DNA from: Elusimicrobiota bacterium
GTDB lineage: Bacteria; Elusimicrobiota; Elusimicrobia; Elusimicrobiales; UBA9959
Direction of reading: 5' to 3'
Assembly: GCA_027340875.1 (NCBI GenBank)
Contig: DAIENX010000007.1
Coordinates: 10,750 to 74,749 of the forward strand
DNA: 64,000 bases
Shown here: in pieces, positions 1 to 64,000 of the stretch
Position numbering within the stretch: the first letter of the stretch is position 1
Layout of the letters: every line of letters starts with the position of its first letter
Made by a program: the position numbers and the translations under genes
The notes under the pieces: generated by a model
Told to the model about the DNA's origin: nothing
Seen by the model: the letters and a program-made list of their open reading frames with translations, nothing else
The model's database searches: none

Positions 1-152
1 CCTCCTTAAATTCACTTCTTCCTAGGCTATATCGTGACATTTTACCCGCCCGCCTTTGATGAGCCGAATGGGGAAACGGACCGAAGTTTTTTGGCCTACG
101 CCCCGCGTGGGCCCGCGGCCACCGCGCCGCGGGCCCGGGCCGCGCCGGTTCC

Positions 153-182
153 TTGACAATACGACGGCGAAAGACATTTAAT
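153..182 (+). promoter_or_regulatory. Putative sigma70-type promoter for the ygeW-like gene
   Basis: TTGACA (153-158), an 18-nt spacer, then TTTAAT (177-182). It lies upstream of the SD-preceded ATG at 231. This is a motif match only. Confidence 0.4.
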
Positions 183-230
183 GAGATGGCCGCGCAAAGC
201 GGCCCAGAACGGATCGCCATGGAGATGAAA

Positions 231-1445
231 ATGCCCACAGGGACGCAAACCAAGAACACTACAGACCTCAGGACGGCCATAGCCGGGCTCGAAAAGCTGG
301 GCGCCGACCTTTACCACAAGGACTTCCTGCTGACCTGGCAGAAATCCGACGCCGAGATACACGCGGTCCTGAAGATCGCCGAGATACTCAAGGAGATGCA
401 CGCGCAGAACATCAGCGCGCGCATGTTCGAGACCGGCCTCGCCGTCTCCAACTTCCGCGACAACTCCACCCGCACGCGCTTCTCGTTCGCCAGCGCCTGC
501 AACCTGCTGGGCCTCGCCGTGCAGGACCTCGACGAGGGCAAGAGCCAGATCGCCCACGGCGAGACCGTGCGCGAGACCGCCAACATGATCTCGTTCCTGA
601 CCGAGGCCGTCGGCATCCGCGACGACATGTTCATCGGCAAGGGCCACACCTATATGAAGGAAGTGGCCGAGGCCCTCGACGACGGTTTCAAGCAGGGAGT
701 GCTGAACCAACGCCCGGCCGTGGTCAACCTCCAGTGCGACCTGGACCACCCGACGCAGAGCATGTCCGACCTGCTGTTCATCAAGAACCACTTCGGCGGC
801 TTCGAGAACCTCAAAGGCAAGAAGATCGCCATGACCTGGGCCTATTCCCCCAGCTACGGCAAGCCGCTCTCCGTGCCGCAGGGCGTCATAACCCTGATGA
901 GCCGCTTCGGCATGGAAGTGGAGCTCGCCTACCCCGAGGGCTACGACCTGCTGCCAGACACGATCGAGGTGGCCAAGAAGCACGCCAAGAAGTCCGGCGG
1001 CTCGTTCAAGGTCTCCAACAGCATGGAGAGCGCCTTCAAGAACGCCGACATCGTCTACCCGAAGAGCTGGGCTCCGTTCAAGGTGATGGAGCGCCGCACC
1101 GCGCTGCTCGAAGGTGGCGACCAGGCCGGCCTGAAGGCCCTCGAGAAGGAGTGCCTCGAGAACAACGCCAAGTTCAAGAGCTGGGAGTGCGACGAGGCCA
1201 GGATGAAGCTGACGAAGGGCGGCAAGGCTACCTACATGCACTGTCTGCCCGCCGACATCACCGACGTCAGCTGCAAGGCCGGCGAGGTGAGCGCGAAGGT
1301 CTTCGAAGGCGCCCGCATAGGCACCTACAAGGAAGCCGGCTACAAACCCTTCGTCATCGCCGCCATGATAGCGGCCTGCACGAAGAAGAACCCGGCCAAA
1401 CTGCTGGCCGAGCTCGTGAAGGCCGACCAGAAGCGCGTGCTGTAA
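231..1445 (+). CDS. ygeW: Knotted carbamoyltransferase, YgeW family (ornithine/aspartate carbamoyltransferase superfamily)
   Basis: Carbamoyl-phosphate motif NSTRTRFSF and the HCLPA motif (MHCLPAD) are present. Long stretches match E. coli YgeW as I recall it (KDFLLTW, DLDEGKSQIAHGETVRETANMISF, KKIAMTWAYSPSYGKPLSVPQG). The track ORF starts at a TTG at 153. GGAG lies 6 nt upstream of ATG 231. ATGs at 186, 219 and 225 are alternative starts. Confidence 0.9.
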   Translation: MPTGTQTKNTTDLRTAIAGLEKLGADLYHKDFLLTWQKSDAEIHAVLKIAEILKEMHAQNISARMFETGLAVSNFRDNSTRTRFSFASACNLLGLAVQDLDEGKSQIAHGETVRETANMISFLTEAVGIRDDMFIGKGHTYMKEVAEALDDGFKQGVLNQRPAVVNLQCDLDHPTQSMSDLLFIKNHFGGFENLKGKKIAMTWAYSPSYGKPLSVPQGVITLMSRFGMEVELAYPEGYDLLPDTIEVAKKHAKKSGGSFKVSNSMESAFKNADIVYPKSWAPFKVMERRTALLEGGDQAGLKALEKECLENNAKFKSWECDEARMKLTKGGKATYMHCLPADITDVSCKAGEVSAKVFEGARIGTYKEAGYKPFVIAAMIAACTKKNPAKLLAELVKADQKRVL

Positions 1446-1460
1446 TACAGGCCGCCGCCT

Positions 1461-1498
1461 AAAGAAGAAGGACGGGCACAGGCCCGTCCTTCTTCTTT
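1461..1498. terminator. Bidirectional intrinsic terminator hairpin between convergent ygeW and a HemN-like gene
   Basis: Perfect 16-17 bp stem: AAGAAGAAGGACGGGC (1462-1477), loop ACAG, GCCCGTCCTTCTTCTT (1482-1497). A- and T-rich arms are on both sides. It overlaps the TAA of the minus-strand gene. Confidence 0.75.
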
Positions 1499-2960
1499 AT
1501 CCGGCTTTCGGAAGCAGCCGGCCGGCTATATGTTCAGGGAAGGCCGGCAGTATCTCCCTAAGGAAACGTCCGAGCCCCACCAGGACCAGGCCGCAGAAAA
1601 GGCAGTCCTCGGGAGTGTTCCTGAGCAGACGTATATACCCGCCGCCCGCCTCTACATACCCGAGAGCCGCCAGTTCCCGCAAAGGGTCGGAAAATTCGGC
1701 CAGCGGGTCCAGGCCGAAGCTCTGCCGGAACTGCGCTATCATCACCGGAGCGCCGCTCCTGAAAGAGACGAACAGGTGCTTGAGCATCTCGTCGCGCAGA
1801 TCGATGGCTCCGCCCGAGAACATCTTGCTTCCGGAGTCGAACCGGCGCGGGACGCGCAGGCTCTGCGCATAGCCGAAGTCGCCGTAAAGCACCGACCTGG
1901 CCCCGCTGCCTATGCCCAGCGTGGAGAAAGAGGCCTGGGAGAAGCCGCTCGAATACGTGTAATATTCGAAATACTTGGCCGCCTTGTCCTTCCGGCAGAA
2001 CAGCCACTCCCGGGTCTGGACGCGGCGCAGCAGCACGTAGCCGCCGGCTTCGGCCAGCTCCAGCATCCTCTTTTCCGTCTTCCCGCGGAATTTCTCCAGG
2101 TGGCGGTAGATAGCTGCGGTATCCCCGCCGTAGAATTTCTTCACGTAGATCGCGGTAGGGCTGAGGCCGTATACGGTCACGGTCTCGGGGCCGCGCCCGA
2201 GCGTTCTTGAAAAGGACCGGAGGAAGCCGGCCGCGCTTTCCCCGTGCAGGCCCATTATCAGGTCGACGTTCATCCCGAAGGCGAAACCGGCGGAGCCGAT
2301 CCGGTCCATGAACTCGATGGCGGCGCCGGTCTTCTGCGGCCGGTTGATCGCCGCGCTCACCTTTTCGTCCAGGGTCTGCACGCCCATCGTGATCTTGTTC
2401 AGCCCGTGGGCCCGCGCGATGTCGATCTTTTCGCGGCTCATCGTGGACGGGGCGCACTCCATCACCTTCTGCCCGTCCTCGGCGAACGAGAAGGAGGAGA
2501 ATATGCCGTCCAGCAGCGCCGACAGCCCGGAGGCGTCCGGATAGCTGGGGGTGCCGCCGATGAAGAGGTGCCTCACCTTCAGCCCGCGGAAGGCCCCGCC
2601 GAAATAGCGCAGCTCCTCCGCTGTCGCTTTCAGGTAGTCCTTCACCTCCTCCGGCGACGCTCCGGTCTTGTTGTAGAACTCGCAGAAATCGCAGCGCGTG
2701 CTGCAGAACGGCACGCTCACGTAAAGATTTACGAAATGACCGGCGTAAGCGGCCGCGCGCCGGCGCAGGAAGAGCTTCCAGCGTTCCCTGGCTTCCCGCG
2801 CGGAGAGCGGGACCTCTTTCCTCTCGCTGGACATCTTGTAATAGAGGTCGGCCAGGTCGAAGCTGTTGGCGCACAGCACGGCGGCCGTGCGGCGCAGCAG
2901 GGCCAGGCCGGCCAGACGCCTTTTGTCCCCGGAGACGCCGCGCGGCTTTCCTGCGCCCAT
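1497..2960 (-). CDS. HemN/HemW-like (class C) radical SAM protein, paralogue 1
   Basis: CX3CX2C motif (VPFCSTRCDFCEFY), a GGTPS motif and GVQTLDEKV..INRPQ. The N-terminal extension carries FDLADLYYKM, shared with the gene at 5866-7365. The ATG at 2960 overlaps the TGA of the upstream gene by 1 nt (TGATG). Confidence 0.85.
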   Translation of the reverse strand: MGAGKPRGVSGDKRRLAGLALLRRTAAVLCANSFDLADLYYKMSSERKEVPLSAREARERWKLFLRRRAAAYAGHFVNLYVSVPFCSTRCDFCEFYNKTGASPEEVKDYLKATAEELRYFGGAFRGLKVRHLFIGGTPSYPDASGLSALLDGIFSSFSFAEDGQKVMECAPSTMSREKIDIARAHGLNKITMGVQTLDEKVSAAINRPQKTGAAIEFMDRIGSAGFAFGMNVDLIMGLHGESAAGFLRSFSRTLGRGPETVTVYGLSPTAIYVKKFYGGDTAAIYRHLEKFRGKTEKRMLELAEAGGYVLLRRVQTREWLFCRKDKAAKYFEYYTYSSGFSQASFSTLGIGSGARSVLYGDFGYAQSLRVPRRFDSGSKMFSGGAIDLRDEMLKHLFVSFRSGAPVMIAQFRQSFGLDPLAEFSDPLRELAALGYVEAGGGYIRLLRNTPEDCLFCGLVLVGLGRFLREILPAFPEHIAGRLLPKAG

Positions 2961-4372
2961 CAGCGCGCCCCCCCTCCGAGACCGGAGATATCCGGAGCGC
3001 TCCGGCCGGAGGCGCTCCTGATCAGGAACATGATGATCAGGAAACGCGCCTTCTTGGTCCAGTAGTTCAGGTGCAGGTCCCCGTCCTTTATAGTTATGGC
3101 GCCGGCTTTGGACAGCGCGGCGAGCGGCTTCCTGAACACCTCGAGGTAGTCCTCGGCGAAGGCCCTGCGCATATAGTCGCCGGGCACCATGTTGTTGTGC
3201 TTGTCCAGGGAGAACACCATGTGCCAGAGCATCTCGTACTTCAGGCCGTGCCTGGAGAAGACCATCTTCTTCCCGTCCGGAGAGAAGCCGCCGCGCAGCG
3301 AATGCTCCGCGTGGTACAGCCCGTAGCCGAAGATGTTGGACTTAGCGCTGGGCCCCAGTCCCAGCACCGAATAGGCGTGCACGTTGTCTATCGTGTAGCC
3401 TCCGGTGGGCTCCTTCTCGAACTCCTTTATGTAGCGGGGAGTGAGCATCGTGTAGACGCGGTTCTCGTAGTGGGAAGGGTCGTAATCCGGGAAGATGAAG
3501 CCGTGCCTGTCCGCCAGCCTCTTCAGCCCCGGAAGCACGGCCCTGGCGAACCTGTTTATATCGTCCACGCACCGCGCATTGTCGTCCCCGTAGAAGTCGC
3601 GCAGGTAGTCCGGCTGCGGCACCAGCCTGTGCACGCTGATGCTGCCAGGCCCCAGCTTCATCACGCGGTCGGCCGTGTCCAGGAACGCCGCTGGCGTGTC
3701 CTTGGTCAGGCCGAGCAGCAGGTCGATGTTCAGCATCGGGATGCCGGAGCGCTTGAGCCGGCCCTGCAGCGCGACAATGTCCCGCCACGTCTGGCAGTCC
3801 CTGTTCACCCGGCTCAGCGTCCTCCTGTTGAGCGTCTGCACCCCGAAGCTGACGCGGTTCAGGCCGTGTTTCTTTATCACGGCCAGGTGCCGCGGCGTCA
3901 TGTTGAGGGGATGGCATTCCAGCCCCCGCTCTCCGGTAGGTCCGAACTTGAACAGCGAGAAGACGCCGGACAGCACGCGGTCCAGCTGCTCCGGGGAAAG
4001 CGTGCTGGGGGTCCCGCCTCCCACGTATAGGTGGGTCACCTTCACCCCCTTCAGCGCCGGCGCCATGAAGGCCATCTCCGCTAGGAGGTCGCGCAGGAAG
4101 CGTTCCACGCTTTCCGGTCCGCCCGGTTCTTCGGAGAAGTACATGCAGTACTTGCAGCGGTGCGCGCAGAAAGGCACATGCACGTAGATACTGAGCAGCT
4201 CCTGCTTGCGGCCGGTCTTTATGTCCGCGGCCAGACCGGACCACAGGGCGCGGACCTGCCTCGGGCTAAGCAGGGATTTCGGCGCGCGGTAATGCAGCAT
4301 CGCCGTGTCCAGGCTCTCGTAGAAGTCCGGGGCTATCCTTTCCGGACCCGTTTTTCCGCTGCGTTCGGTCAT
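2960..4372 (-). CDS. HemN/HemW-like (class C) radical SAM protein, paralogue 2
   Basis: VHVPFCAHRCKYCMYF (CX3CX2C), LYVGGGTPSTL, and GVQTLNRRTLSRVNR. Normal amino-acid composition, unlike the antisense ORFs. Confidence 0.85.
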   Translation of the reverse strand: MTERSGKTGPERIAPDFYESLDTAMLHYRAPKSLLSPRQVRALWSGLAADIKTGRKQELLSIYVHVPFCAHRCKYCMYFSEEPGGPESVERFLRDLLAEMAFMAPALKGVKVTHLYVGGGTPSTLSPEQLDRVLSGVFSLFKFGPTGERGLECHPLNMTPRHLAVIKKHGLNRVSFGVQTLNRRTLSRVNRDCQTWRDIVALQGRLKRSGIPMLNIDLLLGLTKDTPAAFLDTADRVMKLGPGSISVHRLVPQPDYLRDFYGDDNARCVDDINRFARAVLPGLKRLADRHGFIFPDYDPSHYENRVYTMLTPRYIKEFEKEPTGGYTIDNVHAYSVLGLGPSAKSNIFGYGLYHAEHSLRGGFSPDGKKMVFSRHGLKYEMLWHMVFSLDKHNNMVPGDYMRRAFAEDYLEVFRKPLAALSKAGAITIKDGDLHLNYWTKKARFLIIMFLIRSASGRSAPDISGLGGGAR

Positions 4373-4437
4373 AATCCTGGAGCGGCCCCTCGGCCGCCTT
4401 TCTATGATACAAAAACGGGACGCGTTTTCGGCCGGCA

Positions 4438-4470
4438 GGAAAAGGAAAGCCCCGCCGGAGCGGGGCTTTC
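4438..4470 (-). terminator. Intrinsic terminator downstream of ygeY
   Basis: 11-bp stem: GAAAGCCCCGC (4445-4455), 4-nt loop, GCGGGGCTTTC (4460-4470). On the minus strand it is followed by CTTTTCC. Confidence 0.7.
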
Positions 4471-4491
4471 GGTCTTAACGCCGCCGGGCGC

Positions 4492-5682
4492 TTACAGGTA
4501 CTGCGGCAGCGCGGCGTAGAACGCGGCGGCCTTCACCAGGTCCGCCGCGGGCATGAACTCATTGACGGTGTGCGCGTACACCTCGTTGCCGGGGCCGAAG
4601 CCGATCGTAGGTATCTTCAGGCGGCCGGCCGAGGCCACGCCGTTCGTGGAGAACACCCACTTGTCGACCACGGGGTTCTTGCCGAGGGCGACCTTGCCCG
4701 CCAGCTCGCCGGCCTTCACCAGCTTGTGCTCGCGCGGCAGCACCCAGGTGGGGAAGTACTTCTCCTGGTCCACCTTGGCGCCGGTCCAGGCGACGGCGTT
4801 GTACCACAGCACCTCGACCCTGGCCTTGGCCTTCTTCACGGCGGGCAGCTTGTTGATCTCGGCGACCGAGCTCTTCAGCGTCTCGCCCACGGTAAGGCGG
4901 CGGTCCAGGTAGATCGTGCACTCGTCGGGCACGGCGTTGAGGGACGGGGTCTTGCACTCTATCGAGGTCACGGCCACGGTGCCCTTGCCGATGAACTTGT
5001 CGTTCTTGAGGCGCTTGTTGAGGGCGGTGATCTCGTTGATGATGCCGGTCATCTTCACCACGGCGTTGTCGCCGCGCTCCGGGGCGCTGGCGTGGCAGCT
5101 GCGGCCCTTCGTGACGACCTTCATCTCCATGCGGCCGCGGTGGCCGCGGTAGACCTTCAGGTCGGTGGGCTCGGTGATCACTACGAAGTCCGGCCTGATC
5201 TTCTCTTTGTTGACGATGTGGAGGATCGGCAGGCCGTCGCAGTCCTCCTCCATCACGGAGCCGACCACGATCAGCGTGTAGTCGCCCTCGAGCTTCAGGT
5301 CCTTTATGATCTTACCCGCGTAGACCATCGAGGCCATCGACAGCTTCTGGTCGGTGGCGCCGCGGCCGTAGATCGTGTCGTTCTTGTAGATGCCCGCGAA
5401 CGGGTCTATCTTCCAGGCCTTCGGGTCGCCTATACCGACGGTGTCGATGTGGGCGTCCATCATGATCTTCTTCCTGCCGTGGCCGATGAAGCCGATCACG
5501 TTGCCGATCTTGTCGACCTTCACCTTGTCGAAGCCGACCTTGAGCATCTCCTTCTTTATCAGGGCGACGAGCTTGCCCTCCTGGCACGAGAAACTGGGGG
5601 TCCGGATGATGTTGCGCGCGAAGGCCACGATGTCCTTCTTGTACTTGTCCGCGGCCTTGCGTATCAGTTCTGCCTTGTTCAT
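4492..5682 (-). CDS. ygeY: YgeY-family M20 metallopeptidase (selenium-metabolism-linked hydrolase family)
   Basis: M20/ArgE/DapE-type motifs (MDAHIDTV, YGRGATDQK, SVMEEDCDG, GFGPG). It is a neighbour of ygeW as in enterobacteria. A strong SD (AAGGAGA) lies upstream of the ATG at 5682. Confidence 0.9.
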   Translation of the reverse strand: MNKAELIRKAADKYKKDIVAFARNIIRTPSFSCQEGKLVALIKKEMLKVGFDKVKVDKIGNVIGFIGHGRKKIMMDAHIDTVGIGDPKAWKIDPFAGIYKNDTIYGRGATDQKLSMASMVYAGKIIKDLKLEGDYTLIVVGSVMEEDCDGLPILHIVNKEKIRPDFVVITEPTDLKVYRGHRGRMEMKVVTKGRSCHASAPERGDNAVVKMTGIINEITALNKRLKNDKFIGKGTVAVTSIECKTPSLNAVPDECTIYLDRRLTVGETLKSSVAEINKLPAVKKAKARVEVLWYNAVAWTGAKVDQEKYFPTWVLPREHKLVKAGELAGKVALGKNPVVDKWVFSTNGVASAGRLKIPTIGFGPGNEVYAHTVNEFMPAADLVKAAAFYAALPQYL

Positions 5683-5865
5683 TTTATCTCCTTGGGGCGG
5701 CCGGCGCCTGGCGGCGGCGCGGCGGCGTTACGCCCATATTCTATTCAATAGCCGCGGACCTTGTAAACTTGCCTTGCGCTTGCAGGCCCCGGGGAAAATA
5801 GATACAGTCTAGTTGCCCGCGGTCCGGGCCGGGAACTCCGTTCCCCCGCCGGGCCGCCTCCCGAT

Positions 5866-7365
5866 ATGACCCGAACTAGAACCACCGGAACGGCCAGAGC
5901 GGCGCGCCTGCTGCTGATGGGCAGAACGGCGCGCCTGCTCTCCGAGAACGGGTTCGACCTCTGCGACCTGTACTACCGCATGGCCAGCAAGAAGGGCGCG
6001 GAGCGCTTTTCCTCCGAGAGAGCGGCGGCCCTCTGGGAGGAGTTCCTGCGCACCCGCCACCGCGCCGCCGGCGGGCTTACCAACGTCTACGTGAACGTCC
6101 CTTTCTGCAAGACCCGCTGCAGTTTCTGCGGTCTTTACACCCGGCCCGGCGCGGGCCGGCGGGAGATGGAGAGCTACACCTCGGCCCTGATAAGCGAGAT
6201 AGAGCGCTTCGGCCGCGCGTTCCGCGGCGTGAAGGTGAACCATCTTTACGTCGGCGGGACTCCCAGCAGGCTGGACGACGCGGCCTTCGAACGCCTGCTC
6301 GGCGCCATCTTCTCCGGCTTCAGCTTCACTCCGGAAGGCAACCGCATACTCGAATGCGCGCCCAGCAGCATGACCGTGGAGAAACTGCGCGCCGCCGCGG
6401 ACCGCGGCTTCAACAAGATAAACATAGGCGTGCAGACCCTCGACGAGAAGGTGCTGAAGGCCATAGACCGCCCGCAGGACCGCGCCGCCGTGCTGCGCCT
6501 GGTCGGGAGCGTGAACTCCCTCGGCCTGAAGTTCGGCTGCAACGTCGACCTGATAATGGGCCTCTACGGCGAGACGGCCGGGGGCTTCCTGGACTCCTTC
6601 CGCGCGATGGTGAAAAGCTCCCCGCAGACCATCTCGGTCTACGACCTCTACCTGATACCCAGCTACGTGGACAGGTATTACGGCGGCGACCACGGAGCGG
6701 CCGAGGCCGCGCTGGCGCGCGTCCGCGCCGAGGCGGAAGGGCCGATGAGGAAGATGGCGGCCGAGGCCGGCTACGTCCTGACCTGCCGCAACAACTCCAG
6801 GGAATGGGTGTTCAGCCGCCGGGAGAGCCTGAAGAACTACTCGCTTTACACCATCTATACCGGGGAATTCTCCCCCGCGCCGTTCTCCACGCTGGGCCTG
6901 GGGGCCGCGGCCAGGTCGCTGATGTACGGCTACTACAGCTATATGCAGGACGCCGGGACGATGCGGGACTTCTCCCCGGCCGCCCCGATCTTCTCGGGCA
7001 CGCCGGTCAGCATGGACGGCGAGATGATAAAGTTCCTGTTCGTCTGTTTCAGGACCGGGGTTCCGGTCTCGCTGGACTATTTCAGGAAGCGCTTCAAGAC
7101 TGACCTGCTGAAGAGGTTCAAGGCCCCGCTGGCGGAGCTGGCCGGGCTCGGCTACCTTAAGATGACCGGCAGAAAGGTGGAGCTGACCTGCTCCACCCCC
7201 GCCAGCCTCGTCTTCTGCGGCCTGTGCCTGATCGGCATGGAGAGGTTCGTCCGCGAGGCCCTGCCCTTCTTCCCTGAGAACATCCGCAGTTCTTTCGCCG
7301 GCGCCGCGGCGGGGCGCCCGGAGCGTAGCCACCCGCCGGTCAGGCACCGCAACAGCAGGCTCTGA
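5866..7365 (+). CDS. HemN/HemW-like (class C) radical SAM protein, paralogue 3
   Basis: VNVPFCKTRCSFCGLY, LYVGGTPSRL, GVQTLDEKVLKAIDRPQ. The N-terminal FDLCDLYYRM matches the paralogue at 1497-2960. Confidence 0.85.
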   Translation: MTRTRTTGTARAARLLLMGRTARLLSENGFDLCDLYYRMASKKGAERFSSERAAALWEEFLRTRHRAAGGLTNVYVNVPFCKTRCSFCGLYTRPGAGRREMESYTSALISEIERFGRAFRGVKVNHLYVGGTPSRLDDAAFERLLGAIFSGFSFTPEGNRILECAPSSMTVEKLRAAADRGFNKINIGVQTLDEKVLKAIDRPQDRAAVLRLVGSVNSLGLKFGCNVDLIMGLYGETAGGFLDSFRAMVKSSPQTISVYDLYLIPSYVDRYYGGDHGAAEAALARVRAEAEGPMRKMAAEAGYVLTCRNNSREWVFSRRESLKNYSLYTIYTGEFSPAPFSTLGLGAAARSLMYGYYSYMQDAGTMRDFSPAAPIFSGTPVSMDGEMIKFLFVCFRTGVPVSLDYFRKRFKTDLLKRFKAPLAELAGLGYLKMTGRKVELTCSTPASLVFCGLCLIGMERFVREALPFFPENIRSSFAGAAAGRPERSHPPVRHRNSRL

Positions 7366-7372
7366 TCCGCTC

Positions 7373-8779
7373 CTATTCGAAGCAGAACATCTTCATTATC
7401 TTTTCCGAGAGCGGCGCGCAGGCCTCCGGGCCGCGCGAGGAAGCCGCGCGGTAGCGCCAGTCCTCCCCTTTGCCGGCCCTGACGGCGCGGACGAAGTCCA
7501 GCATTTCCGGGATCAGGCAGGTCTCCGGGTTCATCAGCGGGTTCCAGCACCTCTTCGGCGACGCGGCCGTCAGCAGCTTGTAATATTCGCCGCAGAACGC
7601 GGCCCCGGACTTCGGGCGGGCCAGCTCCGCCCAGCCGGAGCAGAAGCCGTCGTACTTATTCCTCCCGTCCCTGAGCGCGGCGTAGGCCGAGAGGTACGGC
7701 AGGGCCGCCTCCTCGCAGGTACGCTTGAGGTCCGGATGTATGGAGCTCAGCGGAGCGCAGCCCTCCAGCGAGCCTTTCGAGAGGGAGACGCAGACGCCGT
7801 ACTCCGCCAGCGCGTCCCACAGGTGCTGCTCCGGCATATGCCTGGCGTCGCCGGAATAGTTCGCTATGACGGTGGATACGTCCACCTTCCGGCCGGCGCA
7901 CCTGTCCTCGCCTTTCGGCTGCCCGCCGCCGTCGCCGCTGTTGCGGTACTCGCGCAGCGCGGTGATGGCCTTGCCGCCGCGCATGTTCTTCAGCGCGGCT
8001 ACGGCGGCCTCGCGCACGCGCGGCGAATCGTCCTTCAGCGCCACTATCGCGGCGTCCACGGCCGCCGGCTTGTCGATCATACCGAAGGCTTCCACCGCGT
8101 AGGTCCTGGCCAGCGGGTCCCTGTCCTTCATCATCTCCAGGGCGGCCCCGAAGGCCTTGTCCCTGTCTATCTGCACCAGCGCCCGCAGCGCCTTGGTGCG
8201 CACGTAGATGCCGGGGTCGCCCAGCAAAGCCGATACCGGCTTATAAGTGGACGGCTCCGCTATCCTGCCCAAGGCCTGGACGGCCTTCTCCCTTATCTGC
8301 TCCTCCGGGTTTCTGAGGCTCTTCACGAGGAAGTCGACGGCCCGCTTGTCCCCTATAACGCCCAGCACCTTTATCTCCCACAGCATCGCGGCCGGGCCGC
8401 TCCGCTCCGCCGCGCGCAGTATGGCGGGCACGGCGTCCCCGCCCATGTCCTCGAGCGCCCTTTCGGCGGCGCCCCTTAATTCGGACTCGTCGGAACCGAG
8501 GAAGCCGATAAGGGCGGTCACGTTCCTCTCGCCGCGCGCCTTTACCAGGGTATTCCTGGCGGCCTGGCGCTTCTTGTCGTCCGGAGACTCGAGCAGGCGC
8601 AGCAGGGCCTTCTCGCTCTCAGCGTCCAGCGAGGCGGCGCGCACCTCGCGCATCGCGGCCTCCCTGACGGACCTGGCCTGCGCCGCCGGGGCGGCGGGCG
8701 CTTCTCCGGCCCGCGCCGGGACCCCGGCCGCGGCCAGCGCTATAGGGACCATCAGCATGCGCAATACGGTTCTCTTCAT
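7373..8779 (-). CDS. Exported HEAT-repeat (PBS-lyase-like HEAT) protein with a C-terminal Cys-rich domain
   Basis: Signal peptide MKRTVLRMLMVPIALAAAGVPARA. Multiple HEAT-like repeats (e.g. DDSPRVREAAVAALKNM). The C-terminal ~190 aa carry about 10 Cys and are homologous to the C-terminus of 27316-28365. SD AGGAGGAG precedes the ATG at 8779. This is the last gene of the long minus-strand train. Confidence 0.8.
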   Translation of the reverse strand: MKRTVLRMLMVPIALAAAGVPARAGEAPAAPAAQARSVREAAMREVRAASLDAESEKALLRLLESPDDKKRQAARNTLVKARGERNVTALIGFLGSDESELRGAAERALEDMGGDAVPAILRAAERSGPAAMLWEIKVLGVIGDKRAVDFLVKSLRNPEEQIREKAVQALGRIAEPSTYKPVSALLGDPGIYVRTKALRALVQIDRDKAFGAALEMMKDRDPLARTYAVEAFGMIDKPAAVDAAIVALKDDSPRVREAAVAALKNMRGGKAITALREYRNSGDGGGQPKGEDRCAGRKVDVSTVIANYSGDARHMPEQHLWDALAEYGVCVSLSKGSLEGCAPLSSIHPDLKRTCEEAALPYLSAYAALRDGRNKYDGFCSGWAELARPKSGAAFCGEYYKLLTAASPKRCWNPLMNPETCLIPEMLDFVRAVRAGKGEDWRYRAASSRGPEACAPLSEKIMKMFCFE

Positions 8780-8803
8780 TTCTCCTCCTGGCGCTCCGGG
8801 ACT

Positions 8804-9676
8804 TCAGGACCGTGGCAGTTCCACAGTTCCGAATCTTCTTATGTAGTCCGCGTACACGCCGTCGCACTCGCCGCGCATCGCGCAGCCGCGGCAGGCGGGT
8901 ATACGCCTCCTCTCGGGAAGCTTCTTCCGGTCCGCTTTCCGGAAACGCCCCTTACCGGCCACGTACTGCCTGGCCTGGCGCTCGAACATCTCCACCCTGT
9001 CGCTGACCTCCCGGAAGAGGCACGGCACCGGCGCGTTTATCAGCGCGGCTTCCGGCTCCCCGGCGCGCAGGCATTCGATTATGACCGGCGCGGCGTCCTT
9101 CACCCTGGGGGTGTGCGGCATCTCCCCGGCCCGCTCTCCGACGTATATGATGTTCCACTTCGTCATCCCCAGGCGTCCCAGCAGGGTCCTGATCCGCGGC
9201 AGGCGCGAGACGTTCTTCCTGACCACCGTGGTATTGGCCGAGATGTTGCGGAAGCCGGCGGCGCGCAGATTGGCCACGCCCTTCAGTATGCGGGCGAAGC
9301 CGCCCTTCGTGCCGGTGAGCCCGTCATGGACGGAAGCCCTGTCGCCGTGCACCGAGAAGCGCACCTCGGTCACCCCCGCCTCCAGCAGGGCCGCGACGAA
9401 CTTCCGGTCGGCGAACATCCAGCCGTTGGTGGTCAGCATGCGCTGCCTGAACCCCAGCCTTTTCGCCGCCCCGAAGATCGCGAAAATATCCTTCCTCAGC
9501 GAGGACTCCCCCCCCAGCACGTCCACCGCCTCCGCGCCGGCCCGCCTGGCCTCCACCAGCTCCGCCAGTATGGCGCGGTGGCTCTTGTCCGGCGCCTTGC
9601 CGCGGTACTCCCTGTCCCAGCAGAAGCCGCAGGAGTTGTTGCAGGTGTAGCCGGTGATCAGCTTGAGCGACCTCAT
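8804..9676 (-). CDS. Radical SAM protein, CX2CX5CX3Y family paralogue
   Basis: The track ORF is 5'-extended. The internal ATG at 9676 forms an ATGA overlap with the upstream stop. N-terminus is MRSLKLITGYTCNNSCGFC (CX3CX2C). Also TTNG and SVHG..VHDGLTG. The C-terminal motif is CRGCAMRGECDGVYADYIRRFG. Confidence 0.85.
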   Translation of the reverse strand: MRSLKLITGYTCNNSCGFCWDREYRGKAPDKSHRAILAELVEARRAGAEAVDVLGGESSLRKDIFAIFGAAKRLGFRQRMLTTNGWMFADRKFVAALLEAGVTEVRFSVHGDRASVHDGLTGTKGGFARILKGVANLRAAGFRNISANTTVVRKNVSRLPRIRTLLGRLGMTKWNIIYVGERAGEMPHTPRVKDAAPVIIECLRAGEPEAALINAPVPCLFREVSDRVEMFERQARQYVAGKGRFRKADRKKLPERRRIPACRGCAMRGECDGVYADYIRRFGTVELPRS

Positions 9677-10602
9677 CGCGCCCCCCCGCGCTTCCGGCCG
9701 GCCGGGGCCTTCTTGAAGCAGAAATAGGCGTCCAGCGTCCTGCCTGACTTCCCGGCCCCGTCCCCGGCCGCGAACAGCACCGGCGCCATCGTCATGCCGG
9801 CGCGCCTCGCGTAGGCGACGAGCGAGAGTATCTTCTGCAGGGCCGCCGGGCGCCCTCCGGCGGCGTAAAGCCCGCAGATCTCCCGCATCGCCGGGGTAAG
9901 ATCGCTTATTCCGCCGGTCTCGTACACCTTGTAGGCCTTCCTCCGGCCGGAGCCGGCGCCGCGCATCTCGTAATAGAAGCACTTCTTTTCCAGCCCCAGC
10001 CCCGCCATCGTCCGCTTCTGCCAGGGCGGCACGCGCAGCCCGGCCGGCGCTTCCCGCCTGAAATAGAGCTTGAAGTCGCGGCCGCGGCCCGGCGTCAGGT
10101 CCAGACAGACGGCCGACAGCGCGTCCAGGTCCGCCTTGGACGGAAGCCTCTTCAGGCCGCAGGCCCCGGAAAGCAGGCCGGCCTTCAACCGCCCGTCATA
10201 GACGGGATAAAGTTCCTCGTGGTAGACCTTCAGCCGCGGGGCGTTCTGGCCGGTGCCCCAGTCCAGGCCCAGCGTGGTCTGATGGGCCGCGCCCAGCGCC
10301 GCGCCGGCCTTCAGGAAGCGTCCGAGCGCGGCCAGGTCGTAGCTGTCTCCGAAAGAAGCGGCATAGCGCATTATCACCCGGCCCAGCGCCCCGCGCTCGC
10401 CGAAATCGCTGACGCTGAAGCGGAAGGCCCCCGGATCGGAGGAGGAGACGCAGACGTCGAGCTTCTGGTTGAGCGGCAGCCATTCTCCCTTCACCCTGCC
10501 GGCGAACAGCCCGGCGATGGCGGCCAGGCCGGCCGGCGGGACCTGAGGGGCCCCCTCGCCGAGGAGCCTGAACAGGCCGGGCAGGGACCCCGCGCTCCGC
10601 AT
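9673..10602 (-). CDS. Hypothetical protein, possible ABBA (alpha-beta-beta-alpha) prenyltransferase-like fold
   Basis: Size is 309 aa. A strand-pair pattern with a basic residue then Y recurs: LGLDWGTG..PRLKVYHE, VCLDLTPGRGRDFKLYFR, YYEMRGAGSGRRKAYKVYE, LFAAGDGAGKSGRTLDAYFCF. This resembles NphB/CloQ/PatF-type proteins. The start overlaps the upstream stop by 1 nt. Function is inferred from sequence pattern only. Confidence 0.6.
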   Translation of the reverse strand: MRSAGSLPGLFRLLGEGAPQVPPAGLAAIAGLFAGRVKGEWLPLNQKLDVCVSSSDPGAFRFSVSDFGERGALGRVIMRYAASFGDSYDLAALGRFLKAGAALGAAHQTTLGLDWGTGQNAPRLKVYHEELYPVYDGRLKAGLLSGACGLKRLPSKADLDALSAVCLDLTPGRGRDFKLYFRREAPAGLRVPPWQKRTMAGLGLEKKCFYYEMRGAGSGRRKAYKVYETGGISDLTPAMREICGLYAAGGRPAALQKILSLVAYARRAGMTMAPVLFAAGDGAGKSGRTLDAYFCFKKAPAGRKRGGAR

Positions 10603-11624
10603 CAGCGCCCCTCTATGTCGCTGGTAAGCTCGTTGTATTTCTTGAGCAGCCGCTTTTTGGCGAGGGCCTTGCGCATCTCTCCCGCGAACTCGGTGAACAG
10701 CAGGCCGGCCTTCACGTTGTTCCGGAGGTTGCCCACGATGTTGTTCTCGCGGTAGATGATGGACATGGCCCGCGTGTTGGACAGCCGGCCCGGGTGCAGC
10801 TTGTCTATGCTCAGCTCCGGGTCGGAGATATGGCCCAGGATGTAGCGGTTGCGCACGGCGTCGTCCTTGACCAGGTAGGCCAGGCAGGCGGAATAGATGT
10901 TGCCGTCGATGTTCACCGACAGCTCGGTGTTCATCGGCATCGGCGAAAGCCAGTTCTTAACGTTCAGCAGCGCCACGCCCTTGTCCTTCAGCGCGGCCAC
11001 CGCCGCCGGCACCAGCTCCTTCAGCTTCTTCCTCAGCAGCTTCAGCTTGGCGTCGGTGAACTTGGGGCCGCAGGAGACCATTATCCAGACCTTCTTGAAG
11101 CCCAGCTCCACCAGCGAATTGAAGCTCTCCAGCAGCCGCGGCGCGGTATCGGGCGTGATCACGGTGTAGCAGTAGGCGTCCAGGCCGTTGCGGAAGATCA
11201 TCGGCAGGTTCTTCACCACCAGCGGGTAGGTCTCGTCCTTGCAGCCCATCCGCGGCCTGTTCTTGTTGTGCGAGCGGCGGTCGCCGTCCAGGCTGACTAT
11301 CAGCAGCACGTCGTGCTTCTTGAAATAGGCTATCTTCGCCTCGTCGAGCAGCGTCGCGTTCGTCGTCATGATGAACTTGACCGTCTTGCCCAGCGAGGCC
11401 GCCTTGCGCTCGCCGTACTCTATCGTCCTGCGGATCAGGTCGAACGGCAGCAGCAGCGGTTCGCCGCCGAAGAACTCCATCTTCAGCTCCTTGTCCTGCG
11501 AGCCGCAGAGCAGGTCCACAGCCTTGAAGAGGTAGTCCTCGGGTATATACTTGTTCTCGAAATGGACCTTGCAGTAAGTGCAGCGCAGGTTGCAGGCCCA
11601 GGTGGTCACGACTAGAAGGTACAT
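10602..11624 (-). CDS. Radical SAM protein (anSME/peptide-maturase-like N-terminus, no obvious SPASM cysteines)
   Basis: MYLLVVTTWACNLRCTYCKV (CX3CX2C), FFGGEPLL, MTTNATLL, SLDGDRRSHNKNR. It lacks the C-terminal CX2CX5C motif of its neighbours. Confidence 0.85.
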   Translation of the reverse strand: MYLLVVTTWACNLRCTYCKVHFENKYIPEDYLFKAVDLLCGSQDKELKMEFFGGEPLLLPFDLIRRTIEYGERKAASLGKTVKFIMTTNATLLDEAKIAYFKKHDVLLIVSLDGDRRSHNKNRPRMGCKDETYPLVVKNLPMIFRNGLDAYCYTVITPDTAPRLLESFNSLVELGFKKVWIMVSCGPKFTDAKLKLLRKKLKELVPAAVAALKDKGVALLNVKNWLSPMPMNTELSVNIDGNIYSACLAYLVKDDAVRNRYILGHISDPELSIDKLHPGRLSNTRAMSIIYRENNIVGNLRNNVKAGLLFTEFAGEMRKALAKKRLLKKYNELTSDIEGR

Positions 11625-11628
11625 GTTC

Positions 11629-13392
11629 TCATCCTATTTCCCCGGACCCGAACCTGCCCAGGTACTCCGAGAAGACCCCGGGGCAGCGCCGGCAGGGGCC
11701 GCAGGAGGCGGGCCTCGTCCGGCCGAACTCGGCGGAGGAATTTATCTCATTATAATAAAATAAGCCGTCCCGGAAGACCAGCAGCCTGGCGGCCGGCGCC
11801 TGCCTGAAACTGGAAGCTCCGGGGAACACGCCGCGCAGCCTGTCCACCACGCAGTCCGGGAAGAGCGTGAACTGGGCGCGTCCGGAAGCCCGCGAGCGGC
11901 GGTAGGCCTCTACCAGGCTGGCATATGAGGGCAGCGCGCTCAGGTACCGTTTCTCCCCGCCCGGGCCCTGGTTGTCCGGGTAGTAATGCCAGACGGAAAG
12001 GCCCCAGTCGCCGGAGTAGGAGCCGACCAGCCCGCCCAGGGCCGGCAGCTCCCGCGCGTTCTTCTTCAGCGCCACCGCGTGGAAGCTGACGTCCAGGCGG
12101 TCTCGCTTGGCCAGCCTCTCCATCAGCGATATCAGCTTCCGCCAGGAGCCGGGCCGGCCGGTGACCGAGTCGTGCGTCTTCGCGGAGGCGCCGTATATCG
12201 GCAGCTCCAGCCCGGTCACGCCCAGCTTCTCCAGACCGTCGAGCGCCGCGTCGTCCAGCGCGAGGCCGGTGGTCCAGAGCCTGATCTTCCGGTAGCCGGC
12301 GCCGCGGCAGCGCCGCAGGAGCTCACCCAGCGCCGGGAACCTGTCGGCCCTGTCCCTGCCCCAGATATTCAGGGTCCTGTCCTTGTTCACCACGGAGAGG
12401 AACCTGCCCAGAACCGGAGACCCCGGGTCGAAGTCCAGCTTCTCCCGCGCCAGCCGGTGGTACTGCCTGCCGCGTATGACGCGCGAGTCGAAGGCGCAGG
12501 TGAAATCGCTGGCCCCGTACTGCAGGTCTATCGCCGCCAGGAAGTCCCGGCCGGCGGAGGGCTTTTCGCCGGCGAGGACCGCGTCGGGCATCACGAGGCG
12601 TCCGCCGCCTACGGCGTCGGAGTAGAGGTACCTGTTGCGCCTCAGCTCGTCTATGCGGCTGGCGGGCGGCAGGAAGCCCAGGTCGCCGCCCAGGTCCTCC
12701 ACGAGGACCCTGGTCGATAGCCCGGCCATGCGGGCGCGCACGGCTCTAACGGCCGAGACGAAGCCTTTCCGGTCCAGCAGGCCGCGCGGCGCGGCGCCGC
12801 CGGGATAGCCGGCCAGCGGCCTGGCCAGCGTGATGAAGGAGAGGCCGAAGCCGTCGAGCAGGGAGAGGACGGCGCCGAGCGACGCGGCGTTGACCCGCGT
12901 CACCGGCACGGCCGCGCCCACTTCCCTGATGCCGGCCGTTCTGGCCGCGCGCAGGCCGGCGAGGTTCTCCGCGAAGGCTTCGCGCCCGACGCCGCAGACG
13001 CGCGCGTAGGTCTTCCCGTCGGCGGCCGGCACCGAGACTATGGCGTAGCCCAGCCCCGCCGAGGCGAGGCCGGCGGCCAGGCCGGGGCGCAGCAAGCCGC
13101 GGCCGTTGGTGGACAAGCCTATGGTGGAGTAGCCCATGGCGCGGGCCGCCGCCACGAACCCCGGCAGGCCGGGGTGCGCGGCCGGCTCCCCGCCGGTGAA
13201 CTCCACGTGATCGAGGCCCATGGACCTGCCGTATTTGAGCCCGGCCAGCACCTTGCCGGCAGGGGCCAGGGCGCCGGACAGCCCGCAGGCGCAGTAGCCG
13301 CAGCGGTTGTCGCAGGCGTCGGAAACGGAAAGGGAAAGTCTGCTGAGGCTTTCCCCGGAAACGCCTCCCGTGGGAACGGCTTCTTCAGCCAC
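11629..13392 (-). CDS. Two-domain radical SAM protein: an intact N-terminal rSAM core plus a degenerate rSAM-like repeat ending in a Cys motif
   Basis: GTG start at 13392, an 8-nt overlap with the upstream gene. The N-terminal half has SDACDNRCGYC, FTGGEPAAHPGL and STNG. The C-terminal half repeats the barrel motifs (LWTTGLALDD, LPIYGASAKTHDSVTGRPGSW) but has no CX3CX2C. It ends in SCGPCRRCPGVFSEYLGRFG. Confidence 0.8.
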   Translation of the reverse strand: MAEEAVPTGGVSGESLSRLSLSVSDACDNRCGYCACGLSGALAPAGKVLAGLKYGRSMGLDHVEFTGGEPAAHPGLPGFVAAARAMGYSTIGLSTNGRGLLRPGLAAGLASAGLGYAIVSVPAADGKTYARVCGVGREAFAENLAGLRAARTAGIREVGAAVPVTRVNAASLGAVLSLLDGFGLSFITLARPLAGYPGGAAPRGLLDRKGFVSAVRAVRARMAGLSTRVLVEDLGGDLGFLPPASRIDELRRNRYLYSDAVGGGRLVMPDAVLAGEKPSAGRDFLAAIDLQYGASDFTCAFDSRVIRGRQYHRLAREKLDFDPGSPVLGRFLSVVNKDRTLNIWGRDRADRFPALGELLRRCRGAGYRKIRLWTTGLALDDAALDGLEKLGVTGLELPIYGASAKTHDSVTGRPGSWRKLISLMERLAKRDRLDVSFHAVALKKNARELPALGGLVGSYSGDWGLSVWHYYPDNQGPGGEKRYLSALPSYASLVEAYRRSRASGRAQFTLFPDCVVDRLRGVFPGASSFRQAPAARLLVFRDGLFYYNEINSSAEFGRTRPASCGPCRRCPGVFSEYLGRFGSGEIG

Positions 13393-14239
13393 GGCGCCTC
13401 CGTGCCACCAGGAATTTAACCATCTCCACCGCGTAAGACTTTACGAAGCCGGGGCAGGAGACGGAATGCGGGCAGGCGGAGCAGACCCCGGCGGGCTTCA
13501 CCCGCAGGCGCGGCTGGAAATCGGCCCCGGAGACCTCCCCGGCGGGGCAGGGCAGGCCCAGCTTCTCCGCCACGCAGAGCGGCACCGCCCCGCCGGCAGG
13601 CAGCATGCACCTGAGCCCCAGCTTCCGGCGGAAGCCGGCTATGGCGGAAAGCGAGCGCAGCGCGGCGGCCGCGTCGGGTATCAGCCAGCGCCTGGCCCGG
13701 ACGCGCGCGCAGTCCGGCTCCAGCAGAGAAAGCACGATGTCCTTAACTCCGTATTTCTTCCTCAGTTCGCGCACCAGGGCAGGCGCGGAGGACTGGTTGC
13801 CGGAATAGACCAGGAAATTGACGGCGGTCCTTATCCCGGCGCGGCGCAGGTTCTTCAGCGCGGCTTCCTTTTTGGCGAAGCCGCCTTTTACCCCGGCGAG
13901 AGCGTCGTATCTCTCCGGGGCCGATTCGAAGAAGCTGAGCACGACCTCGTCCAGGCCCGCCCCGGCCAGCTCCTCCAGGTAATCGGCGGAGGCCAGCCTG
14001 AGGCCGTTCGTCAGCAGCGCCACGTACTTGCCGCCCTTCTTCAGCCGGCGCACGAGGCCGGGCAGGCCGGGATGCAGCGTGGGCTCGCCGCCGGTCACGT
14101 TCACCCGCGCGGGCCCGGGCTCGGCGGCCAGGGCGGCGGCCTGCCTGGCGGCCCCGTCCTTCCGCTTCACGCCGCCGGCGTCGCAGAACAGGCAGTCCTG
14201 GTTGCAGCCGCAGGAAAGTACCAGGCGGGAGGTCTTCAT
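13385..14239 (-). CDS. Radical SAM protein, CX2CX5C family paralogue
   Basis: The internal ATG at 14239 makes an ATGA overlap with the upstream stop. MKTSRLVLSCGCNQDCLFC, VTGGEPTLHPGL, LTNG. C-terminal CSACPHSVSCPGFV. Confidence 0.8.
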   Translation of the reverse strand: MKTSRLVLSCGCNQDCLFCDAGGVKRKDGAARQAAALAAEPGPARVNVTGGEPTLHPGLPGLVRRLKKGGKYVALLTNGLRLASADYLEELAGAGLDEVVLSFFESAPERYDALAGVKGGFAKKEAALKNLRRAGIRTAVNFLVYSGNQSSAPALVRELRKKYGVKDIVLSLLEPDCARVRARRWLIPDAAAALRSLSAIAGFRRKLGLRCMLPAGGAVPLCVAEKLGLPCPAGEVSGADFQPRLRVKPAGVCSACPHSVSCPGFVKSYAVEMVKFLVARRRRG

Positions 14240-15186
14240 TTCGCTCTCTTCCGCCGCTTCGGCCCCGCCCCCGCGGCGGCGGGGCGGCACGGAACGAACT
14301 CGCCCCAGCCGAAAAGCTCCGGGTACTCGCGCCAGGGACCCTCGCACCTGTCGAAGAAGGCGCAGGACGGACACTTCGGCCCCTTGGCCTTGCCCTCGTT
14401 CAGCCTGTATTTACCGAAATCCTCTATCACGGTCCCCGCGTCGAAGATCTTGGTGCGCGGGATTATCGTCTCGGCCACGTAGTCCTCGTAGCCGCCCATG
14501 AAGCAGTACGGTATGGCCTCGGTCATAACGCGCAGGCCGGCGGCAAGGCCGATGTCCAGGCCGCGCTTCACGAAAGGCTCCATCACGGTCTTCTTCGGGA
14601 TCAGCCACCTGGCGTTCGCGGCGGCGCTGCCGAGTATGTGCACGAAGGCGAACTGGAACTGGTCCACGCCCAGCTTGGCCAGCAGCGTGGCTATGGCCGG
14701 CAGGTCCTGCGTGTTGGGTTTGGTTATCACGGTGTTGGTGATGACCCGGAACCCCGCCTTCTTCAGGTTCATTATCCCGGTCACGGTCTCGCGGAACGAG
14801 CCCCCGGCTCCGGTGAGGTAGTCGTGTATCTCCGCCCTGGACCCGTGCAGGGCCGGCGAGGCCTCGGTGGCCCCTGCCGCCGCCGCCTCGCGGCAGAACT
14901 CGGGGTAGCGGAACATGCGGCCGTTGCTCTGGATCTGGATGTTGCGGTAGCCGGTCTTCTTCGCCTCGCGCACTATCTGCAGGAATTCCTTGTGCAGCGT
15001 GGGCTCGCCGCCGGTCAGGACCAGCTCCCGGCCGCCGTCCTCGTAGCCGCGCCTCAGCTCCCTGCGCAGCTGCGCCATGTCCTTGGGCTGGTGCTTCTCC
15101 CGCTTCTTGCCCTGCACGCAGAACACGCACATGTTGTTGCAGCCGAAGGCGACTTTAAGGTCTATCCGCTTCAGGGGTCCGTTCAT
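14236..15186 (-). CDS. Radical SAM protein, CX2CX5CX3W family paralogue
   Basis: VAFGCNNMCVFC, LTGGEPTLHKEF, QSNG, ALHGSRAEIHDYLTGAGGSF. C-terminal CPSCAFFDRCEGPWREYPELFG. The ATG at 15186 makes an ATGA overlap with the upstream stop. An ATG at 15198 is an alternative start. Confidence 0.85.
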   Translation of the reverse strand: MNGPLKRIDLKVAFGCNNMCVFCVQGKKREKHQPKDMAQLRRELRRGYEDGGRELVLTGGEPTLHKEFLQIVREAKKTGYRNIQIQSNGRMFRYPEFCREAAAAGATEASPALHGSRAEIHDYLTGAGGSFRETVTGIMNLKKAGFRVITNTVITKPNTQDLPAIATLLAKLGVDQFQFAFVHILGSAAANARWLIPKKTVMEPFVKRGLDIGLAAGLRVMTEAIPYCFMGGYEDYVAETIIPRTKIFDAGTVIEDFGKYRLNEGKAKGPKCPSCAFFDRCEGPWREYPELFGWGEFVPCRPAAAGAGPKRRKRAK

Positions 15187-16394
15187 ATGAGGCTCCACAG
15201 GCGCCGCAGGGCGATCTTGGCCAGCAGCAGCACGTTGCCGCCGGACAGCGCCGCGGTGACGGCCAGGCCGGCGACTATCCAGAAGGCGAAGGGGCGCACG
15301 TGGAAGACCGGCACCCCCACGTCGTCCTTCGAATCGGCGGCTTTGCTCCTGACGTATTCCTTGAGGCCCTCCAGCTGTTCGGCGGTCAGGCCGTCGCGGT
15401 ACCGGTCGAAGCCGTACTTCTCCGCCAGCTCCGGCTCGGCCTCGCGCAGCTGCTGCAGGTATTCCTCGGAGATTATCATGCCCGGCGTTAGGCTGTCGAG
15501 ACAGACGCGGCGCGTGCCGGACAGCGCCAGGTGCCGGTCGGCGACGGCGTACAAAACGCCCCTGAACAGCATGAACTCCATGCTCATCACGAATCCGTAC
15601 AGCACCAGCCTGGCGAGGCTGAGCGTCTCGGGATTAAGCCTGGACGCGACGGCCAGGAGCAGCAGGCCGGCGAGCAGCGCGCGCGGACCGGCCTTACCGG
15701 CCAGCCAGCCGACGCGCCCGCCCAGCGCGAACATCAGGATGAAGAGGATGTTGCTGTTCACCTGGAAGCCGCCGGTATGCGCCGAGTTCCAGGCCGAGAC
15801 GAAGCTGAACAGCAGAGCGCTGAAGGAGAAGGTCACCAGCCGGCCCGGCTCCCTCGCCAGTCCGGCGGCGGCGGCGCGGGCGGCCGCCCAGCTCTTCCCG
15901 AAGGCTTTGATGGTCCCGTCCGAGAAGAGCAGGCCGAGCTGCTCCCTGGACATCTGCGCGAAATATACCGCCGCGGGCGGGACGAAGATGTTGACCAGCA
16001 GCGACAGCACCAGCGCCACCGGCGCCCAGCTGGCGTACGAGATGACCATCGGTAGCGCCGCGCAGAGCAGGGCGAAGAGCTTGGCGTCGCCCGCCGGCCA
16101 CACCGCGGTCTTCCAAAGTATTATCCCAGCCAGCAGGCCGAGGGCCGCGTTCTCCAGCAGCACCAGGTAGTACCTGTAAACGAAGAACGGCTCCCAGAAT
16201 GGGCCGTGCAGCCCGTACCTGGTCCCGGCCACGCTGACGGACAGCATGACCGCGGCGGCGGCCAGGACGGCAGCCCCGCCGCGGGCCAGGCTCCTGTTGC
16301 GTATCTTGCCGCAAAGGTCGTCCTCCCTGACCACCCTGAGCAGCAGGACGGTCAGGTACAGCGTCAGCAGCAGGCTTACTATCGGCAGGTACAT
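15183..16394 (-). CDS. Polytopic membrane protein, A24 (prepilin/TadV-type aspartic peptidase)-like N-terminal region with a soluble insert
   Basis: Multiple hydrophobic helices. EDDLCGKIRNR resembles the first catalytic-Asp motif (D..x..IPN). WPAGDAKLFALL resembles the G-x-GD-x-KL second motif. A charged region of about 70 aa (EEYLQQLREAEPELAEKYGFDRYRDGLTAEQLEGLKEY) precedes the last helix. Confidence 0.65.
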   Translation of the reverse strand: MYLPIVSLLLTLYLTVLLLRVVREDDLCGKIRNRSLARGGAAVLAAAAVMLSVSVAGTRYGLHGPFWEPFFVYRYYLVLLENAALGLLAGIILWKTAVWPAGDAKLFALLCAALPMVISYASWAPVALVLSLLVNIFVPPAAVYFAQMSREQLGLLFSDGTIKAFGKSWAAARAAAAGLAREPGRLVTFSFSALLFSFVSAWNSAHTGGFQVNSNILFILMFALGGRVGWLAGKAGPRALLAGLLLLAVASRLNPETLSLARLVLYGFVMSMEFMLFRGVLYAVADRHLALSGTRRVCLDSLTPGMIISEEYLQQLREAEPELAEKYGFDRYRDGLTAEQLEGLKEYVRSKAADSKDDVGVPVFHVRPFAFWIVAGLAVTAALSGGNVLLLAKIALRRLWSLI

Positions 16395-16398
16395 AGTT

Positions 16399-17328
16399 CT
16401 AGCGTCCGAGTATCCTGGCCGCTATAGCGGCCGGGTCCGAGAACATCGGGCACAGCTCCTCCGACTTGTAGTACACGTCCTTCTTATAGAGCCCGGCGCA
16501 GATCCTCTTCAGCGTGCAGGCGGCGCAGCGCCCGCCCTTGCCGTAGCTCCAGTCCTCCTGCACTATGAGCTCCTTCTCGTCCAGGAAATACGTGAGCCGG
16601 TTCTCGCCCTTCACTATCTTCCTGGTCTCCGTGGAGCAGTGCGCGAACTCGGCCATGAAGCAGAGCGGCACGCGCTCCACGCGGAAAGTCCGCCCGCCGG
16701 CCTCGAGGAAACGCATCGCGGCGGCCAGCGAGGCCTCGAAGCCGGACAGCGTGGGTATGGTGTCCGGGAACTCCACCACGCGCTCCATGCCCGGGTCCAT
16801 ATTGTTGAAGACGAAATGCGAGATGAACGGGTACTTCGCGCAGAGGAAGCGCGCGGCCAGGTGCAGATGGCCGGAGTTGTAGCGGTTGATGACGGTGTTC
16901 ACGTTCACCGAAACGCCCAGCTTGGCGGCGTTGTCCAGGGTACTGAAGAGGTTCGTCAGCGAGCCCTTGGTCCTGGAAAGGTGCTCCTGCAGCGCCGGCA
17001 CGTGAGAATGTATCGAGACGTGCAGATGTCTCAGCCCGGCGCGGCAGAGCCTGGAGAAATACTTCAAGTCCGCCGTGCGCTGGCCGTTGGTTACTATCCG
17101 CGGCTCCATGCCGAGCGTCCGCGCGTAGGCTATGAAGTCCGGCAGCTTGGGATGCAGCGTCGGCTCGCCGCCGGTGAAGATTATGCCGGAGGCCTTCCGC
17201 TTCGCGTAGTCGCGCATCATAGCGCCGGCCTTTTCCGCGCTTATCACGCTGCCGTTGGAGGGATTGGAGCAGAACCGGCAGTTCTGGTTGCATTCCCTGG
17301 TAAGCTGCAGATAATAAAGCTTCGCCAT
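16399..17328 (-). CDS. Radical SAM protein, CX2CX5CX3Y family paralogue
   Basis: The track ORF is 5'-extended. The ATG at 17328 lies 2 nt after the upstream TAA. MAKLYYLQLTRECNQNCRFC, FTGGEPTLHPKL, VTNG, SIHSHVPALQEHLSRTKGS. C-terminal CAACTLKRICAGLY. Confidence 0.85.
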   Translation of the reverse strand: MAKLYYLQLTRECNQNCRFCSNPSNGSVISAEKAGAMMRDYAKRKASGIIFTGGEPTLHPKLPDFIAYARTLGMEPRIVTNGQRTADLKYFSRLCRAGLRHLHVSIHSHVPALQEHLSRTKGSLTNLFSTLDNAAKLGVSVNVNTVINRYNSGHLHLAARFLCAKYPFISHFVFNNMDPGMERVVEFPDTIPTLSGFEASLAAAMRFLEAGGRTFRVERVPLCFMAEFAHCSTETRKIVKGENRLTYFLDEKELIVQEDWSYGKGGRCAACTLKRICAGLYKKDVYYKSEELCPMFSDPAAIAARILGR

Positions 17329-17330
17329 AG

Positions 17331-18245
17331 TTATAACGTCCCGAGCCCGCTGACGCCGTGGATCTCGAGGTACTCCGGCCAGACCCCGCCGCAGTAATCC
17401 CTGACCCGGCAGCCGGAGCAGAGCGGCGGGAACACCTTGCCCGCGTCCGACCGGCGGCTGGTCCTGCCGAGGGCCGCCTCCACGCACCTCTCCGTGCGCT
17501 CGTGCCAGCCGCCCACGCAGAGCGGCAGGCCGCAGACTGGATTATTGACCACCAGCCCCTTTTTTTCCGCCAGCGAGAGCGCCGCCTCCACGTAAGGGGA
17601 CAGCGCCGCGTAATCGGGCACCAGGCGCGGATCGGCCTTGGCGCGCCCCCGCGGCTGCACCACGGACAGCGAGACCGTCCTGACGGCCGGGAAGCGCCTG
17701 GAAACGAAATCGATGTACCTGGCGGCGCCGCGGTAGTTGCGCGAGCACAGCACCGGGTTCAGTATCACCTCGAGCCCGCAGGCCAGCAAATTGTCTATCC
17801 CTTTCAGGCAGAGGGCATGGGAGCCGGGGACTCCGGTTATACCGTCGTGCACGCGCGCCGAATGGCTGTGCAGCGAGACGAAGGCGCTCGTCGCCCCGGC
17901 CCTGGCCGCGGCGGCCGCCAGCGCCCGGTCCGCGAAGCAGACGGCGTTGGTCTGCACGTCCACCTTCGCGGCCTTCTTCGCCCGGTAAAGCTTTATCAGG
18001 GCGGGCAGGCCCTTGTAGAGCCCGGGCTCCCCGCCGCTTATGGAGATGCGCGCTCCCGGCCTGACGCCGGCCAGCAGGGCCGACCTCATCGCGTTACGCA
18101 GCGCGCGGTCGTCGCGCCGCCGCTCCTCCGGCCGGCGGTCCACGTTGCAGAACACGCAGTTCTCGTTGCAGGCGTAGCCGAGCCTCACCAGTTCGTACGG
18201 GATGTCCTCCCTGGGGTCGTAGCCTTTCTTAGCCTTAGAGCGCAT
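17331..18245 (-). CDS. Radical SAM protein, CX2CX5CX3W family paralogue
   Basis: LGYACNENCVFC, ISGGEPGLYKGL, QTNA, SLHSHSARVHDGITGVPGS. C-terminal CSGCRVRDYCGGVWPEYLEIHG. The start is taken at ATG 18245 (11-nt overlap with the upstream gene). The ATG at 18272 is possible. Confidence 0.85.
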   Translation of the reverse strand: MRSKAKKGYDPREDIPYELVRLGYACNENCVFCNVDRRPEERRRDDRALRNAMRSALLAGVRPGARISISGGEPGLYKGLPALIKLYRAKKAAKVDVQTNAVCFADRALAAAAARAGATSAFVSLHSHSARVHDGITGVPGSHALCLKGIDNLLACGLEVILNPVLCSRNYRGAARYIDFVSRRFPAVRTVSLSVVQPRGRAKADPRLVPDYAALSPYVEAALSLAEKKGLVVNNPVCGLPLCVGGWHERTERCVEAALGRTSRRSDAGKVFPPLCSGCRVRDYCGGVWPEYLEIHGVSGLGTL

Positions 18246-19122
18246 GGAATTCCGAGTCCCCGTAGGTTTCAAGATATTTGGCGTACACCCCGCCGCAGAC
18301 CGCCAGCTTCGAACAGGCCCGGCAGCAGCGCAGGGCCGTCTTTTCCCGGTGGCCGTCCACGGAGCGGCCGCGGCGGCGCAGCATCTCGGTGCGCCGCATC
18401 GCGAACTCGCAGGCGCCCGCCGGCACGCGCGGCAGGGCGGCGCAGAGCGGCACGTCCCAGAGGCGCAGGCTTCGCGGCCAGCGGCCGCGCGCGGGCGCCA
18501 GCTCCTCCACCAGCCTGGAATACCTGACCGAGAGCTTTTTCCAGTCCTTCAGCGCCCGGCCGAACGGCAGCAGTCCGTGGAAGACGATGTTCCTGAGGCC
18601 GCGCAGCGAGAGGAAGAAGTCCCGCAGCTCCCCGAGGCCGTCTATGTTCAGCGCGTTGACCGTGGCGTTCACCGAGACCTGCACCGGCGAGCCCTTCGGC
18701 CGCAGCGAAAGCAGGTTCGACAGGCCGCGCACGGTCTGCGCCCAGCTTCCCGCCGCCCCCGTTATGGCGTCATGCACTTCCGGTCTGGCCCCGTGCAGCG
18801 AGACTATCACCTCGCTGGCGCCCGAGGCCAGCAGTTTGGAGCAGTAATCCCTGTAGGCCAGCATCCTGCCGTTGGTTATGACGGAGATGCCGCTGCAGCC
18901 CAGCCGCGCGGCCTCCCCTATCAGGGCCGGCAGGTCCGGGTTCAGCGTGGGCTCTCCGGAGGTGAAGACCAGCCGGCGCCCCCTCGCGGGCGCCCGAAGC
19001 CCGTCCACGGCGCCGCCGCCCCGGCGGCGGCCGCGGCCGGAGACGTCGGTGCAGAAGACGCAGTTATTGTTGCACTCCGAAGAGGAGGCCGCGTAGAGGA
19101 CTTTCCCTGCCGCCTTAGTCAT
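18235..19122 (-). CDS. Radical SAM protein, CX2CX5CX3Y family paralogue
   Basis: The track's 676-aa ORF is an out-of-frame read-through of the upstream gene. The real start is ATG 19122, an ATGA overlap with the NifD-like stop. MTKAAGKVLYAASSSECNNNCVFC, TSGEPTLNPDL, ITNG, SLHGARPEVHDAITGAAGSW. C-terminal CRACSKLAVCGGVYAKYLETYG. Confidence 0.85.
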   Translation of the reverse strand: MTKAAGKVLYAASSSECNNNCVFCTDVSGRGRRRGGGAVDGLRAPARGRRLVFTSGEPTLNPDLPALIGEAARLGCSGISVITNGRMLAYRDYCSKLLASGASEVIVSLHGARPEVHDAITGAAGSWAQTVRGLSNLLSLRPKGSPVQVSVNATVNALNIDGLGELRDFFLSLRGLRNIVFHGLLPFGRALKDWKKLSVRYSRLVEELAPARGRWPRSLRLWDVPLCAALPRVPAGACEFAMRRTEMLRRRGRSVDGHREKTALRCCRACSKLAVCGGVYAKYLETYGDSEFHAL

Positions 19123-20408
19123 GCGCTCCTCGCCGCGTTGAACATCCGCTGCACCAGGTTCACGGCTCCGGAGAAGCCCAGGAAAGGCTCCGGCCGCAGC
19201 GCGTGGTACCTGTAGGACGGGAAACCCAGGTCCATGCCGGGCAGCCCCAGCAGGGCCGAGCGCCGGCCTACGCTGCTGGATACCAGCAGGTCGCAGCGCC
19301 CGCCGGAGAAAAGCTCCTCTATGGCCCGCCCGTAGGCGAGCACGGGGAAATCCCTCAGCACCGGTCTCCCCGGGAAAGCCGCCTCGGCCGAGGCCCATTT
19401 GCCTCCGGAGCAGGTCAGGAACACTCCGGCCACGCCCATGCCCAGCTCGGCCGCGAAGGCGCAGACCGCCTTTCCCAGGTACGGGTCGCCGGTGAAGCAG
19501 AGCCTTTTCCCGGCCAGCGCGCCGCCCACCGCGGTGCGGGCCAGCGAATGGGCCCCGGAGAGCTCCTCGGCTATGATCGCGTCCGCTTTCACGGCGGAGA
19601 TTCCGGCGGCGCCGGCGGCGGCTTTCAGCCAGGCCGCCGAGGCGGCCAGCCCCAGCGGCAGCTCCAGCTCCAGCAGCCTGGCGCCGGTCCTGCGGGCCAG
19701 CGTCGCGGCCGCGCCGCGCGCGTAAGGCAGGGAGATGATCAGGCCGGCCTGCTCCGCTTCCTTCAGGGAGGCGTAATCGCTCCCTCCGGGCCAGGCGCAG
19801 ACCAGGTCCAGCCCGGCCAGCGCCAGCATGCGGCGCAGCTCCGCGAGGTTGCCGGTCTGGTCGCCCTCGTTGCGGTCCATGAAATGCCCCACTACGGCGA
19901 CCTTGCCGCGCCGGCCGGCGCCCTTCTTCAGCGGCATGTCCGCGGCCATCCTTTCCAGCGCCAGCGCGTAGCCGTCCAGGTAGTCGAAGTCCAGCGCGTT
20001 GGCCGAGGCGCTCACCACCCTGGTGCCGCGCCGCCCCGTCAGCGAGGCGGCCAGCTTCCCGTAATCCCTCCCGGTGAGCGTCATGACCGGCAGCGAGGAG
20101 AGCAGCACCACGCCCGCGCGGCCGCACAGCGCGTCGGCGCGGGCCTCGGCGCCGGAGCTGTCGCCGGCTATTATCTCCCCGGCGTGGGAACCGGTATGCA
20201 GCACGCGGCTGTCGCCGCGGCAGTCCAGCAGCGTGGAGAACAGGTCGTGGGAGCCGTGCACGCACTCGGCCTTGCGCGTCACGCAGTCCGTGCCGTCCAC
20301 CACCGCGTAGGCGTCCGAGACGGCGTTGACGGCGAGGTACAGACCCGTCAGGAAGGACGGCGTGCAGCTCTCTCCCCTGTCCGGGGTATCAGTTCTCTTT
20401 TCTGCCAT
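19119..20408 (-). CDS. Nitrogenase component-1-type oxidoreductase family protein (NifD/NifE/BchN-like)
   Basis: Size is 429 aa. The N-terminal Cys pair SC(15)TPSFLTGLYLAVNAVSDAYAVVDGTDC(42)V has spacing like the BchN-type cluster ligands. The overall layout resembles three Rossmann-like domains (KVAVVGH, LISLPYARG, KRLCFTGDP). The start overlaps the upstream fusion gene by 20 nt. Where the third Cys ligand is expected the sequence reads LSSLPVMT. Confidence 0.8.
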   Translation of the reverse strand: MAEKRTDTPDRGESCTPSFLTGLYLAVNAVSDAYAVVDGTDCVTRKAECVHGSHDLFSTLLDCRGDSRVLHTGSHAGEIIAGDSSGAEARADALCGRAGVVLLSSLPVMTLTGRDYGKLAASLTGRRGTRVVSASANALDFDYLDGYALALERMAADMPLKKGAGRRGKVAVVGHFMDRNEGDQTGNLAELRRMLALAGLDLVCAWPGGSDYASLKEAEQAGLIISLPYARGAAATLARRTGARLLELELPLGLAASAAWLKAAAGAAGISAVKADAIIAEELSGAHSLARTAVGGALAGKRLCFTGDPYLGKAVCAFAAELGMGVAGVFLTCSGGKWASAEAAFPGRPVLRDFPVLAYGRAIEELFSGGRCDLLVSSSVGRRSALLGLPGMDLGFPSYRYHALRPEPFLGFSGAVNLVQRMFNAARSA

Positions 20409-22605
20409 AGCTAGCGAAATCCGACCCGCAGACGGCCAGGATGGTCTCCAGCGTCCTGCAGGCCCCGGCGAAGCCGGGCCTGAACATGTCCAGCGAGACC
20501 TGCGCCTTGCCGGCGTCGGAGACCCGGTAGTCGCAGGAGAAATCGCTCCAGACCGCGGAGATCGCCGGGGAAGCCAGCCTTCGGCGCAGCTCGGCCTCTC
20601 CGGAGAACGCCGCCGTTCTCATATTGAAGGCGGACAGCGGGCCGGAGAACCTCTTCAGGGCCTTCTTCTCCGGGGCGTATACCAGCAGCTCCAGGCCGAA
20701 GCCGGCCTCCGCCAGGAAGGCGGCCGGCGGCACCCCGGCGGAGCGGGCCGGCGTGAATATCCGCTCCAGGTCCGCCTCGCCGGCGACGAAAGCTATCCTC
20801 TTGCCGGCCGCGCGCGCCTTCAGCGCCTTCCATTCCCCAGCGCTGGCGGCCATCGCCGCCCGAACGGTACCGGCCGCCGCCTTGGAGCGGCCGGCCAGCG
20901 CGGCCGCCTCGAGCAGCCAGGCGGCCGTGGCGGAAAATCCGTAGGGCGAGGGCGGGCGCCTGAGACGCTTCTTCCAGCGCCCGCTGAAAGCGGCCTCCAG
21001 CCTGTCGTAGATGAAAGAATCGCTGAGCAGGGCGCTGCCGGCCGACCGCAGGGCCTCGAGGGACTCCCCGTCGTATTCCGGCAGCAGCCAGAACGCCTTT
21101 ACGCCGGCGGAAGAGAGTATGCCGTCCAGCTCCTTAAGGCCGGCCCCGCCGTAGCCGAGCAGAACGGCAGCGTTGGCGGGCAGCCGGAAGCGGCGCCGGC
21201 CGTCCCGCCTGGCGTAGGCGCGGAAGAAGCCCAGCAGCTCGCCGGGCACGGAGCAGCCGTCCAGGCAGGTGGAGCTGACCACCACCGGCACGCCGCTGGC
21301 CTTCTCGGCCTCGCCGGCCAGCTTCCGCACGTCCTCGCCCATAGCGTAAGGTACGCAGCCGTTGGTCATGAAGATATAATCCGGCCTTCCTCCGGCCAGG
21401 TCCGCGGCGATATCCCTTATGCGGCCGCCGCTGCCGAGTATCACTTCCCCTGTGCCCAGCGCGCTGGAGCTCCTGGTGGAGCCGGCTTCCGGGTGCAGCT
21501 CGCTGCCGGGCAGCAGGCTGGCGGGACCGCGCAGGAACGGGACCTTCTCGCTCTCCTCCAGCCGCTCCTGGCTGTAGGCGCATTCCCTGTCCTCGTGGGC
21601 CAGGAAAGCCTGCCGCCCGGTGTAGCGTACCAGCCCGGTGCCGGAGAAGACGGCGTCCGAGAAGAAGCGGCGCCAGCCGTCGCCGGCGCCCGAGGGCGGC
21701 CTGGCGGGCGAGGAGATCTTGAAGGACGCCCCGCAGGCCTCCGGCGCGTGGCAGGCAGCGGGCACGTCGGGCGGGGCGGCCGGAAGCACGCGCGGCTTCT
21801 TCCCGCGGCCGGAGAGCAGCGGCAGCAGTATCCTGCCGTCCACCGGCCGCGGCAGGGAGCCGGCGGCATCGGAAGCGTCCAGGCCGGCCTTTATCCTCCT
21901 GACCGCCGCGGCGAAAGGCGAGCGCGGGGCCAGGCGCACCACCGCGGCCCCGGCGGCTTCGGCCTCCCTGACCGCCGGGTCCAAAGGACAGCGGGCCAGT
22001 ATGCCGGCCTTTATCAGCGCGGCGAACTTGTCCACGGCGCCGCCGCGGCCGCCGTCCGCGCCGTTGGCCACCAGCCCCATCAGGCCGGCGCCGCTGCCGG
22101 CGTGCACGGTCATCGCGCGGGCTATGTTGTTGGCGGCGTAGAGTGACATCAGGTCTTCCGAGACCACTATCAGCACCTTGCGCCCGAAGCCTTTTCTCAG
22201 CGGCACGGCGAAGCCGCCGCAGACTATGTCGCCCAGCACGTCGAAGATCACCGCGTCGTAGTCGGCGGCCACCTTCTCGCGGGCGGATTCCAGCAGCTCG
22301 AAGGTCTTCAGCAGGCCCATGCCGGCGCAACCCTCTCCCGGAGCGGGGCCGCCGGCCTCCAGGCAGTCCACGCCCCTGCCTGTCCTGTAGATCAGCTTCT
22401 CCAGCGTCGGGCGGCCGCCGCGCAGCGCCTCCACCACGGTCGGGATGCCCTCGCCGCCTGTCAGCAGCAGCGCGGAATCGCTCTTCGGGTCGCAGCCCAC
22501 GTGCAGGACCCGCTTGCCCTCCATGGCGTACAGCTCGCTGAGGTTGGCTGCTATGGTGGATTTGCCTATCCCGCCCTTGCCCAGGATGACGATGCGCTCA
22601 GACAT
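20389..22605 (-). CDS. Fusion protein: NifH/BchL/CfbC-type Fe-protein ATPase (N-terminal) plus a nitrogenase component-1-like (NifK/BchB-like) domain (C-terminal)
   Basis: The N-terminal ~250 aa carry the P-loop ILGKGGIGKST, switch I GCDPKSDS, and both 4Fe-4S Cys ligand contexts (GEGCAGMG and DVLGDIVCGGFAVP). A Pro/Ala/Arg-rich linker contains CHAPEAC. The C-terminal ~400 aa carry component-1-like motifs (DYIFMTNGCVPYAMGEDV, VPVVVSSTC, KRIAFVAGE). Confidence 0.9.
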   Translation of the reverse strand: MSERIVILGKGGIGKSTIAANLSELYAMEGKRVLHVGCDPKSDSALLLTGGEGIPTVVEALRGGRPTLEKLIYRTGRGVDCLEAGGPAPGEGCAGMGLLKTFELLESAREKVAADYDAVIFDVLGDIVCGGFAVPLRKGFGRKVLIVVSEDLMSLYAANNIARAMTVHAGSGAGLMGLVANGADGGRGGAVDKFAALIKAGILARCPLDPAVREAEAAGAAVVRLAPRSPFAAAVRRIKAGLDASDAAGSLPRPVDGRILLPLLSGRGKKPRVLPAAPPDVPAACHAPEACGASFKISSPARPPSGAGDGWRRFFSDAVFSGTGLVRYTGRQAFLAHEDRECAYSQERLEESEKVPFLRGPASLLPGSELHPEAGSTRSSSALGTGEVILGSGGRIRDIAADLAGGRPDYIFMTNGCVPYAMGEDVRKLAGEAEKASGVPVVVSSTCLDGCSVPGELLGFFRAYARRDGRRRFRLPANAAVLLGYGGAGLKELDGILSSAGVKAFWLLPEYDGESLEALRSAGSALLSDSFIYDRLEAAFSGRWKKRLRRPPSPYGFSATAAWLLEAAALAGRSKAAAGTVRAAMAASAGEWKALKARAAGKRIAFVAGEADLERIFTPARSAGVPPAAFLAEAGFGLELLVYAPEKKALKRFSGPLSAFNMRTAAFSGEAELRRRLASPAISAVWSDFSCDYRVSDAGKAQVSLDMFRPGFAGACRTLETILAVCGSDFASYGRKEN

Positions 22606-23617
22606 GTCCCACCGCCTCTCCCGCGGCCGGCCGGGCGCGCAGTATCCGGGCCGCGGCGGCCGCGGGGATGGGGCGCAGTTCGCCGTCGCCGAACCTGTCG
22701 AGGTAGGCCCCGAAGACCCCGGCGCAGCGGTCCGCCAGCGCGCAGCCCGAGCAGCGCTCCGTCCTCGTCCGCTTCAGCGGCGGGACCACGCTCTTCTTAA
22801 CCGAGAGCACGTTCTCCTTCAGGTAGGAGCGCCCGCGCTCCAGCACGAGCCGCGGGGAGAAGAGCAGGTCGTTGGAGAAAGGGGCCAGCGGGCCCAGCGC
22901 GCAGAAAGGGGCCCCGGAGACGACCAGGCGGGCGCCGTTGGCGCGTATGGTCCCGGCGGCTGAACGCACGGCGCGCGCGAAGTCCGGCAGCCTCACGGTC
23001 AGGCTCCCGTAGGAGGAGCGCACGTTCCCCCACGGTATCAGCTGCGACATCATGTAGACCCCCGGCCGGCCGCGGGAGAAGACGTACTTCGCTATGTCCG
23101 CCGTTCTCCCGGAGTTGAGGGAGCAGACCACGGTGTGGCACATGAACAGCTTGAGCTTCCCGAAGCGTTCCACGTTCGAAAAGACCTTTTCGACCGTGGA
23201 GAAGGCGGACGGCATCCGCGTGACGGCGCGCGCCAGTCCCTCTTCGTTCCAGTGCACAGAGAGGCAGAGTTCGTCGATGTCCGGCAGCAGCCGTGCCGCC
23301 GCCGCGGGGTCGGCCAGTCCCGTGCCGTCGGTGGTGACCTGCACCGAGTAGCCCAGCAGCTTGGCTATGCGCAGTATGCGCCCGAACTGCGGATGCACGG
23401 TGGGCTCCCCGCCCAGCAGCGTCAGGTGCCCGGCGCCGCCGCTCCGGAGCTTCTTCATTATCGAGCAGGCCTCCGCGAGCGGCATGAAGCCGCCGCCGGA
23501 GCGCAGGCTGCGCGCCTCGCAGCAGAAGACGCAGCGGCGGCGGCAGACCTTGGAGATCCGCAGCTCGGCCCGCTCCCCGGCGGCGCCGGGGGCGCTCAGT
23601 AGGTCCTCTCCGTGCAT
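22598..23617 (-). CDS. Radical SAM protein, CX2CX5CX3F family paralogue
   Basis: ISKVCRRRCVFCCE, LLGGEPTVHPQF, TTDG, SVHWNEEGLARAV. C-terminal CSGCALADRCAGVFGAYLDRFG. The start is taken at ATG 23617 (22-nt overlap with the upstream gene). Its stop overlaps the NifH-fusion start by 8 nt. Confidence 0.8.
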   Translation of the reverse strand: MHGEDLLSAPGAAGERAELRISKVCRRRCVFCCEARSLRSGGGFMPLAEACSIMKKLRSGGAGHLTLLGGEPTVHPQFGRILRIAKLLGYSVQVTTDGTGLADPAAAARLLPDIDELCLSVHWNEEGLARAVTRMPSAFSTVEKVFSNVERFGKLKLFMCHTVVCSLNSGRTADIAKYVFSRGRPGVYMMSQLIPWGNVRSSYGSLTVRLPDFARAVRSAAGTIRANGARLVVSGAPFCALGPLAPFSNDLLFSPRLVLERGRSYLKENVLSVKKSVVPPLKRTRTERCSGCALADRCAGVFGAYLDRFGDGELRPIPAAAAARILRARPAAGEAVGHV

Positions 23618-24327
23618 ATGTTGTACTTCACGTAATTGGGCGCGCGGTCCTCGCGCACCCGGCTGTCCACGGCCCGCTGCTTCCGCGGCCTGGCCCCGTC
23701 CGGCCTGAGCGCGGCGTAGTCCACGTGCGTGTCCGTCTCGTTCTCCTTGAGGTCCCAGACCGCGCATTTCAGCCCGAGCGCCATCATCCCGGAGACGGTC
23801 TCCTTTATCCTGCCCTGGTTGGCCTTCAGGCGCAGCGTGTGCATCTCTATCCTAGTGCCGGGAAAGGACTTTATGTTCTTTATGGCCTTCAGCAGGGCCG
23901 CGTAGCTGCCTTTCTTCCTGGTCACGGCGTCGTGCACGGCCGCGTCCGGCCCGTAGACCGGCAGCAGGAAGGCGTTGACCCCGGCCGCGACCAGCGCGGC
24001 CGTCAGCCGGCGGCTGCGCAGCTTGACGCCGTTCGACATCAGCTCTATATAGGCGAAGCCTTCCTTCACTCCCATCCTGACCACGGACTCCAGCAGCCAC
24101 GCGGGGGCCATCGTGGGCTCGTCGCCGCCGAGGCAGAGCCGCCTGACTCCGCGCCGGCGGAGCACCCGCATCAGCGCGAGGAAGCGTATCAGCACCTCGC
24201 GCCACCGCTCCTCGGTGAAGGTGAAGGAGGTCTTGTGCGGGTGCCTGTTCCGCTGGCAGAAGACGCAGTCGATGTCGCAGCCGAACGGGAACGCCAGCAG
24301 CAGCTTGTCCTCCTTCCTGGCGTTCAT
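23596..24327 (-). CDS. Short radical SAM protein without a C-terminal Cys motif
   Basis: The ATG at 24327 makes an ATGA overlap with the upstream stop. MNARKEDKLLLAFPFGCDIDCVFC (CX3CX2C), LGGDEPTMAP, MSNG, PVYGPDAAVHDAVTRKKGSY. Size is 243 aa. Confidence 0.75.
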   Translation of the reverse strand: MNARKEDKLLLAFPFGCDIDCVFCQRNRHPHKTSFTFTEERWREVLIRFLALMRVLRRRGVRRLCLGGDEPTMAPAWLLESVVRMGVKEGFAYIELMSNGVKLRSRRLTAALVAAGVNAFLLPVYGPDAAVHDAVTRKKGSYAALLKAIKNIKSFPGTRIEMHTLRLKANQGRIKETVSGMMALGLKCAVWDLKENETDTHVDYAALRPDGARPRKQRAVDSRVREDRAPNYVKYNICTERTY

Positions 24328-25310
24328 GCGGCCTTCACCTCCGTTATGGGACGGAAGAAAGGGGCCTGCTCCGGGAAGGCCTCGAGATACTTCCGGAAGA
24401 TGCCTCCGCAGGAGCGCCGCAGCGCGCAGCGGCCGCAGGACTTCAGATAGACGCGCCGCCGCGTCGGGCGCAGCGAGACCGTCTCCTTCAGGCCGGCGCG
24501 CCCGCCGGGGAGCGCCGCCCTCTCCACGGTCAGCCGCGGCGAGTAGTAGAGGTCGTTGGAAAGGTCGTAATGACCGTTCAGCGAACAGGCCGGCGCGCCG
24601 AAGAAGCGCAGCGTCACGCCGAACAGCGCGGCCTGCTCCCGCAGGTCCCCTATGCGCCGGCCTATGGCGGTGAGGTCCGGAGCCAGCGAGGCGTAGTCCT
24701 CGCAGGCGCCGCCCTCCGGGGCCGGGTTGGAGATCATGTAATGCCGGACGAACCCAGAGCGGGAGACCAGGCGCAGGATGTCCGAGACCAGCTTGAAGTT
24801 CTTTTTGACGGCCACGGTGTTGACCATCAGGAACAGCCTGCCGCCGCCGGCCTTGCCCAGGTTGTCCAGCGCGGCCATGGCGTCGTCGAAGCTGCCCTTC
24901 CTGCCGGTCAGCGCGTCGTGTATCTTGGCCGTAGGTCCGTGGCAGGAGAGCATGGCCTCGTCCAGCAGCGGCGCGGTACGGCGGACGAAAGCGGGATCGG
25001 CGAAGGCGAGGCCGTTGGTGGTGACGCTGGTCCTGAACCCAAGCGCCCTGGCCGCACCGAGGGCGGCCGGCAGCGCGGCGCACAACGACGGCTCTCCTCC
25101 GGTGAAAGTGACGTGGGAGAAGCCGGCCCTGCGTTTCTCGCGCAGGATGCCTGCTATCTCCGACCCCGTCAGGTCCAGCGAGCCGAACCGGCGCAGCCTG
25201 TTCCGCTCGCTGCAGAACAGACAGCTGTTCTCGCAGGTGTAGGAAACGTGTATCTCCAGCCGCTCCACCGCGGCTTTCTTCGCTCCAGCGCCGTGTACCG
25301 TTCGGCTCAT
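24324..25310 (-). CDS. Radical SAM protein, CX2CX5CX3F family paralogue
   Basis: The ATG at 25310 makes an ATGA overlap with the upstream stop. HVSYTCENSCLFC, FTGGEPSLCAAL, TTNG, SCHGPTAKIHDALTGRKGSF. C-terminal CGRCALRRSCGGIFRKYLEAF. Confidence 0.85.
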   Translation of the reverse strand: MSRTVHGAGAKKAAVERLEIHVSYTCENSCLFCSERNRLRRFGSLDLTGSEIAGILREKRRAGFSHVTFTGGEPSLCAALPAALGAARALGFRTSVTTNGLAFADPAFVRRTAPLLDEAMLSCHGPTAKIHDALTGRKGSFDDAMAALDNLGKAGGGRLFLMVNTVAVKKNFKLVSDILRLVSRSGFVRHYMISNPAPEGGACEDYASLAPDLTAIGRRIGDLREQAALFGVTLRFFGAPACSLNGHYDLSNDLYYSPRLTVERAALPGGRAGLKETVSLRPTRRRVYLKSCGRCALRRSCGGIFRKYLEAFPEQAPFFRPITEVKAA

Positions 25311-26434
25311 GCGACGCACCTCCCGGAACGGACCGGCTTCAACGCCGAGAAACCCCTGGCCATCACGGTCCATATCCTGGCTCCGCGGCAGGCCGGGCCC
25401 AGCCGGCAGCGTCGGCAGGCGGAACCCTTCACGGTCAGCCTCTCCGCTATGAAGAACTCGGCCACCTTCATCAGGCCGGCCCTTGGCGTTATCTTTTTCA
25501 CGGCCCTCCGCTTCTCCGGCAGGCAGGCCGGCGCCGGGACCGTCTTAAGGGAACCTTCCGCCCGCAGCAGCTCGAGGTCCGAGCAGAACTGTGCCATCAC
25601 GCAGGACGCGCACCGCGCCCCCTTGCAGTGCATCTCCTCTCCGGCGTACAGGAAGGCCTCCAGCGGCCGGCGCATCCCCCGCACCTCGTCCATCAGCTTG
25701 CCGGGGTGCTGTATATACCGCTCGTTGCCCTCCAGCACTGCGGCGGGGAAGCGGTTCGTCCAGACGTGGGCGTTGACGGATTCGGAGAAGCGGAACACCT
25801 TTTCCAGCACCTTCCTCTTGGAAGCCGGGTCATAGGAAAGTTTCTTCCAGTTCTCCCACGCCCTGCCGAAAGGTATCAGGTTCAGCAGGTCGTACTCGTC
25901 CACGCCGAGGCGGTGCAGCAGGCCGACTATCTCGCGGACGGAGTCGGCGTTAAGCCTGTTCACCACGATGTCGCTGCTGACTATCAGGCCCGGCACCTTC
26001 TTGGCGTTGGCGATGGCCAGCAGGGTCTGCGCGAAAGCGCCGGGGACCCCGACCAGCGCGTCGTGCTGCCCGGAGGTGGCCCCGTGCACGGAGAACGTTA
26101 TCTCGGTGAGCCCGGCGGCCACAGCGCGCTTCAGAAAGCCATCGTAGCAGAACATCCGCCCGTTGCTGATGGCCTGCACGTGGGTATAGCCGAGCTTCCT
26201 CGCCTTCGCCACTATGGCCGTGAATTTGGGGTGTATCGTGGGCTCTCCGCCGCTCAGCACCACCCGGCGGCAGCCCTCCGCCCGGCCCCGCCTCAGGTCG
26301 GCCTCTATCTCTCCGAGCGGCAGATGTTCGCCGCAGATGGAGTCCGCGTCCAGACAGAAAAGGCAGCGGTTGTTGCAGGCCCTGGTCAGCCTGACCCATT
26401 TCCGCTTTTCCGGGGCGGCGGTTCTTTCCGTCAT
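25307..26434 (-). CDS. Radical SAM protein, CX2CX5C family paralogue with an additional CX4CX2CX5C motif
   Basis: The track ORF is 5'-extended. The ATG at 26434 lies 4 nt after the upstream TAG. LTRACNNRCLFC, LSGGEPTIHPKF, ISNG, SVHGATSGQHDALVGVPGAF. PFGRAWENWKKLS is shared with 18235-19122. Also CKGARCASCVMAQFC and CRRCRLGPAC. Confidence 0.85.
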   Translation of the reverse strand: MTERTAAPEKRKWVRLTRACNNRCLFCLDADSICGEHLPLGEIEADLRRGRAEGCRRVVLSGGEPTIHPKFTAIVAKARKLGYTHVQAISNGRMFCYDGFLKRAVAAGLTEITFSVHGATSGQHDALVGVPGAFAQTLLAIANAKKVPGLIVSSDIVVNRLNADSVREIVGLLHRLGVDEYDLLNLIPFGRAWENWKKLSYDPASKRKVLEKVFRFSESVNAHVWTNRFPAAVLEGNERYIQHPGKLMDEVRGMRRPLEAFLYAGEEMHCKGARCASCVMAQFCSDLELLRAEGSLKTVPAPACLPEKRRAVKKITPRAGLMKVAEFFIAERLTVKGSACRRCRLGPACRGARIWTVMARGFSALKPVRSGRCVA

Positions 26435-26438
26435 AGTT

Positions 26439-27386
26439 CTATCCAAGAAGTATCCTCTCTGCCAGCCTGTCCGCGGCCATCCCGCCGGCCACGGCCTTGG
26501 CCCCGAAAAGCTTCTTCGCCATGCCGGAGTAATCAGGACGGCGTCCGCTCCCGGCGCCCAGAGCCTCCAGCCCGCCGGCCAGCATCTGCGCGGCCTGGCC
26601 CGGGTCCCTCGCGGCAAGGACGAGGTTGGAGTGATAGCACCTGCCGTCAGTGTCCACCGTGGTCCCGGGATTGAAAAGCGGCACCGGGCCTTCGCGCGAG
26701 GCGTTCTCGATGACAACGGCCCCGGAATCGGCCAGTTCCCTGATATGCCTCAGCGCCCTGGCGAGCTTGGCGAGGGCGGCCGGCGTCCATTCCCGGTAAT
26801 AGGCCGGCAGGACGTTGACCCTGGGCGGTCGTCCGCGCGAAGCGGCTATCACGCGCTTCAGGACCCCGAGCGAAGAAAGCGGGTCGCGCTCGGGCAGCAG
26901 CAGGTTCCAGATCAGGTTGGGCAGGGCCGCGAACCTGCGGCTGACGCTCACCGAGGAGTTAATGTTCACCTGCACCCACGGCCGGGCCGAGAAATACCGG
27001 AGCTTCGCCGCGTCCAGCAGCAGGCCGTTCGTGCCCACCTCCGCGCGGCCGCGGTAGCCGGCCGCCTCCAGCATGCCTATGCCAGTCCTCACCAGCCCGA
27101 AGCGCAGCAGCGGCTCCCCGCCGAAAAACTTGACCGCGCCGCCCCCCAGGGCGGCGGAACAATACTGCTTTATAGCGCTTTTCAGGACCGCCGCGGGCAT
27201 GTCCGCCCGCCCGGTCGCGACGGGACATTCGGGGCACGCCGACTGGCAGCGCCGGGTGAGGATAAGGGTCAGCTGCGGGGCCGGCGCGCCCCCGCGGCAG
27301 GCCGGAAGGGCCGAGTTACTGGCCCTTCGCCGGTTCCTTTCCTTTGGTCTGCTTGCCCTGCGGCTGTACGCCCATCCTCTTGTCAT
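26439..27386 (-). CDS. Radical SAM-like protein (divergent, GGEPLL type)
   Basis: LILTRRCQSACPEC (CX3CX2C), FFGGEPLLRFG, GTNGLLLD. It lacks the CX2CX5C tail. The ATG at 27386 overlaps the upstream gene by 71 nt and I found no better start, so the start is uncertain. Confidence 0.65.
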   Translation of the reverse strand: MTRGWAYSRRASRPKERNRRRASNSALPACRGGAPAPQLTLILTRRCQSACPECPVATGRADMPAAVLKSAIKQYCSAALGGGAVKFFGGEPLLRFGLVRTGIGMLEAAGYRGRAEVGTNGLLLDAAKLRYFSARPWVQVNINSSVSVSRRFAALPNLIWNLLLPERDPLSSLGVLKRVIAASRGRPPRVNVLPAYYREWTPAALAKLARALRHIRELADSGAVVIENASREGPVPLFNPGTTVDTDGRCYHSNLVLAARDPGQAAQMLAGGLEALGAGSGRRPDYSGMAKKLFGAKAVAGGMAADRLAERILLG

Positions 27387-28365
27387 CTTCAGCCTTCTGC
27401 TTTACCATGTCGGCCATTATCTTGTGGCGGAACGAGCTCGTGCAGTAGCCGGTGGCGAGCTTCTTGGCCAAAGGTGCGCAAACCGACGGGTCCCTGGACT
27501 GCAGCACGTGGAGCAGCCATTTCTCGTCCGGGGTGGAATCCCCCCTCACCAGCGCGGCGCTGAGCTGGCATTCTTTCTTCCGCGGGCCGCTCAGTTTGCC
27601 GCAGGCCGCCCGCCCGTTGATGAACAGGAAGTTGGATTCGCAGTTGGGCGGCAGACCGAGCGAGCGGCACTCCGGGGTCCGCCTCTTCGCGATAGAGTCG
27701 GTAATGAACCGACAGAAGTCGGGGCTGGGACGCCCCCCCCTGAACGCGTTGTTAACGAACTTCTCGCATTTCCCGTCGTTCGTCTTCCTGTTCAGGGCCG
27801 AATACATGAAATCGTAGTAATCGGCGGCGAAACAGACCCTCTCCAGGTTCTGCTGGACGCAGTCGAGACGGCCACCGCTGATAAGCCGGCAGACGCCGTA
27901 GTCCAGGAAGAGATCGAGTATAGTCTCATCCTCGGGCATGTTGCTGTTGGTATTGAAGAAGAACCGGAAGTTCTTGTCGAAATGCCTGACGATAGCGTCC
28001 GGGTTGTCCGAGAAGGCCTTTATACAGTCGCTGTCGGCCGCGTTCACCGGGACGTCCTCTGGCTGGGAATAATACCCGCCGGAGGCGCTTTCGTACTGGC
28101 CGCTCTGGGGGATATTGCTCTGGGTATCGGTCGACGCCTGGCTGACCAGCGCGGCGGCGTCCGGAGGAAGCGCCTGGCCGACCTCCTGTTGCTGGGCCGC
28201 GGGGTAGGCCGGAGCCGCCGGCTGCTCGATGCCTATCTTCGCGGCGTTCCTGTCGGTGACCATCTTCAGGGCGAAAAGCACGCCCATCAGCGCCACCAGC
28301 AGGCCGATAAGCAGCTTCGGGGACATCGCCCCGGGTCTGTAGCCTTTCCTCATCGCGCTCACCAT
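27316..28365 (-). CDS. Membrane-anchored or exported Cys-rich protein, paralogous to the C-terminal domain of 7373-8779
   Basis: N-terminal helix LLIGLLVALMGVLFAL, then a low-complexity linker, then about 230 aa with about 13 Cys. MPEDETILDLFLDYGVCRLISGGRLDC aligns with MPEQHLWDALAEYGVCVSLSKGSLEGC. DPSVCAPLAKKL aligns with PEACAPLSEKI. ATG 28353 is an alternative start. Confidence 0.7.
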   Translation of the reverse strand: MVSAMRKGYRPGAMSPKLLIGLLVALMGVLFALKMVTDRNAAKIGIEQPAAPAYPAAQQQEVGQALPPDAAALVSQASTDTQSNIPQSGQYESASGGYYSQPEDVPVNAADSDCIKAFSDNPDAIVRHFDKNFRFFFNTNSNMPEDETILDLFLDYGVCRLISGGRLDCVQQNLERVCFAADYYDFMYSALNRKTNDGKCEKFVNNAFRGGRPSPDFCRFITDSIAKRRTPECRSLGLPPNCESNFLFINGRAACGKLSGPRKKECQLSAALVRGDSTPDEKWLLHVLQSRDPSVCAPLAKKLATGYCTSSFRHKIMADMVKQKAEDDKRMGVQPQGKQTKGKEPAKGQ

Positions 28366-28655
28366 TGCCCGTGGCTGCCGTGCGAACCGTGCGAACCGTG
28401 CGAGCCGTGGCTGCTGTGCGAACCGTGCGAACCGTGCGAGGCGTGACTCACGTGGCCCGACGCGTTGCCGCTGCTGTGGAAGTAGTTTGCATGCGCTAGC
28501 GCGTCAGCGTGCTCTGTCACCACTCCGACGGCGGTGGCTACCAGTCCGAGGACGACCGCGGCCTTGACCACGTCGCTCTTGACTATCTTGCCCTCCTCGC
28601 TCGAAAGGAAGCGGGAAAGGTCTACCGACAGTTTCTTTTTCTGTTTTCCGGCCAT
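28359..28655 (-). CDS. Small membrane-anchored His-Xaa-Ser repeat protein (HxsA-like candidate rSAM substrate)
   Basis: Size is 98 aa, with a basic N-terminus and one hydrophobic helix (AAVVLGLVATAVGVV). The C-terminus holds nine consecutive H-x-S triplets: HVS HAS HGS HGS HSS HGS HGS HGS HGS, then HGQW. It lies 19 nt downstream of an rSAM/SPASM gene. Confidence 0.7.
   Translation of the reverse strand: MAGKQKKKLSVDLSRFLSSEEGKIVKSDVVKAAVVLGLVATAVGVVTEHADALAHANYFHSSGNASGHVSHASHGSHGSHSSHGSHGSHGSHGSHGQW
28369..28449 (-). repeat. Coding tandem repeat, 9-nt period nested in a 36-nt duplication, encoding (S-H-G)n
   Basis: The plus strand reads ccgtggctg ccgtgcgaa ccgtgcgaa ccgtgcgag, then a repeat of the same 36 nt with one mismatch (28369-28404 versus 28405-28440), then one degenerate unit. 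Confidence 0.9.
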
Positions 28656-28674
28656 ATTTCGCCCCGTTCTCGGT

Positions 28675-30144
28675 CTATACGTGTATCCCGGCCGCTCCGG
28701 CGCTGCTGCCGGCCCAGGATTCGAACAGCTTCCTAACCTTCGGCTCGCGCAGCCGCGCGAACAGGTAGTCCATCACTCCGGTGTAGATCTCGCACCGGAA
28801 GTTGGGATGATGCATGTACAGGTCGTTGTGCTCCGAATAGTTGAAGACCGGGCATACGCCGCAGTAGGGCTTGTAGACGCAGGAGGAGCAGAGCGTCTGT
28901 ATGTCCGTGACCGACGCGGTGACCACGCATTTCACCACTGAGCTCGACGCCAGGTCCGCGTAGGTCTCCTTCTTCAGGTCGCCCATGCAGAACGAATCGG
29001 TCCCCTCCGCCGCCAGCATGCGCCCCTCGTCGCAGGTGAAGACGCGGCCGTCGTAGTCGTAGGCGATCTGGCCTATCCCCGCCCCGCAGGGGGACCGGAG
29101 GTCCATGAAGTTCGGGTCGGTGCCGGTCAGGATCTTCCTCAGGAATATCCTGGCCGTGTGCTCGACCAGGGAGGCCTTCTTCTTCAGGTTCAGCTCTATG
29201 ATGTAGTCCAGCGCCTTCGTGTAGAACTCTATGTACTCCCGCGCCGTGTAGCCTATCCCAGGCCAGGCCTTCTTCGCCGCGCCGAACGGATTGAGGAAGC
29301 GCAGGAAGATGGAGCGGGCGCCGATGCGGACGTATTCGTCCACTATGTCCTTGTGGCGCCCCAGGGACTGCTGCGTCACCGTGAGCAGGGCGTCCGGCCC
29401 GTTCTTGGTCCTGGCCGTGCGCTTCTTGATGGTCTTCCACCACTTCACGACCTGGGCGTGGCTGCTGCCGCCGGTGGCCACCCGGTTCTTGTCGTGCAGG
29501 TCGGCGGGACCGTCCAGCGAGGTGCAGATGGCGACGTTGTGCTTGAGCAGGAAGTTCAGCCTCTCTCCGGTCATGGCCGACAGGTTGGTGACCAGGCTCA
29601 GGCTCACCTTCTTATCGAAGGTCTTCGTGCGGGCGGCGGCCTCGTTGACCACGAACTCCAGCACGGGCCAGTTGAGCAGCGGCTCCCCGCCCTGGAACTC
29701 TATGGTGATGTTGTCGGCCGGGGAAGCGAAGATGGCGTCCAGCACCCTGGAGGCCGTCTCCCTGTTCATGTCCAGGCCGCGGCCGCTCCTCTTGGACGAG
29801 GCGTGGCAATACACGCAGTCGTGGTTGCAGCGCCGCGTCAGCACGGCTATGTGCAGCGCCGGGCCGGAGAAGAGGAAATGGTTCTTCTCGAGCCACCTCT
29901 CGGCCAGGCCGGAAAAGTCCATGTAGTCGCGGACGAGGCCCTTGCGGGAGAGGTCCTTGTACTCAGCCGAGTCCTTGTCCAGCTTGCCGGCCGCCAGCCG
30001 CGAGAAGACATCGCCGGAGATGAAGGCGTGCTCGCCTATGTCGTTGGTGACCAGGTATTCGTCGCCCCACTTCTTGTAGCGCAGAAAACCGGTCTTCTTC
30101 GGGTCGAAGTCAATTCTTTCTTTTTGCTTTTCTGGCCTTCGCAT
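28675..30144 (-). CDS. Radical SAM/SPASM peptide-maturase-like protein (HxsB-like)
   Basis: LTRRCNHDCVYCHAS (CX3CX2C), FQGGEPLL, VTNLS, SLDGPADLHDKNR. SPASM-type cysteines are present (RSPCGAGIGQIAYDYDGRVFTCDEG, then CSSCVYKPYCGVCPVFNY). An N-terminal extension of about 105 aa precedes the core. Confidence 0.9.
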   Translation of the reverse strand: MRRPEKQKERIDFDPKKTGFLRYKKWGDEYLVTNDIGEHAFISGDVFSRLAAGKLDKDSAEYKDLSRKGLVRDYMDFSGLAERWLEKNHFLFSGPALHIAVLTRRCNHDCVYCHASSKRSGRGLDMNRETASRVLDAIFASPADNITIEFQGGEPLLNWPVLEFVVNEAAARTKTFDKKVSLSLVTNLSAMTGERLNFLLKHNVAICTSLDGPADLHDKNRVATGGSSHAQVVKWWKTIKKRTARTKNGPDALLTVTQQSLGRHKDIVDEYVRIGARSIFLRFLNPFGAAKKAWPGIGYTAREYIEFYTKALDYIIELNLKKKASLVEHTARIFLRKILTGTDPNFMDLRSPCGAGIGQIAYDYDGRVFTCDEGRMLAAEGTDSFCMGDLKKETYADLASSSVVKCVVTASVTDIQTLCSSCVYKPYCGVCPVFNYSEHNDLYMHHPNFRCEIYTGVMDYLFARLREPKVRKLFESWAGSSAGAAGIHV

Positions 30145-30571
30145 TTTTGTTTTCTTCCCACGGTATGGCTATTCCCAGAGCATCGGTCTTGTAGTCGCCG
30201 CTCTCCGCCTCTTTCAGCAGCTTCTCGATCTCCTTCTCCAGCTCCGCGTCCAGCACCGGGGCGGCGGCCGCCGGTTCCGCGGGTCTGGGCTGCGCGGAAA
30301 GAAGGGCCCTGACCACTATCCTCTCGCGCAGGGCCTGGTTCACGGCCGAGACCTTGAGGCGGAAAGCGTGGTGCAGCAGTTCGTTGCGGAACTCGCCCTC
30401 CAGGTCGCGGCCCGCCGGGAACTTGCCGTTCTTGGACTCCAGCACGGCCGAGAGAGCGCCGCCCTTGTCCTTGCCCAGCTTCACGTACGCGGCCTTGGAG
30501 AACGTGTATGCCGCGGCATAGACGCACTCGATAGGGTAAACGGAAAGATCTATCTTCACCTGTATTTTCAT
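30110..30571 (-). CDS. Small hypothetical protein, possible HxsD-like accessory protein
   Basis: Size is 153 aa. GAGGA SD lies 5 nt upstream of ATG 30571. The 3' end overlaps the start of the rSAM/SPASM gene by 35 nt. ELLHHAFRLKV is loosely reminiscent of the LLNDYxLRE signature I recall for HxsD. The C-terminus is acidic then basic. Confidence 0.55.
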   Translation of the reverse strand: MKIQVKIDLSVYPIECVYAAAYTFSKAAYVKLGKDKGGALSAVLESKNGKFPAGRDLEGEFRNELLHHAFRLKVSAVNQALRERIVVRALLSAQPRPAEPAAAAPVLDAELEKEIEKLLKEAESGDYKTDALGIAIPWEENKNAKARKAKRKN

Positions 30572-30590
30572 GCTGATCCTCTAACGCAGT

Positions 30591-31154
30591 TTATCTCAAC
30601 CTGCAGCAAAGCATTTCGCCAGTAGCCTGTATACCGCCGGGAGGGCCCATCTGGTACATCTGGTTGCCGACGCGGGCGGCCACTACGGCGGTCTTGGCGC
30701 CGAGACACATCGTGACGACGCCGTAAGAATAGCTCTGCCAGGAACAGTCCAGCGGGACCGTCGGGTCGGACCAGCGGGCCAGGCCGTTGCCGTCCGAGGT
30801 AAGCAGCCGGCCGTTGGCCTGCGTGCCGTCCTGCAGCTCGAAGCTGCCGACCACGTGGAGTTTTGCGGCCGGGGAAGGGGTGCCTATTCCAACATTGCCG
30901 CCGTCCCTGGCCAGCAGGGTCTGGCTGGTGGTAAGTATGCTGACGTAGCCGCCGTAGGGGGCAGGGTAATAAGTGGTCAGCGTAAGCGTCTCGGAGCCGA
31001 TGAAGCCCGGATGCCAGCAGATGAACATGAGGGCCATCAGCGCCACCACCGTCTTCCGGTGCGTCCTGCCGAGCCTGTCCAGCCAGGCAGGCAGGCCGGG
31101 CTGGTGAAGCCAGTCCAGCGAGAACCTTATAACGATATCGCGGTTATTTTTCAT
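30591..31154 (-). CDS. Membrane-anchored surface protein with a tail-fibre-like YYP-x-P-x-G-x-Y / GNVGIGT motif
   Basis: Start taken at ATG 31154 (MKNNRDIV). Hydrophobic helix VVALMALMFICW. TLTTYYPAPYGGYVSILTT, then GGNVGIGTPSPAAKLHVVG, a pattern common in phage tail-fibre and endosialidase-chaperone-like proteins. The tail is Cys-containing. This is the first gene after the promoter and leader. Confidence 0.6.
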   Translation of the reverse strand: MKNNRDIVIRFSLDWLHQPGLPAWLDRLGRTHRKTVVALMALMFICWHPGFIGSETLTLTTYYPAPYGGYVSILTTSQTLLARDGGNVGIGTPSPAAKLHVVGSFELQDGTQANGRLLTSDGNGLARWSDPTVPLDCSWQSYSYGVVTMCLGAKTAVVAARVGNQMYQMGPPGGIQATGEMLCCRLR

Positions 31155-31340
31155 AGTCGCCGCCCCCGATAAGCGCGAAAAGCACATCCTTGCGCAACGG
31201 CCCCTACGGTCGGGACGCGTTGCATATCACACGGACCGCCACGGGCTTGCTCCCATGGCACTCACCGATCCGGATTTCGTTCGCGCGCCTACGCGCATGC
31301 TAGCCATCCGCCGGCTTACGCCGGCGATACTTCGACTATA
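31155..31340 (-). promoter_or_regulatory. Long structured 5' leader (candidate cis-regulatory RNA) of the 24-kb gene train
   Basis: About 185 nt lie between the predicted -10 and ATG 31154. Minus-strand hairpins include CGCCGGC-GUAA-GCCGGCG (a GNRA loop), UGCGCG-UAGG-CGCGCG, GCCAUGGG-AGCAAG-CCCGUGGC, and a 12-bp bulged helix UGCAACGCGUCCC...GGGGCCGUUGCG. I could not recognise a known riboswitch class. Confidence 0.3.
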
Positions 31341-31346
31341 TTATTA

Positions 31347-31375
31347 ATTATAGCAGAAATCTTTCCGATTTTCAA
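31347..31375 (-). promoter_or_regulatory. Near-consensus sigma70 promoter for the long minus-strand operon
   Basis: The minus strand reads TTGAAA (31375-31370), a 17-nt spacer, then TATAAT (31352-31347). It sits in an AT-rich island inside otherwise GC-rich DNA. Confidence 0.6.
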
Positions 31376-31505
31376 TGGGAGCCGCCTTCAGCCGCGGCCG
31401 CTGGAGGGACCGCCCGTCCCGGACAGGCTCCAGGGCAGAAAAGCCCGGCAGGCCCATGTGCAGGAGGTCCCGGCATTACCGGGGGCCAGCGATCAGGCAG
31501 ACCCC

Positions 31506-32984
31506 TCAGCTGCCGGCCTTTATCCCTCTCGACCTGACGAACTTGTCGAGGTCGAACTTCTCGAAGGGCTGGTAATTCTTCTGCCGCCAGGGCTTGTTGG
31601 TGATGAAGCTCCAGCCCATCTTGATGAACATGTTGAGGTAGGTCCTATGGAGCGGCTTCTTCGAGAAGAAATAGTTCCCGAGGAACTTCCTGTTCACGAT
31701 AAGTGCCTTCCCGATCCATTTTTTATAGTACTTGTCGGCCTCCCCGACCGACATATCCGCGGTCCTGGTTATCGCGTTGAGCCAGTTGAACTGCGAGAAA
31801 TCCGTCACCTCTATCGCGCCCATCTTCTTGCATTCGTCGTAATAGGGGGTGCCCGGCAGCGGCGTGGTGAAATCCGGGCCCACGATGTCGCAGTTCTCGA
31901 TCAGGAAGTCGAGGGTATTGTGCAGGTCCTCCTTGGTATCCCACGGACTGCCCCACATCAGCATTCCCATGATTATGAAATTGTGCTTCTGGGCTATCTT
32001 TATGGCCTTGTTTATCACCTCGAGGGTCTGCGGCTTCTGCAGCCTTTGCAGTTCGCTGGGCTTCGAGGTCTCTATCCCCAGCATGATCTGATACACGCCT
32101 ATCTCGTTGAGGTCCTTCATCAGGCTCTCGTTCCTGATCACGTTGAAGCAGGTCGTCTGTATCCACATCAGGACGCCCAGCTTCCTGGCCCGCATGAGCT
32201 TTATGAACTCCCGGGTGCGGTCCTGGTCGTGGAGGAAGTCGTTGTCCCCGACGTAGAAGACCTTTTTGCCGTATTTCTTGCTCAGCAGCTCGAGCACGTC
32301 CACCATGTACTTCGCCCCGTGCCCGCGCCAGGAATGCTGCCAGTGTATGGCCTCGCTGCAGAACCTGCAGTGCCCCACGCAGCCCCTCGCGAAATTCACG
32401 GTGAAGCCGACCTTGCCGCCGAACGGGGCCAGGCCGTACCTCTCCATCGGGAACAGGTCGAAGGCGGGCATCGGGAGCTCGTCCAGGTCCTTTATCATCG
32501 GCCGAGGGGCGTTCTTTACGGCCTCTCCGTCCTTGAGCCAGGCCAGGCCTTTTATCCCCGAAAGGTCTCTCTCCTTCTTCTCCACGGCCCGGAGCAGCTC
32601 CATCAGCGTGACCTCTCCCTCGCCCGTGACGATGTAATCGAACAGCCCGCTTTCAAGGGCGTCCTTCCACATGTAGGAGCCCATATAGCCGCCGGTCACT
32701 ATCTTGGCGCCGGGCAGCACCTTTCTCGCTATCTTCGCGGCGTTCACCGTATCCTGCCAGAAAGCCGTTACCGACCCGGTTATGGCCACGACGTCCGGCC
32801 GCTCATTATCGAGCGTCTCCGCCGTTCTGTCCCATGGCTTATCGGGCGCGACGGCGGCGTCGAAGACCTTCGTTTCGAACTCTTTCCTGGCTACCGCGGC
32901 GAGGTATATGAGCGACGGCGAGGCCGTCACGCCCCTGAAAAATTCCCAGTATTGGTGGAGCGGTTCAAGAAAAAGGACTTTCAT
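31506..32984 (-). CDS. B12-binding-domain radical SAM protein (class B rSAM)
   Basis: The N-terminal cobalamin-binding-like Rossmann region has DVVAITGSVTAF and KIVTGGY. rSAM motif FARGCVGHCRFCSE. Size is 492 aa. It is visibly less GC-rich than the upstream cluster. GGGAGA SD precedes ATG 32984. Confidence 0.9.
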   Translation of the reverse strand: MKVLFLEPLHQYWEFFRGVTASPSLIYLAAVARKEFETKVFDAAVAPDKPWDRTAETLDNERPDVVAITGSVTAFWQDTVNAAKIARKVLPGAKIVTGGYMGSYMWKDALESGLFDYIVTGEGEVTLMELLRAVEKKERDLSGIKGLAWLKDGEAVKNAPRPMIKDLDELPMPAFDLFPMERYGLAPFGGKVGFTVNFARGCVGHCRFCSEAIHWQHSWRGHGAKYMVDVLELLSKKYGKKVFYVGDNDFLHDQDRTREFIKLMRARKLGVLMWIQTTCFNVIRNESLMKDLNEIGVYQIMLGIETSKPSELQRLQKPQTLEVINKAIKIAQKHNFIIMGMLMWGSPWDTKEDLHNTLDFLIENCDIVGPDFTTPLPGTPYYDECKKMGAIEVTDFSQFNWLNAITRTADMSVGEADKYYKKWIGKALIVNRKFLGNYFFSKKPLHRTYLNMFIKMGWSFITNKPWRQKNYQPFEKFDLDKFVRSRGIKAGS

Positions 32985-33176
32985 TACGGTTTCTCCCTGC
33001 TGGCCGGCCGCAAGATCGAACGCGGCTCCGCGTCATCCCTCCTCACGACGGGAACACGGAACCCCGCATCTACAAACTACCACATTACTGACCCTTAAGC
33101 CAAGAGCGGCGGCTTTCATCGGGAGGGGCGCGGGACAGTTGGTCCCGCGGCGTCCGCAGTGCCGCGGTCCAGGGTA

Positions 33177-33205
33177 TTGACAGCCGCCGGGTTTCGTCTT
33201 ATAAT
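33177..33205 (+). promoter_or_regulatory. Consensus sigma70 promoter for the small-ORF / rSAM-SPASM operon
   Basis: TTGACA (33177-33182), a 17-nt spacer, then TATAAT (33200-33205). Both hexamers match consensus perfectly. Confidence 0.65.
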
Positions 33206-33232
33206 CGGATTATACGGGTGACAGGAGGAAAG

Positions 33233-33343
33233 ATGCCTGCGATCGCTAAATCTCCGGTAAAACCGGCTAAAAAACTGAACAAAACGCTGAAAGCGGACAA
33301 GAAACTGTCGCGGTACTGCCGTTCCGGCAGGGTTCTCTGGTAA
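33233..33343 (+). CDS. Unannotated 36-codon Lys-rich ORF, a candidate RiPP precursor peptide
   Basis: My manual translation is MPAIAKSPVKPAKKLNKTLKADKKLSRYCRSGRVLW, then TAA. AGGAGG lies 4 nt upstream of ATG 33233, about 28 nt downstream of the consensus -10. It is followed by a hairpin and then the rSAM/SPASM gene. It is too short for the ORF track. Lys codons are mostly AAA, which is atypical for this genome. Confidence 0.4.
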   Translation: MPAIAKSPVKPAKKLNKTLKADKKLSRYCRSGRVLW

Positions 33344-33362
33344 ACCGGTCCGATAACGCGAC

Positions 33363-33396
33363 GAAGTCCCCGTAACCGCGGGGACTTCTCGTTTCC
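33363..33396 (+). terminator. Intercistronic hairpin (attenuator or partial terminator) between the small ORF and the rSAM/SPASM gene
   Basis: Perfect 10-bp stem: GAAGTCCCCG (33363-33372), loop TAACCG, CGGGGACTTC (33379-33388). It is followed by TCGTTTCC, a weak T tract. Confidence 0.5.
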
Positions 33397-33419
33397 AGCG
33401 GACCGTCAAACGGAGAAAG

Positions 33420-34907
33420 ATGGCACAAAAACCGGCATTCCTCTTCGAGAAACTCGGGCGCCGCATCGGCGTCTCTACCGGCACCGGCGATTTCTACGAG
33501 CTGTCCCCTGCCGTCTACAAGGCCCTTAAGAAGTGGAATAGCGCGATCGAAGAAAAGGGCGGAAAACTCTCGACCGCGGCGGCGGAAAAGCTGGCCCGCG
33601 GCTTTTCGGTCCCGGCGGAGATCTCCGCTCTGTTCCCGCTGCGCGCCGCCAGGTCCGGGCCTCCCGACATCCGCGCCCGCCTGACCGACCTGACGCTGAA
33701 CATAACCTCCGACTGCAACCTGCGCTGCGTCTACTGCTGGAACGATACCGGGAAATATTCGAACGGTTCGTTCAAGAAGGCGAAGAGCGCCCGTCCGGAA
33801 GCCGCGGCCTGCCCTCCCCCGATGTCCGTGGAAACGGCCTGCCGGGCCGTGGACCTGCTGGTCAAGATGAGCCGCGGGGAAAAACAGCTGGTCGTGGATT
33901 TTTACGGCGGGGAGCCTCTTAAGAACCTGCCCACGCTCCTGGGCGCGGTCGCCTACTGCAAGGCCCTGGGAAAGAAAACGAACATCCGGTTCCATTTCCT
34001 GCTGGCCACCAACGGGACCCTGCTGACCCCGGCGCTGGCCGAGAAGCTGCTGGGACTGGGGGTACAGATAGCGGTAAGCGTGGACGGCCCCAGGAAGCTG
34101 CACGACCGGAACAGGCCCTTTCACGACGGGAAAGGCAGCTTCGCCGCGATAGCGCGAAACCTGCGGAACATGCGTCCGGAGACGAGACGCAGGCTGGTCG
34201 GGAGGACGACCGTCACCCCTTACTACACGGACATGGTCGCGCTTTACCGCAACCTAAAGGACCTGGGGTTCGAGCGCGTGGAGATCTTCGAGAGCGAGGA
34301 CGCGTGCCACAAGATAACCCCGGGGAGGGAAGCCGTTTTCTTCCACAAGGAAAAGGACTTCCGCAGGATCCTCGGGGAGTACGATCTGCTGGCCGGGAAA
34401 TATTCGGACGAGGCCGTAAAGGGCGTCCTGGATTACGGAAAGACCTTCTTCAACAGGTTCTTCAAGCTGATGCAGAGGCTTTATTACAACCAGCAGGTCA
34501 CCGGCGGGTGCCCGGCGGCCCAGGGCCAGATAGCGGTGTCGTCCGACGGCGAGATCTTCCCCTGCACCTCGTTCATAGGGATAAAGGCCTTCTCCCTCGG
34601 GAACGTGCACTCCGGGCTGGACCGCAAAAAACATCTCTCGCTGCTGCGGAAAACCGCCGGAAGGTTCAGGAGGTGCGCCGGCTGCGAGATCTTCAGCGTC
34701 TGCGGGACCACCGGGTCCTGCCTGAACATCAACCATTATTTCAACGGGGACGTATCCAGGCCTCATGCCAGGAGTTGCAGGCTGTTCACGGAAAAGATAA
34801 AGCTGGCCATGGCCGTGCTCGCCGACCTTTCGGAAAGGATGCCGGACAGGCTGGAGGCTCTTTTCGGCCACGATCCCGTAGGACGTAGAGGGAACGAACT
34901 CTATTGA
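33420..34907 (+). CDS. Radical SAM/SPASM domain peptide-maturase-like protein
   Basis: LNITSDCNLRCVYCWND (CX3CX2C), FYGGEPLKN, ATNGTLL, SVDGPRKLHDRNR. SPASM cysteines are present (GGCPAAQGQIAVSSDGEIFPCTSF, then CAGCEIFSVCGTTGSCLN). An N-terminal extension of about 95 aa may be an RRE-like peptide-binding domain. GGAG SD is present. Confidence 0.9.
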   Translation: MAQKPAFLFEKLGRRIGVSTGTGDFYELSPAVYKALKKWNSAIEEKGGKLSTAAAEKLARGFSVPAEISALFPLRAARSGPPDIRARLTDLTLNITSDCNLRCVYCWNDTGKYSNGSFKKAKSARPEAAACPPPMSVETACRAVDLLVKMSRGEKQLVVDFYGGEPLKNLPTLLGAVAYCKALGKKTNIRFHFLLATNGTLLTPALAEKLLGLGVQIAVSVDGPRKLHDRNRPFHDGKGSFAAIARNLRNMRPETRRRLVGRTTVTPYYTDMVALYRNLKDLGFERVEIFESEDACHKITPGREAVFFHKEKDFRRILGEYDLLAGKYSDEAVKGVLDYGKTFFNRFFKLMQRLYYNQQVTGGCPAAQGQIAVSSDGEIFPCTSFIGIKAFSLGNVHSGLDRKKHLSLLRKTAGRFRRCAGCEIFSVCGTTGSCLNINHYFNGDVSRPHARSCRLFTEKIKLAMAVLADLSERMPDRLEALFGHDPVGRRGNELY

Positions 34908-34978
34908 ACCCGGCGACCGCGGTCAACGGACAATGTCCGCAAGGGTCAATACCCAGGGCCGCGCCGCATATGCTTCCC

Positions 34979-36514
34979 TCAGCGCTTCCCGGAGCCGGAC
35001 GCAACGTATTCCGCGGCGAGCTTCGCCGCGCTGCCGCCGGATTGTATGGCCATGGTCATCCCTGAACCGGGAGAAGTCCACTGTCCCGAGAGGAAAAGAC
35101 CGCGCACGGGGGAGACCTGCGGCAATCTGTCGAACAGCGTCTGGCCGACCTTGTTCTCCCAGCCGTAGATCGCCCCCTCGTCCACCCCGGTCCGCGCCTC
35201 TATGGAGGCCGGGTCGAAGATCTCCATCTCGCGCACCTTGCTCCGAAGGCCCGGCAGCACGCTCTCGACCATGTCTATCAGGCGGTCCGCACGGGCCGCG
35301 CGGTTCTTCTTCCAGTAAGCCCGGCCGCGCCAGGGAGAGAGCGTGATGACCGCCAGCGAGCTGCAGCCGCGCGGCGCCTGCGAAGGATCCGCGAGGGAAT
35401 GGAGGCAGAGGCCGAACGAGCTGATCTCCCCCTGCGTCGTCAGAGCGTAGTTCTCGTCGTGATCGAGGCCGCGGTAGAAGCTGGTGGCGTAGACCGGCGG
35501 CCTCTCGAGCCGCCCGATATCCAGCTCCGCGCCTATCAGCAAATGGAACGCGGACAGCGAGGTGCTCATCCCGCGCAGGCGCGAGAGGTAAGGCGCCGGC
35601 GCGACGCTCGCACCGAGCATGGCGCCGAAGGTAAGCCTGGCCGGGGCGTTGGAGATGACGCAGCGCGCGTCCACGCGGGTCCCGTCCTCGAGCTCCACCC
35701 CCTTCGCCGCGCCGGCGGCGGTAAGTATGCGCCGCACGGGCGCGCCGGTCCTCACCGTCCCGCCGCGCGCTGTTATGGAGCCGGCCAGCGCCTCGCTCAG
35801 GCTGCGCGAGCCGCCCCTGATATAGAAGGGCTTCTCCGCCGTGAAGGCGCCCAGCATGGCCACCATCATCATGGCGGGCACCCGGCCCGGCGGCACGCCC
35901 AGGTATACCCAGGGAGCGCCGAGTATGGCCACCAGCTCGGGGGACCGGAAATGCTCGCGGCAGTAATCCCCGAAGGTCCGCTTGGCATAGCGCATCATGG
36001 CCGCCGAATTGACCATATTGCGCAGTTCGGCGGCCGGGCTGGAGCATTCCCTGAGGCGGTCCCTCCAGCCGCCGGACTTCAGCATGCGGTCCATCCGGTA
36101 GAGACTGCGGCCCTGCTCGAGCATTTTGCTTATCGCGCGGCGCTCGGCGGGGAAACGCCTGCAGAGGGCCGCCTCGAGCTCGCCGGCGTCGGCGGGGAAC
36201 AGGAAGCGGAGCCCCGGGAACACCACCTCCATGAAAGCGGGCAGCTCGATGAACTCCACCTTCCGGTCCACCCCCATCTCCCGGAGCAGTCCCGCGCTCT
36301 GGGTACCCGTACTGCCGAGGCCGTAGACCTGGTGCAGCGCCCGCTCGAACGAGTAGCCGCCGCGCCTCACTACGCTGGCGTTGCCCCCCACCTCCTCGTT
36401 GCGCTCGGCCAGGAAGACCTTGTAGCCGCGGCTGGCCAGCAAGGCCCCCGCCGACAAGCCTCCGAGGCCGCCGCCTATCACCGCCGCGTCGAAATCAGTG
36501 CCGTTCTTTTTCAT
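34979..36514 (-). CDS. FAD/NAD(P)-dependent oxidoreductase, phytoene desaturase (CrtI)-like family
   Basis: N-terminal dinucleotide-binding motif DAAVIGGGLGGLSAGALLASRGYKVFLAERNEEVGG. Size is 511 aa. The C-terminus has GLFLSGQWTSPGSG, typical of amine-oxidase/CrtI-fold enzymes. Confidence 0.85.
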   Translation of the reverse strand: MKKNGTDFDAAVIGGGLGGLSAGALLASRGYKVFLAERNEEVGGNASVVRRGGYSFERALHQVYGLGSTGTQSAGLLREMGVDRKVEFIELPAFMEVVFPGLRFLFPADAGELEAALCRRFPAERRAISKMLEQGRSLYRMDRMLKSGGWRDRLRECSSPAAELRNMVNSAAMMRYAKRTFGDYCREHFRSPELVAILGAPWVYLGVPPGRVPAMMMVAMLGAFTAEKPFYIRGGSRSLSEALAGSITARGGTVRTGAPVRRILTAAGAAKGVELEDGTRVDARCVISNAPARLTFGAMLGASVAPAPYLSRLRGMSTSLSAFHLLIGAELDIGRLERPPVYATSFYRGLDHDENYALTTQGEISSFGLCLHSLADPSQAPRGCSSLAVITLSPWRGRAYWKKNRAARADRLIDMVESVLPGLRSKVREMEIFDPASIEARTGVDEGAIYGWENKVGQTLFDRLPQVSPVRGLFLSGQWTSPGSGMTMAIQSGGSAAKLAAEYVASGSGKR

Positions 36515-36668
36515 AGTTTCACCCGGGGACCGGGTCTCCCGCGCATTCCGCCTATAATATCAAAAAGCGGAAGAGCTTTCGTCAGAAGACGCAGCTTCTG
36601 CCAAAATGAACGGTGGGCGGGATGCCAGGGGAGAACGGGGACGGGGGGAAGGGCGGTTTTCCGCGGTT

Positions 36669-37055
36669 TCAGAGCAGCACTACCAGCAGGGTCGCGCCGA
36701 ACTTTTCCTTCAAAAAGGCCCGCGCCTCCTCCGCGATGTCCCTGAAATCCTCCAGGTCGGCGGGAGAGGCGGAGAGGAAAGAGGCCGGGTCCCGGACCGC
36801 CAGCACGTAACCCTTCGCCGGGACCTCGTTCGGGAGCGAACGCAGGCAGTCCAGCAGGGCGTCCCAGTTCCCGCCGAAATAGGCCGGGAACCTGAACGCC
36901 GACGAGACCGCGGCCAGCAGCCCGGCCTTGTCCCTGGCCGCAGATCCGTCTATGAAGGCCGTAAAATAATCCGGAGGAGGGAACCTTTTCAGGACCTCCT
37001 CCTCCGAAGCGGACCCCTTGAGGTCCAGGAACAGCCCGCCGGCGCCCGGGGGCAT
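36669..37055 (-). CDS. Barstar-family ribonuclease inhibitor
   Basis: FRFPAYFGGNWDALLDCL is the hallmark barstar motif. Size is 128 aa. It starts 5 nt downstream of the RNase gene. Confidence 0.85.
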   Translation of the reverse strand: MPPGAGGLFLDLKGSASEEEVLKRFPPPDYFTAFIDGSAARDKAGLLAAVSSAFRFPAYFGGNWDALLDCLRSLPNEVPAKGYVLAVRDPASFLSASPADLEDFRDIAEEARAFLKEKFGATLLVVLL

Positions 37056-37060
37056 GCGGC

Positions 37061-37621
37061 TCAGTAGACCACCGTCAGCAGGATAAAGTTCTTGTAGTGG
37101 TCGGGGGTGTAGTAGATCTTCTCGCCGCCGCCTATTATCACCCGCTCCGAGCCGCGGGCGCTGAGGTCGGGGGCCACCTGGTAGGTGGTGCCGCCTATGG
37201 TCACCGTGTGCGGCGCGTTGCCGGTCAGAAGCGTGTACTCGTGGTAGTAGCCCTTGGGCTGCTGCGGCAGGCGTCCTTCCTTGTTGGAGAAGATCGCGCC
37301 GTCCTGGGAATACGGGAGATGGTTCCCGTTGTAGATGTCGGAGATCAGCTTCATCAGCGCCTTGATGCGGGCGCCGTCCTGGATGGCGGGGCTGAAGTCG
37401 CGGCCGGGAGCGGGCGCGCCGGCCGAGGCGCGCGTTTCCGCAGCGGGAGCGGCCATCGGAACGATAATCTCATTCGGGGAGGGGATCGCGTCCAGGCCCT
37501 GCAGCACCACCGCGCCGGACAGGTCGCCCAGCGCTGTCGCGCCTGGGCGCTCGGCGAAGACCCGTGGCGAAACCGCGAGCAGGGAAAGTATTACGGCGGT
37601 CTGAAACCATCTTTTAAGCAT
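37061..37621 (-). CDS. Secreted guanyl-specific ribonuclease (barnase / RNase Sa / N1-T1 family)
   Basis: Start taken at ATG 37621 (MLKRWFQTAVILSLLAVSPRVFA, a signal peptide). Catalytic-core motifs are GYYHEYT, RGSERVI and YYTPDHY. Confidence 0.85.
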   Translation of the reverse strand: MLKRWFQTAVILSLLAVSPRVFAERPGATALGDLSGAVVLQGLDAIPSPNEIIVPMAAPAAETRASAGAPAPGRDFSPAIQDGARIKALMKLISDIYNGNHLPYSQDGAIFSNKEGRLPQQPKGYYHEYTLLTGNAPHTVTIGGTTYQVAPDLSARGSERVIIGGGEKIYYTPDHYKNFILLTVVY

Positions 37622-37756
37622 GTTCTTTTTCCTTGTGTTGTAATGGCGCCGATCGCGCTCGCGTTCCGGCATTACCGCAGTTATATTTTAGTATATAACG
37701 TTTTTCTGCCTAGGGCCCTAGGACCCAGACCCGCCTAGGCCCAAAGACCCAGAGAA

Positions 37757-37787
37757 CCAAAAGAAAGGCCGGGGCGGGCCCGGCCTT
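37757..37787 (-). terminator. Intrinsic terminator downstream of the PIN-PhoH gene
   Basis: 9-bp stem AAGGCCGGG / CCCGGCCTT (37765-37773 and 37779-37787) with a 5-nt loop. On the minus strand it is followed by TCTTTTGG. Confidence 0.65.
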
Positions 37788-37808
37788 CCCTTGACCGGCT
37801 GGAGCCGG

Positions 37809-39113
37809 TTACAGCAGCTCGGCCACGAGCGCCGCCAGCGAGCTGCGCTCGGTCTTCGTGAACGTCAGGTGGCCGTACATTTTCTGGCCCTTCATGCGGT
37901 CCACGATATAGGTCAGGCCGTTGGACGCTATGTCCAGGTACGGATTGTCTATCTGGTACGGATCGCCTGTCACCACGACCTTGGTGCCCTCCCCGGCGCG
38001 CGAAAGTATCGTCTTGATCTCGTGCGGCGTCAGGTTCTGCGCGTCGTCCACTATCATGTACTGCTTCGGCAGCGAGCGGCCGCGGATATGCGTGACGGAG
38101 GCTATCTCTATCTTCTCGTTCTGCAGCAGGTATTCGAACTTCTCCAGCGCGCTCTCCTGGTGGCGCTTGTCCATCACGAACTCGAGGTTGTCGTAGATAG
38201 CCCCCATCCACGTAGAGAGCTTCTCCTCCTTGGTGCCGGGGATGAAGCCGATGTCCTTTCCGACCGGGACTATCGGACGGCAGATGATCAGCTTGCGGTA
38301 GACGTTCTCTTCCACCGACTTCTGCAAACCGCAGACCAGCGTGCAGAGGGTCTTGCCCGTGCCGGCGGAACCGAGCAACGTGACCAGCTTGACCGAGTCG
38401 TCGAGCAGCAGCTCCATCGCGCAGCGCTGCTCCTTGTTGAGCGGGCGGATGCCCCACGGCGAGGGCTCCGGGTTCAGCGCCCGGATCTTCGACGGGTCGG
38501 CCGGGTCCACGCGGCCGAGCGCCGACTTCTTCTGGTCGTCCTTGGCGTGGATCACGACGAATTCATTGGGGGACAGCTCGCTGTCCTTCGGGCTGTCGAT
38601 CACGTGGTCCTTGTAGAACTTGTCCACCGACGGCGCGGGGACCTGCAGCGTGACCAGCCCTGGGTAAAGCTCGTCCACCTTCACCTTGCCGGACTCGTAG
38701 TCCTGCGACACCAGCCCGACGGCCTCGGCCTTCAGGCGCAGGTTGATGTCCTTGGTCACCAGTATCGCGGTGTGCTTCTTCTGGCCGTACCAGTAGGCGG
38801 TGTTCAGGATGCGGTTGTCCATCTCCGTCAGCTTGAACTCCTTGGGCAGCACCTGAACGTGGTCCAGGTCCACCACCAGCGTGCCGCCGTTCTCCATCTT
38901 GACGCCGGCGTTCAGCTTGCCTTTCAGGCGGTATTCGTCGAGCTTGCGCGAGACTATGCGCGCGCTCTTGCCGCGCTCGTCGGCCGCGTGTTTGAAGGTG
39001 TCCAGTTCCTCTATGACGGAGATCGGTATGACCACCGTATTATCCTCGAATTTGGTGAACGACAGCGGGTCGTGGATAAGCACGTTCGTGTCGAGGATGA
39101 ATACTTTTTTCAT
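37809..39113 (-). CDS. PhoH2-type protein: N-terminal PIN domain fused to a PhoH-like ATPase
   Basis: The track ORF is 5'-extended. The ATG at 39113 is preceded by GGAGGA. PIN motif KVFILDTNVLIHDP. PhoH Walker A GSAGTGKT and Walker B-like MIVDDAQN. Confidence 0.9.
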   Translation of the reverse strand: MKKVFILDTNVLIHDPLSFTKFEDNTVVIPISVIEELDTFKHAADERGKSARIVSRKLDEYRLKGKLNAGVKMENGGTLVVDLDHVQVLPKEFKLTEMDNRILNTAYWYGQKKHTAILVTKDINLRLKAEAVGLVSQDYESGKVKVDELYPGLVTLQVPAPSVDKFYKDHVIDSPKDSELSPNEFVVIHAKDDQKKSALGRVDPADPSKIRALNPEPSPWGIRPLNKEQRCAMELLLDDSVKLVTLLGSAGTGKTLCTLVCGLQKSVEENVYRKLIICRPIVPVGKDIGFIPGTKEEKLSTWMGAIYDNLEFVMDKRHQESALEKFEYLLQNEKIEIASVTHIRGRSLPKQYMIVDDAQNLTPHEIKTILSRAGEGTKVVVTGDPYQIDNPYLDIASNGLTYIVDRMKGQKMYGHLTFTKTERSSLAALVAELL

Positions 39114-39347
39114 TGGTTCCTCCGTTTCCGGTCCGGCCGGCGGAAGCCGGGGCTCAAGCCCCGGAAGACCGCAACTTTTCCGCCCCCCGGTCCGTAATTG
39201 TGATAGCAGGATATCGGGCCCCGCTAATTCTAGCATAAATCCCGCGAAAGCGGTTTTATGAGCGGGCGCTAAAATAGTAAGATATCGATATCCACCGCCA
39301 CCGCCCTACGGGGCGGCGGCGTCGTTCATCTGGCAACAAGGACAAAG

Positions 39348-41789
39348 ATGCGAATTTCCACCGTTCTACTACTGCTCTCCGCCCTGCCGGCCGCCATGGC
39401 CGGCGCCCAATCCACACCCGCCGCCACCGGCGACCTTCCCGGCATGCAGCAGCAGGCGCCGGCCGCGCCGCGCGTAGTGCTGCCTGCCGAGCACCTGGTC
39501 ATAGAGGTCCCGAAAGCGGACGCGGACGACCTGGGCGAAGGGCCGTGGGCCGTGGCCGAAACGGCCGTAAAGGGCAACGTCAATCTTAAGCCCAAGACCG
39601 TCATCAAGGCCGGCAAGGCCAGAAAGGGGCGGGTCTACATGAAGGACTTCGTGCAGGACGACATCGAGGCCATCCTGGCGCTGGGCAGCGTGGACAAGGT
39701 CTCCGTGGACATAGCCAGGATGCCTGGCGCGGAGATACCGGAGAAGCTCTCCCGGGCCGCCGGCGTGACCGAGGCCGTCCGCGTCACTTATATCATCACA
39801 GAGAAGCCCCTGATCCGCAGCCTCGACGTCAGCGGCAACAAGGACCTCTCGAAGGGCCGCGTCAAGGACGAGATGACGCTGAAGAAGAAGGACTATTTCG
39901 ACGAGCTGAAGGTGCGCGAGGACCTTATCAAGATCGCCGACATGTACCGCGAGAAGGGTTACATCGACATCCAGACCGACTACGACGTGAAGTTCGATTC
40001 CTCCTCCTCCGCCTGCGATCTTACCATCAAGGTGAAGGAAGGCAACAAGGCCCGCGTGGCGGCCGTGGAGATAACCGGCGCCGAGGGCTTCCCGCTGAAG
40101 AAGCTCGTCAAGAAGTTCAAGAACCGCCCGAAGAAGGTCTACGCCCCGCAGGAGCTGTCCGCCGACGTGGAGAAGCTCAAGGACTTCTACAAGAACAACG
40201 GCTACGCCGATTTCTCGGTGGACAGGACCTCCACCTCGTTCAACGAGAACCGCTCCAGCGCGACCATACACATAACCGTCACGGAAGGAAAGAAGATAAA
40301 GTTCGGAGGCACCTATTTCTCCGGCAACTCCGTCTACCTGCCGAGCGACCTGACGCCGCTGGTAGAGTACCGGCGGGGCAAGTATTTCAGCCAGGAGAAG
40401 CTGGACGACACCGTGCGCGCGTTGCAGGACAAGTACGCCGACAAGGGCTACCTGAAGGCCGTGATCGTCCCGCAGCGCAACTTCGTCGAGTCCACCGGGG
40501 AGACCGACATAACGTTCCTGATCACCGAGAACTCCCAGATCTACGTCGCCCACATCGACGTGGAAGGCAACAAGGCCACGAAGACCCACGTGCTGCGCCG
40601 CGAGATCACGCAGAAGGAGGGCGAGGTGTTCAGCTCCTCCAAGATCCGCCGCAGCCAGGAGAAGATCTTCAACCTCGGTTTCATAGACGACGTGGCCCCG
40701 GTCATCAACCCTACGCCCGACCCGGACAAGGTGGACCTCGTCTTCGACGTCACGGAGGGCAAGCCCGGCATGCTGACCGCGGGCGCCGGCATCTCGTCCA
40801 CCGACGGCCTGGTCGGCACGCTGTCGATGTCGCACATGAACATGTTCGGCAGGGCCCAGCGGATGTCCCTCTCCTGGAACTTCGGCAAGCGCGTGCAGGA
40901 CTACTATCTGAGCTGGATGACCCCGTGGGTCGGGGACCACCCCACGTCGCTCGGCGTGGACGTGTTCAATACGCGCCATTACAAGCCCTACCGCGACACC
41001 ATCTCCGCCTACACGGAGCGCCGCACCGGCGGCAAGATCACCCTGGGCCCGCGCTTCCAGGAGGACAAATACCAGCTGCGGACCTCGTACACCTACGAGA
41101 AGGTGCGGATAACCGGCGTGGACCAGATCTATCAGGGAGAGCTGCAGGAGGGCACCAGCGTCACTTCCTCTGTGTACGTGGAGCTGACGCGCGACACCCG
41201 CGACAACGTCTGGGACCCGACCCGCGGCACCAAAACCTCCCTGGGCTTCGATTACGCCGGCGGCCCGCTGCAGGGCGACGTGAACTACTACAAACCCACG
41301 CTCTCCTACAGCTACAACCTGAAGCTCTTCTCGATAGACGACTACCCGTTCGTGATGTCTTTCGCCAACCGCTTCGGCTTCGTCGGCCGCTTCGGGAGCA
41401 CTAAGAAGGTCCCCGTATACGAGCGCTACTTCCTCGGCGGCGCGGAGACCGTGCGCGGCTATTCCAACAACGGCCAGATAGGCCCGCTGAACGGCGGCCG
41501 CGTCTACGACGTGGCTAACCTCGAGTTCAAGATCCCGCTGGCGCGGGAGAAGCACAGGACGATAGTGCAGTGGGGCTTCTTCCTGGACGCCGGCAACTCG
41601 TGGGACGGCTTCGACAGGATCAGCACCCGCTTCGGCACCGGGACCACGAACATGAAGGCGGGCGCCGGGTTCGGCATACGTTTCACGACCCCGGCCTTCC
41701 CGATACGGCTGGATTGGGGCTACGGCTTCAACCACAAGGCCGGCGAACAGCGCTCCGACATCTACTTCACGCTGGGCAACCTGTTCTAG
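39348..41789 (+). CDS. bamA: Outer membrane protein assembly factor BamA
   Basis: Signal peptide, then repeated POTRA-like units (e.g. ITEKPLIRSLDVSGN, IKVKEGNKARVAAVEITG, ITENSQIYVAHIDVEGN). The C-terminal beta-barrel has RGY, GFGIRF and a terminal aromatic (LGNLF). Size is 813 aa. Confidence 0.9.
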   Translation: MRISTVLLLLSALPAAMAGAQSTPAATGDLPGMQQQAPAAPRVVLPAEHLVIEVPKADADDLGEGPWAVAETAVKGNVNLKPKTVIKAGKARKGRVYMKDFVQDDIEAILALGSVDKVSVDIARMPGAEIPEKLSRAAGVTEAVRVTYIITEKPLIRSLDVSGNKDLSKGRVKDEMTLKKKDYFDELKVREDLIKIADMYREKGYIDIQTDYDVKFDSSSSACDLTIKVKEGNKARVAAVEITGAEGFPLKKLVKKFKNRPKKVYAPQELSADVEKLKDFYKNNGYADFSVDRTSTSFNENRSSATIHITVTEGKKIKFGGTYFSGNSVYLPSDLTPLVEYRRGKYFSQEKLDDTVRALQDKYADKGYLKAVIVPQRNFVESTGETDITFLITENSQIYVAHIDVEGNKATKTHVLRREITQKEGEVFSSSKIRRSQEKIFNLGFIDDVAPVINPTPDPDKVDLVFDVTEGKPGMLTAGAGISSTDGLVGTLSMSHMNMFGRAQRMSLSWNFGKRVQDYYLSWMTPWVGDHPTSLGVDVFNTRHYKPYRDTISAYTERRTGGKITLGPRFQEDKYQLRTSYTYEKVRITGVDQIYQGELQEGTSVTSSVYVELTRDTRDNVWDPTRGTKTSLGFDYAGGPLQGDVNYYKPTLSYSYNLKLFSIDDYPFVMSFANRFGFVGRFGSTKKVPVYERYFLGGAETVRGYSNNGQIGPLNGGRVYDVANLEFKIPLAREKHRTIVQWGFFLDAGNSWDGFDRISTRFGTGTTNMKAGAGFGIRFTTPAFPIRLDWGYGFNHKAGEQRSDIYFTLGNLF

Positions 41790-41840
41790 AAGGCGGGAGA
41801 CGAGAGTACTGGAGGATCGGCCGGGACAGCCCCGGCCCCT

Positions 41841-42653
41841 ATGGCTATGAAAGAACTCCTTTTTGCCGCGCTGCTGGCGCTGCCGGCGGCTAAAGCCAAC
41901 GCGCTCGAATTGCTGCTCGAGGAGAACCGCGGCGAATCCGGCACGATAGGCTACGTGGACATCGACCGCGTCTTCAAGGAATATTCCGGCACCACCGGCG
42001 CGCGCGAGGACTTCCTGGCCGAGATAAAGAAGAAGGAGGACTCCCTCAACGCCAGGAAGACCGAGATCTTCACGCTGAAGGCCGAGATCGCCAAGTTGCG
42101 ACAGGAAAGGGAGTTCGCTCTTACGCTGCCGTCCCTGATGGAGACCAGGCGCAGCGTGGCCGAGGCCGCCGCGCAGGCCGCGCAGGCCGTCTCCACCGAG
42201 ACCGTCTCCCTCTCCACTTCCTCGCCCGAGGCGTCCACCTCCGCCGTCCAGGGCGCCGCCGCGCCCGTGCCCTCTACCGCCGTACCGGCGGGGCTGCCGG
42301 GCATGACGGGCATAGATATGCCCGGGGTGGCCCGCGTCCCCGTCTCCCACTTCAAGTTCTCGGTCTCCACCTCCGTCCCGGAGATAGACGCCGCCATAAC
42401 CGGCAAAGAGACCGACCTGTCACGCAAGGAGGAGTCGCTGCGCCAGGCCCAGAAACAGGCCGAGCGCGAGCTGCTCGACTACGAGAGCCGCAAGAGCGAG
42501 CTGCTGCTGGGGCGCATCTACGTGGCCCTCAAGGAGCTGGCGACAAAGGAGGAGGTCAGCGTGGTGGTGGACAAGCGCAACATCCTCTACGGCCAGCACG
42601 CGGTGGACCTGACCGACAAGCTTATGAAGAAGCTGGAGGAGGGCGGCCTATGA
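41841..42653 (+). CDS. OmpH/Skp-like periplasmic chaperone with a low-complexity insertion
   Basis: It has a signal peptide. It is coiled-coil and charged on both sides of an Ala/Ser/Pro-rich insert. It occupies the canonical position between bamA and lpxD. Its stop overlaps the lpxD start. Confidence 0.7.
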
Positions 42654-43678
42654 GCCTCGCCGCCTCCGAAGTGGAGAAGCTGGCGCAGGGCAAGCTACGC
42701 GGCGACCCCGGCCTGATGCTGCGAGGCGCCGCCCCGCTGGAGAAGGCCGGCCCCTCGGACCTCGCCTTCCTCGCGGACCCGGCCCTCGCCGCGGCCGCCG
42801 CGGCCTCGAAGGCCGGCTGCCTGCTGGCCCCCGACGGCAGCGAAGCGGCCCTCTCCGAGTTCAAGGGCGCGGTGGTCTTCACGAAGAACCCGAAGTACGC
42901 CTTCATGCTGGCCCTGCGCCGCTTCGAGGCCGACCTGAGGCCGCTCCCGGACCGCGGCAGGCACCCGACGGCCGTCATCTATCCCACGGCGAAGATCGGG
43001 GCCGACTCGCACGTCGGTCCCGGCGCCGTCGTCGAAGAGGGCGCCTACATAGCCCCCGGCGCCTCGATAGGCGCGCAGTGCTATATCGGCCGCAACGCTA
43101 AGGTGGGCATGGGCACGAGGCTTTACCCCGGCGTTAAAATGATGGATTCCTGCGAGATAGGCTCCGGCTGCATAATACACGCCGGCACGGTCATAGGTTC
43201 CGACGGTTACGGTTACGTTTCCCCCCGCGGCAAACACGAGAAGATCCCGCAGATAGGAAAGGTCGTCATAGAGGACGACGTAGAGATAGGCGCCAACTGC
43301 GCGGTAGACCGCGCCGCGCTGGAGGTCACGCTGATAGGCGCGGGCACGAAGATAGACAACTTGGTGCACATAGCTCACAACGTGAGGATCGGCAGGAACT
43401 GCCTGATCATGGCGCAGGCCGCGATAGCCGGCTCCACCGAGGTAGGCGACAACGCGATAATCGGCGGCCAGGCCGGCATCTCGGACCACGTGAAGATCGG
43501 GGAGAACTCCGCGGTGATGGCCAGGACCGGCATCATGAGCGACCTCTCCCCGGGACAGGTGGTGTTCGGCCATATCGGCCGGCCGCGCATCCAGGCCATG
43601 AAGATAGAGGCCCTGCTCTCCAAGCTGCCGGAGATGCACCGCACGCTCTCGAAGATAAAGAAGCGCCTCGGGATCTAG
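42650..43678 (+). CDS. lpxD: UDP-3-O-acylglucosamine N-acyltransferase
   Basis: Left-handed beta-helix hexapeptide repeats, GSDGYGY, and [24 protein letters not shown]. Its context is skp-lpxD. Confidence 0.9.
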
Positions 43679-43967
43679 ACGGGCTGAGCCTGGCGAGGGT
43701 ATGCCTTCTCCGGGTACGCGCGGCCACACCGTGGCCGTGCTCTTTCACTCGGGCTCGGCGCTGCGCAAGCCTCGCCCTCGCGAGGCCCCTGTCGCCGAAA
43801 TAGTTGGAGGGGTGACGACCGGGCCGTTTTTCCGGGCCGGCCGCGTAAGGTGAACGGCAGGCACGCATCTCGCCAGCCTAGCAGGGGATGGGTGGAGCGG
43901 ACGGGACGGGAAAGCGGACCGGGCGGCAGGACCCCGAACCTGCATTCGGCGACACAATTCAAAACGC

Positions 43968-44801
43968 ATGAGAACTACAACCAAAGAGACGGCTACGATA
44001 GACGGGATCGGCCTCCATAAAGGCAAACCATCCAGGGTCACCTTCAGACCCGCGGAAGGCCCGACCGGGTACAGGTTCCTGCACCCGGCCTTCTCCGCCC
44101 CGCTGCCCGCCAGGCTGGACCGCATGGCAGGCACCGCTCGCGGCACCAACATCACCGACGGCAGGACCACCATCTACACCGTGGAACACCTGCTCTCCGC
44201 GGCCGCCGGCCTCGGCATAGACGACCTGGACATAGAGCTCTCCGGAGAGGAGCCGCCCGCGGCCGACGGCTCGGCCCTGCCATTCGCGCTGGCGCTGAAG
44301 GGCGCGGGCATGGTTCCAAAACCGGCGCAGGAGCGCAGGACGATTTCGCTCTCCGTCCCGGTCCGCTTCGAGAACGCCGGCACGCGCATCTCCGCCGAGC
44401 CGCGTCCCGGCGGCGTCTCTTTCAGGTTAGTCTACGACTACCCGCACAAGCTGGTGGGACGGCAGGCGGTGGAATTCTCGCTTTCTCCGGAGGCTTATCT
44501 GAAAGAAGTCGCGCCGGCCCGCACCTTCGGCTTCTCGCACGAACTCGAGGCCCTGAAGAAGGCCGGCCTCGCGCTGGGAGGCTCGCTGGACAACGCGGTG
44601 GTGATAGCGGAGGAGGAGGTGCTGGCCAAGGACGGCCTGCGCTTCGCTGACGAGTTCGCCCGCCACAAACTGCTGGACCTGATAGGGGACCTGGCGCTGG
44701 CCGGTCTGCCGCTGGCCGGCGTCCATATAGAGGCCGAGCGCCCCGGCCACGCCGCCAACGTCAATTTTGCTAAACTATTGTCGGAGAAGGCCAACCTATG
44801 A
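43968..44801 (+). CDS. lpxC: UDP-3-O-acyl-N-acetylglucosamine deacetylase
   Basis: GIGLHKGKPSRVTFRPA, TVEHLLSAAAGLGIDDL, EEPPAADGSALPF, and HKLLDLIGDLALAG with GHAANV at the C-terminus. These are classical LpxC motifs. Confidence 0.9.
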   Translation: MRTTTKETATIDGIGLHKGKPSRVTFRPAEGPTGYRFLHPAFSAPLPARLDRMAGTARGTNITDGRTTIYTVEHLLSAAAGLGIDDLDIELSGEEPPAADGSALPFALALKGAGMVPKPAQERRTISLSVPVRFENAGTRISAEPRPGGVSFRLVYDYPHKLVGRQAVEFSLSPEAYLKEVAPARTFGFSHELEALKKAGLALGGSLDNAVVIAEEEVLAKDGLRFADEFARHKLLDLIGDLALAGLPLAGVHIEAERPGHAANVNFAKLLSEKANL

Positions 44802-45259
44802 CCGAAACCAAAGCCCCGGCGTACAAGCCCGTGCGCGTCATCCCCTGCGAAGACATACTGAAGATCATCCCCCACCGCTACCCGTTCATGATGGTGGACC
44901 GCGTTGAAGTGGTGGAGGAGGGAAAGTACTGCGTGGGCGTGAAATGCGTCAGCGCCAACGAACTCTACTTCCACGGCCACTTCCCGGAGAAGCCGATAAT
45001 GCCAGGCGTGCTGATGCTCGAAGGCATGGCGCAGACCGCGGCCGCGATGATGATGGACCTGCCCGAGACCAAGGGCCGCCTGGGCTTCTTCGCCGGCATC
45101 AACAAGGCCAAGTTCCGCCGTCAGGTGGTGCCCGGCGACGTGCTTAAGATGCACGTTGAGATAGTGAAATTCAAGAGCAGGATAGGCAAGGTCAGGGGCT
45201 CGGCCTGGGTAGGCGACGAGCCGGCCGCCGGGGCCGAACTGACCTTCGCGATAGGCTGA
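44798..45259 (+). CDS. fabZ: 3-hydroxyacyl-ACP dehydratase FabZ
   Basis: LPHRYPFMMVD, FHGHFPEKPIMPGVL, and a hot-dog fold length of 153 aa. The start overlaps the lpxC stop. Confidence 0.9.
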   Translation: MTETKAPAYKPVRVIPCEDILKIIPHRYPFMMVDRVEVVEEGKYCVGVKCVSANELYFHGHFPEKPIMPGVLMLEGMAQTAAAMMMDLPETKGRLGFFAGINKAKFRRQVVPGDVLKMHVEIVKFKSRIGKVRGSAWVGDEPAAGAELTFAIG

Positions 45260-45284
45260 CCCTTAAGACTTCACAGGAGAGAAC

Positions 45285-46094
45285 ATGGCGACCAAGATAC
45301 ATCCCACGGCGGTGATAGACCCTAAGGCCCAGATCGACAACGACGTAGAGATAGGCCCGCTGACCGTGATAGGCGAGGACGTGCAAATAGGCGCCGGCAC
45401 GAAGATAGGCCCGCACTGCATCCTCGAGTTCTGCACCGTCGGCAAGAACAACTGGCTCACCGGCGCCGCCTACGTGGGCATGCCGCCGCAGGACTGGAGC
45501 TACAAGGGCGAGCACAAGCGCTTCATCATGGGCGACTCCAACGTGATCCGCGAGAACGTCACGCTGCACCGCGGCGCGCACACCGACATCACTACGATGG
45601 GCTCCAACTGCATGCTGATGGCCAACTCGCATATCGGCCACGACTGCCGCGTCGGGAACAACGTCATCATGGTCAACTGCGCCTCCGCCGCCGGCCACGT
45701 GGAGATAGGCGACAGGGCGCTGATCAGCGGCCTCGCCGGCATACACCAGTTCACGCGCATAGGCAGGTTCGCGATGATCTCCGGAGGCGGCATGGCCAAC
45801 CAGGACATCATCCCCTACGTCACCGCGCAGGGCGACCGCGCCAAGCCCGTCGGCCTGAATCTGGTCGGCATGAGGCGCAACGGCTTCACCCGCGAGCAGA
45901 TAAAGGCCGTAAAGCACGTTTTCAAGACCCTGTTCTTCCGCGGCCTGCTGCTGAAGGACGCGGTGGCGAAGCTCCGCGCCGATAACCTGCCCGCCGAAGC
46001 CGCGCTGATCCTCGACTTCGTCGAGGCCTCCAAGCGCGGCATAGCGAGGCCGCGCCGCAACGCAGGCTCGCTGGAGAAGGACCTGGCAGACTGA
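45285..46094 (+). CDS. lpxA: Acyl-ACP--UDP-N-acetylglucosamine O-acyltransferase
   Basis: IHPTAVIDPKAQI, hexapeptide repeats, HIGHDCRVGNN, and a helical C-terminal domain. Size is 269 aa. Confidence 0.9.
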   Translation: MATKIHPTAVIDPKAQIDNDVEIGPLTVIGEDVQIGAGTKIGPHCILEFCTVGKNNWLTGAAYVGMPPQDWSYKGEHKRFIMGDSNVIRENVTLHRGAHTDITTMGSNCMLMANSHIGHDCRVGNNVIMVNCASAAGHVEIGDRALISGLAGIHQFTRIGRFAMISGGGMANQDIIPYVTAQGDRAKPVGLNLVGMRRNGFTREQIKAVKHVFKTLFFRGLLLKDAVAKLRADNLPAEAALILDFVEASKRGIARPRRNAGSLEKDLAD

Positions 46095-46936
46095 TGGGCG
46101 AAAAGATCGGCATCATCGCGGGCGGAGGCAGCTTCCCGCTGCTGTTCGCCGCCGAGGCCAAAAAGGCGGGCCGCGAGGTCTACGCCGTAGCGCTCAACGA
46201 CATAACCTCCAGGGACATCGAGCTGTCCGCCGCCGAGACCGCCTGGTTCCGGCTGGGCAACATAGGCGGGCCGATAGATTTCTTCAAGAAGAACGGCGTG
46301 ACGCGCACGCTGATCGCCGGTTCCGTGCAGCACGTCAACGTCTTCGGCGGCATCCTGCCGGACCTGCGCGGCGCGAAGCTGCTGCTGAAGCTCCGCGACA
46401 AGAAGGCCAACTCCATCTTTTCCGCCATCGCGGACGAGCTGGCCGCGGACGGCATAGAGGTAGCCAGCTCCGCCACGCTGCTCGAACACCTGCTCGTCAA
46501 GCCCGGCCTCCTCGCCGGCCGGCATCCCGGTTCCGACACCCTCAAGACCGCGGCCTACGGCTGGAAGGCCGCGAAGGCCCTGGCCGCGCTGGATATAGGC
46601 CTCACGGTGGTCCTGCGCGACCAGGTCGTAGTAGCCGCGGAGGGGATAGAGGGAACCGACGCGTGCATAAAGCGCGCCGGCGCGCTGACCCGGGAGAAGG
46701 GCGGGGAACTCACCGTCGTGAAGGTAGCGCGTCCCGGACAGGACATGCGCTTCGACCTGCCGGTGGCCGGCGCCAGCACGCTCAAGGTCATGAAGGAAGC
46801 CGGCGCCGCGACGCTCGTGCTGGAAGCCGGCAAGACCCTGATCCTCGGCCTGGACGATTTTCTAACCGCCGCAGCCGAGACCGGCATCTCCGTACTCGGC
46901 GCTGACGACAACACCTTCAAGGACGAGCCGGTCTAG
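46094..46936 (+). CDS. lpxI: UDP-2,3-diacylglucosamine hydrolase LpxI (DUF1009 family)
   Basis: IGIIAGGGSFPLL, AAEGIEGTDACIKRAG, KVARPGQDMRFDLPVAG. It lies directly after lpxA. Confidence 0.8.
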   Translation: MGEKIGIIAGGGSFPLLFAAEAKKAGREVYAVALNDITSRDIELSAAETAWFRLGNIGGPIDFFKKNGVTRTLIAGSVQHVNVFGGILPDLRGAKLLLKLRDKKANSIFSAIADELAADGIEVASSATLLEHLLVKPGLLAGRHPGSDTLKTAAYGWKAAKALAALDIGLTVVLRDQVVVAAEGIEGTDACIKRAGALTREKGGELTVVKVARPGQDMRFDLPVAGASTLKVMKEAGAATLVLEAGKTLILGLDDFLTAAAETGISVLGADDNTFKDEPV

Positions 46937-46963
46937 CCTCCGGGGCCCTCCGCTGGCACAGCG

Positions 46964-47608
46964 ATGAACGAGCTGCTCTACAAGAACTCCCCCGGACACT
47001 GGCTGCTCTCGCTGCTGGCGCGCTTCTACATACGTTTCCTCGGCCTGACCTCCCGCATACACATCAAAGGACGCAGGCATCACCCCGGCCCCGCCGTCTA
47101 CGCTCTGTGGCACCGGCAGGAGGTGCTGATGATCTGGCTGCACCGCGGCAAGGGGCTCTGCGGCCTGGTCAGCCAGAGCAAGGACGGGGAGTACATGGCC
47201 CGCATCCTGCTCGGCATGGGCTTCAACGTGATACGCGGCTCCTCGACCACCGGCGGCTCGCAGGCCCTGCGCGCCCTCACCAAGGCGGCCAGGGCCGGCT
47301 ACTCCATAGCCGTCACGCCCGACGGCCCGAAGGGCCCCATCTTCAAGGTACACCCCGGCAGCGTCTTCATAGCGCAGAAGGCCGGAATACCGATAATCCC
47401 CGCCGCCTGCGCGCTGTCGAACAAGAAGATACTCCGCAGCTGGGACAAGTACCAGTTCCCGCTGCCTTTCGGCCGCATAGAGGCCGTCTACGGCGAGCCG
47501 CTCTTCGTGGCCGAGACCGACGACGTCCAGGCCAAGGCCCTGGAACTGGAAACCAGGCTCAACGCCCTCACCGAAGAAGCCGAAAAGCTGCTCGCCGCCG
47601 GGAACTGA
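46964..47608 (+). CDS. DUF374-type lysophospholipid acyltransferase-like protein
   Basis: YALWHRQE, SQSKDGEYMARIL, GSSTTGG, VTPDGPKGP. Its context is a lipid A / Kdo cluster. Confidence 0.7.
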   Translation: MNELLYKNSPGHWLLSLLARFYIRFLGLTSRIHIKGRRHHPGPAVYALWHRQEVLMIWLHRGKGLCGLVSQSKDGEYMARILLGMGFNVIRGSSTTGGSQALRALTKAARAGYSIAVTPDGPKGPIFKVHPGSVFIAQKAGIPIIPAACALSNKKILRSWDKYQFPLPFGRIEAVYGEPLFVAETDDVQAKALELETRLNALTEEAEKLLAAGN

Positions 47609-47609
47609 C

Positions 47610-49616
47610 ATGCGGGACCAGGGGCGATATCCTCAGCTCCTTTTCAGCGCCACCGCCTTTCTGGGCTCCTTCCTGCTGTTCCAGCTGGAGCTGCTGGCCG
47701 GCTCCGCCGTGCTGCCGCTGTTCGGCGGCGGCTACTACGTCTGGACCGTCTGCCTGCTGTTCTACCAGGCCGTGCTCGTCGCCGGCTACGCCTATGCGCT
47801 GCTGCTCTCCGAGAGACTGCCTGGCCGGCGGCTTCTTTCCCTGCACCTGGCGCTGCTGGCCGCGGCGCTGGCGCTGTTCTCCGGGCGCTTCCACGGCCAG
47901 GTGCTGGCCGCGCCGATAGGGGACCTGCTGGCGCGGCTCGCCCTCTTCATAGGCCTGCCGTTCCTGGTCCTATCCGCGTCCACGACGCTCTGCCACCGGC
48001 TGCTGGCCGAGACAGGCAGCCGCAGCCCGTTCAGGGTCTTCGCGTGGTCCAACGCCGGGTCGCTGGCCGGCATGCTCTCCTTCTCGCTGCTCGTCGAGCC
48101 GCGCCTGGCCGCGCCGCAGACGGTGCACCTATGGCGCTGGCTGTTCGGCGGCTACATACTGCTGCTGCTCGCCGCGCGCGCGGCCTTCACGTATTCCCCG
48201 GCACCGCCGACCCCTCCGGCGGGAACAGAGCGCCCCCGCTGGGCGCTCTGGCTGGCGCTGCCGGCGGCCACCTCCGCCATGCTCGCCGCCGTCACCAGCT
48301 ACCAGAGCTCGGCCACGGCTTCGATGCCGCTGACCTGGATGATACCGCTGTCGGCCTACCTGTTCTCGTATGCACTGCTGTTCTCCGGCCGCGAATTCCG
48401 GACCGGCACCCTGCGCTTCTTCCTCTTCGGACTGCTTGCCGTCCTGCTGTTCCTGTTGTGGCGGATGCAGGCCCCGGTCAGCACCGCGCTGGTGGCCCTG
48501 CTGAACTGGGCGCTTCTCTTCGTCTGCGTGGCCGCGCACCGCGAGCTCTACGGGGCCAGGCCGCGCGACCCGGCGCTGGCCCCGCGCTTCTACCTCGCGA
48601 TGGGCCTCGGCGGCGTACTGGGCACGGCGCTGGTCACGCCTGCAGGGGCTTTGCGCTTCGGCTACGGCTTCGCCGACCTCTATATAGCCGCGGCCGCCCT
48701 GATCGGCGCGATGTCGTACGCCGCCGGCCGGCAGAAAGGGTTCGGAGGACGCGCCGCGCTGGCCTCGCTGCTGCTCTTGGGGGCGATAGTCTGGGGCGGG
48801 GCGAAGGTCTCCGGCGAATCCACGGTCTTCGCGCTGCGCAACTTCTACGGCATGTACCGCGTGGAGGAGGACAGGGCCGCCGGCATACGCCGCTTCGTGC
48901 ACGGCGCCACCGTGCACGGCATACAGCGCATCTCCGGCGGCGCCGAGGGCCAGGCCACCACCTACTACGCGGCCGGCTCCCCTATCAGCGAGGTGCTGAA
49001 CTCCTTCCCGGCCGAGCGCGTGGGGGCCGTGGGGCTGGGGATCGGGGTGAGTTGCGCGGACGCGAAGCCCGGCACCGAGTGGACCTTCTACGAGCTGGAC
49101 CCGGACGTCGAGATGATAGCCAGTAAATACTTCTCGTTCCTGCCGCGCTGCCGGGCGAAGGTCTCGGTGATCACCGGCGACGCGAGGGTGAACCTGGCCA
49201 AGGCTCCCCCTGGCTGCTACGATCTGCTCTACCTCGACGCCTTCACCGGCGGCGCCGTCCCGTTCCATCTGCTGACAAAGGAAGCGCTGGAACTCTATAA
49301 GGAGAAGCTGAAGCCGGGCGGGCTGATGGTCTTCCATGTCTCCGCCAACTTCCTGGACATCTCGCCGGTGATAGCCATGTCAGCGGAAGCGGCCGGCCTG
49401 CGGAGCCTCTACAAGGAGATCTCCTACGACCCCTCGGACCCGGCCCGCCTGAGCTCCGAATGGCTGGCCGTGACGGATGATCCGTCCCACCTTCGGACGC
49501 TGAGGGCCAGCGGCTGGACCGCGGCTTCGGTGCCGCAGGGCTGGCGGGTCTGGACCGACGACTACCGCGACGTGCTGAAAGCCCTGAAATTCCGACCCGG
49601 CCCGTTGCGGCCGTAA
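47610..49616 (+). CDS. Fused polytopic membrane domain plus a spermidine-synthase-like (class I SAM-dependent/aminopropyl transferase fold) domain
   Basis: The N-terminal ~400 aa are highly hydrophobic with many helices. The C-terminus has GLGIGVS, YELDPDV, ITGDARV, and DLLYLDAFTGGAVPFHLLTKEA. Confidence 0.75.
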   Translation: MRDQGRYPQLLFSATAFLGSFLLFQLELLAGSAVLPLFGGGYYVWTVCLLFYQAVLVAGYAYALLLSERLPGRRLLSLHLALLAAALALFSGRFHGQVLAAPIGDLLARLALFIGLPFLVLSASTTLCHRLLAETGSRSPFRVFAWSNAGSLAGMLSFSLLVEPRLAAPQTVHLWRWLFGGYILLLLAARAAFTYSPAPPTPPAGTERPRWALWLALPAATSAMLAAVTSYQSSATASMPLTWMIPLSAYLFSYALLFSGREFRTGTLRFFLFGLLAVLLFLLWRMQAPVSTALVALLNWALLFVCVAAHRELYGARPRDPALAPRFYLAMGLGGVLGTALVTPAGALRFGYGFADLYIAAAALIGAMSYAAGRQKGFGGRAALASLLLLGAIVWGGAKVSGESTVFALRNFYGMYRVEEDRAAGIRRFVHGATVHGIQRISGGAEGQATTYYAAGSPISEVLNSFPAERVGAVGLGIGVSCADAKPGTEWTFYELDPDVEMIASKYFSFLPRCRAKVSVITGDARVNLAKAPPGCYDLLYLDAFTGGAVPFHLLTKEALELYKEKLKPGGLMVFHVSANFLDISPVIAMSAEAAGLRSLYKEISYDPSDPARLSSEWLAVTDDPSHLRTLRASGWTAASVPQGWRVWTDDYRDVLKALKFRPGPLRP

Positions 49617-49694
49617 TCCCCCATATTTAGTAGAATAATAAGATTGACGGGCCGCGCGGCCGGTCCGCGCTATCCGTTTTCTTTGAGGACACTT

Positions 49695-50765
49695 ATGGCT
49701 GACAAAGAGAAGAAACTGAGGTTCGGCGTCGTAGGCGCCGGCAAACTGGGCGGCTTCCATACACGCACCCTTTCGACCATGCCCGAAGTGGAGCTGGTCG
49801 GGGTCTCCGACCCCAACCTGCTGCGGGCCCAGGTGCTGGCCTGGCGCCACAACTGCGTGGCCTATAAGACCGTGGAGGAGCTGCTCAACCAGGTGGACGC
49901 GCTGGTGATAGCCGCCCCCACCGAATACCACGCCGAACTGGGCGTGAAGGCCCTGTCGGCAGGCGTGCACGTGCTGATGGAGAAACCGATAACGAATTCC
50001 GAGGAGGGCGCCCGCAAGCTGCTGGACCTCTCCGAGAAGAACAAGGTGGTCCTGCAGGTTGGGCACTCCGAGCGCTTCAACGCGGCCGTCGTGGAAACGA
50101 TGAAGCACGTCAAGAACCCGCGCTACGTCACGATAGAGCGCCTCGGGCCGTACGACCCGCGCGTGGCCGCCACCGGCGTCACGCTGGACCTGATGATCCA
50201 CGACCTTGACATCATCCTCACGATGATAGACTCCGAGATAGAGTCCTTCGAGGCCATCGGGGCCAGCATGCTGTCCAACCACGAGGACATCTCCAACGTG
50301 CGCCTGAAGTTCCGGAACGGCTGCGTGGCGGACATCACGGCCAGCCGCGCCACGATGGAAGCCTCCCGTCGCATGCGCATCTACCAGCAGGACGCCTACA
50401 TCTCGGTGGACTACGTCAGCTCCCGGCTCAAGATCTACACGAAGAAGAACCCCGTGATAAAATCGCTGCGCGACATAGAGATCACCTACCCTAAGTTCGC
50501 GCCGAAACAGCCGATCCGCGAGGAGCTGTACCATTTCATAGACTGCATCAAGACCTCCAAGACCCCGACGCCCAGCGGCGAGAAGGGCCTGAAGGCGCTG
50601 CGGCTGGCGCTCGACATCACCGACAAGATGCGCCGCTTCGAGGTCTCCGGCTCCAAGACCGAGCAGTCTCCCGAGTCCATCTCGGGAACGCTGGCCGACA
50701 TAGGCAAGGTCACCAAGGTCCTGGTGGAGGAAAGCCTCAAGAACGCCGGGATAGACAAGCACTAG
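49695..50765 (+). CDS. Gfo/Idh/MocA-family NAD(P)-dependent oxidoreductase
   Basis: Start taken at ATG 49695 (MADKEKKLRFGVVGAGKLGGFH, a Rossmann motif). EKPI motif (VLMEKPIT). It lies between the lipid A genes. Confidence 0.8.
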   Translation: MADKEKKLRFGVVGAGKLGGFHTRTLSTMPEVELVGVSDPNLLRAQVLAWRHNCVAYKTVEELLNQVDALVIAAPTEYHAELGVKALSAGVHVLMEKPITNSEEGARKLLDLSEKNKVVLQVGHSERFNAAVVETMKHVKNPRYVTIERLGPYDPRVAATGVTLDLMIHDLDIILTMIDSEIESFEAIGASMLSNHEDISNVRLKFRNGCVADITASRATMEASRRMRIYQQDAYISVDYVSSRLKIYTKKNPVIKSLRDIEITYPKFAPKQPIREELYHFIDCIKTSKTPTPSGEKGLKALRLALDITDKMRRFEVSGSKTEQSPESISGTLADIGKVTKVLVEESLKNAGIDKH

Positions 50766-50785
50766 CCGGAGCGCCCTACTCAACC

Positions 50786-51930
50786 ATGGCCAAGATAGCA
50801 CCCTCGAACAAGAACATTCTGGTGGTTGCAGGCGACCCCTCCGGCGACCTGCACGCCGCCAACCTGATACGCGCCCTGCAGGCCAAAGACCCGGAGATCA
50901 CCGTCACCGGCATAGGCGGAGTGCGGATGCAGGAGGTCTCAACCCACTTCATCTACAACCTGGTCTCGGTCGGCGCCGTGGGCTTCTCGGAACCGTTCAA
51001 GCACTTCTTCCTGTGGCTAAAGCTGATCAAGCTGGTCAGGCGCTACATGGAGGAGCGGCGCCCGGCCTGCGTGATAGCGGTGGACTTCTACGGCTTCAAC
51101 CACCAGGTGCTGGGCCTGGCCGCCCACCGCAAGATCCCCGCGTTCTACTACATAAGCCCGCAGGTCTGGGCCAGCCGCGCCGGCCGGGCCGCCAAGATCG
51201 CCAAGCTGACCAAGGAGATCTTCGTGATCTTCCCGTTCGAGGAGGAGCTCTACAGGAAGGCCGGCGGCAACCCTTCCTTCGTCGGCCACCCGCTGCTGGA
51301 CATCATGCCGGAGCCGGAGAAGCGCGAGGGCCTGCCCCCCGGAGGAGAGCTGCGCATCGGCATACTGCCTGGCTCGCGCAAGACCGAGATCTACCGCCAC
51401 CTGCCGCTGTTCGTCAAGGCGTTCTACCGCATAAAGGAGCAGCACCCGAAGGCCCGCGCCTACCTGTTCGCCGTGCCGGAATTCCCGGACGAGGCGATGG
51501 TGCCGGCGCTCGAGGAAGCCGAGAAGTACTGGTCCAAGGACGTCGAGATAGTCCGCGAGAAGGACTACCGCGAGCGCGCCAAGCTCGACTTCGCCTTCAC
51601 CTGCTCCGGCACGGCCACGCTCGAGAACGCGCTGCTCGGCGTGCCGATGGCCGTCGCCTACAAGATGCAGAAGCTCACCTACGAGGTGGCAAAGCTAGTC
51701 GTCAAGACGCCGTATATCTCGCTGGTCAACATCCTGCTGAAGCGCCCCGCCGTCAAGGAGCTGATACAGGACAAGGCCACGGTCGACAACCTGGCCCAGG
51801 AGGCCTTCGCCTACATCAACAACCCGCCGCGCATGCAGGCGGCCCGCAAGGAGCTGATAGCGATGCGCTCCCTGCTGGGCGAGCGCGGGGCCGCGCGCCG
51901 CGCGGCCGACAAGATCCTGGCGCACCTTTC

Positions 51931-51934
<4 letters not shown>
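50786..51934 (+). CDS. lpxB: Lipid-A-disaccharide synthase
   Basis: ILVVAGDPSGDLHAANLIRAL, YYISPQVWASR, GHPLLD, and SGTATLE. These are classical LpxB motifs. Confidence 0.9.
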
Positions 51935-53697
<1,763 letters not shown>

Positions 53698-53703
53698 TCC
53701 ATT

Positions 53704-54426
53704 ATGGTCATCCTCTTCAGCATCCTGGCGGTAGTTTTCACCATGGCGGGAGCGGCGGCCGTGCTGAAGCTGGGCGGTTTCAGCAGGACTTTCCTGGCGC
53801 GCGCGCTGGCCTACGCCGCGGGCGTGCTGATCTCGGTGGCGCTGCTCGACATCCTCCCGGCCGGCTTCGGCTTCGACGCGCAGGCGCTCTCCTACGGTGC
53901 GCTGGCCGGGCTGCTCGCCCTGTTCACGCTCGAGACCTTCGCCGCCCACAGCTCCTGCAGCGAGTTCATGGAGGACTGCCATGTCCACGACATAGGCGCC
54001 TTCGCGCTGGCGGCGATGGGCCTGCACTCCCTGCTGGACGGTTTCAATATCGCCGTGGGCTTCTCCTCCGGCTCGGCGGCCGGCTTCAACGTGGCGCTGG
54101 GCGTGATCCTGCACAAGTTCGCGGACGGCGTCACGCTGGTCTCGCTGCTGCTGCACGCCGGCCGTACGCCGCGCAAAGCCCTGGTCTTCAGCCTGTGGCT
54201 GGCCGCGGCCACCCCCTTCGGGGCGCTGGTCGCCGCGCCGCTGCTGCGGGCCCTGCCCGCGGGGGCCGAAGCTTTCGCGCTCGGCCTCTCCGGCGGCTCG
54301 TTCCTCTATATCGCGATGGCCGACATCCTGCCCGAGCTGCACCGTCACGACGACAAGTTCGCGCGCCTGATCTACCCGGCCGGCTACCTGACCGTATACC
54401 TCATCAAGAAACTGGGAGCGCATTGA
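53704..54426 (+). CDS. ZIP-family divalent metal transporter (ZupT-like)
   Basis: About 8 hydrophobic helices, HSLLDGFNIAVG and HKFADGV motifs, and a His/Cys-containing loop (HSSCSEFMEDCHVHD). Confidence 0.8.
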   Translation: MVILFSILAVVFTMAGAAAVLKLGGFSRTFLARALAYAAGVLISVALLDILPAGFGFDAQALSYGALAGLLALFTLETFAAHSSCSEFMEDCHVHDIGAFALAAMGLHSLLDGFNIAVGFSSGSAAGFNVALGVILHKFADGVTLVSLLLHAGRTPRKALVFSLWLAAATPFGALVAAPLLRALPAGAEAFALGLSGGSFLYIAMADILPELHRHDDKFARLIYPAGYLTVYLIKKLGAH

Positions 54427-54427
54427 C

Positions 54428-55870
54428 ATGGAACTGGACGAACTGCTGAAGAAATTCCGGGAATACTCCTCGCAGGACACCACCGTCCTGGAATACGCCT
54501 GGAACTACTCCTGCGAGGCGCACCAGGACCAGAAGCGCGCCTCCGGCGAGAAGTATTTCGTCCACTGCGCGGCCGTGGCCGAGATCCTCGTGGACTACAA
54601 GATGGACCTCGAGACCGTGGCGGCGGGACTGCTGCACGACGTGCTCGAGGACACGAAGATACCGCACGAGACCTTCAAGAAGGAGTTCGGCGACGAGATA
54701 TACGCGCTCGTGGCCGGCGTGACCAAGATCGAGACCCTCAAGTTCTCCTCCCGCGACGAGGCCCAGGCCGAGAACTGGCGCAAGATGATCCTGGCCACCG
54801 CGAAGGACATCCGCGTGATCGTGATAAAGCTGGCCGACCGCCTGCACAACATGCGCACGTTGAACTTCATGCCTAAGGAAAAGCGCCTCGAGATCAGTCA
54901 CGAAACCCTCTCCCTCTACGCCCCGCTCGCGCAGCGGCTGGGCATCTTCCATCTGAAATCGGAACTCGAGGACCTGTCGTTCAAGTACCTGCATCCCGAC
55001 GAGTACCAGAGCCTGCTGACCAAGGTGCAGCTGCGCTACGCCAAGCGCGAGAAGCTGCTGGACGATTTCCGCGCCGAGCTGGAGAAGCACCTAAATGGCG
55101 CCAACGTGCCCTTCCGGGTCCTCTCCCGCGCGAAGAACCTATATTCCATCTACCGCAAGATGCTGCGCCAGGCTAAGCCGTTCGAGGAGATCCAGGACGC
55201 GCTCGGCGTACGCGTGATCACCGACACGGTGCTCAACTGCTACGCGCTGCTCGGCACCGTCCACTCCGTCTTCAAACCGGTGGCCGGCTCGTTCACCGAC
55301 TATATCGCGGTCCCGAAGATGAACCTTTACCAGAGCCTGCACACCAGCGTGATCGCGGCCTCCGGCGAGGTCATCGAGATCCAGATCCGCACCGAGGACA
55401 TGCACCACACCTCGGAGTACGGCATCGCGGCGCACTGGCGCTACAAGATGGGCGACAAGGGAGCGGACCGCCACCTTGACGAGAAACTGAACTGGCTGCG
55501 GCAGTGGATGGAGTGGCTGCAGGACCTCTCCAGCCCGCGCGAGTTCATAGAAAGCTTCAAGACCGACCTCGAGCTGGACCAGATCTTCATCTTCACGCCG
55601 AAGGGCGACGTGAAGCCGCTGCCGGTGGACGCCACGCCGATAGATTTCGCCTACGCGATACACACCGATGTGGGCAACACCTGCATAGGCGCCAAGGTCA
55701 ACAACAAGATGGTCCGCCTGGACCACTCGCTCAAGAGCGGCGACATCTGCGAGATCATCACCCGCAAGAATTCCGCCCCGCGCAAGGACTGGCTCGGCGC
55801 CGTAAAGACGGCGGGCGCGCGCAGCCATATCCGCAAGTACCTGCGCGAGCACGGCCAGTCGGAAGAGTAA
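54428..55870 (+). CDS. RelA/SpoT-homologue (p)ppGpp hydrolase/synthetase with a TGS domain, lacking the C-terminal ACT/RRM region
   Basis: HD hydrolase motifs (HCAAVAEIL, LLHDVLEDT). Synthetase motifs (KNLYSIYRKM, LGVRVIT, YQSLHTSV, EIQIRT). TGS domain (IFIFTPKGDVKPLPVDATPIDFAYAIHTDVG). Size is only 480 aa. Confidence 0.85.
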   Translation: MELDELLKKFREYSSQDTTVLEYAWNYSCEAHQDQKRASGEKYFVHCAAVAEILVDYKMDLETVAAGLLHDVLEDTKIPHETFKKEFGDEIYALVAGVTKIETLKFSSRDEAQAENWRKMILATAKDIRVIVIKLADRLHNMRTLNFMPKEKRLEISHETLSLYAPLAQRLGIFHLKSELEDLSFKYLHPDEYQSLLTKVQLRYAKREKLLDDFRAELEKHLNGANVPFRVLSRAKNLYSIYRKMLRQAKPFEEIQDALGVRVITDTVLNCYALLGTVHSVFKPVAGSFTDYIAVPKMNLYQSLHTSVIAASGEVIEIQIRTEDMHHTSEYGIAAHWRYKMGDKGADRHLDEKLNWLRQWMEWLQDLSSPREFIESFKTDLELDQIFIFTPKGDVKPLPVDATPIDFAYAIHTDVGNTCIGAKVNNKMVRLDHSLKSGDICEIITRKNSAPRKDWLGAVKTAGARSHIRKYLREHGQSEE

Positions 55871-55872
55871 CG

Positions 55873-56250
55873 GTGAACTTCCCGGAGCTCTCCGACATCA
55901 CCCCGCAGAAGGCCGAAGCGCTCAAGGCGCGCATCGCGCGCCTCGCGATAGACCTGCGCCTGGTGGAGGAGCAGTTCGTGCGCGGCGGCGGCAAGGGCGG
56001 CCAGAAGATAAACAAGACGGCCAATGCGGTGCTGCTGCGCTACGCGCCGCTGGGGCTGGTCGTCCGCTGCCAGCGCGAGCGCAAGCGCTCGCTCAACCGC
56101 TTCCTGGCCCTCAGGGAGCTCGTGGACGAGATAGAGCTGCGCGTCTCCCCGGGAACCTCGGAGCGCCTCAAAGAGATAGCCCGGATAAGGAAAAGAAAAT
56201 CCCGCGCGCGGTCCAGGCGCGCGGGCGGAGGAGAAGGGGCCGGCATATAG
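55873..56250 (+). CDS. Class I release-factor-domain (GGQ) protein, ArfB/peptidyl-tRNA-hydrolase-like
   Basis: GGGKGGQKINKT (GGQ motif) and a basic C-terminal tail (RKRKSRARSRR). There is no in-frame ATG, so the start is taken at GTG 55873, 3 nt after the rel stop. The track ORF is 5'-extended over rel. Confidence 0.65.
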   Translation: MNFPELSDITPQKAEALKARIARLAIDLRLVEEQFVRGGGKGGQKINKTANAVLLRYAPLGLVVRCQRERKRSLNRFLALRELVDEIELRVSPGTSERLKEIARIRKRKSRARSRRAGGGEGAGI

Positions 56251-56259
56251 CCGGCCTCT

Positions 56260-58074
56260 TCATTTTGAGAATCTGCTGGCTTCCTTCTGGAACTTGACTA
56301 TCAGCGGCGCATAGGCGCGCGCCGCCTTCTTCCCCTCTTCCCCGTATTCGGAGTCGAAAGCCTTCACGCCGCCCTTGTAAGCCTCCAGCGGCATTTCAAG
56401 CGTGCCGCTCGACGTGATGATGGCAGCGGTGTCCCAGGACGCGCAGGACACGAAGGACCGCGGAGAAACGTCGAACAGGCTGCGTCCGCTGGAATAGTCG
56501 GACGGGGGGTTCTTTACGCCCAGCAACGGCATCAGCGTCGGCACTATATCCAGATGGCTCGTCATGGCCGAGGAGACCAGCGGTTTTCGGCCGGGCACGT
56601 ACAGCACCAGCGGCACGCGCACCTCTTCCGGACTGTAGCCCTGGTTGTGGCCGTAACGGCCGCGCTCCAGGAAGGCCTCGCCGTGGTCTCCCAGCACCAG
56701 GATGACCGTGTCCTTCATCCCTCCGGTATCCGCTATCGTCTTCAGTATCTCCCCTGCCAAGCGATCGTCGTAGTAGACCGAGTTCTTGTACATGTTGAAC
56801 AGCGGGCCGATATTGTCCCTGTTAAGGGCCAGGCGGTTCGCGTTAGCCGCGGGCCTGAACTTCTCTAATTCGGGCGGGTAGCCGTAAGCCCCGTGCGAGG
56901 CGTCGTAGAAGACGAAGGCGAAATACGGAGAACCCCGGCGGCGGGAGCGCAGGTAGGAGACGAACTCCTTAGTTATACGCCCGTCCCGGGCCACCACGTC
57001 GGCGCCGTCCGGATCGTCGTAGACGCCGCCTCTGGGGACCCTGGCGAAGGCGGTCTTATCGAACTCGGGAAAACTCAGCTTCGAACTGGCGTACAACCGG
57101 ATGTCGTAGCCCTGAGCCTGCAGCTCGTCCATGAGCACCGGCGGGCGGCGCTCACCCAGCATGTCGAACCAGTAGTTGCCGTAGATGCCGTAGAAGATGG
57201 AGAAGATGCCGAACCTGGTGCAGTTGCCGCCGCTGTAGTGATCCGTGAAAATGGCGCTCTTCTTCCCCAGCGCCCAGGTCTCCGGCATGATGTCCGGCTT
57301 CAGCATGTCCCGGCGCAGCGAGTCCACCACCAGGACCACGAAGTTCAGCGGCCTGGCCGGCCGCTCCGCCCGCAGCGGGACCAGCGGGTAGGCCAACCCT
57401 GAGTAACGCTTGTCTATGCCGCCCCTGACCTCCGAGTCCAGTCTGACGCCCAGGTACTTATTGGCGAAACTCCGTATCCTCAGCGGCTGGTAGAGCGGGT
57501 AAAGCTGGGCGTTGCGGGTGATGTAGACCGAGTCGTACAGCGTGCCCCACGCGAAGAGACCTTTATCCGCCAGCACGAACAGCAACAAAACGGCGGCGGC
57601 CGTCCTGGCCGCGCGGCGGCTGAAGCCCGCCCGCACCCTTTCCGATAGCTTCCAGAGCGGCCGCTGCGCCGCCAGCATCGCGGCCGCCAGGAGAACGTAG
57701 AAGAGCTTCATGCCCCAGCCCTGTTCCAGCGAGTCGAGGCCTCCGGGGGTCAGGACCAGGTTGACCACCATCGAGTTCAGGTGGAACTTGAATATCTTGT
57801 ATACGCCGGCGTCGGTGACCAGCAGCAGCTGGAAGAGGCCCAGCAGCGCGCCGGGCAGCGCCGGCCCGCGGCCGAGACGATACAGCAGCAGGGCCGGGAC
57901 GGAGACGGCCGCGCAGAGCATCAGCGTATTGGAGACCAGCGCCACCGCCGCGAAGGCCAGCTCGAGCGGGTGCCGGCCCGCGAAGAGGAGGAAAAAGGAG
58001 GAGACGGCCAGGGACAGGCAGAAATTCAGGGCCAGGAAAGCCGTAAATCTGTTCAGGTCGCAGCTCTTTGTCAT
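56260..58074 (-). CDS. Membrane-anchored sulfatase-family protein (YejM/PbgA- or LTA-synthase-like)
   Basis: Start taken at ATG 58074. There are about 5 N-terminal helices, then a sulfatase fold (NFVVLVVDSLR, GGNCTRFG, VILVLGDHGEAF, YGHNQGY). Confidence 0.8.
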   Translation of the reverse strand: MTKSCDLNRFTAFLALNFCLSLAVSSFFLLFAGRHPLELAFAAVALVSNTLMLCAAVSVPALLLYRLGRGPALPGALLGLFQLLLVTDAGVYKIFKFHLNSMVVNLVLTPGGLDSLEQGWGMKLFYVLLAAAMLAAQRPLWKLSERVRAGFSRRAARTAAAVLLLFVLADKGLFAWGTLYDSVYITRNAQLYPLYQPLRIRSFANKYLGVRLDSEVRGGIDKRYSGLAYPLVPLRAERPARPLNFVVLVVDSLRRDMLKPDIMPETWALGKKSAIFTDHYSGGNCTRFGIFSIFYGIYGNYWFDMLGERRPPVLMDELQAQGYDIRLYASSKLSFPEFDKTAFARVPRGGVYDDPDGADVVARDGRITKEFVSYLRSRRRGSPYFAFVFYDASHGAYGYPPELEKFRPAANANRLALNRDNIGPLFNMYKNSVYYDDRLAGEILKTIADTGGMKDTVILVLGDHGEAFLERGRYGHNQGYSPEEVRVPLVLYVPGRKPLVSSAMTSHLDIVPTLMPLLGVKNPPSDYSSGRSLFDVSPRSFVSCASWDTAAIITSSGTLEMPLEAYKGGVKAFDSEYGEEGKKAARAYAPLIVKFQKEASRFSK

Positions 58075-58098
58075 CTTTTGGAAGTTGACCAAAATCAG

Positions 58099-58127
58099 TT
58101 GACAACGGTCAACACATCTGCTAGATT
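58099..58127 (+). promoter_or_regulatory. Putative promoter for the 58155 gene, with an overlapping palindrome
   Basis: TTGACA (58099-58104), a 17-nt spacer, then TAGATT (58122-58127). The -35 is part of the inverted repeat TTGAC-AACG-GTCAA (58099-58112). Confidence 0.35.
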
Positions 58128-58154
58128 TTAGCCGAAACAGCGTAGCTATATTAT

Positions 58155-59261
58155 ATGAAAATGGCAAAACCCGCGCTTTTCATCCTTGCCCTGCCTTTCC
58201 TGCTCTGCGGCCGCGCGGCCGCCATCGACCTGAACGCCACGCACGCGGCCGACTTAGCGGCGCTGGCCTCGGACATGGACATGCCGGCCCCGCAGCCTCC
58301 GCTGGCCGGGGTACTGACCCAGGTGAACGGCATGGACCCGATAGTAATAACGCTGCCCGGACTGAAGTTCTCGGAGATAGGCTGGGGGTCGGCCGACCTG
58401 GGGAATTTTCTCAAGCTCATCCGCAGGATCTTCCCCCACAGGGACCTGACCGAAGCGGACGAGGCCGGGACCGGCTTCGACGCGCGCTACTTTTTCCCCG
58501 AAGAGGACGAGGCCGGCCTGGAGGCCGAGCGGGAAGTGGTGCGCCTGCCGGATAACTACCTCGAGCTCAAGCTGCAGGAGCTGCCCGGCTACGCGGACCA
58601 CGACGTCATAGTAATACCCTTCACCTGGTCCAGGGACCCCGGGGACACCCGGAAGACGGTGCGCAGGCTGCAGGCGAAGATCATAGAGGTCTACGACAAA
58701 TACAAGGACTCAGGCAGGCCGATCTACATCCTGGCCCACAGCTGGGGCTCGGTGCTGGCCCACACGGCGCTGCACCGGGTAGGGAAAAGGCGCGGCGACG
58801 TCCGCATAGACAAGCTGATCACCGTCGGCTCCCCGCTGGTGCCCTCCAACCCGGTGGTCAAGATGTTCCTGCGCTTCGAGGCCCTGAAAAGCGGCCTGGT
58901 CCGGAAGGTCAGGAAGCCGGCGGTAGTCGGCGTCTGGCGGAATATCTGGGCCATGCGCGACTCGTTCTCCAACGCCATCCCGGCGGCCGACTCCAACTAT
59001 CAGGTAGACGCGGAAGTGGGCAACGTGGAACACAACCTGATCGACTTCATCCTTCACAACAAGCCGCTGCGGGCCGCCGCCAGGCGGGACCTTTTCACCA
59101 TACGCAACGTGAAGACCTGGCATGGCTCCTATTTCTACGACTACAAGGCCGCGCTGAAGACGCTGAACCGCGAGATCTTCGTGCCGGTATTCCGCCCGGT
59201 CCTGGCCCCGCAGGTGGTGGACTGCGGCAAGGACCCCGCCTCTTTCATGTGCCCCATCTAG
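58155..59261 (+). CDS. Exported alpha/beta-hydrolase (lipase/esterase-like) protein
   Basis: Signal peptide MKMAKPALFILALPFLLCGRAAA. Nucleophile elbow LAHSWGS (G-x-S-x-G-like). Size is 368 aa. Confidence 0.6.
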   Translation: MKMAKPALFILALPFLLCGRAAAIDLNATHAADLAALASDMDMPAPQPPLAGVLTQVNGMDPIVITLPGLKFSEIGWGSADLGNFLKLIRRIFPHRDLTEADEAGTGFDARYFFPEEDEAGLEAEREVVRLPDNYLELKLQELPGYADHDVIVIPFTWSRDPGDTRKTVRRLQAKIIEVYDKYKDSGRPIYILAHSWGSVLAHTALHRVGKRRGDVRIDKLITVGSPLVPSNPVVKMFLRFEALKSGLVRKVRKPAVVGVWRNIWAMRDSFSNAIPAADSNYQVDAEVGNVEHNLIDFILHNKPLRAAARRDLFTIRNVKTWHGSYFYDYKAALKTLNREIFVPVFRPVLAPQVVDCGKDPASFMCPI

Positions 59262-59279
59262 CCGCCCCTCGGCGATCCC

Positions 59280-59309
59280 AAGGCCCGCCTCCCGGCGGGC
59301 CTTGTTTTT
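59280..59309 (+). terminator. Intrinsic terminator
   Basis: 10-bp stem: AAGGCCCGCC (59280-59289), loop TCCC, GGCGGGCCTT (59294-59303), followed by GTTTTTAT. Confidence 0.7.
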
Positions 59310-59339
59310 ATGGGCCCCCATATTTGCGATAATCTTAGT

Positions 59340-60362
59340 ATGGACTTCCAGAAGCTCTCCGCGTTCCTGGAAAAGAGCGGCCTGCCGGCCTTCCGCATGA
59401 AACAGGTGCGCGCCGCCGTCTACCGCGGCATGGCCGCCTCCTGGGACGATGTTACCGTGCTCCCGGCCCCCCTCAGGGAACAGCTGTCCCGGGAGTTCCG
59501 CCTGCATTCCGTGGAGCAGCTGGAAGCGCAGGTATCGGCCAAGGGCGACGCGGTCAAGTTCCTGTACGGCCTGAAGGACGGCCGCAAGATAGAGACAGTG
59601 CTGCTGAACCTGCTGCCGGAAAAGTGGAGCCTCTGCGTCTCCACCCAGGTGGGCTGCCCTGTGCGCTGCCCGTTCTGCGCCACCGGCAAGAAGGGGCTGA
59701 AGAGGAACCTCTCTCCCGACGAGATAACCGACCAGTTCCTGGCGGCCGGCGCCTGGCTCAGGAAGGCCCGCGGCCAGAAGATAGGCAACGTGATCTTCAT
59801 GGGCATGGGCGAGCCGTTCTACAACTACGACGCCGTGGGCGAGGCCATAAAGACCATGACCGACCCCGACAGGATCGGCCTGGGCCAGCGCCACATCTCG
59901 GTCTCCACCGCCGGCCACGTGCCCGGCATCCGGCGCTTCGCGAAGGATTTCCCGCAGTGCAACCTGGCGATATCGCTGCACGCCTCAGAGGACGCGCTGC
60001 GCAACGAGCTGGTTCCGCTTAACAGGCAGTACCCGCTGTCCCAGCTGGCCAAGGCCCTGAACGACTACATCTTCAGCACCCGCCGCCGCGTGTTCGTGGA
60101 GTACGTGCTGATGGACGGCGTGAACAACAGCCGCTCCCAGGCCGGCAAGCTCAACTCCTGGCTGCGCTCGGTGGCCGCCCCCAAGTATTTCACGATAAAC
60201 CTGATCCCCTACAACCGCACCGGCTGCCCTTACAATACGCCGGCCAAGGACCGCGTTAAGGTTTTCGCGGGTCTTATGGAGACCTACGGCTTCGAGGTCA
60301 CCGTCCGCAAGAGCCTGGGCGACGACATAGCCGGCGCCTGCGGCCAACTGTCCGGAAAATAG
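59340..60362 (+). CDS. rlmN: 23S rRNA (adenine2503-C2)/tRNA methyltransferase RlmN (radical SAM)
   Basis: Start taken at ATG 59340 (MDFQKL). FRMKQV, STQVGCPVRCPFCATG, FMGMGEPF, SVSTAG, ISLHA, and a terminal GDDIAGACGQL. Confidence 0.9.
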   Translation: MDFQKLSAFLEKSGLPAFRMKQVRAAVYRGMAASWDDVTVLPAPLREQLSREFRLHSVEQLEAQVSAKGDAVKFLYGLKDGRKIETVLLNLLPEKWSLCVSTQVGCPVRCPFCATGKKGLKRNLSPDEITDQFLAAGAWLRKARGQKIGNVIFMGMGEPFYNYDAVGEAIKTMTDPDRIGLGQRHISVSTAGHVPGIRRFAKDFPQCNLAISLHASEDALRNELVPLNRQYPLSQLAKALNDYIFSTRRRVFVEYVLMDGVNNSRSQAGKLNSWLRSVAAPKYFTINLIPYNRTGCPYNTPAKDRVKVFAGLMETYGFEVTVRKSLGDDIAGACGQLSGK

Positions 60363-60386
60363 CGCCCGCCCGCCGCGTCTTGCACG

Positions 60387-60425
60387 AAAGAAAAGCCCCC
60401 GGCGTTGCCGGGGGCTTTTCTTTTT
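60387..60425. terminator. Bidirectional intrinsic terminator between convergent rlmN and the YeeE-rhodanese gene
   Basis: 14-bp GC-rich stem: GAAAAGCCCCCGGC (60390-60403), loop GTT, GCCGGGGGCTTTTC (60407-60420). It is extended by A/T pairs, with T tracts on both strands. Confidence 0.75.
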
Positions 60426-60438
60426 CGGACGGCGCGCT

Positions 60439-61626
60439 CTAGCAGCCGCCGAGTATGCGCTTGGCCTTCTTGACCGCCGGCTCCGCCGGCGCGGCCTTGA
60501 GCAGGCCGGGCACGATCCGCTTCGCTTCCTCGCGGAAACGGTAGGCGTTGTCCCGCTCGAAAGCGGAAGCGCCGGCCGCCGGCTTGAAATCCAGTATCCG
60601 GTCCCTGAACGCCTTCAGCCCGCCCTCCAGTATCCTTATGTCCCGGAAGCCCAGCCTGTCGGCGATGAAGGCCATCCTGCGCTCCGTCTGTTCGTCCTCG
60701 GCCGCGAACACGTAGGTCAGCCCGCGGGTCAGCAGGGTCCTGGCGGCCTGCTTCTCGAACAGCCCTCCGGCAGTGAACGGCACCGAGCCCGGCAGCGGCA
60801 TCTTGGCGCGCGCCTCCTCGGGCCGGAAATCCACGATGCGCATCTTATCCCCGCCGTCCATCAGCCTGAGCGCGAACTCGTCGGGGGTCATCGCGTCGGC
60901 CTTATAGGCCTGCGCGGCCCCCGGGGCCTCGGAGGCCTCGAGCAGCGAGGCCTTCCTGGAGGGCATCAGCAGGGCTGCCGCGGCCAGCACCAGCCCCGCG
61001 GCTCCGAGCCCGGCGTAGTACGGCGTGAACCGCACCGCCGGCCTCTTCACGCCGTTGACCCTGTTCTCTATGATAGAGACGGCCCAGAAAGCCCCGAGCG
61101 CGGCCAGCACCAGCAGGAAGGCGAACAGGCTCTGCGAGATGCGCAGGCTGTCGAAGACCTGCGGACTGCCCCACGGCGCGGCCATATAGAGCTTCACGAA
61201 CAGCGGATAGCCCTCGGCGAAGATGAACACGCCGAGGAAGGCGCCGCCTATGAAGACCATCGCGTCCAGCTTGCCTATGGCCGCCGCGCAGATACTGGTG
61301 CCCGGGCAGAACCCGCCAACCACGAAGCCCAGCCCCATTATCAGGCCGCCGACTATGGCGGCCCAGAGGAAGGTCGGGTTTATGTAGACCAGGCTCATGT
61401 CCAGCAGGCCGAAGTGCTCTAGGCCTATCACGCCCAGCATGGCCGTCACGCCGGCGGTGAAGAACACGCGCAGCACCGTGAAGTCATAGCCGTAGAACAG
61501 GCCCACCAGCTTCCTCGTGCTCGAGAAGCCGGCCTGTTCCAGCACCATGCCGAAAAGCAGCCCTACCCCCAGGGCTACGAGATAGTTCAGATTGTTGCTG
61601 ATTATGTCTGGTACTAAAGGCCCCAT
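60439..61626 (-). CDS. YeeE/YedE-family sulfur-compound transporter fused to a C-terminal rhodanese-like domain
   Basis: The hydrophobic N-terminal half has VVGGFCPGTSICAA (the conserved YeeE Cys motif). The C-terminal ~110 aa look rhodanese-like (RIVDFRPEE, LPGSVPF, ILEGGLKAF). Where the catalytic Cys loop is expected the sequence reads YVFAAEDEQTE, with no Cys. Confidence 0.8.
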   Translation of the reverse strand: MGPLVPDIISNNLNYLVALGVGLLFGMVLEQAGFSSTRKLVGLFYGYDFTVLRVFFTAGVTAMLGVIGLEHFGLLDMSLVYINPTFLWAAIVGGLIMGLGFVVGGFCPGTSICAAAIGKLDAMVFIGGAFLGVFIFAEGYPLFVKLYMAAPWGSPQVFDSLRISQSLFAFLLVLAALGAFWAVSIIENRVNGVKRPAVRFTPYYAGLGAAGLVLAAAALLMPSRKASLLEASEAPGAAQAYKADAMTPDEFALRLMDGGDKMRIVDFRPEEARAKMPLPGSVPFTAGGLFEKQAARTLLTRGLTYVFAAEDEQTERRMAFIADRLGFRDIRILEGGLKAFRDRILDFKPAAGASAFERDNAYRFREEAKRIVPGLLKAAPAEPAVKKAKRILGGC

Positions 61627-61636
61627 ATATCTCTCC

Positions 61637-62176
61637 TCATATCCAGAGCTTCCGGACGAAGTACGCGAAGCCGTACGCGCCGGCGAAGATGAAGATCATC
61701 GTTATTATGCCGCCGGTGGACATCACGGCCATGCCGCTCAGCGCCGCTCCGCTGGTACAGCCGCGGCCCAACTGCGCGCCGATGCCCCACAGAACGCCGC
61801 CGGCCAGCGCGCCCCAGACCCTCATCCTGTTGGTGGCGGAAGGTCCCTTGTCGAACCTGAAGGCCAGCCGGTCGGAGATCAGGCCCGACAGGAAGGCGCC
61901 GATGATCACGCCGACCGCCTCGAAGACCAGCCAGTTCTTGAGCGGCCCCTCGGGGTGCTGCGCCGCGTATTCGCTGTAGAACTCTGACGACGCCGCGTGA
62001 CCCGGCGCCACCGCCTGCACCGCCGCCACCACTCCGCTCTTCAGCGCGCCGCTGGCCCCAAGTCCGCGGCCCGTCATGAAGATCGTGGCCAGCAGTACCA
62101 TACCCAGCAGGAAGCCCGCCAGGTACGGGTTCATATACTTAGTCTCTTGCGCGTCTTTTACGTGTTCACTCTTCAT
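61637..62176 (-). CDS. YeeE/YedE-family membrane protein
   Basis: Size is 179 aa with 4 helices. GRGLGASGA and GRGCTSGAALSG motifs. It pairs with the downstream YeeE gene. Confidence 0.8.
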   Translation of the reverse strand: MKSEHVKDAQETKYMNPYLAGFLLGMVLLATIFMTGRGLGASGALKSGVVAAVQAVAPGHAASSEFYSEYAAQHPEGPLKNWLVFEAVGVIIGAFLSGLISDRLAFRFDKGPSATNRMRVWGALAGGVLWGIGAQLGRGCTSGAALSGMAVMSTGGIITMIFIFAGAYGFAYFVRKLWI

Positions 62177-62786
62177 CTTCCAGCTCCTCCCAGCCCGTCA
62201 ACATGGCCTTCAGGTTGGACGTCACGGTGCTGCCGGTGGTCATAAGGTAAAGGTGCCCGATCAGGAACGCCGCCAGCGCGAAGGCGCAGGCCGTATGCAC
62301 CAGCGCTACGGGGCCCAGGGAGCCGGCCGACAGGAAGCCCGGCAGGCCGCCGCCCTGGTAGCGGTAGAACATGTACAGCAGGCCGGACAGCAGCGTGGCC
62401 GGCAGCAGGAAGACCTTCAGGCCGAAGTAGGCCAGCTTCTGCAGCGGGTTCAGCTTGGAATGCGCGGTCTTCTTGGTAGGGTGCGGCGCGTTCCGGAAGA
62501 TACCGAACACGTAGTACTCCAGCTGCGCCGAGATGTTCTTCGTGGTCGGCACGTACTGTTTCCATTCGCCCGTGGTGAAATGCCAGAAGATAGCGAAGGC
62601 TATCAGCACCATCAGCAGCCAGGTGGCGTCGTTGTGGTAGCGGACGGCGTCCCTGAAGCCGAGGAAGGAATAGGCGCCGTGTATCTCGAACCCGGTGAAG
62701 CCGAGGAAGATGATCAGCACGGCCTGCGTCCAGTGCCAGAACCGCTCGAAGCCGGTGTAGATCCTCACTTTCTTATGCGTCTTCAT
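62166..62786 (-). CDS. b-type dihaem cytochrome membrane subunit (FdnI / Ni-Fe hydrogenase cytochrome b family)
   Basis: GFERFWHWTQAVLIIFLGFTGF, four helices with conserved His residues (HW, HG, YHND, VHT, GH). ATGA overlap with the upstream cytochrome c gene. Confidence 0.8.
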   Translation of the reverse strand: MKTHKKVRIYTGFERFWHWTQAVLIIFLGFTGFEIHGAYSFLGFRDAVRYHNDATWLLMVLIAFAIFWHFTTGEWKQYVPTTKNISAQLEYYVFGIFRNAPHPTKKTAHSKLNPLQKLAYFGLKVFLLPATLLSGLLYMFYRYQGGGLPGFLSAGSLGPVALVHTACAFALAAFLIGHLYLMTTGSTVTSNLKAMLTGWEELEDEE

Positions 62787-64000
62787 TTTTTCTCACCGCC
62801 TTTGTAGGCCCTGCGGCTGATGATGCGGCCCGCGCCGTGCAGCAGCACGCCCAGCAGGGTTACTATCAGCATCAGCTTCCCCAGTATATCTAGCGCTTTA
62901 GAGCGGTCCCTGCCCGGCAGGTAGAAGCCGTTCAGTCCCGCCAGACGGCCGCCGTCACGCTCGTGGCATTCCGAGCATTTCAGCGTCTCTTCCTTGGGCG
63001 CAACCATGTGGTTCAGGGGCCAGTTCATGTCGGTACGGATGAAGGTTATCTTGCCGCTGAACGGCAGCCCGACCTTCTTCATGCCGAGCCGCGCGGCCGA
63101 CTGCCAGTCGAAGTCCTTCCAGAAGCCGCCCTCGCCTTTCCTGTCGGCGTACAGCTTCGGCTGTATCAGCGTCTTATTTACCGGGTCGAAGGGCTGGTTG
63201 GCCCGGTGCACCTTCACCGGTATTATCTTCGCGTTGTCGTCGGAATAGGAGCCGTAGAGCGGGTTCAGCACCAACGGCTTCGAGGTATCCTCCACCTTGT
63301 CGCCGCTCAGGTAATGCGAGGCGGTGCCGTTGGACCAGGCGTATTCCGGCTTCAGGTGGTCGCCCCACTTGAACGAGCCCTTTATCGACAGGTAGGTATG
63401 GTTGCCCCGCTCGTCCTCCTCGGAATAGGGCTTGCCGTCCCTGAGCTTTCCAGCCGTGGACCAGTCCCAGAACACCTTGGTGGAGTTGGCCTTGGCGTAG
63501 AGCGGGATGTGGCAGCTCTGGCAGGCCACTTTGGCGGTATGCTCGTTGATCACCCTGTCCTTGTGCGGCGAGGCGGTGTGGCACCGCTCGCAGGTGACCC
63601 GGTTACGGTCCATGGACGAAAGCGAGTACATCTTTCCGGAGATCTCGTGGTTCTCCGTGAGGTGGCAGTCGACGCACTGCATGTTGGCGCCGTTCTGCGC
63701 CATGTGCACGTCCAGTTCTCTGGAGGGCTCGAACTGCGCCTTCTCCAGGTCCCCGTGCTTGACGTTGTTGCCGCCGCCGCCGAAGAAGTGGCAGATGCCG
63801 CAGTTGGCGCGCCTGGGCAGGCCGACGCTGCGGGCCGCAGCGCCGAGGTCCACTTTCGGGTCCGGCGCGCCGCCCATGTCGGAGCCTTTCGCGTAGGTCT
63901 CGGAATTGTCGTGGCAGACCAGGCAGTCCACGTCATCGGGGTCCTTAGGTACGGAGCCGTCCGCGTTTCGCCCGTAGCCCGGGTGGCACTTGGCGCAGCT
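62783..64000 (-). CDS. Multihaem c-type cytochrome, octahaem tetrathionate-reductase-like family (5' end outside the window)
   Basis: Seven CXXCH motifs fall in the window: CAKCH, CLVCH, CGICH, CVDCH, CERCH, CQSCH and CSECH. The first comes from my own translation of 63932-64000, upstream of the track's GTG start. There is a C-terminal membrane helix. The frame stays open to the window edge. Confidence 0.85.
   Translation of the reverse strand, partial: SCAKCHPGYGRNADGSVPKDPDDVDCLVCHDNSETYAKGSDMGGAPDPKVDLGAAARSVGLPRRANCGICHFFGGGGNNVKHGDLEKAQFEPSRELDVHMAQNGANMQCVDCHLTENHEISGKMYSLSSMDRNRVTCERCHTASPHKDRVINEHTAKVACQSCHIPLYAKANSTKVFWDWSTAGKLRDGKPYSEEDERGNHTYLSIKGSFKWGDHLKPEYAWSNGTASHYLSGDKVEDTSKPLVLNPLYGSYSDDNAKIIPVKVHRANQPFDPVNKTLIQPKLYADRKGEGGFWKDFDWQSAARLGMKKVGLPFSGKITFIRTDMNWPLNHMVAPKEETLKCSECHERDGGRLAGLNGFYLPGRDRSKALDILGKLMLIVTLLGVLLHGAGRIISRRAYKGGEKK

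Follow-up and report, generated by a model that had tools for sequence, protein, structure and literature searches.

The 64-kb window analysed here, a stretch of 64,000 nt of Elusimicrobiota DNA, raises the question of what an enzyme does in which a NifH-type Fe-protein and a nitrogenase-like component-1 domain share one chain, and whether that chain is real. The fused gene (20389..22605, minus strand) encodes 738 aa in a single ORF, in which a NifH-type Fe-protein domain is followed by a linker and an alpha-type (NifD/NifE-like) component-1 domain, with Pfam Fer4_NifH spanning aa 4-265 (E 1.5e-65) and Oxidored_nitro aa 379-628 (E 1.1e-14) of the same chain. An earlier note on this DNA had claimed such an ORF, a 20-nt overlap with the 429-aa component-1 gene next to it and an Oxidored_nitro-like C-terminal domain; the ORF list bears out the first two and Pfam the third. 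The motifs named there are all present: GKGGIGKST, DPKSDS, GEGCAGMG (Cys93), DVLGDIVCGGFA (Cys129) and TNGCVPYAMGEDV (Cys417), as well as LSSLPVM (Leu106) in the partner.

A sequencing or assembly frameshift could have joined separate nifH-like and nifD-like genes, since relatives with split forms have a 4-nt stop/start overlap (L067, L086, L088), at which a single-base error could fuse or split the genes. However, the same fused architecture occurs in 63 full-length homologues from independent assemblies, and since it is retained in more than 60 homologues, which share 30-85% identity, the fusion is no frameshift artefact. The codon-position GC signal also runs unbroken through the linker (GC3 of 0.96 in the annotated frame versus 0.71-0.73 for the remaining two codon positions), the net length differs from that of L001 and L005 by multiples of 3, and a near-identical ORF, the one-residue variant P0001, was assembled from another ENA sample. 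The artefact reading is effectively refuted.

AlphaFold predicted two confident domains for the 738-aa protein (mean pLDDT 85), separated by a flexible linker of ~45 aa (aa 266-310, 21676..21810, minus strand) with pLDDT <50 over the disordered aa 270-307. Column conservation in the linker is 0.27-0.40, and homologues have linkers of 44 to 84 residues. The homologue alignment contains no Cys-rich linker column, and the CHAPEAC motif is lineage-specific rather than conserved. The Fe-protein (NflH) domain (aa 1-265, 21811..22605, minus strand; Pfam E 1.5e-65) has its ATP-binding and [4Fe-4S] motifs intact, as had been claimed, with the P-loop at aa 9-17, switch I at aa 39-44 and the cluster ligands Cys93 (22327-22329) and Cys129 (22219-22221), both invariant in 63/63 fused homologues. 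Its best PDB sequence matches are MarH (193 bits), NifH (170) and BchL (135), Foldseek gave TMt 0.86-0.88 against NifH/MarH, and the NifH Arg100 equivalent is Met96. Among the relatives we also found tandem NifH-NifH-alpha fusions (P0007, P0010, P0014; loci L004 and L013), which shows that keeping a complete Fe-protein dimer tethered is under selection.

The subunit labels had been given the wrong way round in the earlier note, which called the fused domain NifK/BchB-like and its partner NifD/BchN-like. A profile of the fused domain (aa 311-738, 20392..21675, minus strand) searched against the PDB matched best the 519-aa component-1 chain of methylthio-alkane reductase (9d9u_A/9fmg_A, 118 bits), followed by NifE (80-100 bits) and NifD/VnfD/AnfD (68-79), with beta-type chains at 38-67 bits. 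The 429-aa partner (19119..20408, minus strand; Pfam Oxidored_nitro E 5.5e-41) is by profile and model closest to NifK/AnfK/VnfK/NifN (NifK/AnfK 77 bits, NifN 59); its model has a pLDDT of 90.9, and the top 11 Foldseek matches are all beta-type, with TMq 0.78-0.81 versus 0.70-0.74 for alpha-type chains. An alpha-type fused domain with a beta-type partner gives the canonical H-D-K gene order. Relative to Nif, Vnf, Anf and NifEN chains the predicted alpha/beta assignment is clear; relative to DPOR N/B it is ambiguous, the fused-domain profile scoring 57-60 bits with BchB and 37-53 with BchN.

Only three cluster cysteines are conserved. In the alpha domain these are Cys342 at canonical position 2 (21580-21582, minus strand; 62/63 homologues) and Cys417 at position 3 (21355-21357; 63/63), and in the partner Cys42 (20283-20285), invariant among 40 homologues. 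Canonical position 1 of the alpha domain is Ser316 here and Cys in 42/63 homologues, and the alpha-Cys275 equivalent is not Cys in the alignment of the fused domain to PDB chains. A BchN-like Cys pair, as previously proposed for the partner, is no family feature, since Cys15 (20364-20366, minus strand) is restricted to this protein and its 89% relative. The proposals of a Leu at the usual third Cys position (Leu106) and of a reduced, non-P-cluster Cys set both held: with ≤4/6 canonical cysteines a P-cluster cannot be built, and a [4Fe-4S]-type inter-subunit cluster is a reasonable inference. It seems that the fourth Cys can sit in either subunit: beta Cys15 goes with alpha Gly324 in the window pair and the P0002/P0122 pair, and alpha Cys324 with beta Ala/Val15 in the P0003, P0004 and P0005 pairs.

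The assignment of this enzyme to the uncharacterised Group VI nitrogen-fixation-like (NFL) family of Elusimicrobia is well supported by sequence comparison. Homologues are present in genomes that defined the group (GWA2_69_24, GWF2_62_30, RBG_16_66_12), which was published by Meheust et al. 2020 (bioRxiv 10.1101/765248 / ISME J) and reviewed in Chem Rev 2026 (PMC13474568) as an NflH/NflD/NflK system of Elusimicrobia, Myxococcales and Gracilibacteria. The window enzyme shares with it a NifH-like part with Walker A, switch I/II and Cys97/Cys132 equivalents, very divergent D/K-like subunits keeping ≤4/6 P-cluster cysteines, the lack of a FeMo-co Cys275 equivalent and of NifB, and many surrounding radical-SAM (rSAM) genes, including B12-binding and HemN_C types. 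Group VI enzymes are biochemically uncharacterised (PMC13474568), and the published guess at their function is a tetrapyrrole substrate (10.1101/765248; PMC13474568). The searchable text of these two sources mentions neither an NflH-component-1 fusion nor HxsC-like flanking rSAM genes or HxsA4/HxsB/HxsD membership.

The fusion architecture itself is not new. Fusions of nifH-like and nifE-like genes followed by nifN-like genes were noted by Dos Santos 2012 as 'data not shown' (PMC3464626) and by Padalko et al. 2024 as cluster 443 (PMC11237513); these are identical in architecture, with H joined to an alpha-type domain and a beta-type gene next, and the authors described the 2+1 conserved cysteines (alpha C88, alpha C154 and beta C95 equivalents) for some unfused NFL pairs. 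They differ in being reported from Archaea, Firmicutes and Deltaproteobacteria and without an rSAM or Hxs context. The archaeal and Firmicutes fusions that we found (Methanoculleus palmolei, Methanosarcina sp. KYL-1, Clostridium tetanomorphum) retain the full set of three alpha cysteines and form, in a rough NJ tree of NifH, a clade apart from the window's Group VI clade. The earlier claim of a distinct group went too far: both proteins fall outside the NifH, BchL, BchX, CfbC and BchN/B equivalogs, with all NCBIfam scores far below cutoffs, but they belong to the published Group VI, and the layout had been noted in 2012 and 2024.

Several characterised systems share features with the enzyme. 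DPOR (BchL2 + BchN2B2) and COR combine, as predicted for the window enzyme, an ATP-dependent Fe-protein dimer with a heterotetramer, lack a heterometal cofactor, have one asymmetrically ligated [4Fe-4S] cluster between subunits (three Cys from one subunit and one residue from the other) and act on a conjugated heterocycle. However, in them the reductase is a dimer of its own that docks transiently, the ligand split in the window lineage is 2+1 conserved or 2+2 in the window protein, and the NCBIfam scores (BchL 170 versus a cutoff of 345, BchN 54 versus 324) fall far short. Among NCBIfam models the H domain scores best with CfbC of the Ni-sirohydrochlorin a,c-diamide reductive cyclase CfbCD (222 bits), well below its cutoff of 402, and CfbD is a single subunit type, unfused to CfbC, whereas two distinct component-1 subunits occur here. 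CfbC and CfbD reportedly stay together in a lasting complex, raising the same question of the need for dissociation (PMC13474568). NifEN with NifH and NifB resembles the window system in the NifE-matching fused domain, the NifN/NifK-matching partner, the 3+1 Cys pattern of the wider family and the rSAM partners, but the window system lacks an L-cluster-binding Cys equivalent and a NifB-type rSAM enzyme, and NifH of the Nif system is free.

What is new here is that the NFL genes lie within a cluster of HxsD, HxsB and HxsA4 genes that also contains about 12 HxsC-like rSAM paralogues; the Hxs families were reportedly defined by Haft & Basu 2011. They occupy the centre of a 20-kb run of minus-strand genes, in which neighbours overlap or nearly abut and terminator-like sites show no excess. 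The first gene of this array (30591..31187), preceded by a promoter-like site matching at 11/12 positions (31375..31347), encodes 198 aa with a hydrophobic N-terminal segment, lacks a family match and has an orthologue in L001. It is followed by an HxsD-like protein of 153 aa (30110..30571; TIGR03976, 48.2 bits, slightly short of the cutoff of 50), whose same-position counterparts beside hxsB in related loci match Pfam PF27806 HxsD, the HxsB rSAM/SPASM maturase of 489 aa (28675..30144; TIGR03978, 489.4 bits, cutoff 370) and an HxsA4-type precursor of 98 aa (28359..28655; NCBIfam NF038313, 64.4 bits, cutoff 55), which consists of a Lys-rich N-terminus, FLSSEEGK, a hydrophobic helix, ten His-Xaa-Ser repeats and a C-terminal HGQW. 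Directly after hxsA4, a 349-aa membrane-anchored Cys-rich protein (27316..28365) without a family match occupies the same position in L001 and L005.

Five HxsC/HxsC4-like rSAM genes (Pfam Radical_SAM; 22598..27386, minus strand) lie upstream of the fusion, at 26439-27386, 25307-26716, 24324-25373, 23596-24333 and 22598-23767. All five have the CxxxCxxC motif, and four match HxsC4/HxsC best in NCBIfam (61-95 bits, far below cutoffs); the gene at 26439-27386 is without an NCBIfam match and has only a weak, sub-threshold Radical_SAM match. The downstream array (8804..19092, minus strand), conserved in order in L001 (85% relative) and L005 (66%), contains HxsC-like rSAM genes at 18235-19092, 17331-18272, 16399-17487, 14236-15198, 13385-14374, 11629-13392 (two domains) and 8804-9982, together with a PapB/HxsB-like rSAM gene (10602-11624) and a 403-aa membrane protein (15183-16394). 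By family score, the cluster has about 12 HxsC-like paralogues and no equivalog-level HxsC. The window further encodes a BchE-like B12-binding rSAM enzyme of 492 aa (31506..32984, minus strand; Pfam B12-binding and Radical_SAM; BchE 213.8 bits, cutoff 481) and three HemN/HemZ/HutW-like rSAM enzymes (1497-7365). One window protein carries PBS-lyase-type HEAT repeats.

The HxsA/B/C/D antiphage system HXS of Gammaproteobacteria (Li et al. 2026, PMC13128918) is similar in its HxsB, which scores above the equivalog cutoff here, its HxsD-like and His-Xaa-Ser repeat proteins and the order HxsD-HxsB-...-HxsA. The canonical system differs in having four genes with one HxsC, and an HxsA with signal peptide, peptidoglycan-binding domain and five repeats, whereas the window HxsA4 is a 98-aa protein with ten repeats (10 to ~30 in relatives), HxsC is represented by the paralogues described above, and membrane proteins and the NFL enzyme are added.

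The HxsD-HxsB-HxsA4-rSAM(n)-NFL linkage recurs, with fused as well as split NFL forms, at eight loci. These represent at least three lineages: Elusimicrobia, a Myxococcales MAG and an unclassified bacterium. Among the relatives the linkage was found at L001, L005, L017, L067, L086 (with L009), L087 and L088, with HxsA4 orthologues at L001, L005, L017, L067 and L086-L088 and, in L067, hxsA4 directly after the beta gene. In favour of a link, neither His-Xaa-Ser repeats nor strong HxsB matches occur at any of ~74 further loci that bear NifH. On the other side, HxsA4 is absent within 10 kb at the Group VI loci L002, L003, L006, L007, L030 and L063. Three HxsA4 clusters picked without bias (L089, L090, L091) had no NFL gene within 10 kb (3/3); NFL is therefore accessory rather than integral to such clusters. 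The Hxs context suggests a new candidate substrate for NFL.

Our best reading, which we put forward tentatively, is a self-tethered ATP-dependent Group VI reductase acting in His-Xaa-Ser peptide maturation. Its structural part, NflH fused through a disordered ~45-residue linker to the N-terminus of the alpha subunit and a separate beta-type subunit translationally coupled to the fused gene, is well supported. For the rest we infer the following cluster ligation, docking geometry and one-dimer-per-tetramer picture. Two H domains would form a dimer that shares one [4Fe-4S] cluster, ligated by Cys93 and Cys129 from both chains. This dimer would bind MgATP and dock over the alpha/beta interface, passing single electrons to the lone inter-subunit [4Fe-4S]-type cluster, putatively ligated by alpha Cys342, alpha Cys417, beta Cys42 and, here, probably beta Cys15, and from there to a substrate bound in the alpha subunit. 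A canonical tetramer can dock two Fe-protein dimers; an (H-alpha)2(beta)2 particle, with one H domain per alpha chain, would form only one, half that number, which would serve both halves by turns or pair across particles. The 1:1 stoichiometry claimed previously thus probably applies to H domains per alpha but would leave only one H2 per alpha2beta2. Judged from gene context, HxsB, HxsD and the dozen or so HxsC-like rSAM enzymes may modify the (His-Gly-Ser)n tail of HxsA4, after which NFL would perform the reductive step of maturation, using ATP-coupled electrons of low potential to reduce the unsaturated or heterocyclic product of these modifications, much as DPOR, COR and CfbCD reduce conjugated pyrrole rings.

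The main rival, unlikely in our view, is the published prediction of Meheust et al. that Group VI enzymes are tetrapyrrole or novel-cofactor reductases (10.1101/765248; PMC13474568), NFL reducing a C=C bond in a tetrapyrrole that is either scavenged or made by the cell itself. The rSAM enzymes would then tailor the macrocycle, with Hxs a separate neighbouring system or HxsA4 binding the cofactor. The nearest characterised relatives by NCBIfam (CfbC, BchX, BchL, BchN/B) act on tetrapyrroles, while MarH and NifH are the closest sequence matches among solved structures; the BchE-like (214 bits) and the three HemN-like rSAM genes fit this idea equally well, the PBS-lyase-type HEAT-repeat protein agrees with it, and the tandem-fusion relative at L004 adjoins a FecCD/Peripla_BP_2 importer of haem/B12/siderophore type. 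However, rSAM enzymes of the HemN and B12 classes also occur in peptide natural-product pathways, those immediately flanking NFL all match HxsC/HxsC4 best rather than tetrapyrrole enzymes, and no tetrapyrrole biosynthesis gene is among the scanned ORFs, which cover most of the window. The 'TP_methylase' domain at L002 scores as RsmI-like, and the recurring HxsA4/HxsB linkage also counts against this rival.

Rather improbable is a scaffold or maturase function, in which alpha/beta would be a NifEN-like scaffold and the fused H an ATP-dependent maturase, with rSAM enzymes in NifB-like roles assembling a complex metallocluster and the His-rich HxsA4 tail either carrying the metal or serving as final ligand. 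In its favour are the strong NifE resemblance of the fused domain (80-100 bits), a partner that matches both NifN and NifK, the obvious metal-binding character of (His-Gly-Ser)n and, in the wider family, the 3+1 Cys pattern by which NifEN holds its [4Fe-4S] cluster. Against it, none of the rSAM genes gives a NifB-type match (the best are HxsC, HxsC4 or MoaA-like), the equivalent of the cluster-binding alpha-Cys275/NifE-Cys250 is absent, and HxsA of E. coli carries a covalent modification (+8 Da) instead of a metal (PMC13128918). More doubtful still is that NFL has no organic substrate and reduces the [4Fe-4S]2+ clusters of the dozen rSAM enzymes where low-potential ferredoxin or flavodoxin is scarce. 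Its support comes from L091, an HxsA4 cluster without NFL, in which rSAM is fused to Flavodoxin_2/FMN_red, suggesting a dedicated electron-donor slot in HxsA4 clusters. L091 is a single case, however, an Fe protein alone would suffice for such a role, and conservation of the alpha/beta pair, together with that of its inter-subunit cluster site, points to a catalytic component.

The fusion of a NifH-type Fe-protein (H) with a component-1 protein is encoded by one uninterrupted 738-aa reading frame on the minus strand (20389..22605), which overlaps by 20 nt with the gene of its partner, a separate 429-aa component-1 protein (19119..20408, minus strand). Pfam assigned Fer4_NifH to aa 4-265 of the fused chain (E 1.5e-65) and Oxidored_nitro to aa 379-628 (E 1.1e-14) as well as to the partner (E 5.5e-41), and all motifs quoted in the earlier note were found in the sequence. 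A search of 5.8 billion proteins recovered more than 100 clusters with the PF00142+PF00148 architecture, including 63 full-length homologues at 30-85% identity, and P0001, a one-residue variant of the fusion, was assembled from another ENA sample. Furthermore, GC3 in the linker is 0.96 in the annotated frame versus 0.71-0.73 at the other two codon positions, and the AlphaFold model (mean pLDDT 85) consists of two confident domains with disordered aa 270-307 between them. Because these lines of evidence agree, the fused ORF is real as proposed, and the conserved homologues, codon-position GC and independent assembly rule out a frameshift or assembly artefact. Conservation within the fusion is lowest in the linker (query aa 262-306), with column identities of 0.27-0.40 and lengths of 44-84 residues in the 63-sequence alignment; its CHAPEAC motif is missing even in the 85% relative and was therefore rejected as an extra metal site. 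No second nitrogen-fixation-like (NFL) copy and no free NifH was detected in the window by tblastn.

The H domain possesses the Walker A motif GKGGIGKST, switch I DPKSDS and switch II DVLGDIVCGGF, as expected of a Group VI NFL protein. The P-loop and switch regions are invariant in the 63-sequence alignment, and so are Cys93 and Cys129 (63/63), corresponding to Cys97 and Cys132 of Av NifH. The domain scored below every NCBIfam cutoff, with 222 of the 402 bits needed for CfbC, 213 of 394 for NifH (TIGR01287), 177 of 331 for BchX and 170 of 345 for BchL, and its closest solved sequence is MarH (193 bits). Arg100 of NifH is a docking residue and an ADP-ribosylation site, and its position is Arg in more than 90% of the fused homologues. 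The window protein and the four relatives nearest to it have Met96 (22318-22320; GEGCAGMG) instead, so that the docking surface of the H domain may be altered in this subclade.

The NifD- and NifK-type labels initially given to the two component-1 proteins have to be reversed, with the fused domain being alpha (NifD/E-like) and the partner beta (NifK/N-like), because profile scores, Foldseek matches, a 3+1 cysteine pattern and the H-D-K gene order all point this way. Among solved structures, methylthio-alkane reductase gave the highest score for the profile of the fused C-terminal domain (118 bits to its 519-aa component-1 chain, 9d9u_A/9fmg_A), followed by NifE (80-100 bits) and by NifD, VnfD and AnfD (68-79 bits), versus only 38-67 bits for beta-type chains. 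The partner profile reached 77 bits with NifK and AnfK, 59 with NifN and 22-62 with alpha-type chains. The 11 best Foldseek matches of the partner model (pLDDT 90.9) were all beta-type, with TMq values of 0.78-0.81 versus 0.70-0.74 for alpha-type chains and 15-18% sequence identity to the NifK chains; for the whole fusion model the best 50 matches were all NifH and hence carry no alpha/beta information on the C-terminal domain. The assignment is firm relative to Nif-type proteins only, discriminating weakly against DPOR N/B. It matches the architecture described by Dos Santos in 2012, in which nifH and an alpha-type gene form one ORF and a beta-type gene follows.

The cysteine complement of the pair is reduced. 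The fused component-1 domain opens with a conserved W311-x-x-F314; within H337-x3-E341-C342, Cys342 (canonical position 2) is present in 62/63 homologues, and Cys417 (position 3) in all 63. Position 1, located 26 residues N-terminal to Cys342, is Cys in 42/63; the window protein has Ser316 there, and its three next-closest relatives have Ser or Ala. In the partner, Cys42 (position 2) is the only invariant Cys among 40 homologues. None of the 40 has Cys at position 3, which is occupied by Leu in the window protein; 24 of them have a Cys three residues beyond it, where the window protein has Met109. Apart from the window protein, only its 89% relative has Cys15 (position 1; 20364-20366), and the "BchN-like N-terminal Cys pair" that the earlier note ascribed to the partner is thus not a family feature. 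Four of the six P-cluster positions are occupied in the window pair (alpha Cys342 and Cys417, beta Cys15 and Cys42) and only three are conserved in the subclade, giving a pattern of two cysteines in the fused chain and one in the partner, compared with 3+1 in the wider family. The window pair and the P0002/P0122 pair combine partner Cys15 with Gly324 in the fused chain (21634-21636 in the window), and the P0003/P0123, P0004/P0126 and P0005/P0127 pairs combine fused Cys324 with Ala or Val at partner position 15. Judging from these five cognate pairs, the fourth cluster Cys seems to swap subunits between close relatives, which would fit one interfacial [4Fe-4S] site with four ligands. Of the FeMo-co ligands alpha-Cys275 and alpha-His442, the alignments reach only the former, and its position (NifE Cys250) aligned to a non-Cys residue in the profile-NifE alignment.

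These proteins do not constitute a nitrogenase proper, with at most 27 bits to the NifK and NifD models, four of six cysteine positions and a NifH score below cutoff. They are also distinct from DPOR and COR (BchN 54 vs 324, BchB 38 vs 509 and BchZ 22 vs 529 bits, with BchL and BchX below cutoffs), and whereas CfbCD has one CfbD-type catalytic subunit, the window encodes two distinct component-1 subunits, with CfbC below cutoff. The nearest relatives of the fusion are annotated Elusimicrobia MAG proteins, and full-length homologues occur in GWA2_69_24, GWF2_62_30 and RBG_16_66_12, which belong to the data set from which Meheust et al. defined group VI (10.1101/765248). In a neighbour-joining (NJ) tree of 95 NifH domains, a rough tree without support values or labelled Group I-V references, the H domain of the window grouped with sequences, both fused and free, that come from RBG_16_66_12, GWF2_62_30 and Myxococcales MAGs. 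According to a 2026 review, Group VI has no characterised member, at most four of six P-cluster cysteines and no FeMo-co ligands (PMC13474568). The fusion is not mentioned in the text of Meheust et al. or of that review; Figure S6 of Meheust et al. may show it. Dos Santos et al. reported a 2+1 Cys pattern in some unfused pairs (PMC3464626), and Padalko et al. 2024 described a NifH-NifD/E fusion in Methanomassiliicoccales and, for Methanosarcinales and Methanomicrobiales, composite forms alongside split ones (PMC11237513). The novelty originally claimed was therefore overstated, as NifH/component-1 fusions have been noted since 2012 and are abundant in public data; the fusion belongs to a known but uncharacterised kind of enzyme.

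We further scanned one genome per GTDB species for NifH motifs, followed by an ORF check. Most of the 80 loci obtained are ordinary NifH/CfbC-type genes and doubled as a control set; the window's own species was absent from it. H-alpha fusions of ~700-800 aa were found in Methanoculleus palmolei DSM 4273 (L018, 9974-12160), Methanosarcina sp. KYL-1 (L039, 9992-12388) and Clostridium tetanomorphum DSM 4474 (L065, 9995-12181), and further ones in Sporobacter, Peptococcaceae and Bathyarchaeia, all keeping three alpha cysteines. The three strains represent a separate fusion family from cultured organisms and would be tractable sources for the biochemistry of a tethered Fe-protein; their proteins keep the Cys triad GCAF / HxPxSC / CPxGIIGDD. 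Tandem NifH-NifH-alpha proteins of ~1,080-1,106 aa (P0007, P0010, P0014; L004 10001-13321, L013 2627-5884) retain the P-loop and both cluster cysteines in each NifH copy and are followed by a beta-type gene. At L004, the tandem fusion and its beta gene directly follow a Peripla_BP_2/FecCD/ABC importer operon. Free-standing NifH-NifH tandems of 584-636 aa (P0102 and P0107, each ~585 aa, and P0029) are in effect covalent Fe-protein dimers. Split relatives occur at L067, where the nifH and alpha genes overlap by 4 nt, L086 and L088. In the NJ tree, Group VI forms one clade with fused and free forms interleaved, and the fusions of Archaea and Firmicutes and the tandem forms fall elsewhere, suggesting that several fusion and fission events took place.

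The alpha domain itself is more often combined otherwise: in a family of 551 clusters (50% identity, E<1e-3), NifH motifs were present in just 19 of the 150 top-ranking representatives, and the others have a median length of 598 aa and an unrelated N-terminal extension of ~150 aa (e.g., P0169, P0172, P0176 and P0184). This domain is conserved, lacks a Pfam match and occurs also at L002 (335-2062 and 5052-6743); the Myxococcota fusions P0094 and P0051 (970-1,008 aa) have it within their long linkers.

In the window, the NFL pair is located in the middle of an array of co-directional minus-strand genes that overlap or nearly abut from ~31187 to 8804, with a promoter-like site before it (31375..31347, minus strand) and no excess of terminator-like sites within it. 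The array starts with a 198-aa unknown protein, followed by an HxsD-like protein, HxsB and a 98-aa HxsA4 precursor peptide of the His-Xaa-Ser (Hxs) system. HxsB scored 489.4 bits with TIGR03978 (cutoff 370) and HxsA4 64.4 bits with NF038313 (cutoff 55), the peptide containing ten H-x-S repeats and the C-terminal sequence HSS...HVSHASHGSHGSHSSHGSHGSHGSHGSHGQW. The HxsD-like protein scored 48.2 bits with TIGR03976 (cutoff 50), and proteins at the same position beside hxsB in related loci belong to Pfam PF27806 HxsD. An equivalog-level HxsC was not found, the best scores being 126 bits to HxsC4 (cutoff 500) and 106 to HxsC (cutoff 268). About 12 radical-SAM (rSAM) paralogues around the NFL genes have HxsC or HxsC4 as their best NCBIfam match at 44-126 bits, far under the cutoffs, and the interval between hxsB and hxsA contains none of these HxsC-like paralogues. 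Other members of the array are a PapB/HxsB-like rSAM protein, a membrane-anchored protein rich in Cys and a membrane protein of 403 aa. Altogether, 19 rSAM-type ORFs were counted in the window, including one with a weak match below threshold.

L001 and L005, the loci of relatives at 85% and 66% identity, retain the order HxsD-HxsB-HxsA4-...-rSAM(5)-[H-alpha]-beta-rSAM(3)-membrane protein. In the Myxococcales MAG locus L067, the order is HxsB, nifH, alpha, beta, HxsA4 and three HxsC-like genes, and the linkage was also seen in L017 (unclassified bacterium), L086 (RBG_16_66_12, contiguous with L009), L087 and L088. At L017 and L067, both HxsB and HxsA4 exceed their NCBIfam cutoffs; at L086-L088 the calls rest instead on sequence for the HxsA4-like peptides, and on homology and source annotation for HxsB. 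Neither His-Xaa-Ser repeats nor a strong HxsB match was found in ~74 other NifH-bearing loci of the same scan. The association is not obligatory. HxsA4 was not found within 10 kb at several Group VI loci, and no NFL genes lie within 10 kb at L089, L090 and L091, three HxsD-HxsB-HxsA4-rSAM arrays picked regardless of NFL, which rules out that HxsA4 clusters always carry NFL. The number of HxsA4 repeats ranges from ~10 in the window to ~30 in L086 and L087, and the peptides (L086 11484-11924, L087 11480-11938, L089 11480-11914, L067 14330-14713) share FL(S/T)SEEGK as a leader motif as well as a hydrophobic helix, and usually end in HGQW.

The new element of our analysis is that Group VI NFL enzymes are repeatedly linked to peptide maturation clusters of the HxsA4 type, which gives a testable substrate hypothesis. 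We found no paper joining "His-Xaa-Ser" and "nitrogenase" in the searchable literature. In the four-gene HXS system of E. coli, HxsA is cleaved and its SHRSS motif undergoes a +8 Da change, and phage DNA entry is blocked; nitrogenase-like genes are not mentioned in that paper (PMC13128918). The gene context of Group VI had so far yielded only a vague tetrapyrrole hint, according to the reviewers (PMC13474568), and the embedding in HxsD-HxsB-HxsA4 names a concrete candidate, a small genetically encoded peptide.

With an intact Fe-protein domain, a flexible tether, alpha and beta subunits, three conserved cysteines at canonical positions and no Cys275 equivalent, the pair very probably is a tethered ATP-dependent NFL reductase. 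By analogy with nitrogenase, DPOR and NifEN, two H domains with bound MgATP would share one [4Fe-4S] cluster and dock above the interface between alpha and beta, and the H dimer would then reduce a single inter-subunit [4Fe-4S] cluster, from which the bound substrate would be reduced. A canonical tetramer can dock two Fe-protein dimers. With each alpha chain carrying a single H, the two catalytic halves of an (H-alpha)2(beta)2 particle would have one Fe-protein dimer between them, and the tandem H-H-alpha relatives would bring back the canonical ratio.

Judged from the gene context, the substrate is possibly, with a little less than an even chance, the rSAM-modified HxsA4 peptide or a product made from it. 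A wider proposal, which we put forward tentatively, is that Group VI enzymes, fused or split, modify peptides by catalysing an ATP-driven reductive step in the maturation of the HxsA4 (His-Gly-Ser)n repeats, after HxsB/HxsC-like rSAM enzymes have cross-linked or desaturated the His/Ser repeats. A tetrapyrrole substrate, also suggested by context, appears unlikely. Meheust et al. predicted tetrapyrrole reduction for the group VI paralogues, which co-occur with many rSAM genes (10.1101/765248), and a BchE-like B12-rSAM gene and three HemN/HemZ/HutW-like rSAM genes, one with HemN_C, are nearby, the latter at the far end of the rSAM array (1497-7365 and 7373-8779) alongside genes for an M20 peptidase and for a protein with HEAT repeats of the PBS-lyase type. 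However, the TP_methylase fusion in L002 is weakened as tetrapyrrole evidence, scoring as an RsmI-like rRNA methyltransferase.

A NifEN-like scaffold role, in keeping with the NifE scores of the alpha domain, is improbable; within the 64-kb window no rSAM protein had NifB as its best match and no second component-1 pair was found. We regard it as very improbable that the NFL pair supplies electrons to the rSAM enzymes that surround it. Bearing on this idea, two rSAM proteins of L091 (3762-5843 and 18860-20884), an HxsA4 cluster without NFL, are fused to Flavodoxin_2/FMN_red domains, which may be built-in electron donors. If the peptide-modifying role is correct, the nitrogenase family would have its first member acting on a substrate derived from a ribosomal peptide, and a naturally tethered Fe-protein would show that full dissociation of the components is unnecessary for turnover. 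Whether the Fe-protein has to leave the catalytic component in every cycle is debated for nitrogenase, and a stable CfbC-CfbD complex has reopened the question (PMC13474568), which the natural H-alpha, H-H-alpha tandem and split forms of one family could address.

A PapB/SCIFF-type radical-SAM/SPASM peptide maturase is divergently encoded on the plus strand (33420-34907; PapB 215 bits, cutoff 340), with a promoter-like site matching the consensus at 12/12 positions nearby (33177-33205). A 511-aa flavin amine-oxidase-family protein encoded at the cluster's edge (34979-36514, minus strand) is a possible member of the pathway; L091 encodes a counterpart identical in length and family (533-2068) beside B12-rSAM genes upstream of HxsD. 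Genes for a barnase-like ribonuclease with its barstar inhibitor (36669-37672) and a PIN-PhoH protein (37809-39236), both on the minus strand, are unrelated to the NFL cluster and are followed by an ordinary outer-membrane block, BamA-Skp-LpxD-LpxC-FabZ-LpxA-LpxI (39348-46936).

Follow-up and report, generated by a model that had tools for sequence, protein, structure and literature searches.

A predicted His-Xaa-Ser module heads a 23-gene array that includes nitrogenase-like genes in an Elusimicrobiota bacterium

The occurrence of a short peptide with His-Xaa-Ser triads beside radical SAM (rSAM) and nitrogenase-like (NFL) genes raises the question of whether a genuine His-Xaa-Ser (Hxs) module is present and whether it shares a pathway with its neighbours. 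The genes lie within a window of 64,000 nucleotides from an Elusimicrobiota bacterium (contig DAIENX010000007.1), of which an initial annotation had assigned positions 28359-30571 to an Hxs-like system. The rSAM/SPASM maturase of 489 aa encoded at 28675..30144 on the minus strand matches the HxsB model TIGR03978 over its full length (489.4 bits, cut-off 370). It contains CX3CX2C at residues 106-113 and a Cys-rich SPASM region at the C-terminus, in which the SPASM cysteines are conserved. An N-terminal extension of about 105 aa had been ascribed to this enzyme; however, profile positions 4-466 of 466 align to residues 21-478, so the region is part of the family and there is no extension. As annotated, the peptide gene (28359..28655, minus strand) starts 19 nt downstream of the HxsB stop; its 98-aa product passes the model for HxsA4-type precursors (NF038313, 64.4 bits versus a cut-off of 55). 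The 153-aa ORF reported to overlap the maturase start (30110..30571, minus strand) does so by 35 nt. Its HxsD-like product shares 26% identity with canonical HxsD and falls just under the cut-off of TIGR03976 (48.2 bits versus 50, E 1e-12), with an alignment that spans profile positions 1-87 of 90; it occupies the canonical position, and an HxsD homologue adjoins HxsB in 54 of 59 loci. The canonical Hxs families are described by models TIGR03976-03979. Judged by family models, 28359-30571 does encode a His-Xaa-Ser module, of the HxsA4 subtype, in agreement with the original assignment.

The C-terminal end of the 98-aa precursor reads GHVSHASHGSHGSHSSHGSHGSHGSHGSHGQW and contains the nine-fold repeat that had been noted, with nine tandem H-x-S triads at residues 68-94 (DNA 28374-28454, minus strand) followed by HGQW. 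These are preceded by a Lys-rich N-terminus, the leader motif FLSSEEGK, a hydrophobic segment and a HANYFHSSG linker; an isolated HSS at residues 60-62 stands outside the tandem array. Conservation of the repeat ORF, on which the assignment had been made to depend, was found: 46 of 79 related loci, from four phyla (Elusimicrobiota, Myxococcota, Patescibacteria and Omnitrophota), have a homologous ORF with 4-51 HxS repeats downstream of HxsB, and the leader is conserved across 43 aligned homologues. Beneath the triads, the DNA forms an imperfect 9-nt repeat (81% matches). This DNA repeat, the match above the cut-off of a curated model and the homologous ORFs together indicate that the HxS repeat is no chance feature. 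Membrane tethering of HxsA4 is plausible given the hydrophobic segment and an A24-like peptidase encoded in the same operon.

The proposed linkage to a nitrogenase-like operon is real. The Hxs module opens an array of 23 genes, presented here as an operon of about 24 kb, all of which run in one direction from 31187 to 7373 on the minus strand and either overlap or are separated by at most 24 nt. Upstream of the first gene, a sigma-70-like promoter candidate (TTGAAA-17-TATAAT with a TG extension; 31347..31375, minus strand) was found by consensus scan only, with 11 of 12 matches. The protein p198 (30591..31187, minus strand; function unassigned), encoded 19 nt upstream of HxsD, has no Pfam or NCBIfam match, and homologues precede HxsD in 20 of 59 related loci. 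On the other side of the module, the start of the gene for p349 (27316..28365, minus strand) overlaps the HxsA4 stop; this Cys-rich protein with an N-terminal transmembrane segment gave no family match in profile searches and is restricted to the close relatives L001 and L080. It is followed by p315 (26439..27386, minus strand), a divergent rSAM protein (CQSACPEC) that keeps CX3CX2C and has orthologues in L001, L002, L011, L019, L080 and L115. The suggestion that p315 could be the second Hxs maturase did not hold for HxsC, as it scores 16 bits against a cut-off of 268.

Eleven small rSAM paralogues of the operon (C1-C11) are HxsC-like and flank the NFL genes on both sides. C1 (25307-26434), C2 (24324-25310), C3 (23596-24327) and C4 (22598-23617), which span 22598..26434 on the minus strand, all keep CX3CX2C and have HxsC4 and HxsC as best NCBIfam matches (42-94 bits versus cut-offs of 500 and 268). 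C5 (18235-19122), C6 (17331-18245) and C7 (16399-17487), within 16399..19122 on the minus strand, match HxsC4 or HxsC best (78-126 bits) and bear a C-terminal CX2CX5C. Further rSAM genes occupy 8804..15198, again on the minus strand: C8 (14236-15198), C9 (13385-14374), C10 (11629-13392), C11 (8804-9982) and the HxsB/PapB-like S_10602 (10602-11624), with p309, of unassigned function, among them (9673-10602). CX3CX2C is retained in 19 of 19 rSAM proteins, and CX2CX5C, as in canonical HxsC, in 9 of the 11 HxsC-like paralogues. HxsC-like rSAMs are found in 50 of 59 HxsB loci; C8 is their most widely conserved orthologue group (20/59 HxsB and 7/42 NFL-anchored loci), C7 is a cross-phylum group and C1 occurs in both kinds of loci.

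The NFL genes encode a 738-aa fusion of a NifH-like ATPase domain to a nitrogenase component-1-like domain (NflH-NflD; 20389..22605, minus strand; Pfam Fer4_NifH 221.8 bits, Oxidored_nitro 54.6 bits) and a 429-aa NflK/D-like component-1 paralogue (19119..20408, minus strand; Oxidored_nitro 141 bits). The fusion protein has an intact P-loop and both cluster cysteines, and scores below all NCBIfam cut-offs for NifH, CfbC, BchL and BchX. NflK homologues form only 47 clusters, the named ones being Elusimicrobia or Deltaproteobacteria MAGs. Downstream, p403 (15183..16394, minus strand) is a polytopic membrane protein and a putative divergent relative of type IV leader peptidases (A24). While p403 itself has no Pfam match, its family (1613 representatives) has invariant residues D25, D103, K105 and N135, and PF01478 is matched by 30 of 48 sampled members (best E 2.5e-7); the A24 link is thus transitive and sub-threshold for p403 itself, which is a candidate leader peptidase. 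Its structure model is poor, and a fold search was uninformative. The last gene of the array encodes a HEAT-repeat protein (7373..8779, minus strand; Pfam HEAT_2 101 bits), and the gene after it lies on the opposite strand. Three HemN-like rSAMs (1497-2960 and 2960-4372, minus strand; 5866-7365, plus strand) and an M20 peptidase (4492-5682, minus strand), together 1497..7365, probably belong to the same cluster; in L075 and L145, M20 orthologues have NFL or HxsB genes as neighbours. Upstream neighbours are a B12-binding rSAM (31506-32984, minus strand), an orphan rSAM/SPASM protein (33420-34907, plus strand) and a FAD amine-oxidase-like protein (34979-36514, minus strand), and the Hxs module of L002 is flanked by homologues of the FAD oxidoreductase and the B12-rSAM.

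Genome comparison, which the initial annotation had advised, revealed that the adjacency of Hxs and NFL genes recurs, yet is a minority pattern in both directions. Of 59 HxsB loci, 7 have NFL genes at a distance of no more than 10 kb, in varied arrangements and phyla, and Hxs genes within 10 kb of the NFL anchor in 4 of 42 NFL-anchored loci. Chance would yield about 0.4 such HxsB loci, supposing NFL genes in every genome (our own rough estimate: 59 loci x 20 kb over an assumed genome of ~3 Mb). One Myxococcales locus has the order HxsD-HxsB-NflH-NflD-NflK-HxsA4, confirmed with NCBIfam; in L046, NFL genes lie between HxsB and HxsA4. The orthologue groups of C1, C7, C8 and p403 occur with HxsB and without NFL in 30/59 loci, and with NFL and without HxsB in 13/42; since they accompany either module alone, they bridge the two.

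The reading that best fits these observations, with a probability of roughly 0.55, is that the Hxs module is the first part of one RiPP-like pathway whose genes span about 24 kb, rather than a stand-alone four-gene HXS system. Because it shares an operon with the HxS peptide and its maturase, the NFL enzyme, of the published Group VI, may act on a ribosomal peptide instead of a tetrapyrrole. Beside the observed family membership of HxsB and HxsA4, operon structure, precursor conservation and recurrent synteny, we infer a scheme that covers the chemical steps, their order, the NFL substrate, leader cleavage and biological role. HxsB, probably with HxsD, would recognise HxsA4 via the conserved K-rich FLxSEEGK leader and perform radical SAM chemistry on the H-x-S triads. 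Further radical modifications would be introduced by the eleven HxsC-like paralogues, p315 and S_10602, and perhaps by the neighbouring HemN-like and B12 rSAMs. NflH-D/NflK could then use ATP to reduce, at low potential, an unsaturated or heteroaromatic intermediate carried by the peptide, and p403, whose family link to Peptidase_A24 was counted in favour of a single pathway, would cut off the leader at the membrane. The modified, His-rich product might be membrane-anchored or extracytoplasmic, or the M20 peptidase encoded nearby might cut it down to small units. Several points count against a single pathway: none of the eleven HxsC-like proteins reaches the HxsC or HxsC4 cut-off, 19 of 42 NFL-anchored loci have no nearby HxsC-like rSAM, and an exporter gene was not found in the cluster. 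The closest characterised NflH/NflD relatives reduce tetrapyrroles, and HemN-like, BchE-like and PBS-lyase-type HEAT proteins are present. To our knowledge, no nitrogenase-like enzyme acts on a peptide, and a literature search found none.

The same tetrapyrrole affinities are the basis of a doubtful alternative, in which two independent neighbours would be juxtaposed: the NFL enzyme and the HemN-like and B12 rSAMs would build or reduce a tetrapyrrole-derived cofactor, and the Hxs and HxsC-like proteins would form an unrelated peptide system, whose genes share an rSAM-rich island with them by coincidence. The best NflH matches are CfbC, NifH, BchX and BchL; the cluster contains three HemN-like rSAMs, a BchE-like B12 rSAM (214 bits) and a HEAT/PBS-lyase-repeat protein; and HxsB is absent within 10 kb at most NFL-anchored loci. 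Nevertheless, the cluster and the annotated parts of the window were found to contain no tetrapyrrole biosynthesis gene, overlapping HxsC-like genes surround the NFL genes downstream of the precursor, and both the gene order in L046 and the orthologue groups common to both kinds of loci argue against separation. HemN-like and B12 rSAMs are, moreover, common peptide-tailoring methyltransferases. Tetrapyrrole synthesis is generally absent from Patescibacteria, where HemN-like and B12 rSAMs accompany HxsA4, which points to HemN-like enzymes acting on the peptide. A tetrapyrrole role of the NFL enzyme is, however, the published view (Meheust et al., ISME J 2020).

The statement that Hxs had been defined only bioinformatically is outdated, as canonical HxsDBCA is an anti-phage system in which HxsA is modified by +8 Da and processed at its N-terminus (Li et al., Nat Commun 2026, PMC13128918). 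Here, a defence role, in which HxsA4 would be matured and exported to keep phage DNA out and the additional enzymes would do no more than elaborate the effector, appears improbable. HxsB and HxsD are homologous to those of the defence system, the E. coli system requires rSAM maturation, N-terminal processing and export, HxsA4 has a leader and a hydrophobic segment alongside a leader-peptidase-like gene, and a barnase/barstar pair lies in the vicinity. In contrast, HxsA4 lacks a peptidoglycan-binding domain, and the middle triad residue is Gly, not Arg, in 442 of 619 triads, whereby the basic charge invoked for DNA binding is lost. Gene order and content are unlike the D-B-C-A of 99.6% of HXS systems, flanking genes are of housekeeping type (e.g. 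BamA, Lpx cluster), PADLOC returns generic viperin-rSAM similarity only, and for defence, the cost of 19 rSAM genes and the NFL genes would be exceptionally high. Very improbable is a supporting role, in which either the NFL proteins would use ATP to supply the rSAMs with low-potential electrons, as their dedicated donor, or His-rich HxsA4 would carry metal or clusters for the NFL enzyme, an idea close to the metal or cofactor carrier of the initial annotation. Radical SAM enzymes require very low-potential reduction, His-rich tails bind Ni, Zn and Cu, and NflH keeps its ATPase and cluster motifs. In isethionate assimilation, an NFL enzyme is partnered with an rSAM enzyme (PMC11423573). However, NflD and NflK, homologues of catalytic components, are always found and would be superfluous in a pure electron donor; a dedicated SPASM maturase and a conserved leader would be more than a simple carrier requires, and most HxsB/HxsA4 loci with many rSAMs have no NFL genes.

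Compared with canonical HXS, the present module shares an HxsB orthologue (39.6% identity to Aeromonas HxsB), a small HxsD-like gene overlapping the HxsB start, a substrate with tandem H-x-S triads and a likely processed N-terminal region, and HxsC-lineage rSAM partners with C-terminal CX2CX5C. It differs in lacking a true HxsC, the eleven paralogues being 17-24% identical to HxsC and without its N-terminal domain of ~110 aa, and in its order D-B-A4 instead of D-B-C-A. Its precursor is a 98-aa protein with a C-terminal (HGS)n and a conserved FLxSEEGK leader, without Arg-rich repeats, and the 23-gene operon around the module also encodes NFL proteins and an A24-like peptidase. The hosts belong to Elusimicrobiota, Myxococcota and Patescibacteria, whereas canonical HXS occurs in Pseudomonadota. 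The nitrogenase paralogue had been called a new context; the NFL genes with their rSAM suite were in fact described as Group VI in groundwater Elusimicrobia, with a predicted tetrapyrrole substrate (Meheust et al., ISME J 2020), and are also treated in a later review (Chem Rev 2026, PMC13474568, section 7), but the link to an Hxs peptide is absent from these accounts. Shared with Group VI are NifH-like and divergent NifD/K-like genes among many rSAMs, including B12-binding and HemN-like ones, nearest homologues in Elusimicrobia and an unusual spread over Elusimicrobia, Myxococcales and CPR. Unlike in that account, the rSAMs, generic there, mostly resolve as HxsC-like, the operon begins with HxsD-HxsB-HxsA4 and holds an A24-like peptidase, and NflH and NflD are fused in one ORF. 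Triceptide (three-residue cyclophane) maturases such as HtkB and HaaB, for which His C2 to C-beta cross-links are established chemistry (PMC11499958), likewise are rSAM/SPASM enzymes acting on short repeated aromatic-x-x motifs of leader-bearing precursors; HxsB, however, belongs to a separate NCBIfam family, cyclophane models reach 35-72 bits against cut-offs of 310-445, and the only measured Hxs modification is +8 Da, compared with -2 Da for a cyclophane. Finally, the PQQ (PqqA/PqqE) and mycofactocin (MftA/MftC) pathways also start from a small ribosomal precursor and use an rSAM/SPASM maturase that has a small partner protein, with peptidases that could free a small product, and the variable repeat number of HxsA4 would suit a multi-copy precursor. 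Nevertheless, the HxsC-like proteins are not members of the PqqE or MftC families, whose models score 25-66 bits on them (cut-offs 381 and 265), and nothing in either pathway corresponds to the repeats, the NFL reductase or the A24-like peptidase.

The repeat peptide, the radical SAM (rSAM)/SPASM gene and the 153-aa ORF that the initial annotation had read as a His-Xaa-Ser (Hxs)-like module are all confirmed on the minus strand, where the 153-aa ORF (30110-30571) overlaps the start of the 489-aa ORF (28675-30144) by 35 nt and 19 nt separate the stop of the latter from the 98-aa ORF (28359-28655). Compared with NCBIfam models, the 489-aa protein reaches 489.4 bits for HxsB (TIGR03978, cut-off 370) over profile positions 4-466 of 466, with its CX3CX2C motif at residues 106-113. 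Since the alignment begins at profile position 4, the approximately 105 aa ahead of this motif belong to the HxsB family and are not the unusual N-terminal extension for which they had been taken. The 98-aa protein lies above the HxsA4 model NF038313 (64.4 bits vs 55) and does not reach the HxsA3 model (22.8 bits vs 65). Its C-terminus is GHVSHASHGSHGSHSSHGSHGSHGSHGSHGQW; residues 68-94 form nine tandem H-x-S triads followed by HGQW, and one more isolated HSS is located at residues 60-62. The triads are encoded by an imperfect repeat of 9 nt (81% matches), which is therefore not a recent slippage artefact. A search of the window ORFs identified no second ORF with HxS repeats or the leader motif. 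The 153-aa protein occupies the canonical HxsD site overlapping HxsB and matches 87 of 90 positions of the HxsD model TIGR03976 (E 1e-12) at 48.2 bits, just below the cut-off of 50. Thus, the models uphold the assignment to Hxs in the case of HxsB and HxsA4, and almost in that of HxsD, but the cut-off for HxsC is not reached.

The rSAM gene at 26439-27386 (-), which had been proposed as the second maturase, is ruled out as HxsC by a score of 16 bits against the NCBIfam cut-off of 268; its product retains a CX3CX2C motif. Eleven other rSAM paralogues in the window (C1-C11) resemble HxsC, and none of them reaches the NCBIfam cut-offs for HxsC (TIGR03977, 267.9 bits; observed 33-106 bits) or HxsC4 (NF038332, 500 bits; observed 44-126 bits). 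HxsC or HxsC4 is nevertheless the top NCBIfam match in ten of the eleven, C9 matching MoaA, and nine display a C-terminal CX2CX5C like that of canonical HxsC. The strict extended form of this C-terminal motif occurs in just 41 of 168 HxsC-like ORFs across the related loci and is therefore not used as a defining feature. One paralogue, C10 (11629-13392, -, 587 aa), contains two radical-SAM-like stretches with only one CX3CX2C and may represent a tandem or degenerate duplication.

These genes are part of a series of 23 co-directional genes, which overlap or are spaced by no more than 24 nt, that extends from p198 (start 31187) to a HEAT gene (end 7373). The order is p198, HxsD, HxsB, HxsA4, p349, p315 (the rSAM gene at 26439-27386), C1-C4, a fusion of the nitrogenase-like (NFL) genes NflH and NflD (738 aa), NflK (429 aa), C5-C7, the membrane protein gene p403, C8-C10, the HxsB/PapB-like rSAM gene S_10602 (10602-11624, -), p309, C11 and HEAT. 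A good sigma-70-like site (31375-31347) just upstream of p198 is a candidate promoter by consensus match. Between 1.5 and 35 kb, 19 rSAM proteins with an intact CX3CX2C are encoded. The surroundings include three HemN-like rSAMs, an M20 peptidase, a B12-binding BchE-like rSAM, an orphan rSAM/SPASM and an FAD oxidoreductase, and the cluster is flanked by the housekeeping genes BamA, Skp, LpxD, LpxC, LpxA and RelA/SpoT. An Rfam scan of the whole window detected no riboswitch or other family, and Pfam searches at E <=10 with p403, p309, p349, p198 and HxsD returned nothing usable. The protein p198 (30591-31187, -) displays a TLTTYYPAPYGGY motif and matches no family; in 20 of 59 related loci, its gene directly precedes that of HxsD. 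The orphan PapB-like rSAM/SPASM (33420-34907, +) is preceded by a promoter-like site with a perfect TTGACA-17-TATAAT (33177-33205), and no precursor ORF was recognised near it. On its right side, the cluster is directly bordered (36669-39236, -) by genes for a barnase-like ribonuclease and barstar and by a PIN-PhoH gene, beyond which the BamA-Skp-LpxD-LpxC-LpxA block follows. The closest relative of the locus (L001, HxsB 87% identical) contains an extra NflK/NflH pair (4803-8634) upstream of p198, at the place of the window's B12-binding rSAM, indicating that the cluster periphery is fluid even among close relatives.

The NFL genes are co-located with the 19 rSAM genes. NflH presents a P-loop GKGGIGKS at residue 9 and the cluster cysteines Cys93 and Cys129 in conserved motifs, and scores 170-222 bits, below every NCBIfam cut-off for NifH, CfbC, BchL and BchX. 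The two divergent NifD/K-like partners match the Pfam family Oxidored_nitro with 54.6 and 141 bits. In a large protein collection, only 47 homologue clusters of NflK (19119-20408, -) were found, and the named homologues are Elusimicrobia or Deltaproteobacteria MAGs, except for one unclassified bacterial MAG; Elusimicrobia MAGs are also the nearest named relatives of the window proteins. The genome GWA2_69_24, which the 2020 Group VI paper names when discussing this cluster, harbours a member of the HxsB clade (locus L011). The window NFL is thus a putative member of Group VI of the nitrogenase paralogues, with indirect support from the named homologues and GWA2_69_24. NflH and NflD are fused in one ORF (20389-22605, -) with ATPase and cluster motifs intact, and this fusion recurs in 21 of the 61 ORFs that encode NflH in metagenome loci anchored on NFL. 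Covalent fusion of the Fe-protein to a catalytic subunit is unusual in the nitrogenase family. The fusion goes unmentioned in the available parts of both Group VI papers.

Located within the conserved gene block C1-C7-p403-C8, p403 (15183-16394, -) is a polytopic protein of 403 aa without a Pfam match of its own even at E <=10. An alignment of eight homologues reveals invariant D25-x4-K-I-x-N33 and W-x-A-G-D-A-K105 motifs, so that D25, I31, N33 and G102-D103-A104-K105 of the A24-type motifs D-x5-I-x-N and G-D-x-K are conserved in p403. A full profile search at E <=1e-3 expanded the family to 1613 representatives, whose members are approximately 390 aa long. In a sample of 48 family members, D25, D103, K105 and N135 are invariant and 30 match PF01478 (Peptidase_A24, type IV leader peptidase; best E 2.5e-7). 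Structural comparison was not informative: an AlphaFold2 model built from the eight-sequence alignment was poor (pLDDT 65) and yielded nothing better than E 0.68 with Foldseek against the PDB, and the family profile searched against PDB sequences recovered only spurious membrane-helix matches to MthK. From the motifs and family matches, we infer that p403 is a divergent relative of the GxGD-type leader peptidases and that its family forms a divergent Peptidase_A24 branch, which makes it a candidate for HxsA4 leader removal.

An HxsB alignment was scanned against species-representative genomes, and six-frame ORFs within 10 kb on each side of the hits were searched with the window proteins using phmmer. 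The resulting 79 loci belong to Elusimicrobiota, Myxococcota (including MAGs labelled Deltaproteobacteria), Patescibacteria, Omnitrophota and a few others. The repeat ORF is conserved: 46 of the 79 loci contain an ORF with three or more HxS triads in tandem. It nearly always follows HxsB in the same orientation, and its end lies at most 1 kb from that of HxsB in 25 of 45 loci. Forty-three aligned precursors share a layout of a Lys-rich N-terminus, the motif FLxSEEGK(I/M), a hydrophobic segment, often an AxA-like site and then (HxS)n. The leader motif is invariant and the core is variable, with 4-51 repeats (median 13) and a G as the middle residue in 442 of 619 triads. The repeats are preceded by H(S/T)NY(L/F)HNSG in Elusimicrobia precursors, and the usual C-termini are HGQW, HGSW, HGSY and RGGWC. 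Several HxsA4 variants can be distinguished (L058, 20292-21011; L013, L018, L032 and L045; L024, L035 and L046): Patescibacteria homologues contain up to approximately 50 HxS repeats, CPR and Myxococcota variants carry a conserved Cys directly ahead of the first repeat, and some Elusimicrobia variants end in RGGWC in place of HGQW. Among the 59 HxsB loci of at least 12 kb, HxsD is present in 54, at least one HxsC-like rSAM in 50 and orthologues of C1, C7, C8 or p403 in 30.

Recurrence of the link between Hxs and nitrogenase-like genes elsewhere is borne out in varied arrangements, but as a minority pattern: NFL genes lie within 10 kb of HxsB in 7 of these 59 loci, and a metagenome scan with NflK (78 loci, of which 42 of at least 12 kb were used for counts) recovered strong HxsB in 4 of the 42. 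One HxsB locus (L005) follows the order HxsD-HxsB-HxsA4-rSAM-NflH-NflD-NflK-C1-C7-p403-C8, and a Myxococcales locus (L046), with NCBIfam-confirmed HxsB (476.9 bits) and HxsA4 (93.5 bits), the order HxsD-HxsB-NflH-NflD-NflK-HxsA4. In a fifth, shorter NflK locus, NflD-NflH-NflK-HxsD-HxsB is followed by an HxS ORF. By our own estimate of approximately 0.4 of 59 HxsB loci within 20 kb of NFL, which takes all genomes as NFL-bearing and assumes a 3-Mb genome, this adjacency is far above chance. Contig ends and the limit of 10 kb on each side lead to an underestimate of true genome-level co-occurrence. HxsC-like rSAMs are present in 23 of the 42 NflK loci and entirely absent from 19, and orthologues of C1, C7, C8 or p403 are found in 13, usually in the order C1-C7-p403-C8. 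A conserved core of rSAMs and p403 is common to both sets of loci and ties the Hxs and NFL modules together. Very close orthologues (718-819 bits) of the M20 metallopeptidase encoded at 4492-5682 (-) lie directly beside NFL and HxsB genes (L075, 79-1281; L145, 4373-5632), in one case as NflHD-NflK-M20-HxsB, suggesting that this peptidase is part of the pathway.

With a probability of approximately 0.55, the operon encodes a single RiPP-like pathway. As is characteristic of RiPPs, the maturase gene lies beside that of a precursor whose leader is conserved and whose core varies. HxsB together with HxsD would target the HxS triads in HxsA4, and rSAMs of the HxsC-like and other types would elaborate the product; the modified peptide would be reduced by the Group VI NFL in an ATP-driven step, and p403 would process the leader. 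The product may remain membrane-anchored or extracytoplasmic; alternatively, the recurrence of the M20 peptidase beside NFL or HxsB genes allows for cleavage into small units. A more specific and tentative version holds that Group VI NFL enzymes are peptide-tailoring reductases for the ATP-driven reduction of rSAM-modified His-x-Ser triads, and that a new peptide-derived cofactor or metallophore is built on the (HGS)n precursor as a multi-copy template and is released or anchored by the A24-like and M20 peptidases. If so, Group VI would comprise the first enzymes of the nitrogenase family to use a ribosomal peptide as substrate.

A split into two adjacent but unrelated pathways, in which the NFL would act on a tetrapyrrole, would agree with the relatives of the NFL enzyme and with the presence of HemN-, BchE- and HEAT-like genes, yet it is an unlikely arrangement given the interleaved operon, the gene order of the Myxococcales locus, the Patescibacteria loci and the orthologue groups common to both kinds of locus. 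A defence role, as in canonical HXS, appears improbable, as HxsA4 contains neither a peptidoglycan-binding domain nor basic repeats and the flanks are of housekeeping type. A PADLOC search with ten cluster proteins returned generic rSAM-viperin similarity only and is uninformative on defence, since its 2023 library is apparently older than HXS. The lowest weight is placed on readings in which the NFL donates electrons or HxsA4 carries metal, both of which are very improbable next to the single pathway acting on HxsA4.

Two claims of novelty in the initial annotation are outdated by published work. Canonical HXS is no longer defined by bioinformatics only: HxsD-HxsB-HxsC-HxsA was shown to protect broadly against phages by blocking the entry of DNA (Li et al., 2026, PMC13128918). 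In this system, HxsC binds HxsD, while HxsA acts in the periplasm, undergoes N-terminal processing and bears a modification of +8 Da in an SHRSS motif. In the accompanying survey, 99.7% of systems were found in Pseudomonadota and 99.6% in D-B-C-A order (PMC13128918). Similarly, a nitrogenase paralogue with an rSAM suite was described as Group VI, which is found in groundwater Elusimicrobia, Gracilibacteria and Myxococcales beside up to 13 rSAM genes and was predicted to reduce tetrapyrroles (Meheust et al., 2020). According to a 2026 review, Group VI has no characterised member and gene context hints only at tetrapyrrole metabolism (PMC13474568). The term His-Xaa-Ser is absent from both texts, as are "peptide" and "SPASM" from the 2020 paper. 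Among the papers listed in literature searches, none mentions HxsA4 or HxsC4, and none of those listed for nitrogenase-like enzymes combined with RiPPs has the term "nitrogenase-like". What appears to be new is that the Group VI cluster is readable as an expanded HxsA4-type peptide-maturation system. It can start with a His-x-Ser precursor, a SPASM maturase and a leader-peptidase-like protein, and the accompanying generic rSAMs are mostly HxsC-like. HxsA4 thereby becomes a specific candidate substrate for Group VI that is amenable to expression and experimental testing.

Compared with the canonical hxsD-hxsB-hxsC-hxsA operon of an Aeromonas plasmid, HxsB and HxsD of the window are 39.6% and 26% identical, respectively. 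The HxsC-like proteins are only 17-24% identical to canonical HxsC and lack its N-terminal domain of approximately 110 aa. HxsA4 is devoid of the peptidoglycan-binding domain, and the middle residue of its triads is G, S or A. Here, HxsD-HxsB-HxsA4 is followed by 19 further genes, which does not match the canonical gene order. The Hxs family, only recently characterised as a four-gene anti-phage system in Proteobacteria, has a much larger multi-rSAM relative that is widespread in Elusimicrobiota, Myxococcota, Omnitrophota and the small-genome Patescibacteria.

Follow-up and report, generated by a model that had tools for sequence, protein, structure and literature searches.

In the 64-kb window, that is, the whole stretch of DNA analysed here, a gene for a peptide of only 36 residues lies directly ahead of the gene for a radical SAM (rSAM)/SPASM peptide maturase, with a 76-nt spacer between them, and a gene for a B12-binding rSAM protein is read divergently from the pair (Table 1). 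The first-pass annotation had regarded this stretch as a candidate RiPP locus, starting from a perfect TTGACA-17-TATAAT promoter, an AGGAGG followed by an ATG, a lysine-rich ORF, an intercistronic hairpin and an enzyme with an RRE-like N-terminal extension. The elements in front of the enzyme are as described: the promoter agrees with the consensus in every position, ribosome-binding site and start codon can be read directly, and the translation of the ORF is exactly the one quoted. The promoter is the sole perfect match of its kind in the window, against 0.00 expected from 100 dinucleotide shuffles, and in three related Elusimicrobia loci (L001-L003), TTGACA, a TATAnT-like -10 element and GGAG are kept with unchanged spacing. 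A single strong promoter of this type would drive the transcription of both the peptide gene and the maturase gene.

Table 1. Features of the peptide-maturase locus; positions refer to the window, and residue numbers to the respective protein.
Feature	Positions	Strand	Description and basis
B12-binding radical SAM protein	31506..32984	-	Divergent; possible accessory tailoring enzyme (uncertain); PF02310 + PF04055
Sigma-70-type promoter	33177..33205	+	TTGACA 33177-33182, 17-nt spacer, TATAAT 33200-33205; 12/12 match
Shine-Dalgarno sequence	33223..33228	+	AGGAGG, 4 nt 5' of ATG 33233; read from sequence
Precursor peptide gene	33233..33343 (incl. stop)	+	36 aa, MPAIAKSPVKPAKKLNKTLKADKKLSRYCRSGRVLW; ORF and orthologues adjoining the maturase
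Parts of the peptide			Proposed recognition motif L15-N16-K17; invariant core L25-W36, with Cys29
Hairpin	33363..33388	+	GAAGTCCCCG (33363-33372) pairs with CGGGGACTTC (33379-33388); 4-nt loop
Ribosome-binding site of the maturase	33412..33415	+	GGAG; read from sequence
rSAM/SPASM peptide maturase	33420..34907	+	495 aa; own GGAG; PF04055, 54 bits
RRE-like domain of the maturase	33420..33629	+	aa 1-70; strands 6-11, 14-19, 25-27; helices 30-45, 52-61, 66-69
Motifs of the maturase			CX3CX2C: C99/C103/C106; SPASM: C364, C382, C419, C422, C428, C434, C453; conserved C-terminal tail FGxDPVGRRGNxLY

It is very likely, judging from sequence comparison, that the 36-codon ORF is a real gene whose translation product serves the adjoining enzyme as substrate, and that the two form a genuine peptide-maturase pair. 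The first-pass annotation had made its proposal depend on a small ORF that is conserved beside orthologous maturases and biased towards synonymous substitution, and both properties were found. Among 38 distinct DNA versions from clade 1, the first of two clades of the family, the last nine codons differ by synonymous changes only, including switches between CGN and AGR, TCN and AGC, and CTN and TTR, and the two codons preceding them show only Tyr-to-Phe and Ser-to-Thr replacements, in two versions each. The synonymous-only variation in the last nine codons shows that the ORF is translated and is neither an RNA gene nor a product of chance. The codon usage of the ORF is atypical, as had been remarked: AAA accounts for seven of its eight lysine codons, compared with 15% in the neighbouring genes (P ~1e-5), and its GC3 is 0.61, compared with 0.88. 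An in-frame GTG at 33218 would allow a peptide of 41 residues, but the orthologues, which are 26-53 residues long, begin at the ATG instead. The ORF is left uncalled in three assemblies with an identical maturase, and precursors of this family are mostly missed by gene callers because they comprise only 26-36 codons.

The pair was found in about 50 of 185,579 species genomes in a scan that relies on exact patterns, and of 50 genome loci with an orthologous rSAM/SPASM gene, about 47 have the small ORF next to it, the maturases being only 36-81% identical. With an identical tail, the pair recurs in dozens of genomes of uncultivated Elusimicrobiota and Omnitrophota, and the family extends to a few further lineages; the peptide remains conserved even between genomes that share no other alignable DNA. 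Scanning metagenomes for the peptide first gave 52 true peptides, 50 with a maturase alongside, two at the end of a contig and no orphans. Peptide and enzyme also match each other by clade: clade-1 maturases pair with YCRSGRVLW, clade-2 maturases with FCRCGRVLW or FCGCSRVLW, and locus L011 holds the systems of both clades, each with its own cognate peptide. No RVLW peptide was found beside the outgroup maturases of L051-L054, L060 and L068 (~30% identity), the locus L060 carrying unrelated Cys-containing peptides instead, and this bounds the family. Searches for a curated family or a paper describing the pair found none; those with core-motif strings returned unrelated matches only, and those for Omnitrophota or Elusimicrobiota together with SPASM or RiPP returned surveys only. 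The pair stands for a family of enzyme-tailored peptides that had not been described before, and the precursor-maturase layout proposed for the locus is supported, as a pair, by the conserved linkage.

The spacer between the two genes is strongly structured (MFE -39 kcal/mol, z = -4.6). Its hairpin comprises 10 Watson-Crick pairs and one G-U pair and is lengthened by an outer helix; the sequence of the stem is identical in L001-L003. The tail of the hairpin, TCGTTTCC, is too U-poor and fails the U-run rule for terminators, so that of the 'leaky terminator' in the first-pass annotation the 10-bp hairpin and its weak T tract stand, but its function as a terminator is an interpretation only. Its generality is limited, too: significantly structured spacers occur in 15 of 39 loci and the hairpin is absent from most Omnitrophota loci, so that a hairpin between precursor and maturase can be upheld for Elusimicrobia and clade-2 loci but not for the whole family. 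In this lineage, the stable hairpin would probably result in more peptide message than enzyme message.

Given this arrangement, the small ORF might instead be a cis-regulatory upstream ORF of the maturase, that is, a leader peptide or attenuator and not a substrate. Its position directly 5' of the maturase, the stable hairpin in between and the strong AAA skew of its lysine codons would be in line with this reading, which we nevertheless consider very improbable. In five genome loci (L006, L007, L014, L016, L035) and one metagenome locus, the peptide gene lies downstream of the maturase and in convergent orientation; as the linkage survives this inversion, the product must act in trans, which excludes a cis-acting upstream ORF and effectively refutes this explanation. 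The hairpin, moreover, is missing from most loci, and the last eight residues of the peptide are invariant and covary with the enzyme clade, which is unexpected for an attenuator. A non-coding RNA or a fortuitous ORF in this region is less probable still, to the point of being practically negligible. The shortness of the ORF and its codon usage might be taken to favour it, as might a weak RsmY-like match; this, however, was a single sub-threshold match in a permissive Rfam scan (18.7 bits compared with a gathering score of 57), which we judged to be due to chance, and no match was obtained from Rfam at gathering thresholds. The conserved non-coding RNA that the first-pass annotation had retained as an alternative is refuted by the synonymous-only changes, and the peptide is conserved where the rest of the DNA cannot be aligned.

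The orthologous peptides share the C-terminal consensus ...[YF]C(R/G)(S/C)(G/S)RVLW, in which all 48 peptides have the Cys, Arg(-4) and Trp(-1), and the residue directly before the Cys is aromatic without exception. The conserved core, S-R-[YF]-C-R-[SC]-G-R-V-L-W, is devoid of Asp, Glu, Asn and Thr, and contains one Cys in clade 1 and two in clade 2. Further upstream, counting from the Trp as -1, [VLI] at -22, N at -21 and [KR] at -20 are found in 42-44 of the 48 peptides, and the minimal peptides of 26-27 residues start just ahead of this motif. In composition, the peptides are 38% Lys+Arg and 0.5% Asp+Glu. An unusual trait is that the core is invariant across phyla, together with a polycationic, variable and low-complexity N-terminus; the usual pattern in RiPPs is the reverse. 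Comparison of the peptide and four variants with NCBIfam and Pfam (E up to 10) gave no meaningful match, only low-complexity noise (histone-H1-like, CP12, zf-CDGSH), and a resemblance to bL36 (C-x-x-C...GRV) was dropped for lack of Pfam support. When a peptide profile was searched against 1.84 billion representatives for larger proteins that contain the motif as a domain, only four clusters of stand-alone peptides were returned.

The maturase has the CX3CX2C motif and the seven SPASM cysteines expected of the rSAM/SPASM enzyme that the first-pass annotation had taken it to be. The three cysteines of the former are invariant in 93 sequences, with PF04055 scoring well above its cut-off of 29.5 bits, and the seven SPASM cysteines are invariant in the maturase alignments and align to those of CteB. 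The Pfam SPASM model itself reaches 18.5 bits (cut-off 21.5), and the spacing is CX2CX5CX5C, not CX2CX5CX3C. An eighth cysteine, C296 (in EDACH), is kept in clade 1 and absent from clade 2. In the AF2 model (pLDDT 90 overall, 84-96 over the RRE-like region), the N-terminal ~85-90 residues, which are conserved in the family alignments, adopt a beta3-alpha3 fold. Together with the whole-length match to CteB, this model bears out the assignment of the N-terminal domain as a predicted RiPP recognition element (RRE), as had been suggested. CteB is the best match in a sequence search of the PDB (E 1.8e-36) and the top match in Foldseek (TM 0.71/0.83 over ~480 of 495 columns), where anSME also matches in fold, and the streptide enzyme SuiB reaches TM 0.44-0.48. 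Among NCBIfam models, the maturase scores best with PapB (NF047865; 215.1 bits, cut-off 340), the Nif11-type family (196 bits, cut-off 519), QhpD (188 bits) and SCIFF (TIGR03974; 171.2 bits, cut-off 425), and reaches none of the cut-offs. The six best families, which further include ScfB-related enzymes and CcpM, are all Cys-directed, and the cyclophane-forming families YhhB (83 bits), FxsB (70) and GrrM (45) score weakly. MftC and PqqE models do not appear among the best 25 families listed.

These similarities place the pair close to several known systems, and within none of them. CteB, the maturase of the SCIFF ranthipeptide thermocellin from Clostridium thermocellum (PDB 5WGG/5WHY), shares the RRE-barrel-SPASM architecture and is likewise encoded beside a small precursor gene, but the two enzymes are only 22-24% identical. 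Its substrate CteA contains six Cys within about 45 residues and uses Thr as an acceptor; the peptide described here has one Cys, or two in clade 2, a core without Thr, Asp, Glu or Asn, and a polylysine N-terminus, so that neither enzyme nor precursor falls within SCIFF. The highest-scoring curated families are PapB/PapA (freyrasin) and the Nif11-type NxxcB, and the PapB score puts the maturase outside NF047865. PapB joins Cys to the residue four positions downstream (CX3D). In the present peptide, this position is an invariant Arg (C-R-S-G-R) and not Asp or Glu, and there is a single motif in place of repeats. The conserved core thus lacks the combination of Cys with an Asp, Glu, Asn or Thr acceptor that characterizes ranthipeptides. 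QhpD, the third-best family, acts on QhpC, the gamma subunit of quinohemoprotein amine dehydrogenase, a small Cys-containing polypeptide that is cross-linked and kept intracellular as a functional component instead of being secreted as an antibiotic (PMC10114670). There are no dehydrogenase subunits or QhpG nearby in our case, and the peptide has 26-53 residues and a single Cys. Mycofactocin (MftA/MftB/MftC) and PQQ (PqqA/PqqD/PqqE) share with our system a very short, cross-phylum precursor whose invariant C-terminal or core motif is the target of an rSAM/SPASM enzyme. Here, however, RRE and enzyme form one protein, and a conserved peptidase or other genes of a pathway were not found; only the trait of an invariant short precursor is held in common. 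Streptide-type RaS-RiPP systems are regulated by quorum sensing and come with exporter or protease genes, which are not found here, and their enzymes are distant from the maturase.

Based on these comparisons, we propose that the RRE domain would bind the basic leader via the [VLI]-N-[KR] motif, whose Asn stands at a fixed -21; its conservation suggests that this spacing represents a recognition distance. The invariant tail, L-S-R-Y-C-R-S-G-R-V-L-W, would thereby be placed in the active site, where 5'-deoxyadenosyl radical chemistry would introduce an intramolecular cross-link. To go by the sequences of both partners, the maturase probably cross-links within the C-terminal core of the peptide, and the explanation as a whole, with an RRE-bound leader and a cross-linked core, seems to us reasonably probable. 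The likeliest product would be a thioether between the single invariant Cys and a carbon of the downstream Arg, Val, Leu or Trp, modelled on CteB, PapB, QhpD and NxxcB; this assignment is tentative and falls somewhat short of an even chance. CteB combines an RRE with an auxiliary cluster whose open site binds the peptidyl cysteine (PMC8172795), and QhpD, NxxcB and PapB form non-alpha thioethers (PMC10114670). The modified peptide would be short and polycationic and would carry a small macrocycle at its C-terminus.

As the first-pass annotation had stated, there is no transporter or protease next to the pair, in the window within ~6 kb, and it is a further unusual trait that no protease or exporter is conserved across the loci; U32-family proteins are limited to about three loci. 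Since these functions are not conserved, the peptide may act at full length or require unlinked functions, and a secreted RiPP natural product is not established, while the precursor-maturase pair is supported. The only family that recurs in unrelated loci is that of the B12-binding rSAM proteins. Orthologues of the protein in the window, with 66-67% identity, adjoin the pair in L002 and L003, and in about 12 Omnitrophota genome loci and at least five metagenome loci, from both clades, the gene immediately 3' of the maturase encodes a different B12-rSAM protein of ~520 residues, with 74-87% identity between loci. A B12-rSAM protein adjoins the pair in about one third of the loci, in two non-orthologous groups, so that we rejected it as an obligate partner and consider it a possible accessory only. 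Membership of the pair in the neighbouring nitrogenase-like/Hxs radical-SAM cluster was rejected as well: when the ORFs of the window were compared with loci fetched around orthologous pairs, no ORF of the cluster had a homolog within 6 kb of the pair elsewhere.

Relatedness by sequence among SPASM enzymes predicts chemistry poorly, and the same pair might form another bond, namely a C-C (or C-N/C-O) cross-link between invariant side chains, with the Cys as a cluster ligand or bystander. A link between Arg33 and Trp36 (R-V-L-W) or between Tyr28 and Arg30, as an aromatic-X-Arg three-residue cyclophane, is conceivable, given the invariance of Arg(-4) and Trp(-1), the aromatic residue that always precedes the Cys, and the absence of the usual thioether acceptors from the core. 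rSAM enzymes are known to form Trp-Arg, Lys-Trp and Arg-Tyr cross-links (PMC10114670, PMC11851443); WprB makes the first of these (PMC11851443), and with Arg and Trp three residues apart, such a link can be conceived chemically here. Yet the matches to YhhB, FxsB and GrrM, which might point in this direction, are weak, and the scores of the thioether-forming families, at 150-215 bits, exceed theirs two- to fourfold, SuiB is a much poorer structural match than CteB, and a Cys that is invariant in all 48 peptides would not be expected of a bystander. We therefore rate a bond that spares the Cys as rather unlikely.

A further reading, to which we assign a similarly low probability, concerns the fate of the peptide: once modified, it may be neither an antibiotic nor a signal but remain in the cell as a component, either as a new redox or metal cofactor or as a cross-linked, basic micro-protein that binds nucleic acid, the ribosome or the membrane, and in many genomes, among them many Omnitrophota, a B12-rSAM enzyme may tailor it further. 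The same reading would include a link that is new to SPASM enzymes, for instance from the Cys sulfur to a carbon of Arg, Val, Leu or Trp, or a tryptathionine-like Cys-Trp bond. PqqA and MftA, too, have an invariant core, and an intracellular molecule would explain why the eight-residue tail is invariant across phyla despite a maturase that drifts to 36% identity, and why neither an exporter nor a leader protease accompanies the pair. The frequent location of the pair among housekeeping genes, the strongly basic composition of the peptide and the well-conserved B12-rSAM protein directly 3' of the maturase in both clades would also fit. Against it stand the accessory-like distribution of the pair, which occurs in only about 50 of the species genomes in the exact-pattern scan, the lack of a conserved peptidase or oxidase typical of cofactor pathways, the absence of mycofactocin and PQQ maturase models among the best 25 families listed, and the fact that most loci have no B12-rSAM protein nearby.

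In summary, the precursor gene and its maturase represent a peptide-maturase family that had no name before and is specific to Elusimicrobiota and Omnitrophota without cultivated members and a small number of further lineages. With two genes, a minimal substrate of 27 residues, a single invariant Cys and an invariant eight-residue tail, it is a tractable one, and since its core lacks the known ranthipeptide acceptors, its product would probably extend the SPASM repertoire by a new type of cross-link. The case also illustrates that cues in raw sequence, such as a promoter, a Shine-Dalgarno sequence and a hairpin, can reveal real micro-genes that have escaped annotation. Finally, an invariant core together with the lack of genes for export leads one to ask whether some peptides tailored by rSAM enzymes serve as components of the cell and not as secondary metabolites.

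The lysine-rich 36-residue ORF upstream of the rSAM/SPASM maturase, with the product MPAIAKSPVKPAKKLNKTLKADKKLSRYCRSGRVLW as quoted in the first-pass annotation, is one half of a conserved gene pair. Homologues of the maturase are found in Elusimicrobiota (72-81% identity), many Omnitrophota (~52-60%) and a second clade (37-42%). We translated the flanks of 77 maturase loci from one-genome-per-species contigs, and the proposed precursor proved to be conserved: an ORF ending in ...C-x-x-x-R-V-L-W-stop accompanies the enzyme in essentially every locus with enough flank. One locus (L008) has none, and three end at the contig end. Clade-1 peptides end in LSRYCRSGRVLW, one with RF replacing RY, clade-2 peptides in (A/R)FCRCGRVLW or FCGCSRVLW, and two outliers (L048, L050) in RTR[FY]CRSGRVLW. 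Where one locus carries a maturase of each clade (L011), the cognate peptide type precedes each, and in five others (L006, L007, L014, L016, L035) the peptide gene lies immediately downstream of the maturase on the opposite strand. Starting from the peptide instead, we scanned JGI metagenome contigs with a back-translated CRSGRVLW-stop pattern. This gave 66 matches, 52 of them lysine-rich peptides of the family; the remaining parsed matches lie in unrelated ORFs and were set aside as chance matches. A maturase adjoins 50 of the 52 (49 with the peptide upstream on the same strand, one convergent), and the other two lie ~140-215 nt from a contig end on the expected maturase side, so that no orphan was seen among the 52. 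The peptide gene is an obligate partner of the maturase and varies together with its clade, and this linkage is independent of the cis arrangement. Two metagenome variants, MLRRINARPRTGKRLSRFCRSGRVLW (L108) and MLRRINVSGLRRKRLSRFCRSGRVLW (L116), adjoin maturases 42-48% identical to that of the window and belong to the family as an intermediate, arginine-rich lineage.

In 48 peptides, counted back from the C-terminal Trp (-1), Cys -8 and Arg-Val-Leu-Trp (-4 to -1) are invariant, Arg -7 and Gly -5 are each present in 47, and the residue before Cys is always aromatic (Tyr or Phe). A second element, [VLI]-N-[KR] at -22/-21/-20, occurs in 42-44 of the 48 and in both clades. Peptides of 27 residues are the commonest and begin just before this element; longer ones, of up to 53 residues, have extra N-terminal lysine-rich low-complexity sequence. 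Overall, Lys and Arg make up 38% of the residues and Asp and Glu 0.5%. Neither Pfam nor NCBIfam has a model that matches the peptide, and the few copies called in a large protein collection are all labelled 'hypothetical protein'. A profile search against 1.84 billion representatives returned four stand-alone clusters only, which indicates that larger proteins do not carry the motif as a domain.

The peptide gene is real, translated and under strong purifying selection at the protein level. The 38 distinct clade-1 nucleotide versions differ in their last nine codons by synonymous substitutions alone, among them two-position switches of Arg (CGN/AGR), Ser (TCN/AGC) and Leu (CTN/TTR); in the two codons before these, the amino-acid changes are limited to Tyr to Phe and Ser to Thr, each in two versions. 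Such a pattern marks a translated gene and is the outcome that the first-pass annotation had named as support. Its alternative, a conserved non-coding RNA, finds no match in Rfam at gathering thresholds; a permissive scan gave a single RsmY-like match, sub-threshold at 18.7 bits against 57. The promoter and Shine-Dalgarno sequence are as claimed. The former is the only 12/12 site in the 64 kb, and none appeared in 100 dinucleotide-preserving shuffles; only one other site in the window comes within one mismatch of the consensus (TTGAAA-17-TATAAT, extended TG), and it lies upstream of a 198-residue ORF, an HxsD-like gene and HxsB. Both hexamers, the Shine-Dalgarno sequence and the hairpin stem are kept in the three other Elusimicrobia loci (L001-L003). 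The gene is indeed unannotated, being absent from the gene calls of three assemblies with an identical maturase. Its codon usage is atypical: AAA encodes seven of eight Lys, compared with 15% AAA in neighbouring genes (P ~1e-5), and GC3 is 0.61 compared with 0.88, while the maturase is normal (0.82). Translation-rate tuning, low mRNA structure and foreign origin are possible reasons.

The maturase has the architecture RRE-rSAM-SPASM and most closely resembles CteB. It contains a CX3CX2C motif (C99/C103/C106) and seven SPASM cysteines, and all seven align with those of CteB, the closest solved structure by sequence (E 1.8e-36). In an AlphaFold2 model (93 homologues, mean pLDDT 90, pTM 0.90), residues 1-70 are modelled as three strands and three helices with RRE topology, in agreement with the RRE-like extension suggested earlier. 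Foldseek ranks CteB first (TM 0.71/0.83 over ~480 columns), followed by anSME and ChlB, with SuiB far lower (TM 0.44-0.48). CteB has an N-terminal RRE, and an open coordination site on an auxiliary cluster binds a peptidyl cysteine (PMC8172795). The C-terminal tail, FGxDPVGRRGNxLY, is nearly invariant (modelled at low confidence, pLDDT 66-76) and differs in clade 2 (...EYYAARGKR). In a deltaproteobacterial MAG, two unrelated peptides with acidic leaders, one of which ends in ...GFCCSGIYLPFRS, flank a distant homologue (L060; 30% identity) and look like a separate rSAM peptide family.

By architecture and logic, the pair is of the rSAM/SPASM RiPP type. It lies outside every curated family, because the maturase reaches no NCBIfam cut-off: it scores 215 bits for PapB (cut-off 340), 196 for Nif11-type (519), 188 for QhpD (453), 171 for the SCIFF maturase (425), 161 for ScfB-related (855) and 153 for CcpM (500). 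The characterised enzymes among these six families form thioethers at cysteine (PMC10114670). Unlike known ranthipeptide/SCIFF precursors, the peptide has one Cys, its core is invariant and devoid of an Asp, Glu, Asn or Thr acceptor, its N-terminus is variable and polycationic, and no protease or exporter accompanies the pair. PqqA and MftA are likewise invariant short precursors, but none of their companion genes are present here. We found no description of the pair in the literature or in curated models (Pfam, NCBIfam). The observation made in the first-pass annotation is confirmed, and its interpretation as a candidate RiPP locus is supported.

We propose that the [VLI]-N-[KR] motif is a leader element bound by the RRE, and that its fixed distance to the core would place the C-terminus in the active site, where a radical-mediated cross-link would arise. 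The most probable link would be a thioether joining the invariant Cys with one of the invariant residues downstream; if this were the Arg at +4, it would parallel PapB, whose register is CX3D. Within the same frame, the link could instead be a C-C bond such as Arg-Trp, for which the Trp-Arg cross-link of WprB is a precedent (PMC11851443). There is a genuine, if lesser, likelihood that the product is not secreted as a natural product but serves inside the cell as a cofactor-like or structural micro-protein.

The claimed 10-bp hairpin, in which GAAGTCCCCG pairs with CGGGGACTTC, is present in the 76-nt spacer between the two genes (-39 kcal/mol, z = -4.6), but its tail, TCGTTTCC, is too U-poor to be terminator-like under the rule applied. 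Significant structure (z below -2) was found in only 15 of 39 peptide-maturase spacers, namely in the four Elusimicrobia loci (the window and L001-L003) and every clade-2 locus, plus a few more, and several spacers are as short as 19-36 nt. This makes the hairpin an expression device of particular lineages rather than part of the family definition; it may attenuate transcription.

Besides the peptide, no gene is consistently linked to the maturase, and the pair often lies amid unrelated housekeeping genes. The first-pass annotation saw no transporter or protease next to it in the window, and across the loci neither an ABC transporter nor a leader peptidase is conserved. Only a B12-binding radical SAM protein recurs as a neighbour. 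In ~12 Omnitrophota genome loci, and in five or more from metagenomes, a ~520-residue form directly follows the maturase, which may be of either clade; this form is far better conserved than the maturases (74-87% identity between loci, compared with ~38-60%). The divergently transcribed 492-residue neighbour in the window, with orthologues adjoining the pair in L002 and L003 (66-67% identity), is different and only ~30% identical to this group. For both types the best scores, none of which reaches cut-off, come from BchE, HpnJ and ApyD-type models. In some Omnitrophota loci, U32-family and PMT_2 (GT-C) proteins, the latter glycosyltransferases, lie farther downstream, a few genes away, alongside additional B12-rSAM paralogues; the U32 family includes O2-independent hydroxylases.

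Elsewhere in the window, a long co-directional array of nitrogenase-like and Hxs/radical SAM genes resembles the 'novel nitrogenase paralog plus many radical SAM genes' cluster reported from groundwater Elusimicrobia (bioRxiv 10.1101/765248); no homologues of it were found within 6 kb of the pair in related loci. The predicted membrane-anchored 198-residue protein, first in the HxsD/HxsB operon, has no Pfam or NCBIfam match; it occupies the slot where an Hxs substrate (HxsA) could be expected but lacks His-Xaa-Ser repeats. Precomputed Pfam matches identify a barnase/barstar pair next to a PIN-PhoH protein.

Coordinates of features in the window and in related loci (L-numbers)
Feature	Position	Strand	Detail
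Nitrogenase-like and Hxs/radical SAM array	14236-31187	-	
NifD/K- or BchN/B-like protein	19119-20408	-	
NifH/CfbC-like protein	20389-22605	-	738 aa; N-terminal ~260 residues
HxsC-like radical SAM proteins	22598-23767, 24324-25373, 25307-26716	-	
Weak rSAM	26439-27386	-	
HxsB	28675-30144	-	489 bits, above cut-off
HxsD-like protein	30110-30571	-	
198-aa protein	30591-31187	-	
Near-consensus promoter	31347-31375	-	11/12
B12-rSAM, 492 aa	31506-32984		
Peptide gene promoter	33177-33205	+	TTGACA-17-TATAAT
Shine-Dalgarno sequence	33223-33228	+	AGGAGG, 4 bases upstream of ATG
Peptide gene	33233-33343	+	TAA stop 33341-33343
Hairpin arms	33363-33372, 33379-33388		
Maturase ribosome-binding site	33412-33415	+	GGAG
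Maturase	33420-34907	+	495 aa
Maturase C-terminal tail	34857-34907	+	residues ~480-495
Barstar inhibitor	36669-37055	-	
Barnase-like ribonuclease	37061-37672	-	
PIN-PhoH protein	37809-39236	-	
B12-rSAM, ~520 aa	L013:7503-9062, L046:4136-5701, L005:7711-9276		examples; ~9 further loci
U32 / PMT_2 proteins	L046:6637-7824, L030:9148-11434, L023:11408-12580 / L013:11697-13241, L046:761-2377		
Acidic-leader peptides	L060:7303-7404, L060:5727-5927		
Arginine-rich peptide variants	L108:728-808, L116:2890-2970		

Consisting of two genes, this family from uncultivated phyla is well suited to experiment, and its product is likely to contain a new cross-link.
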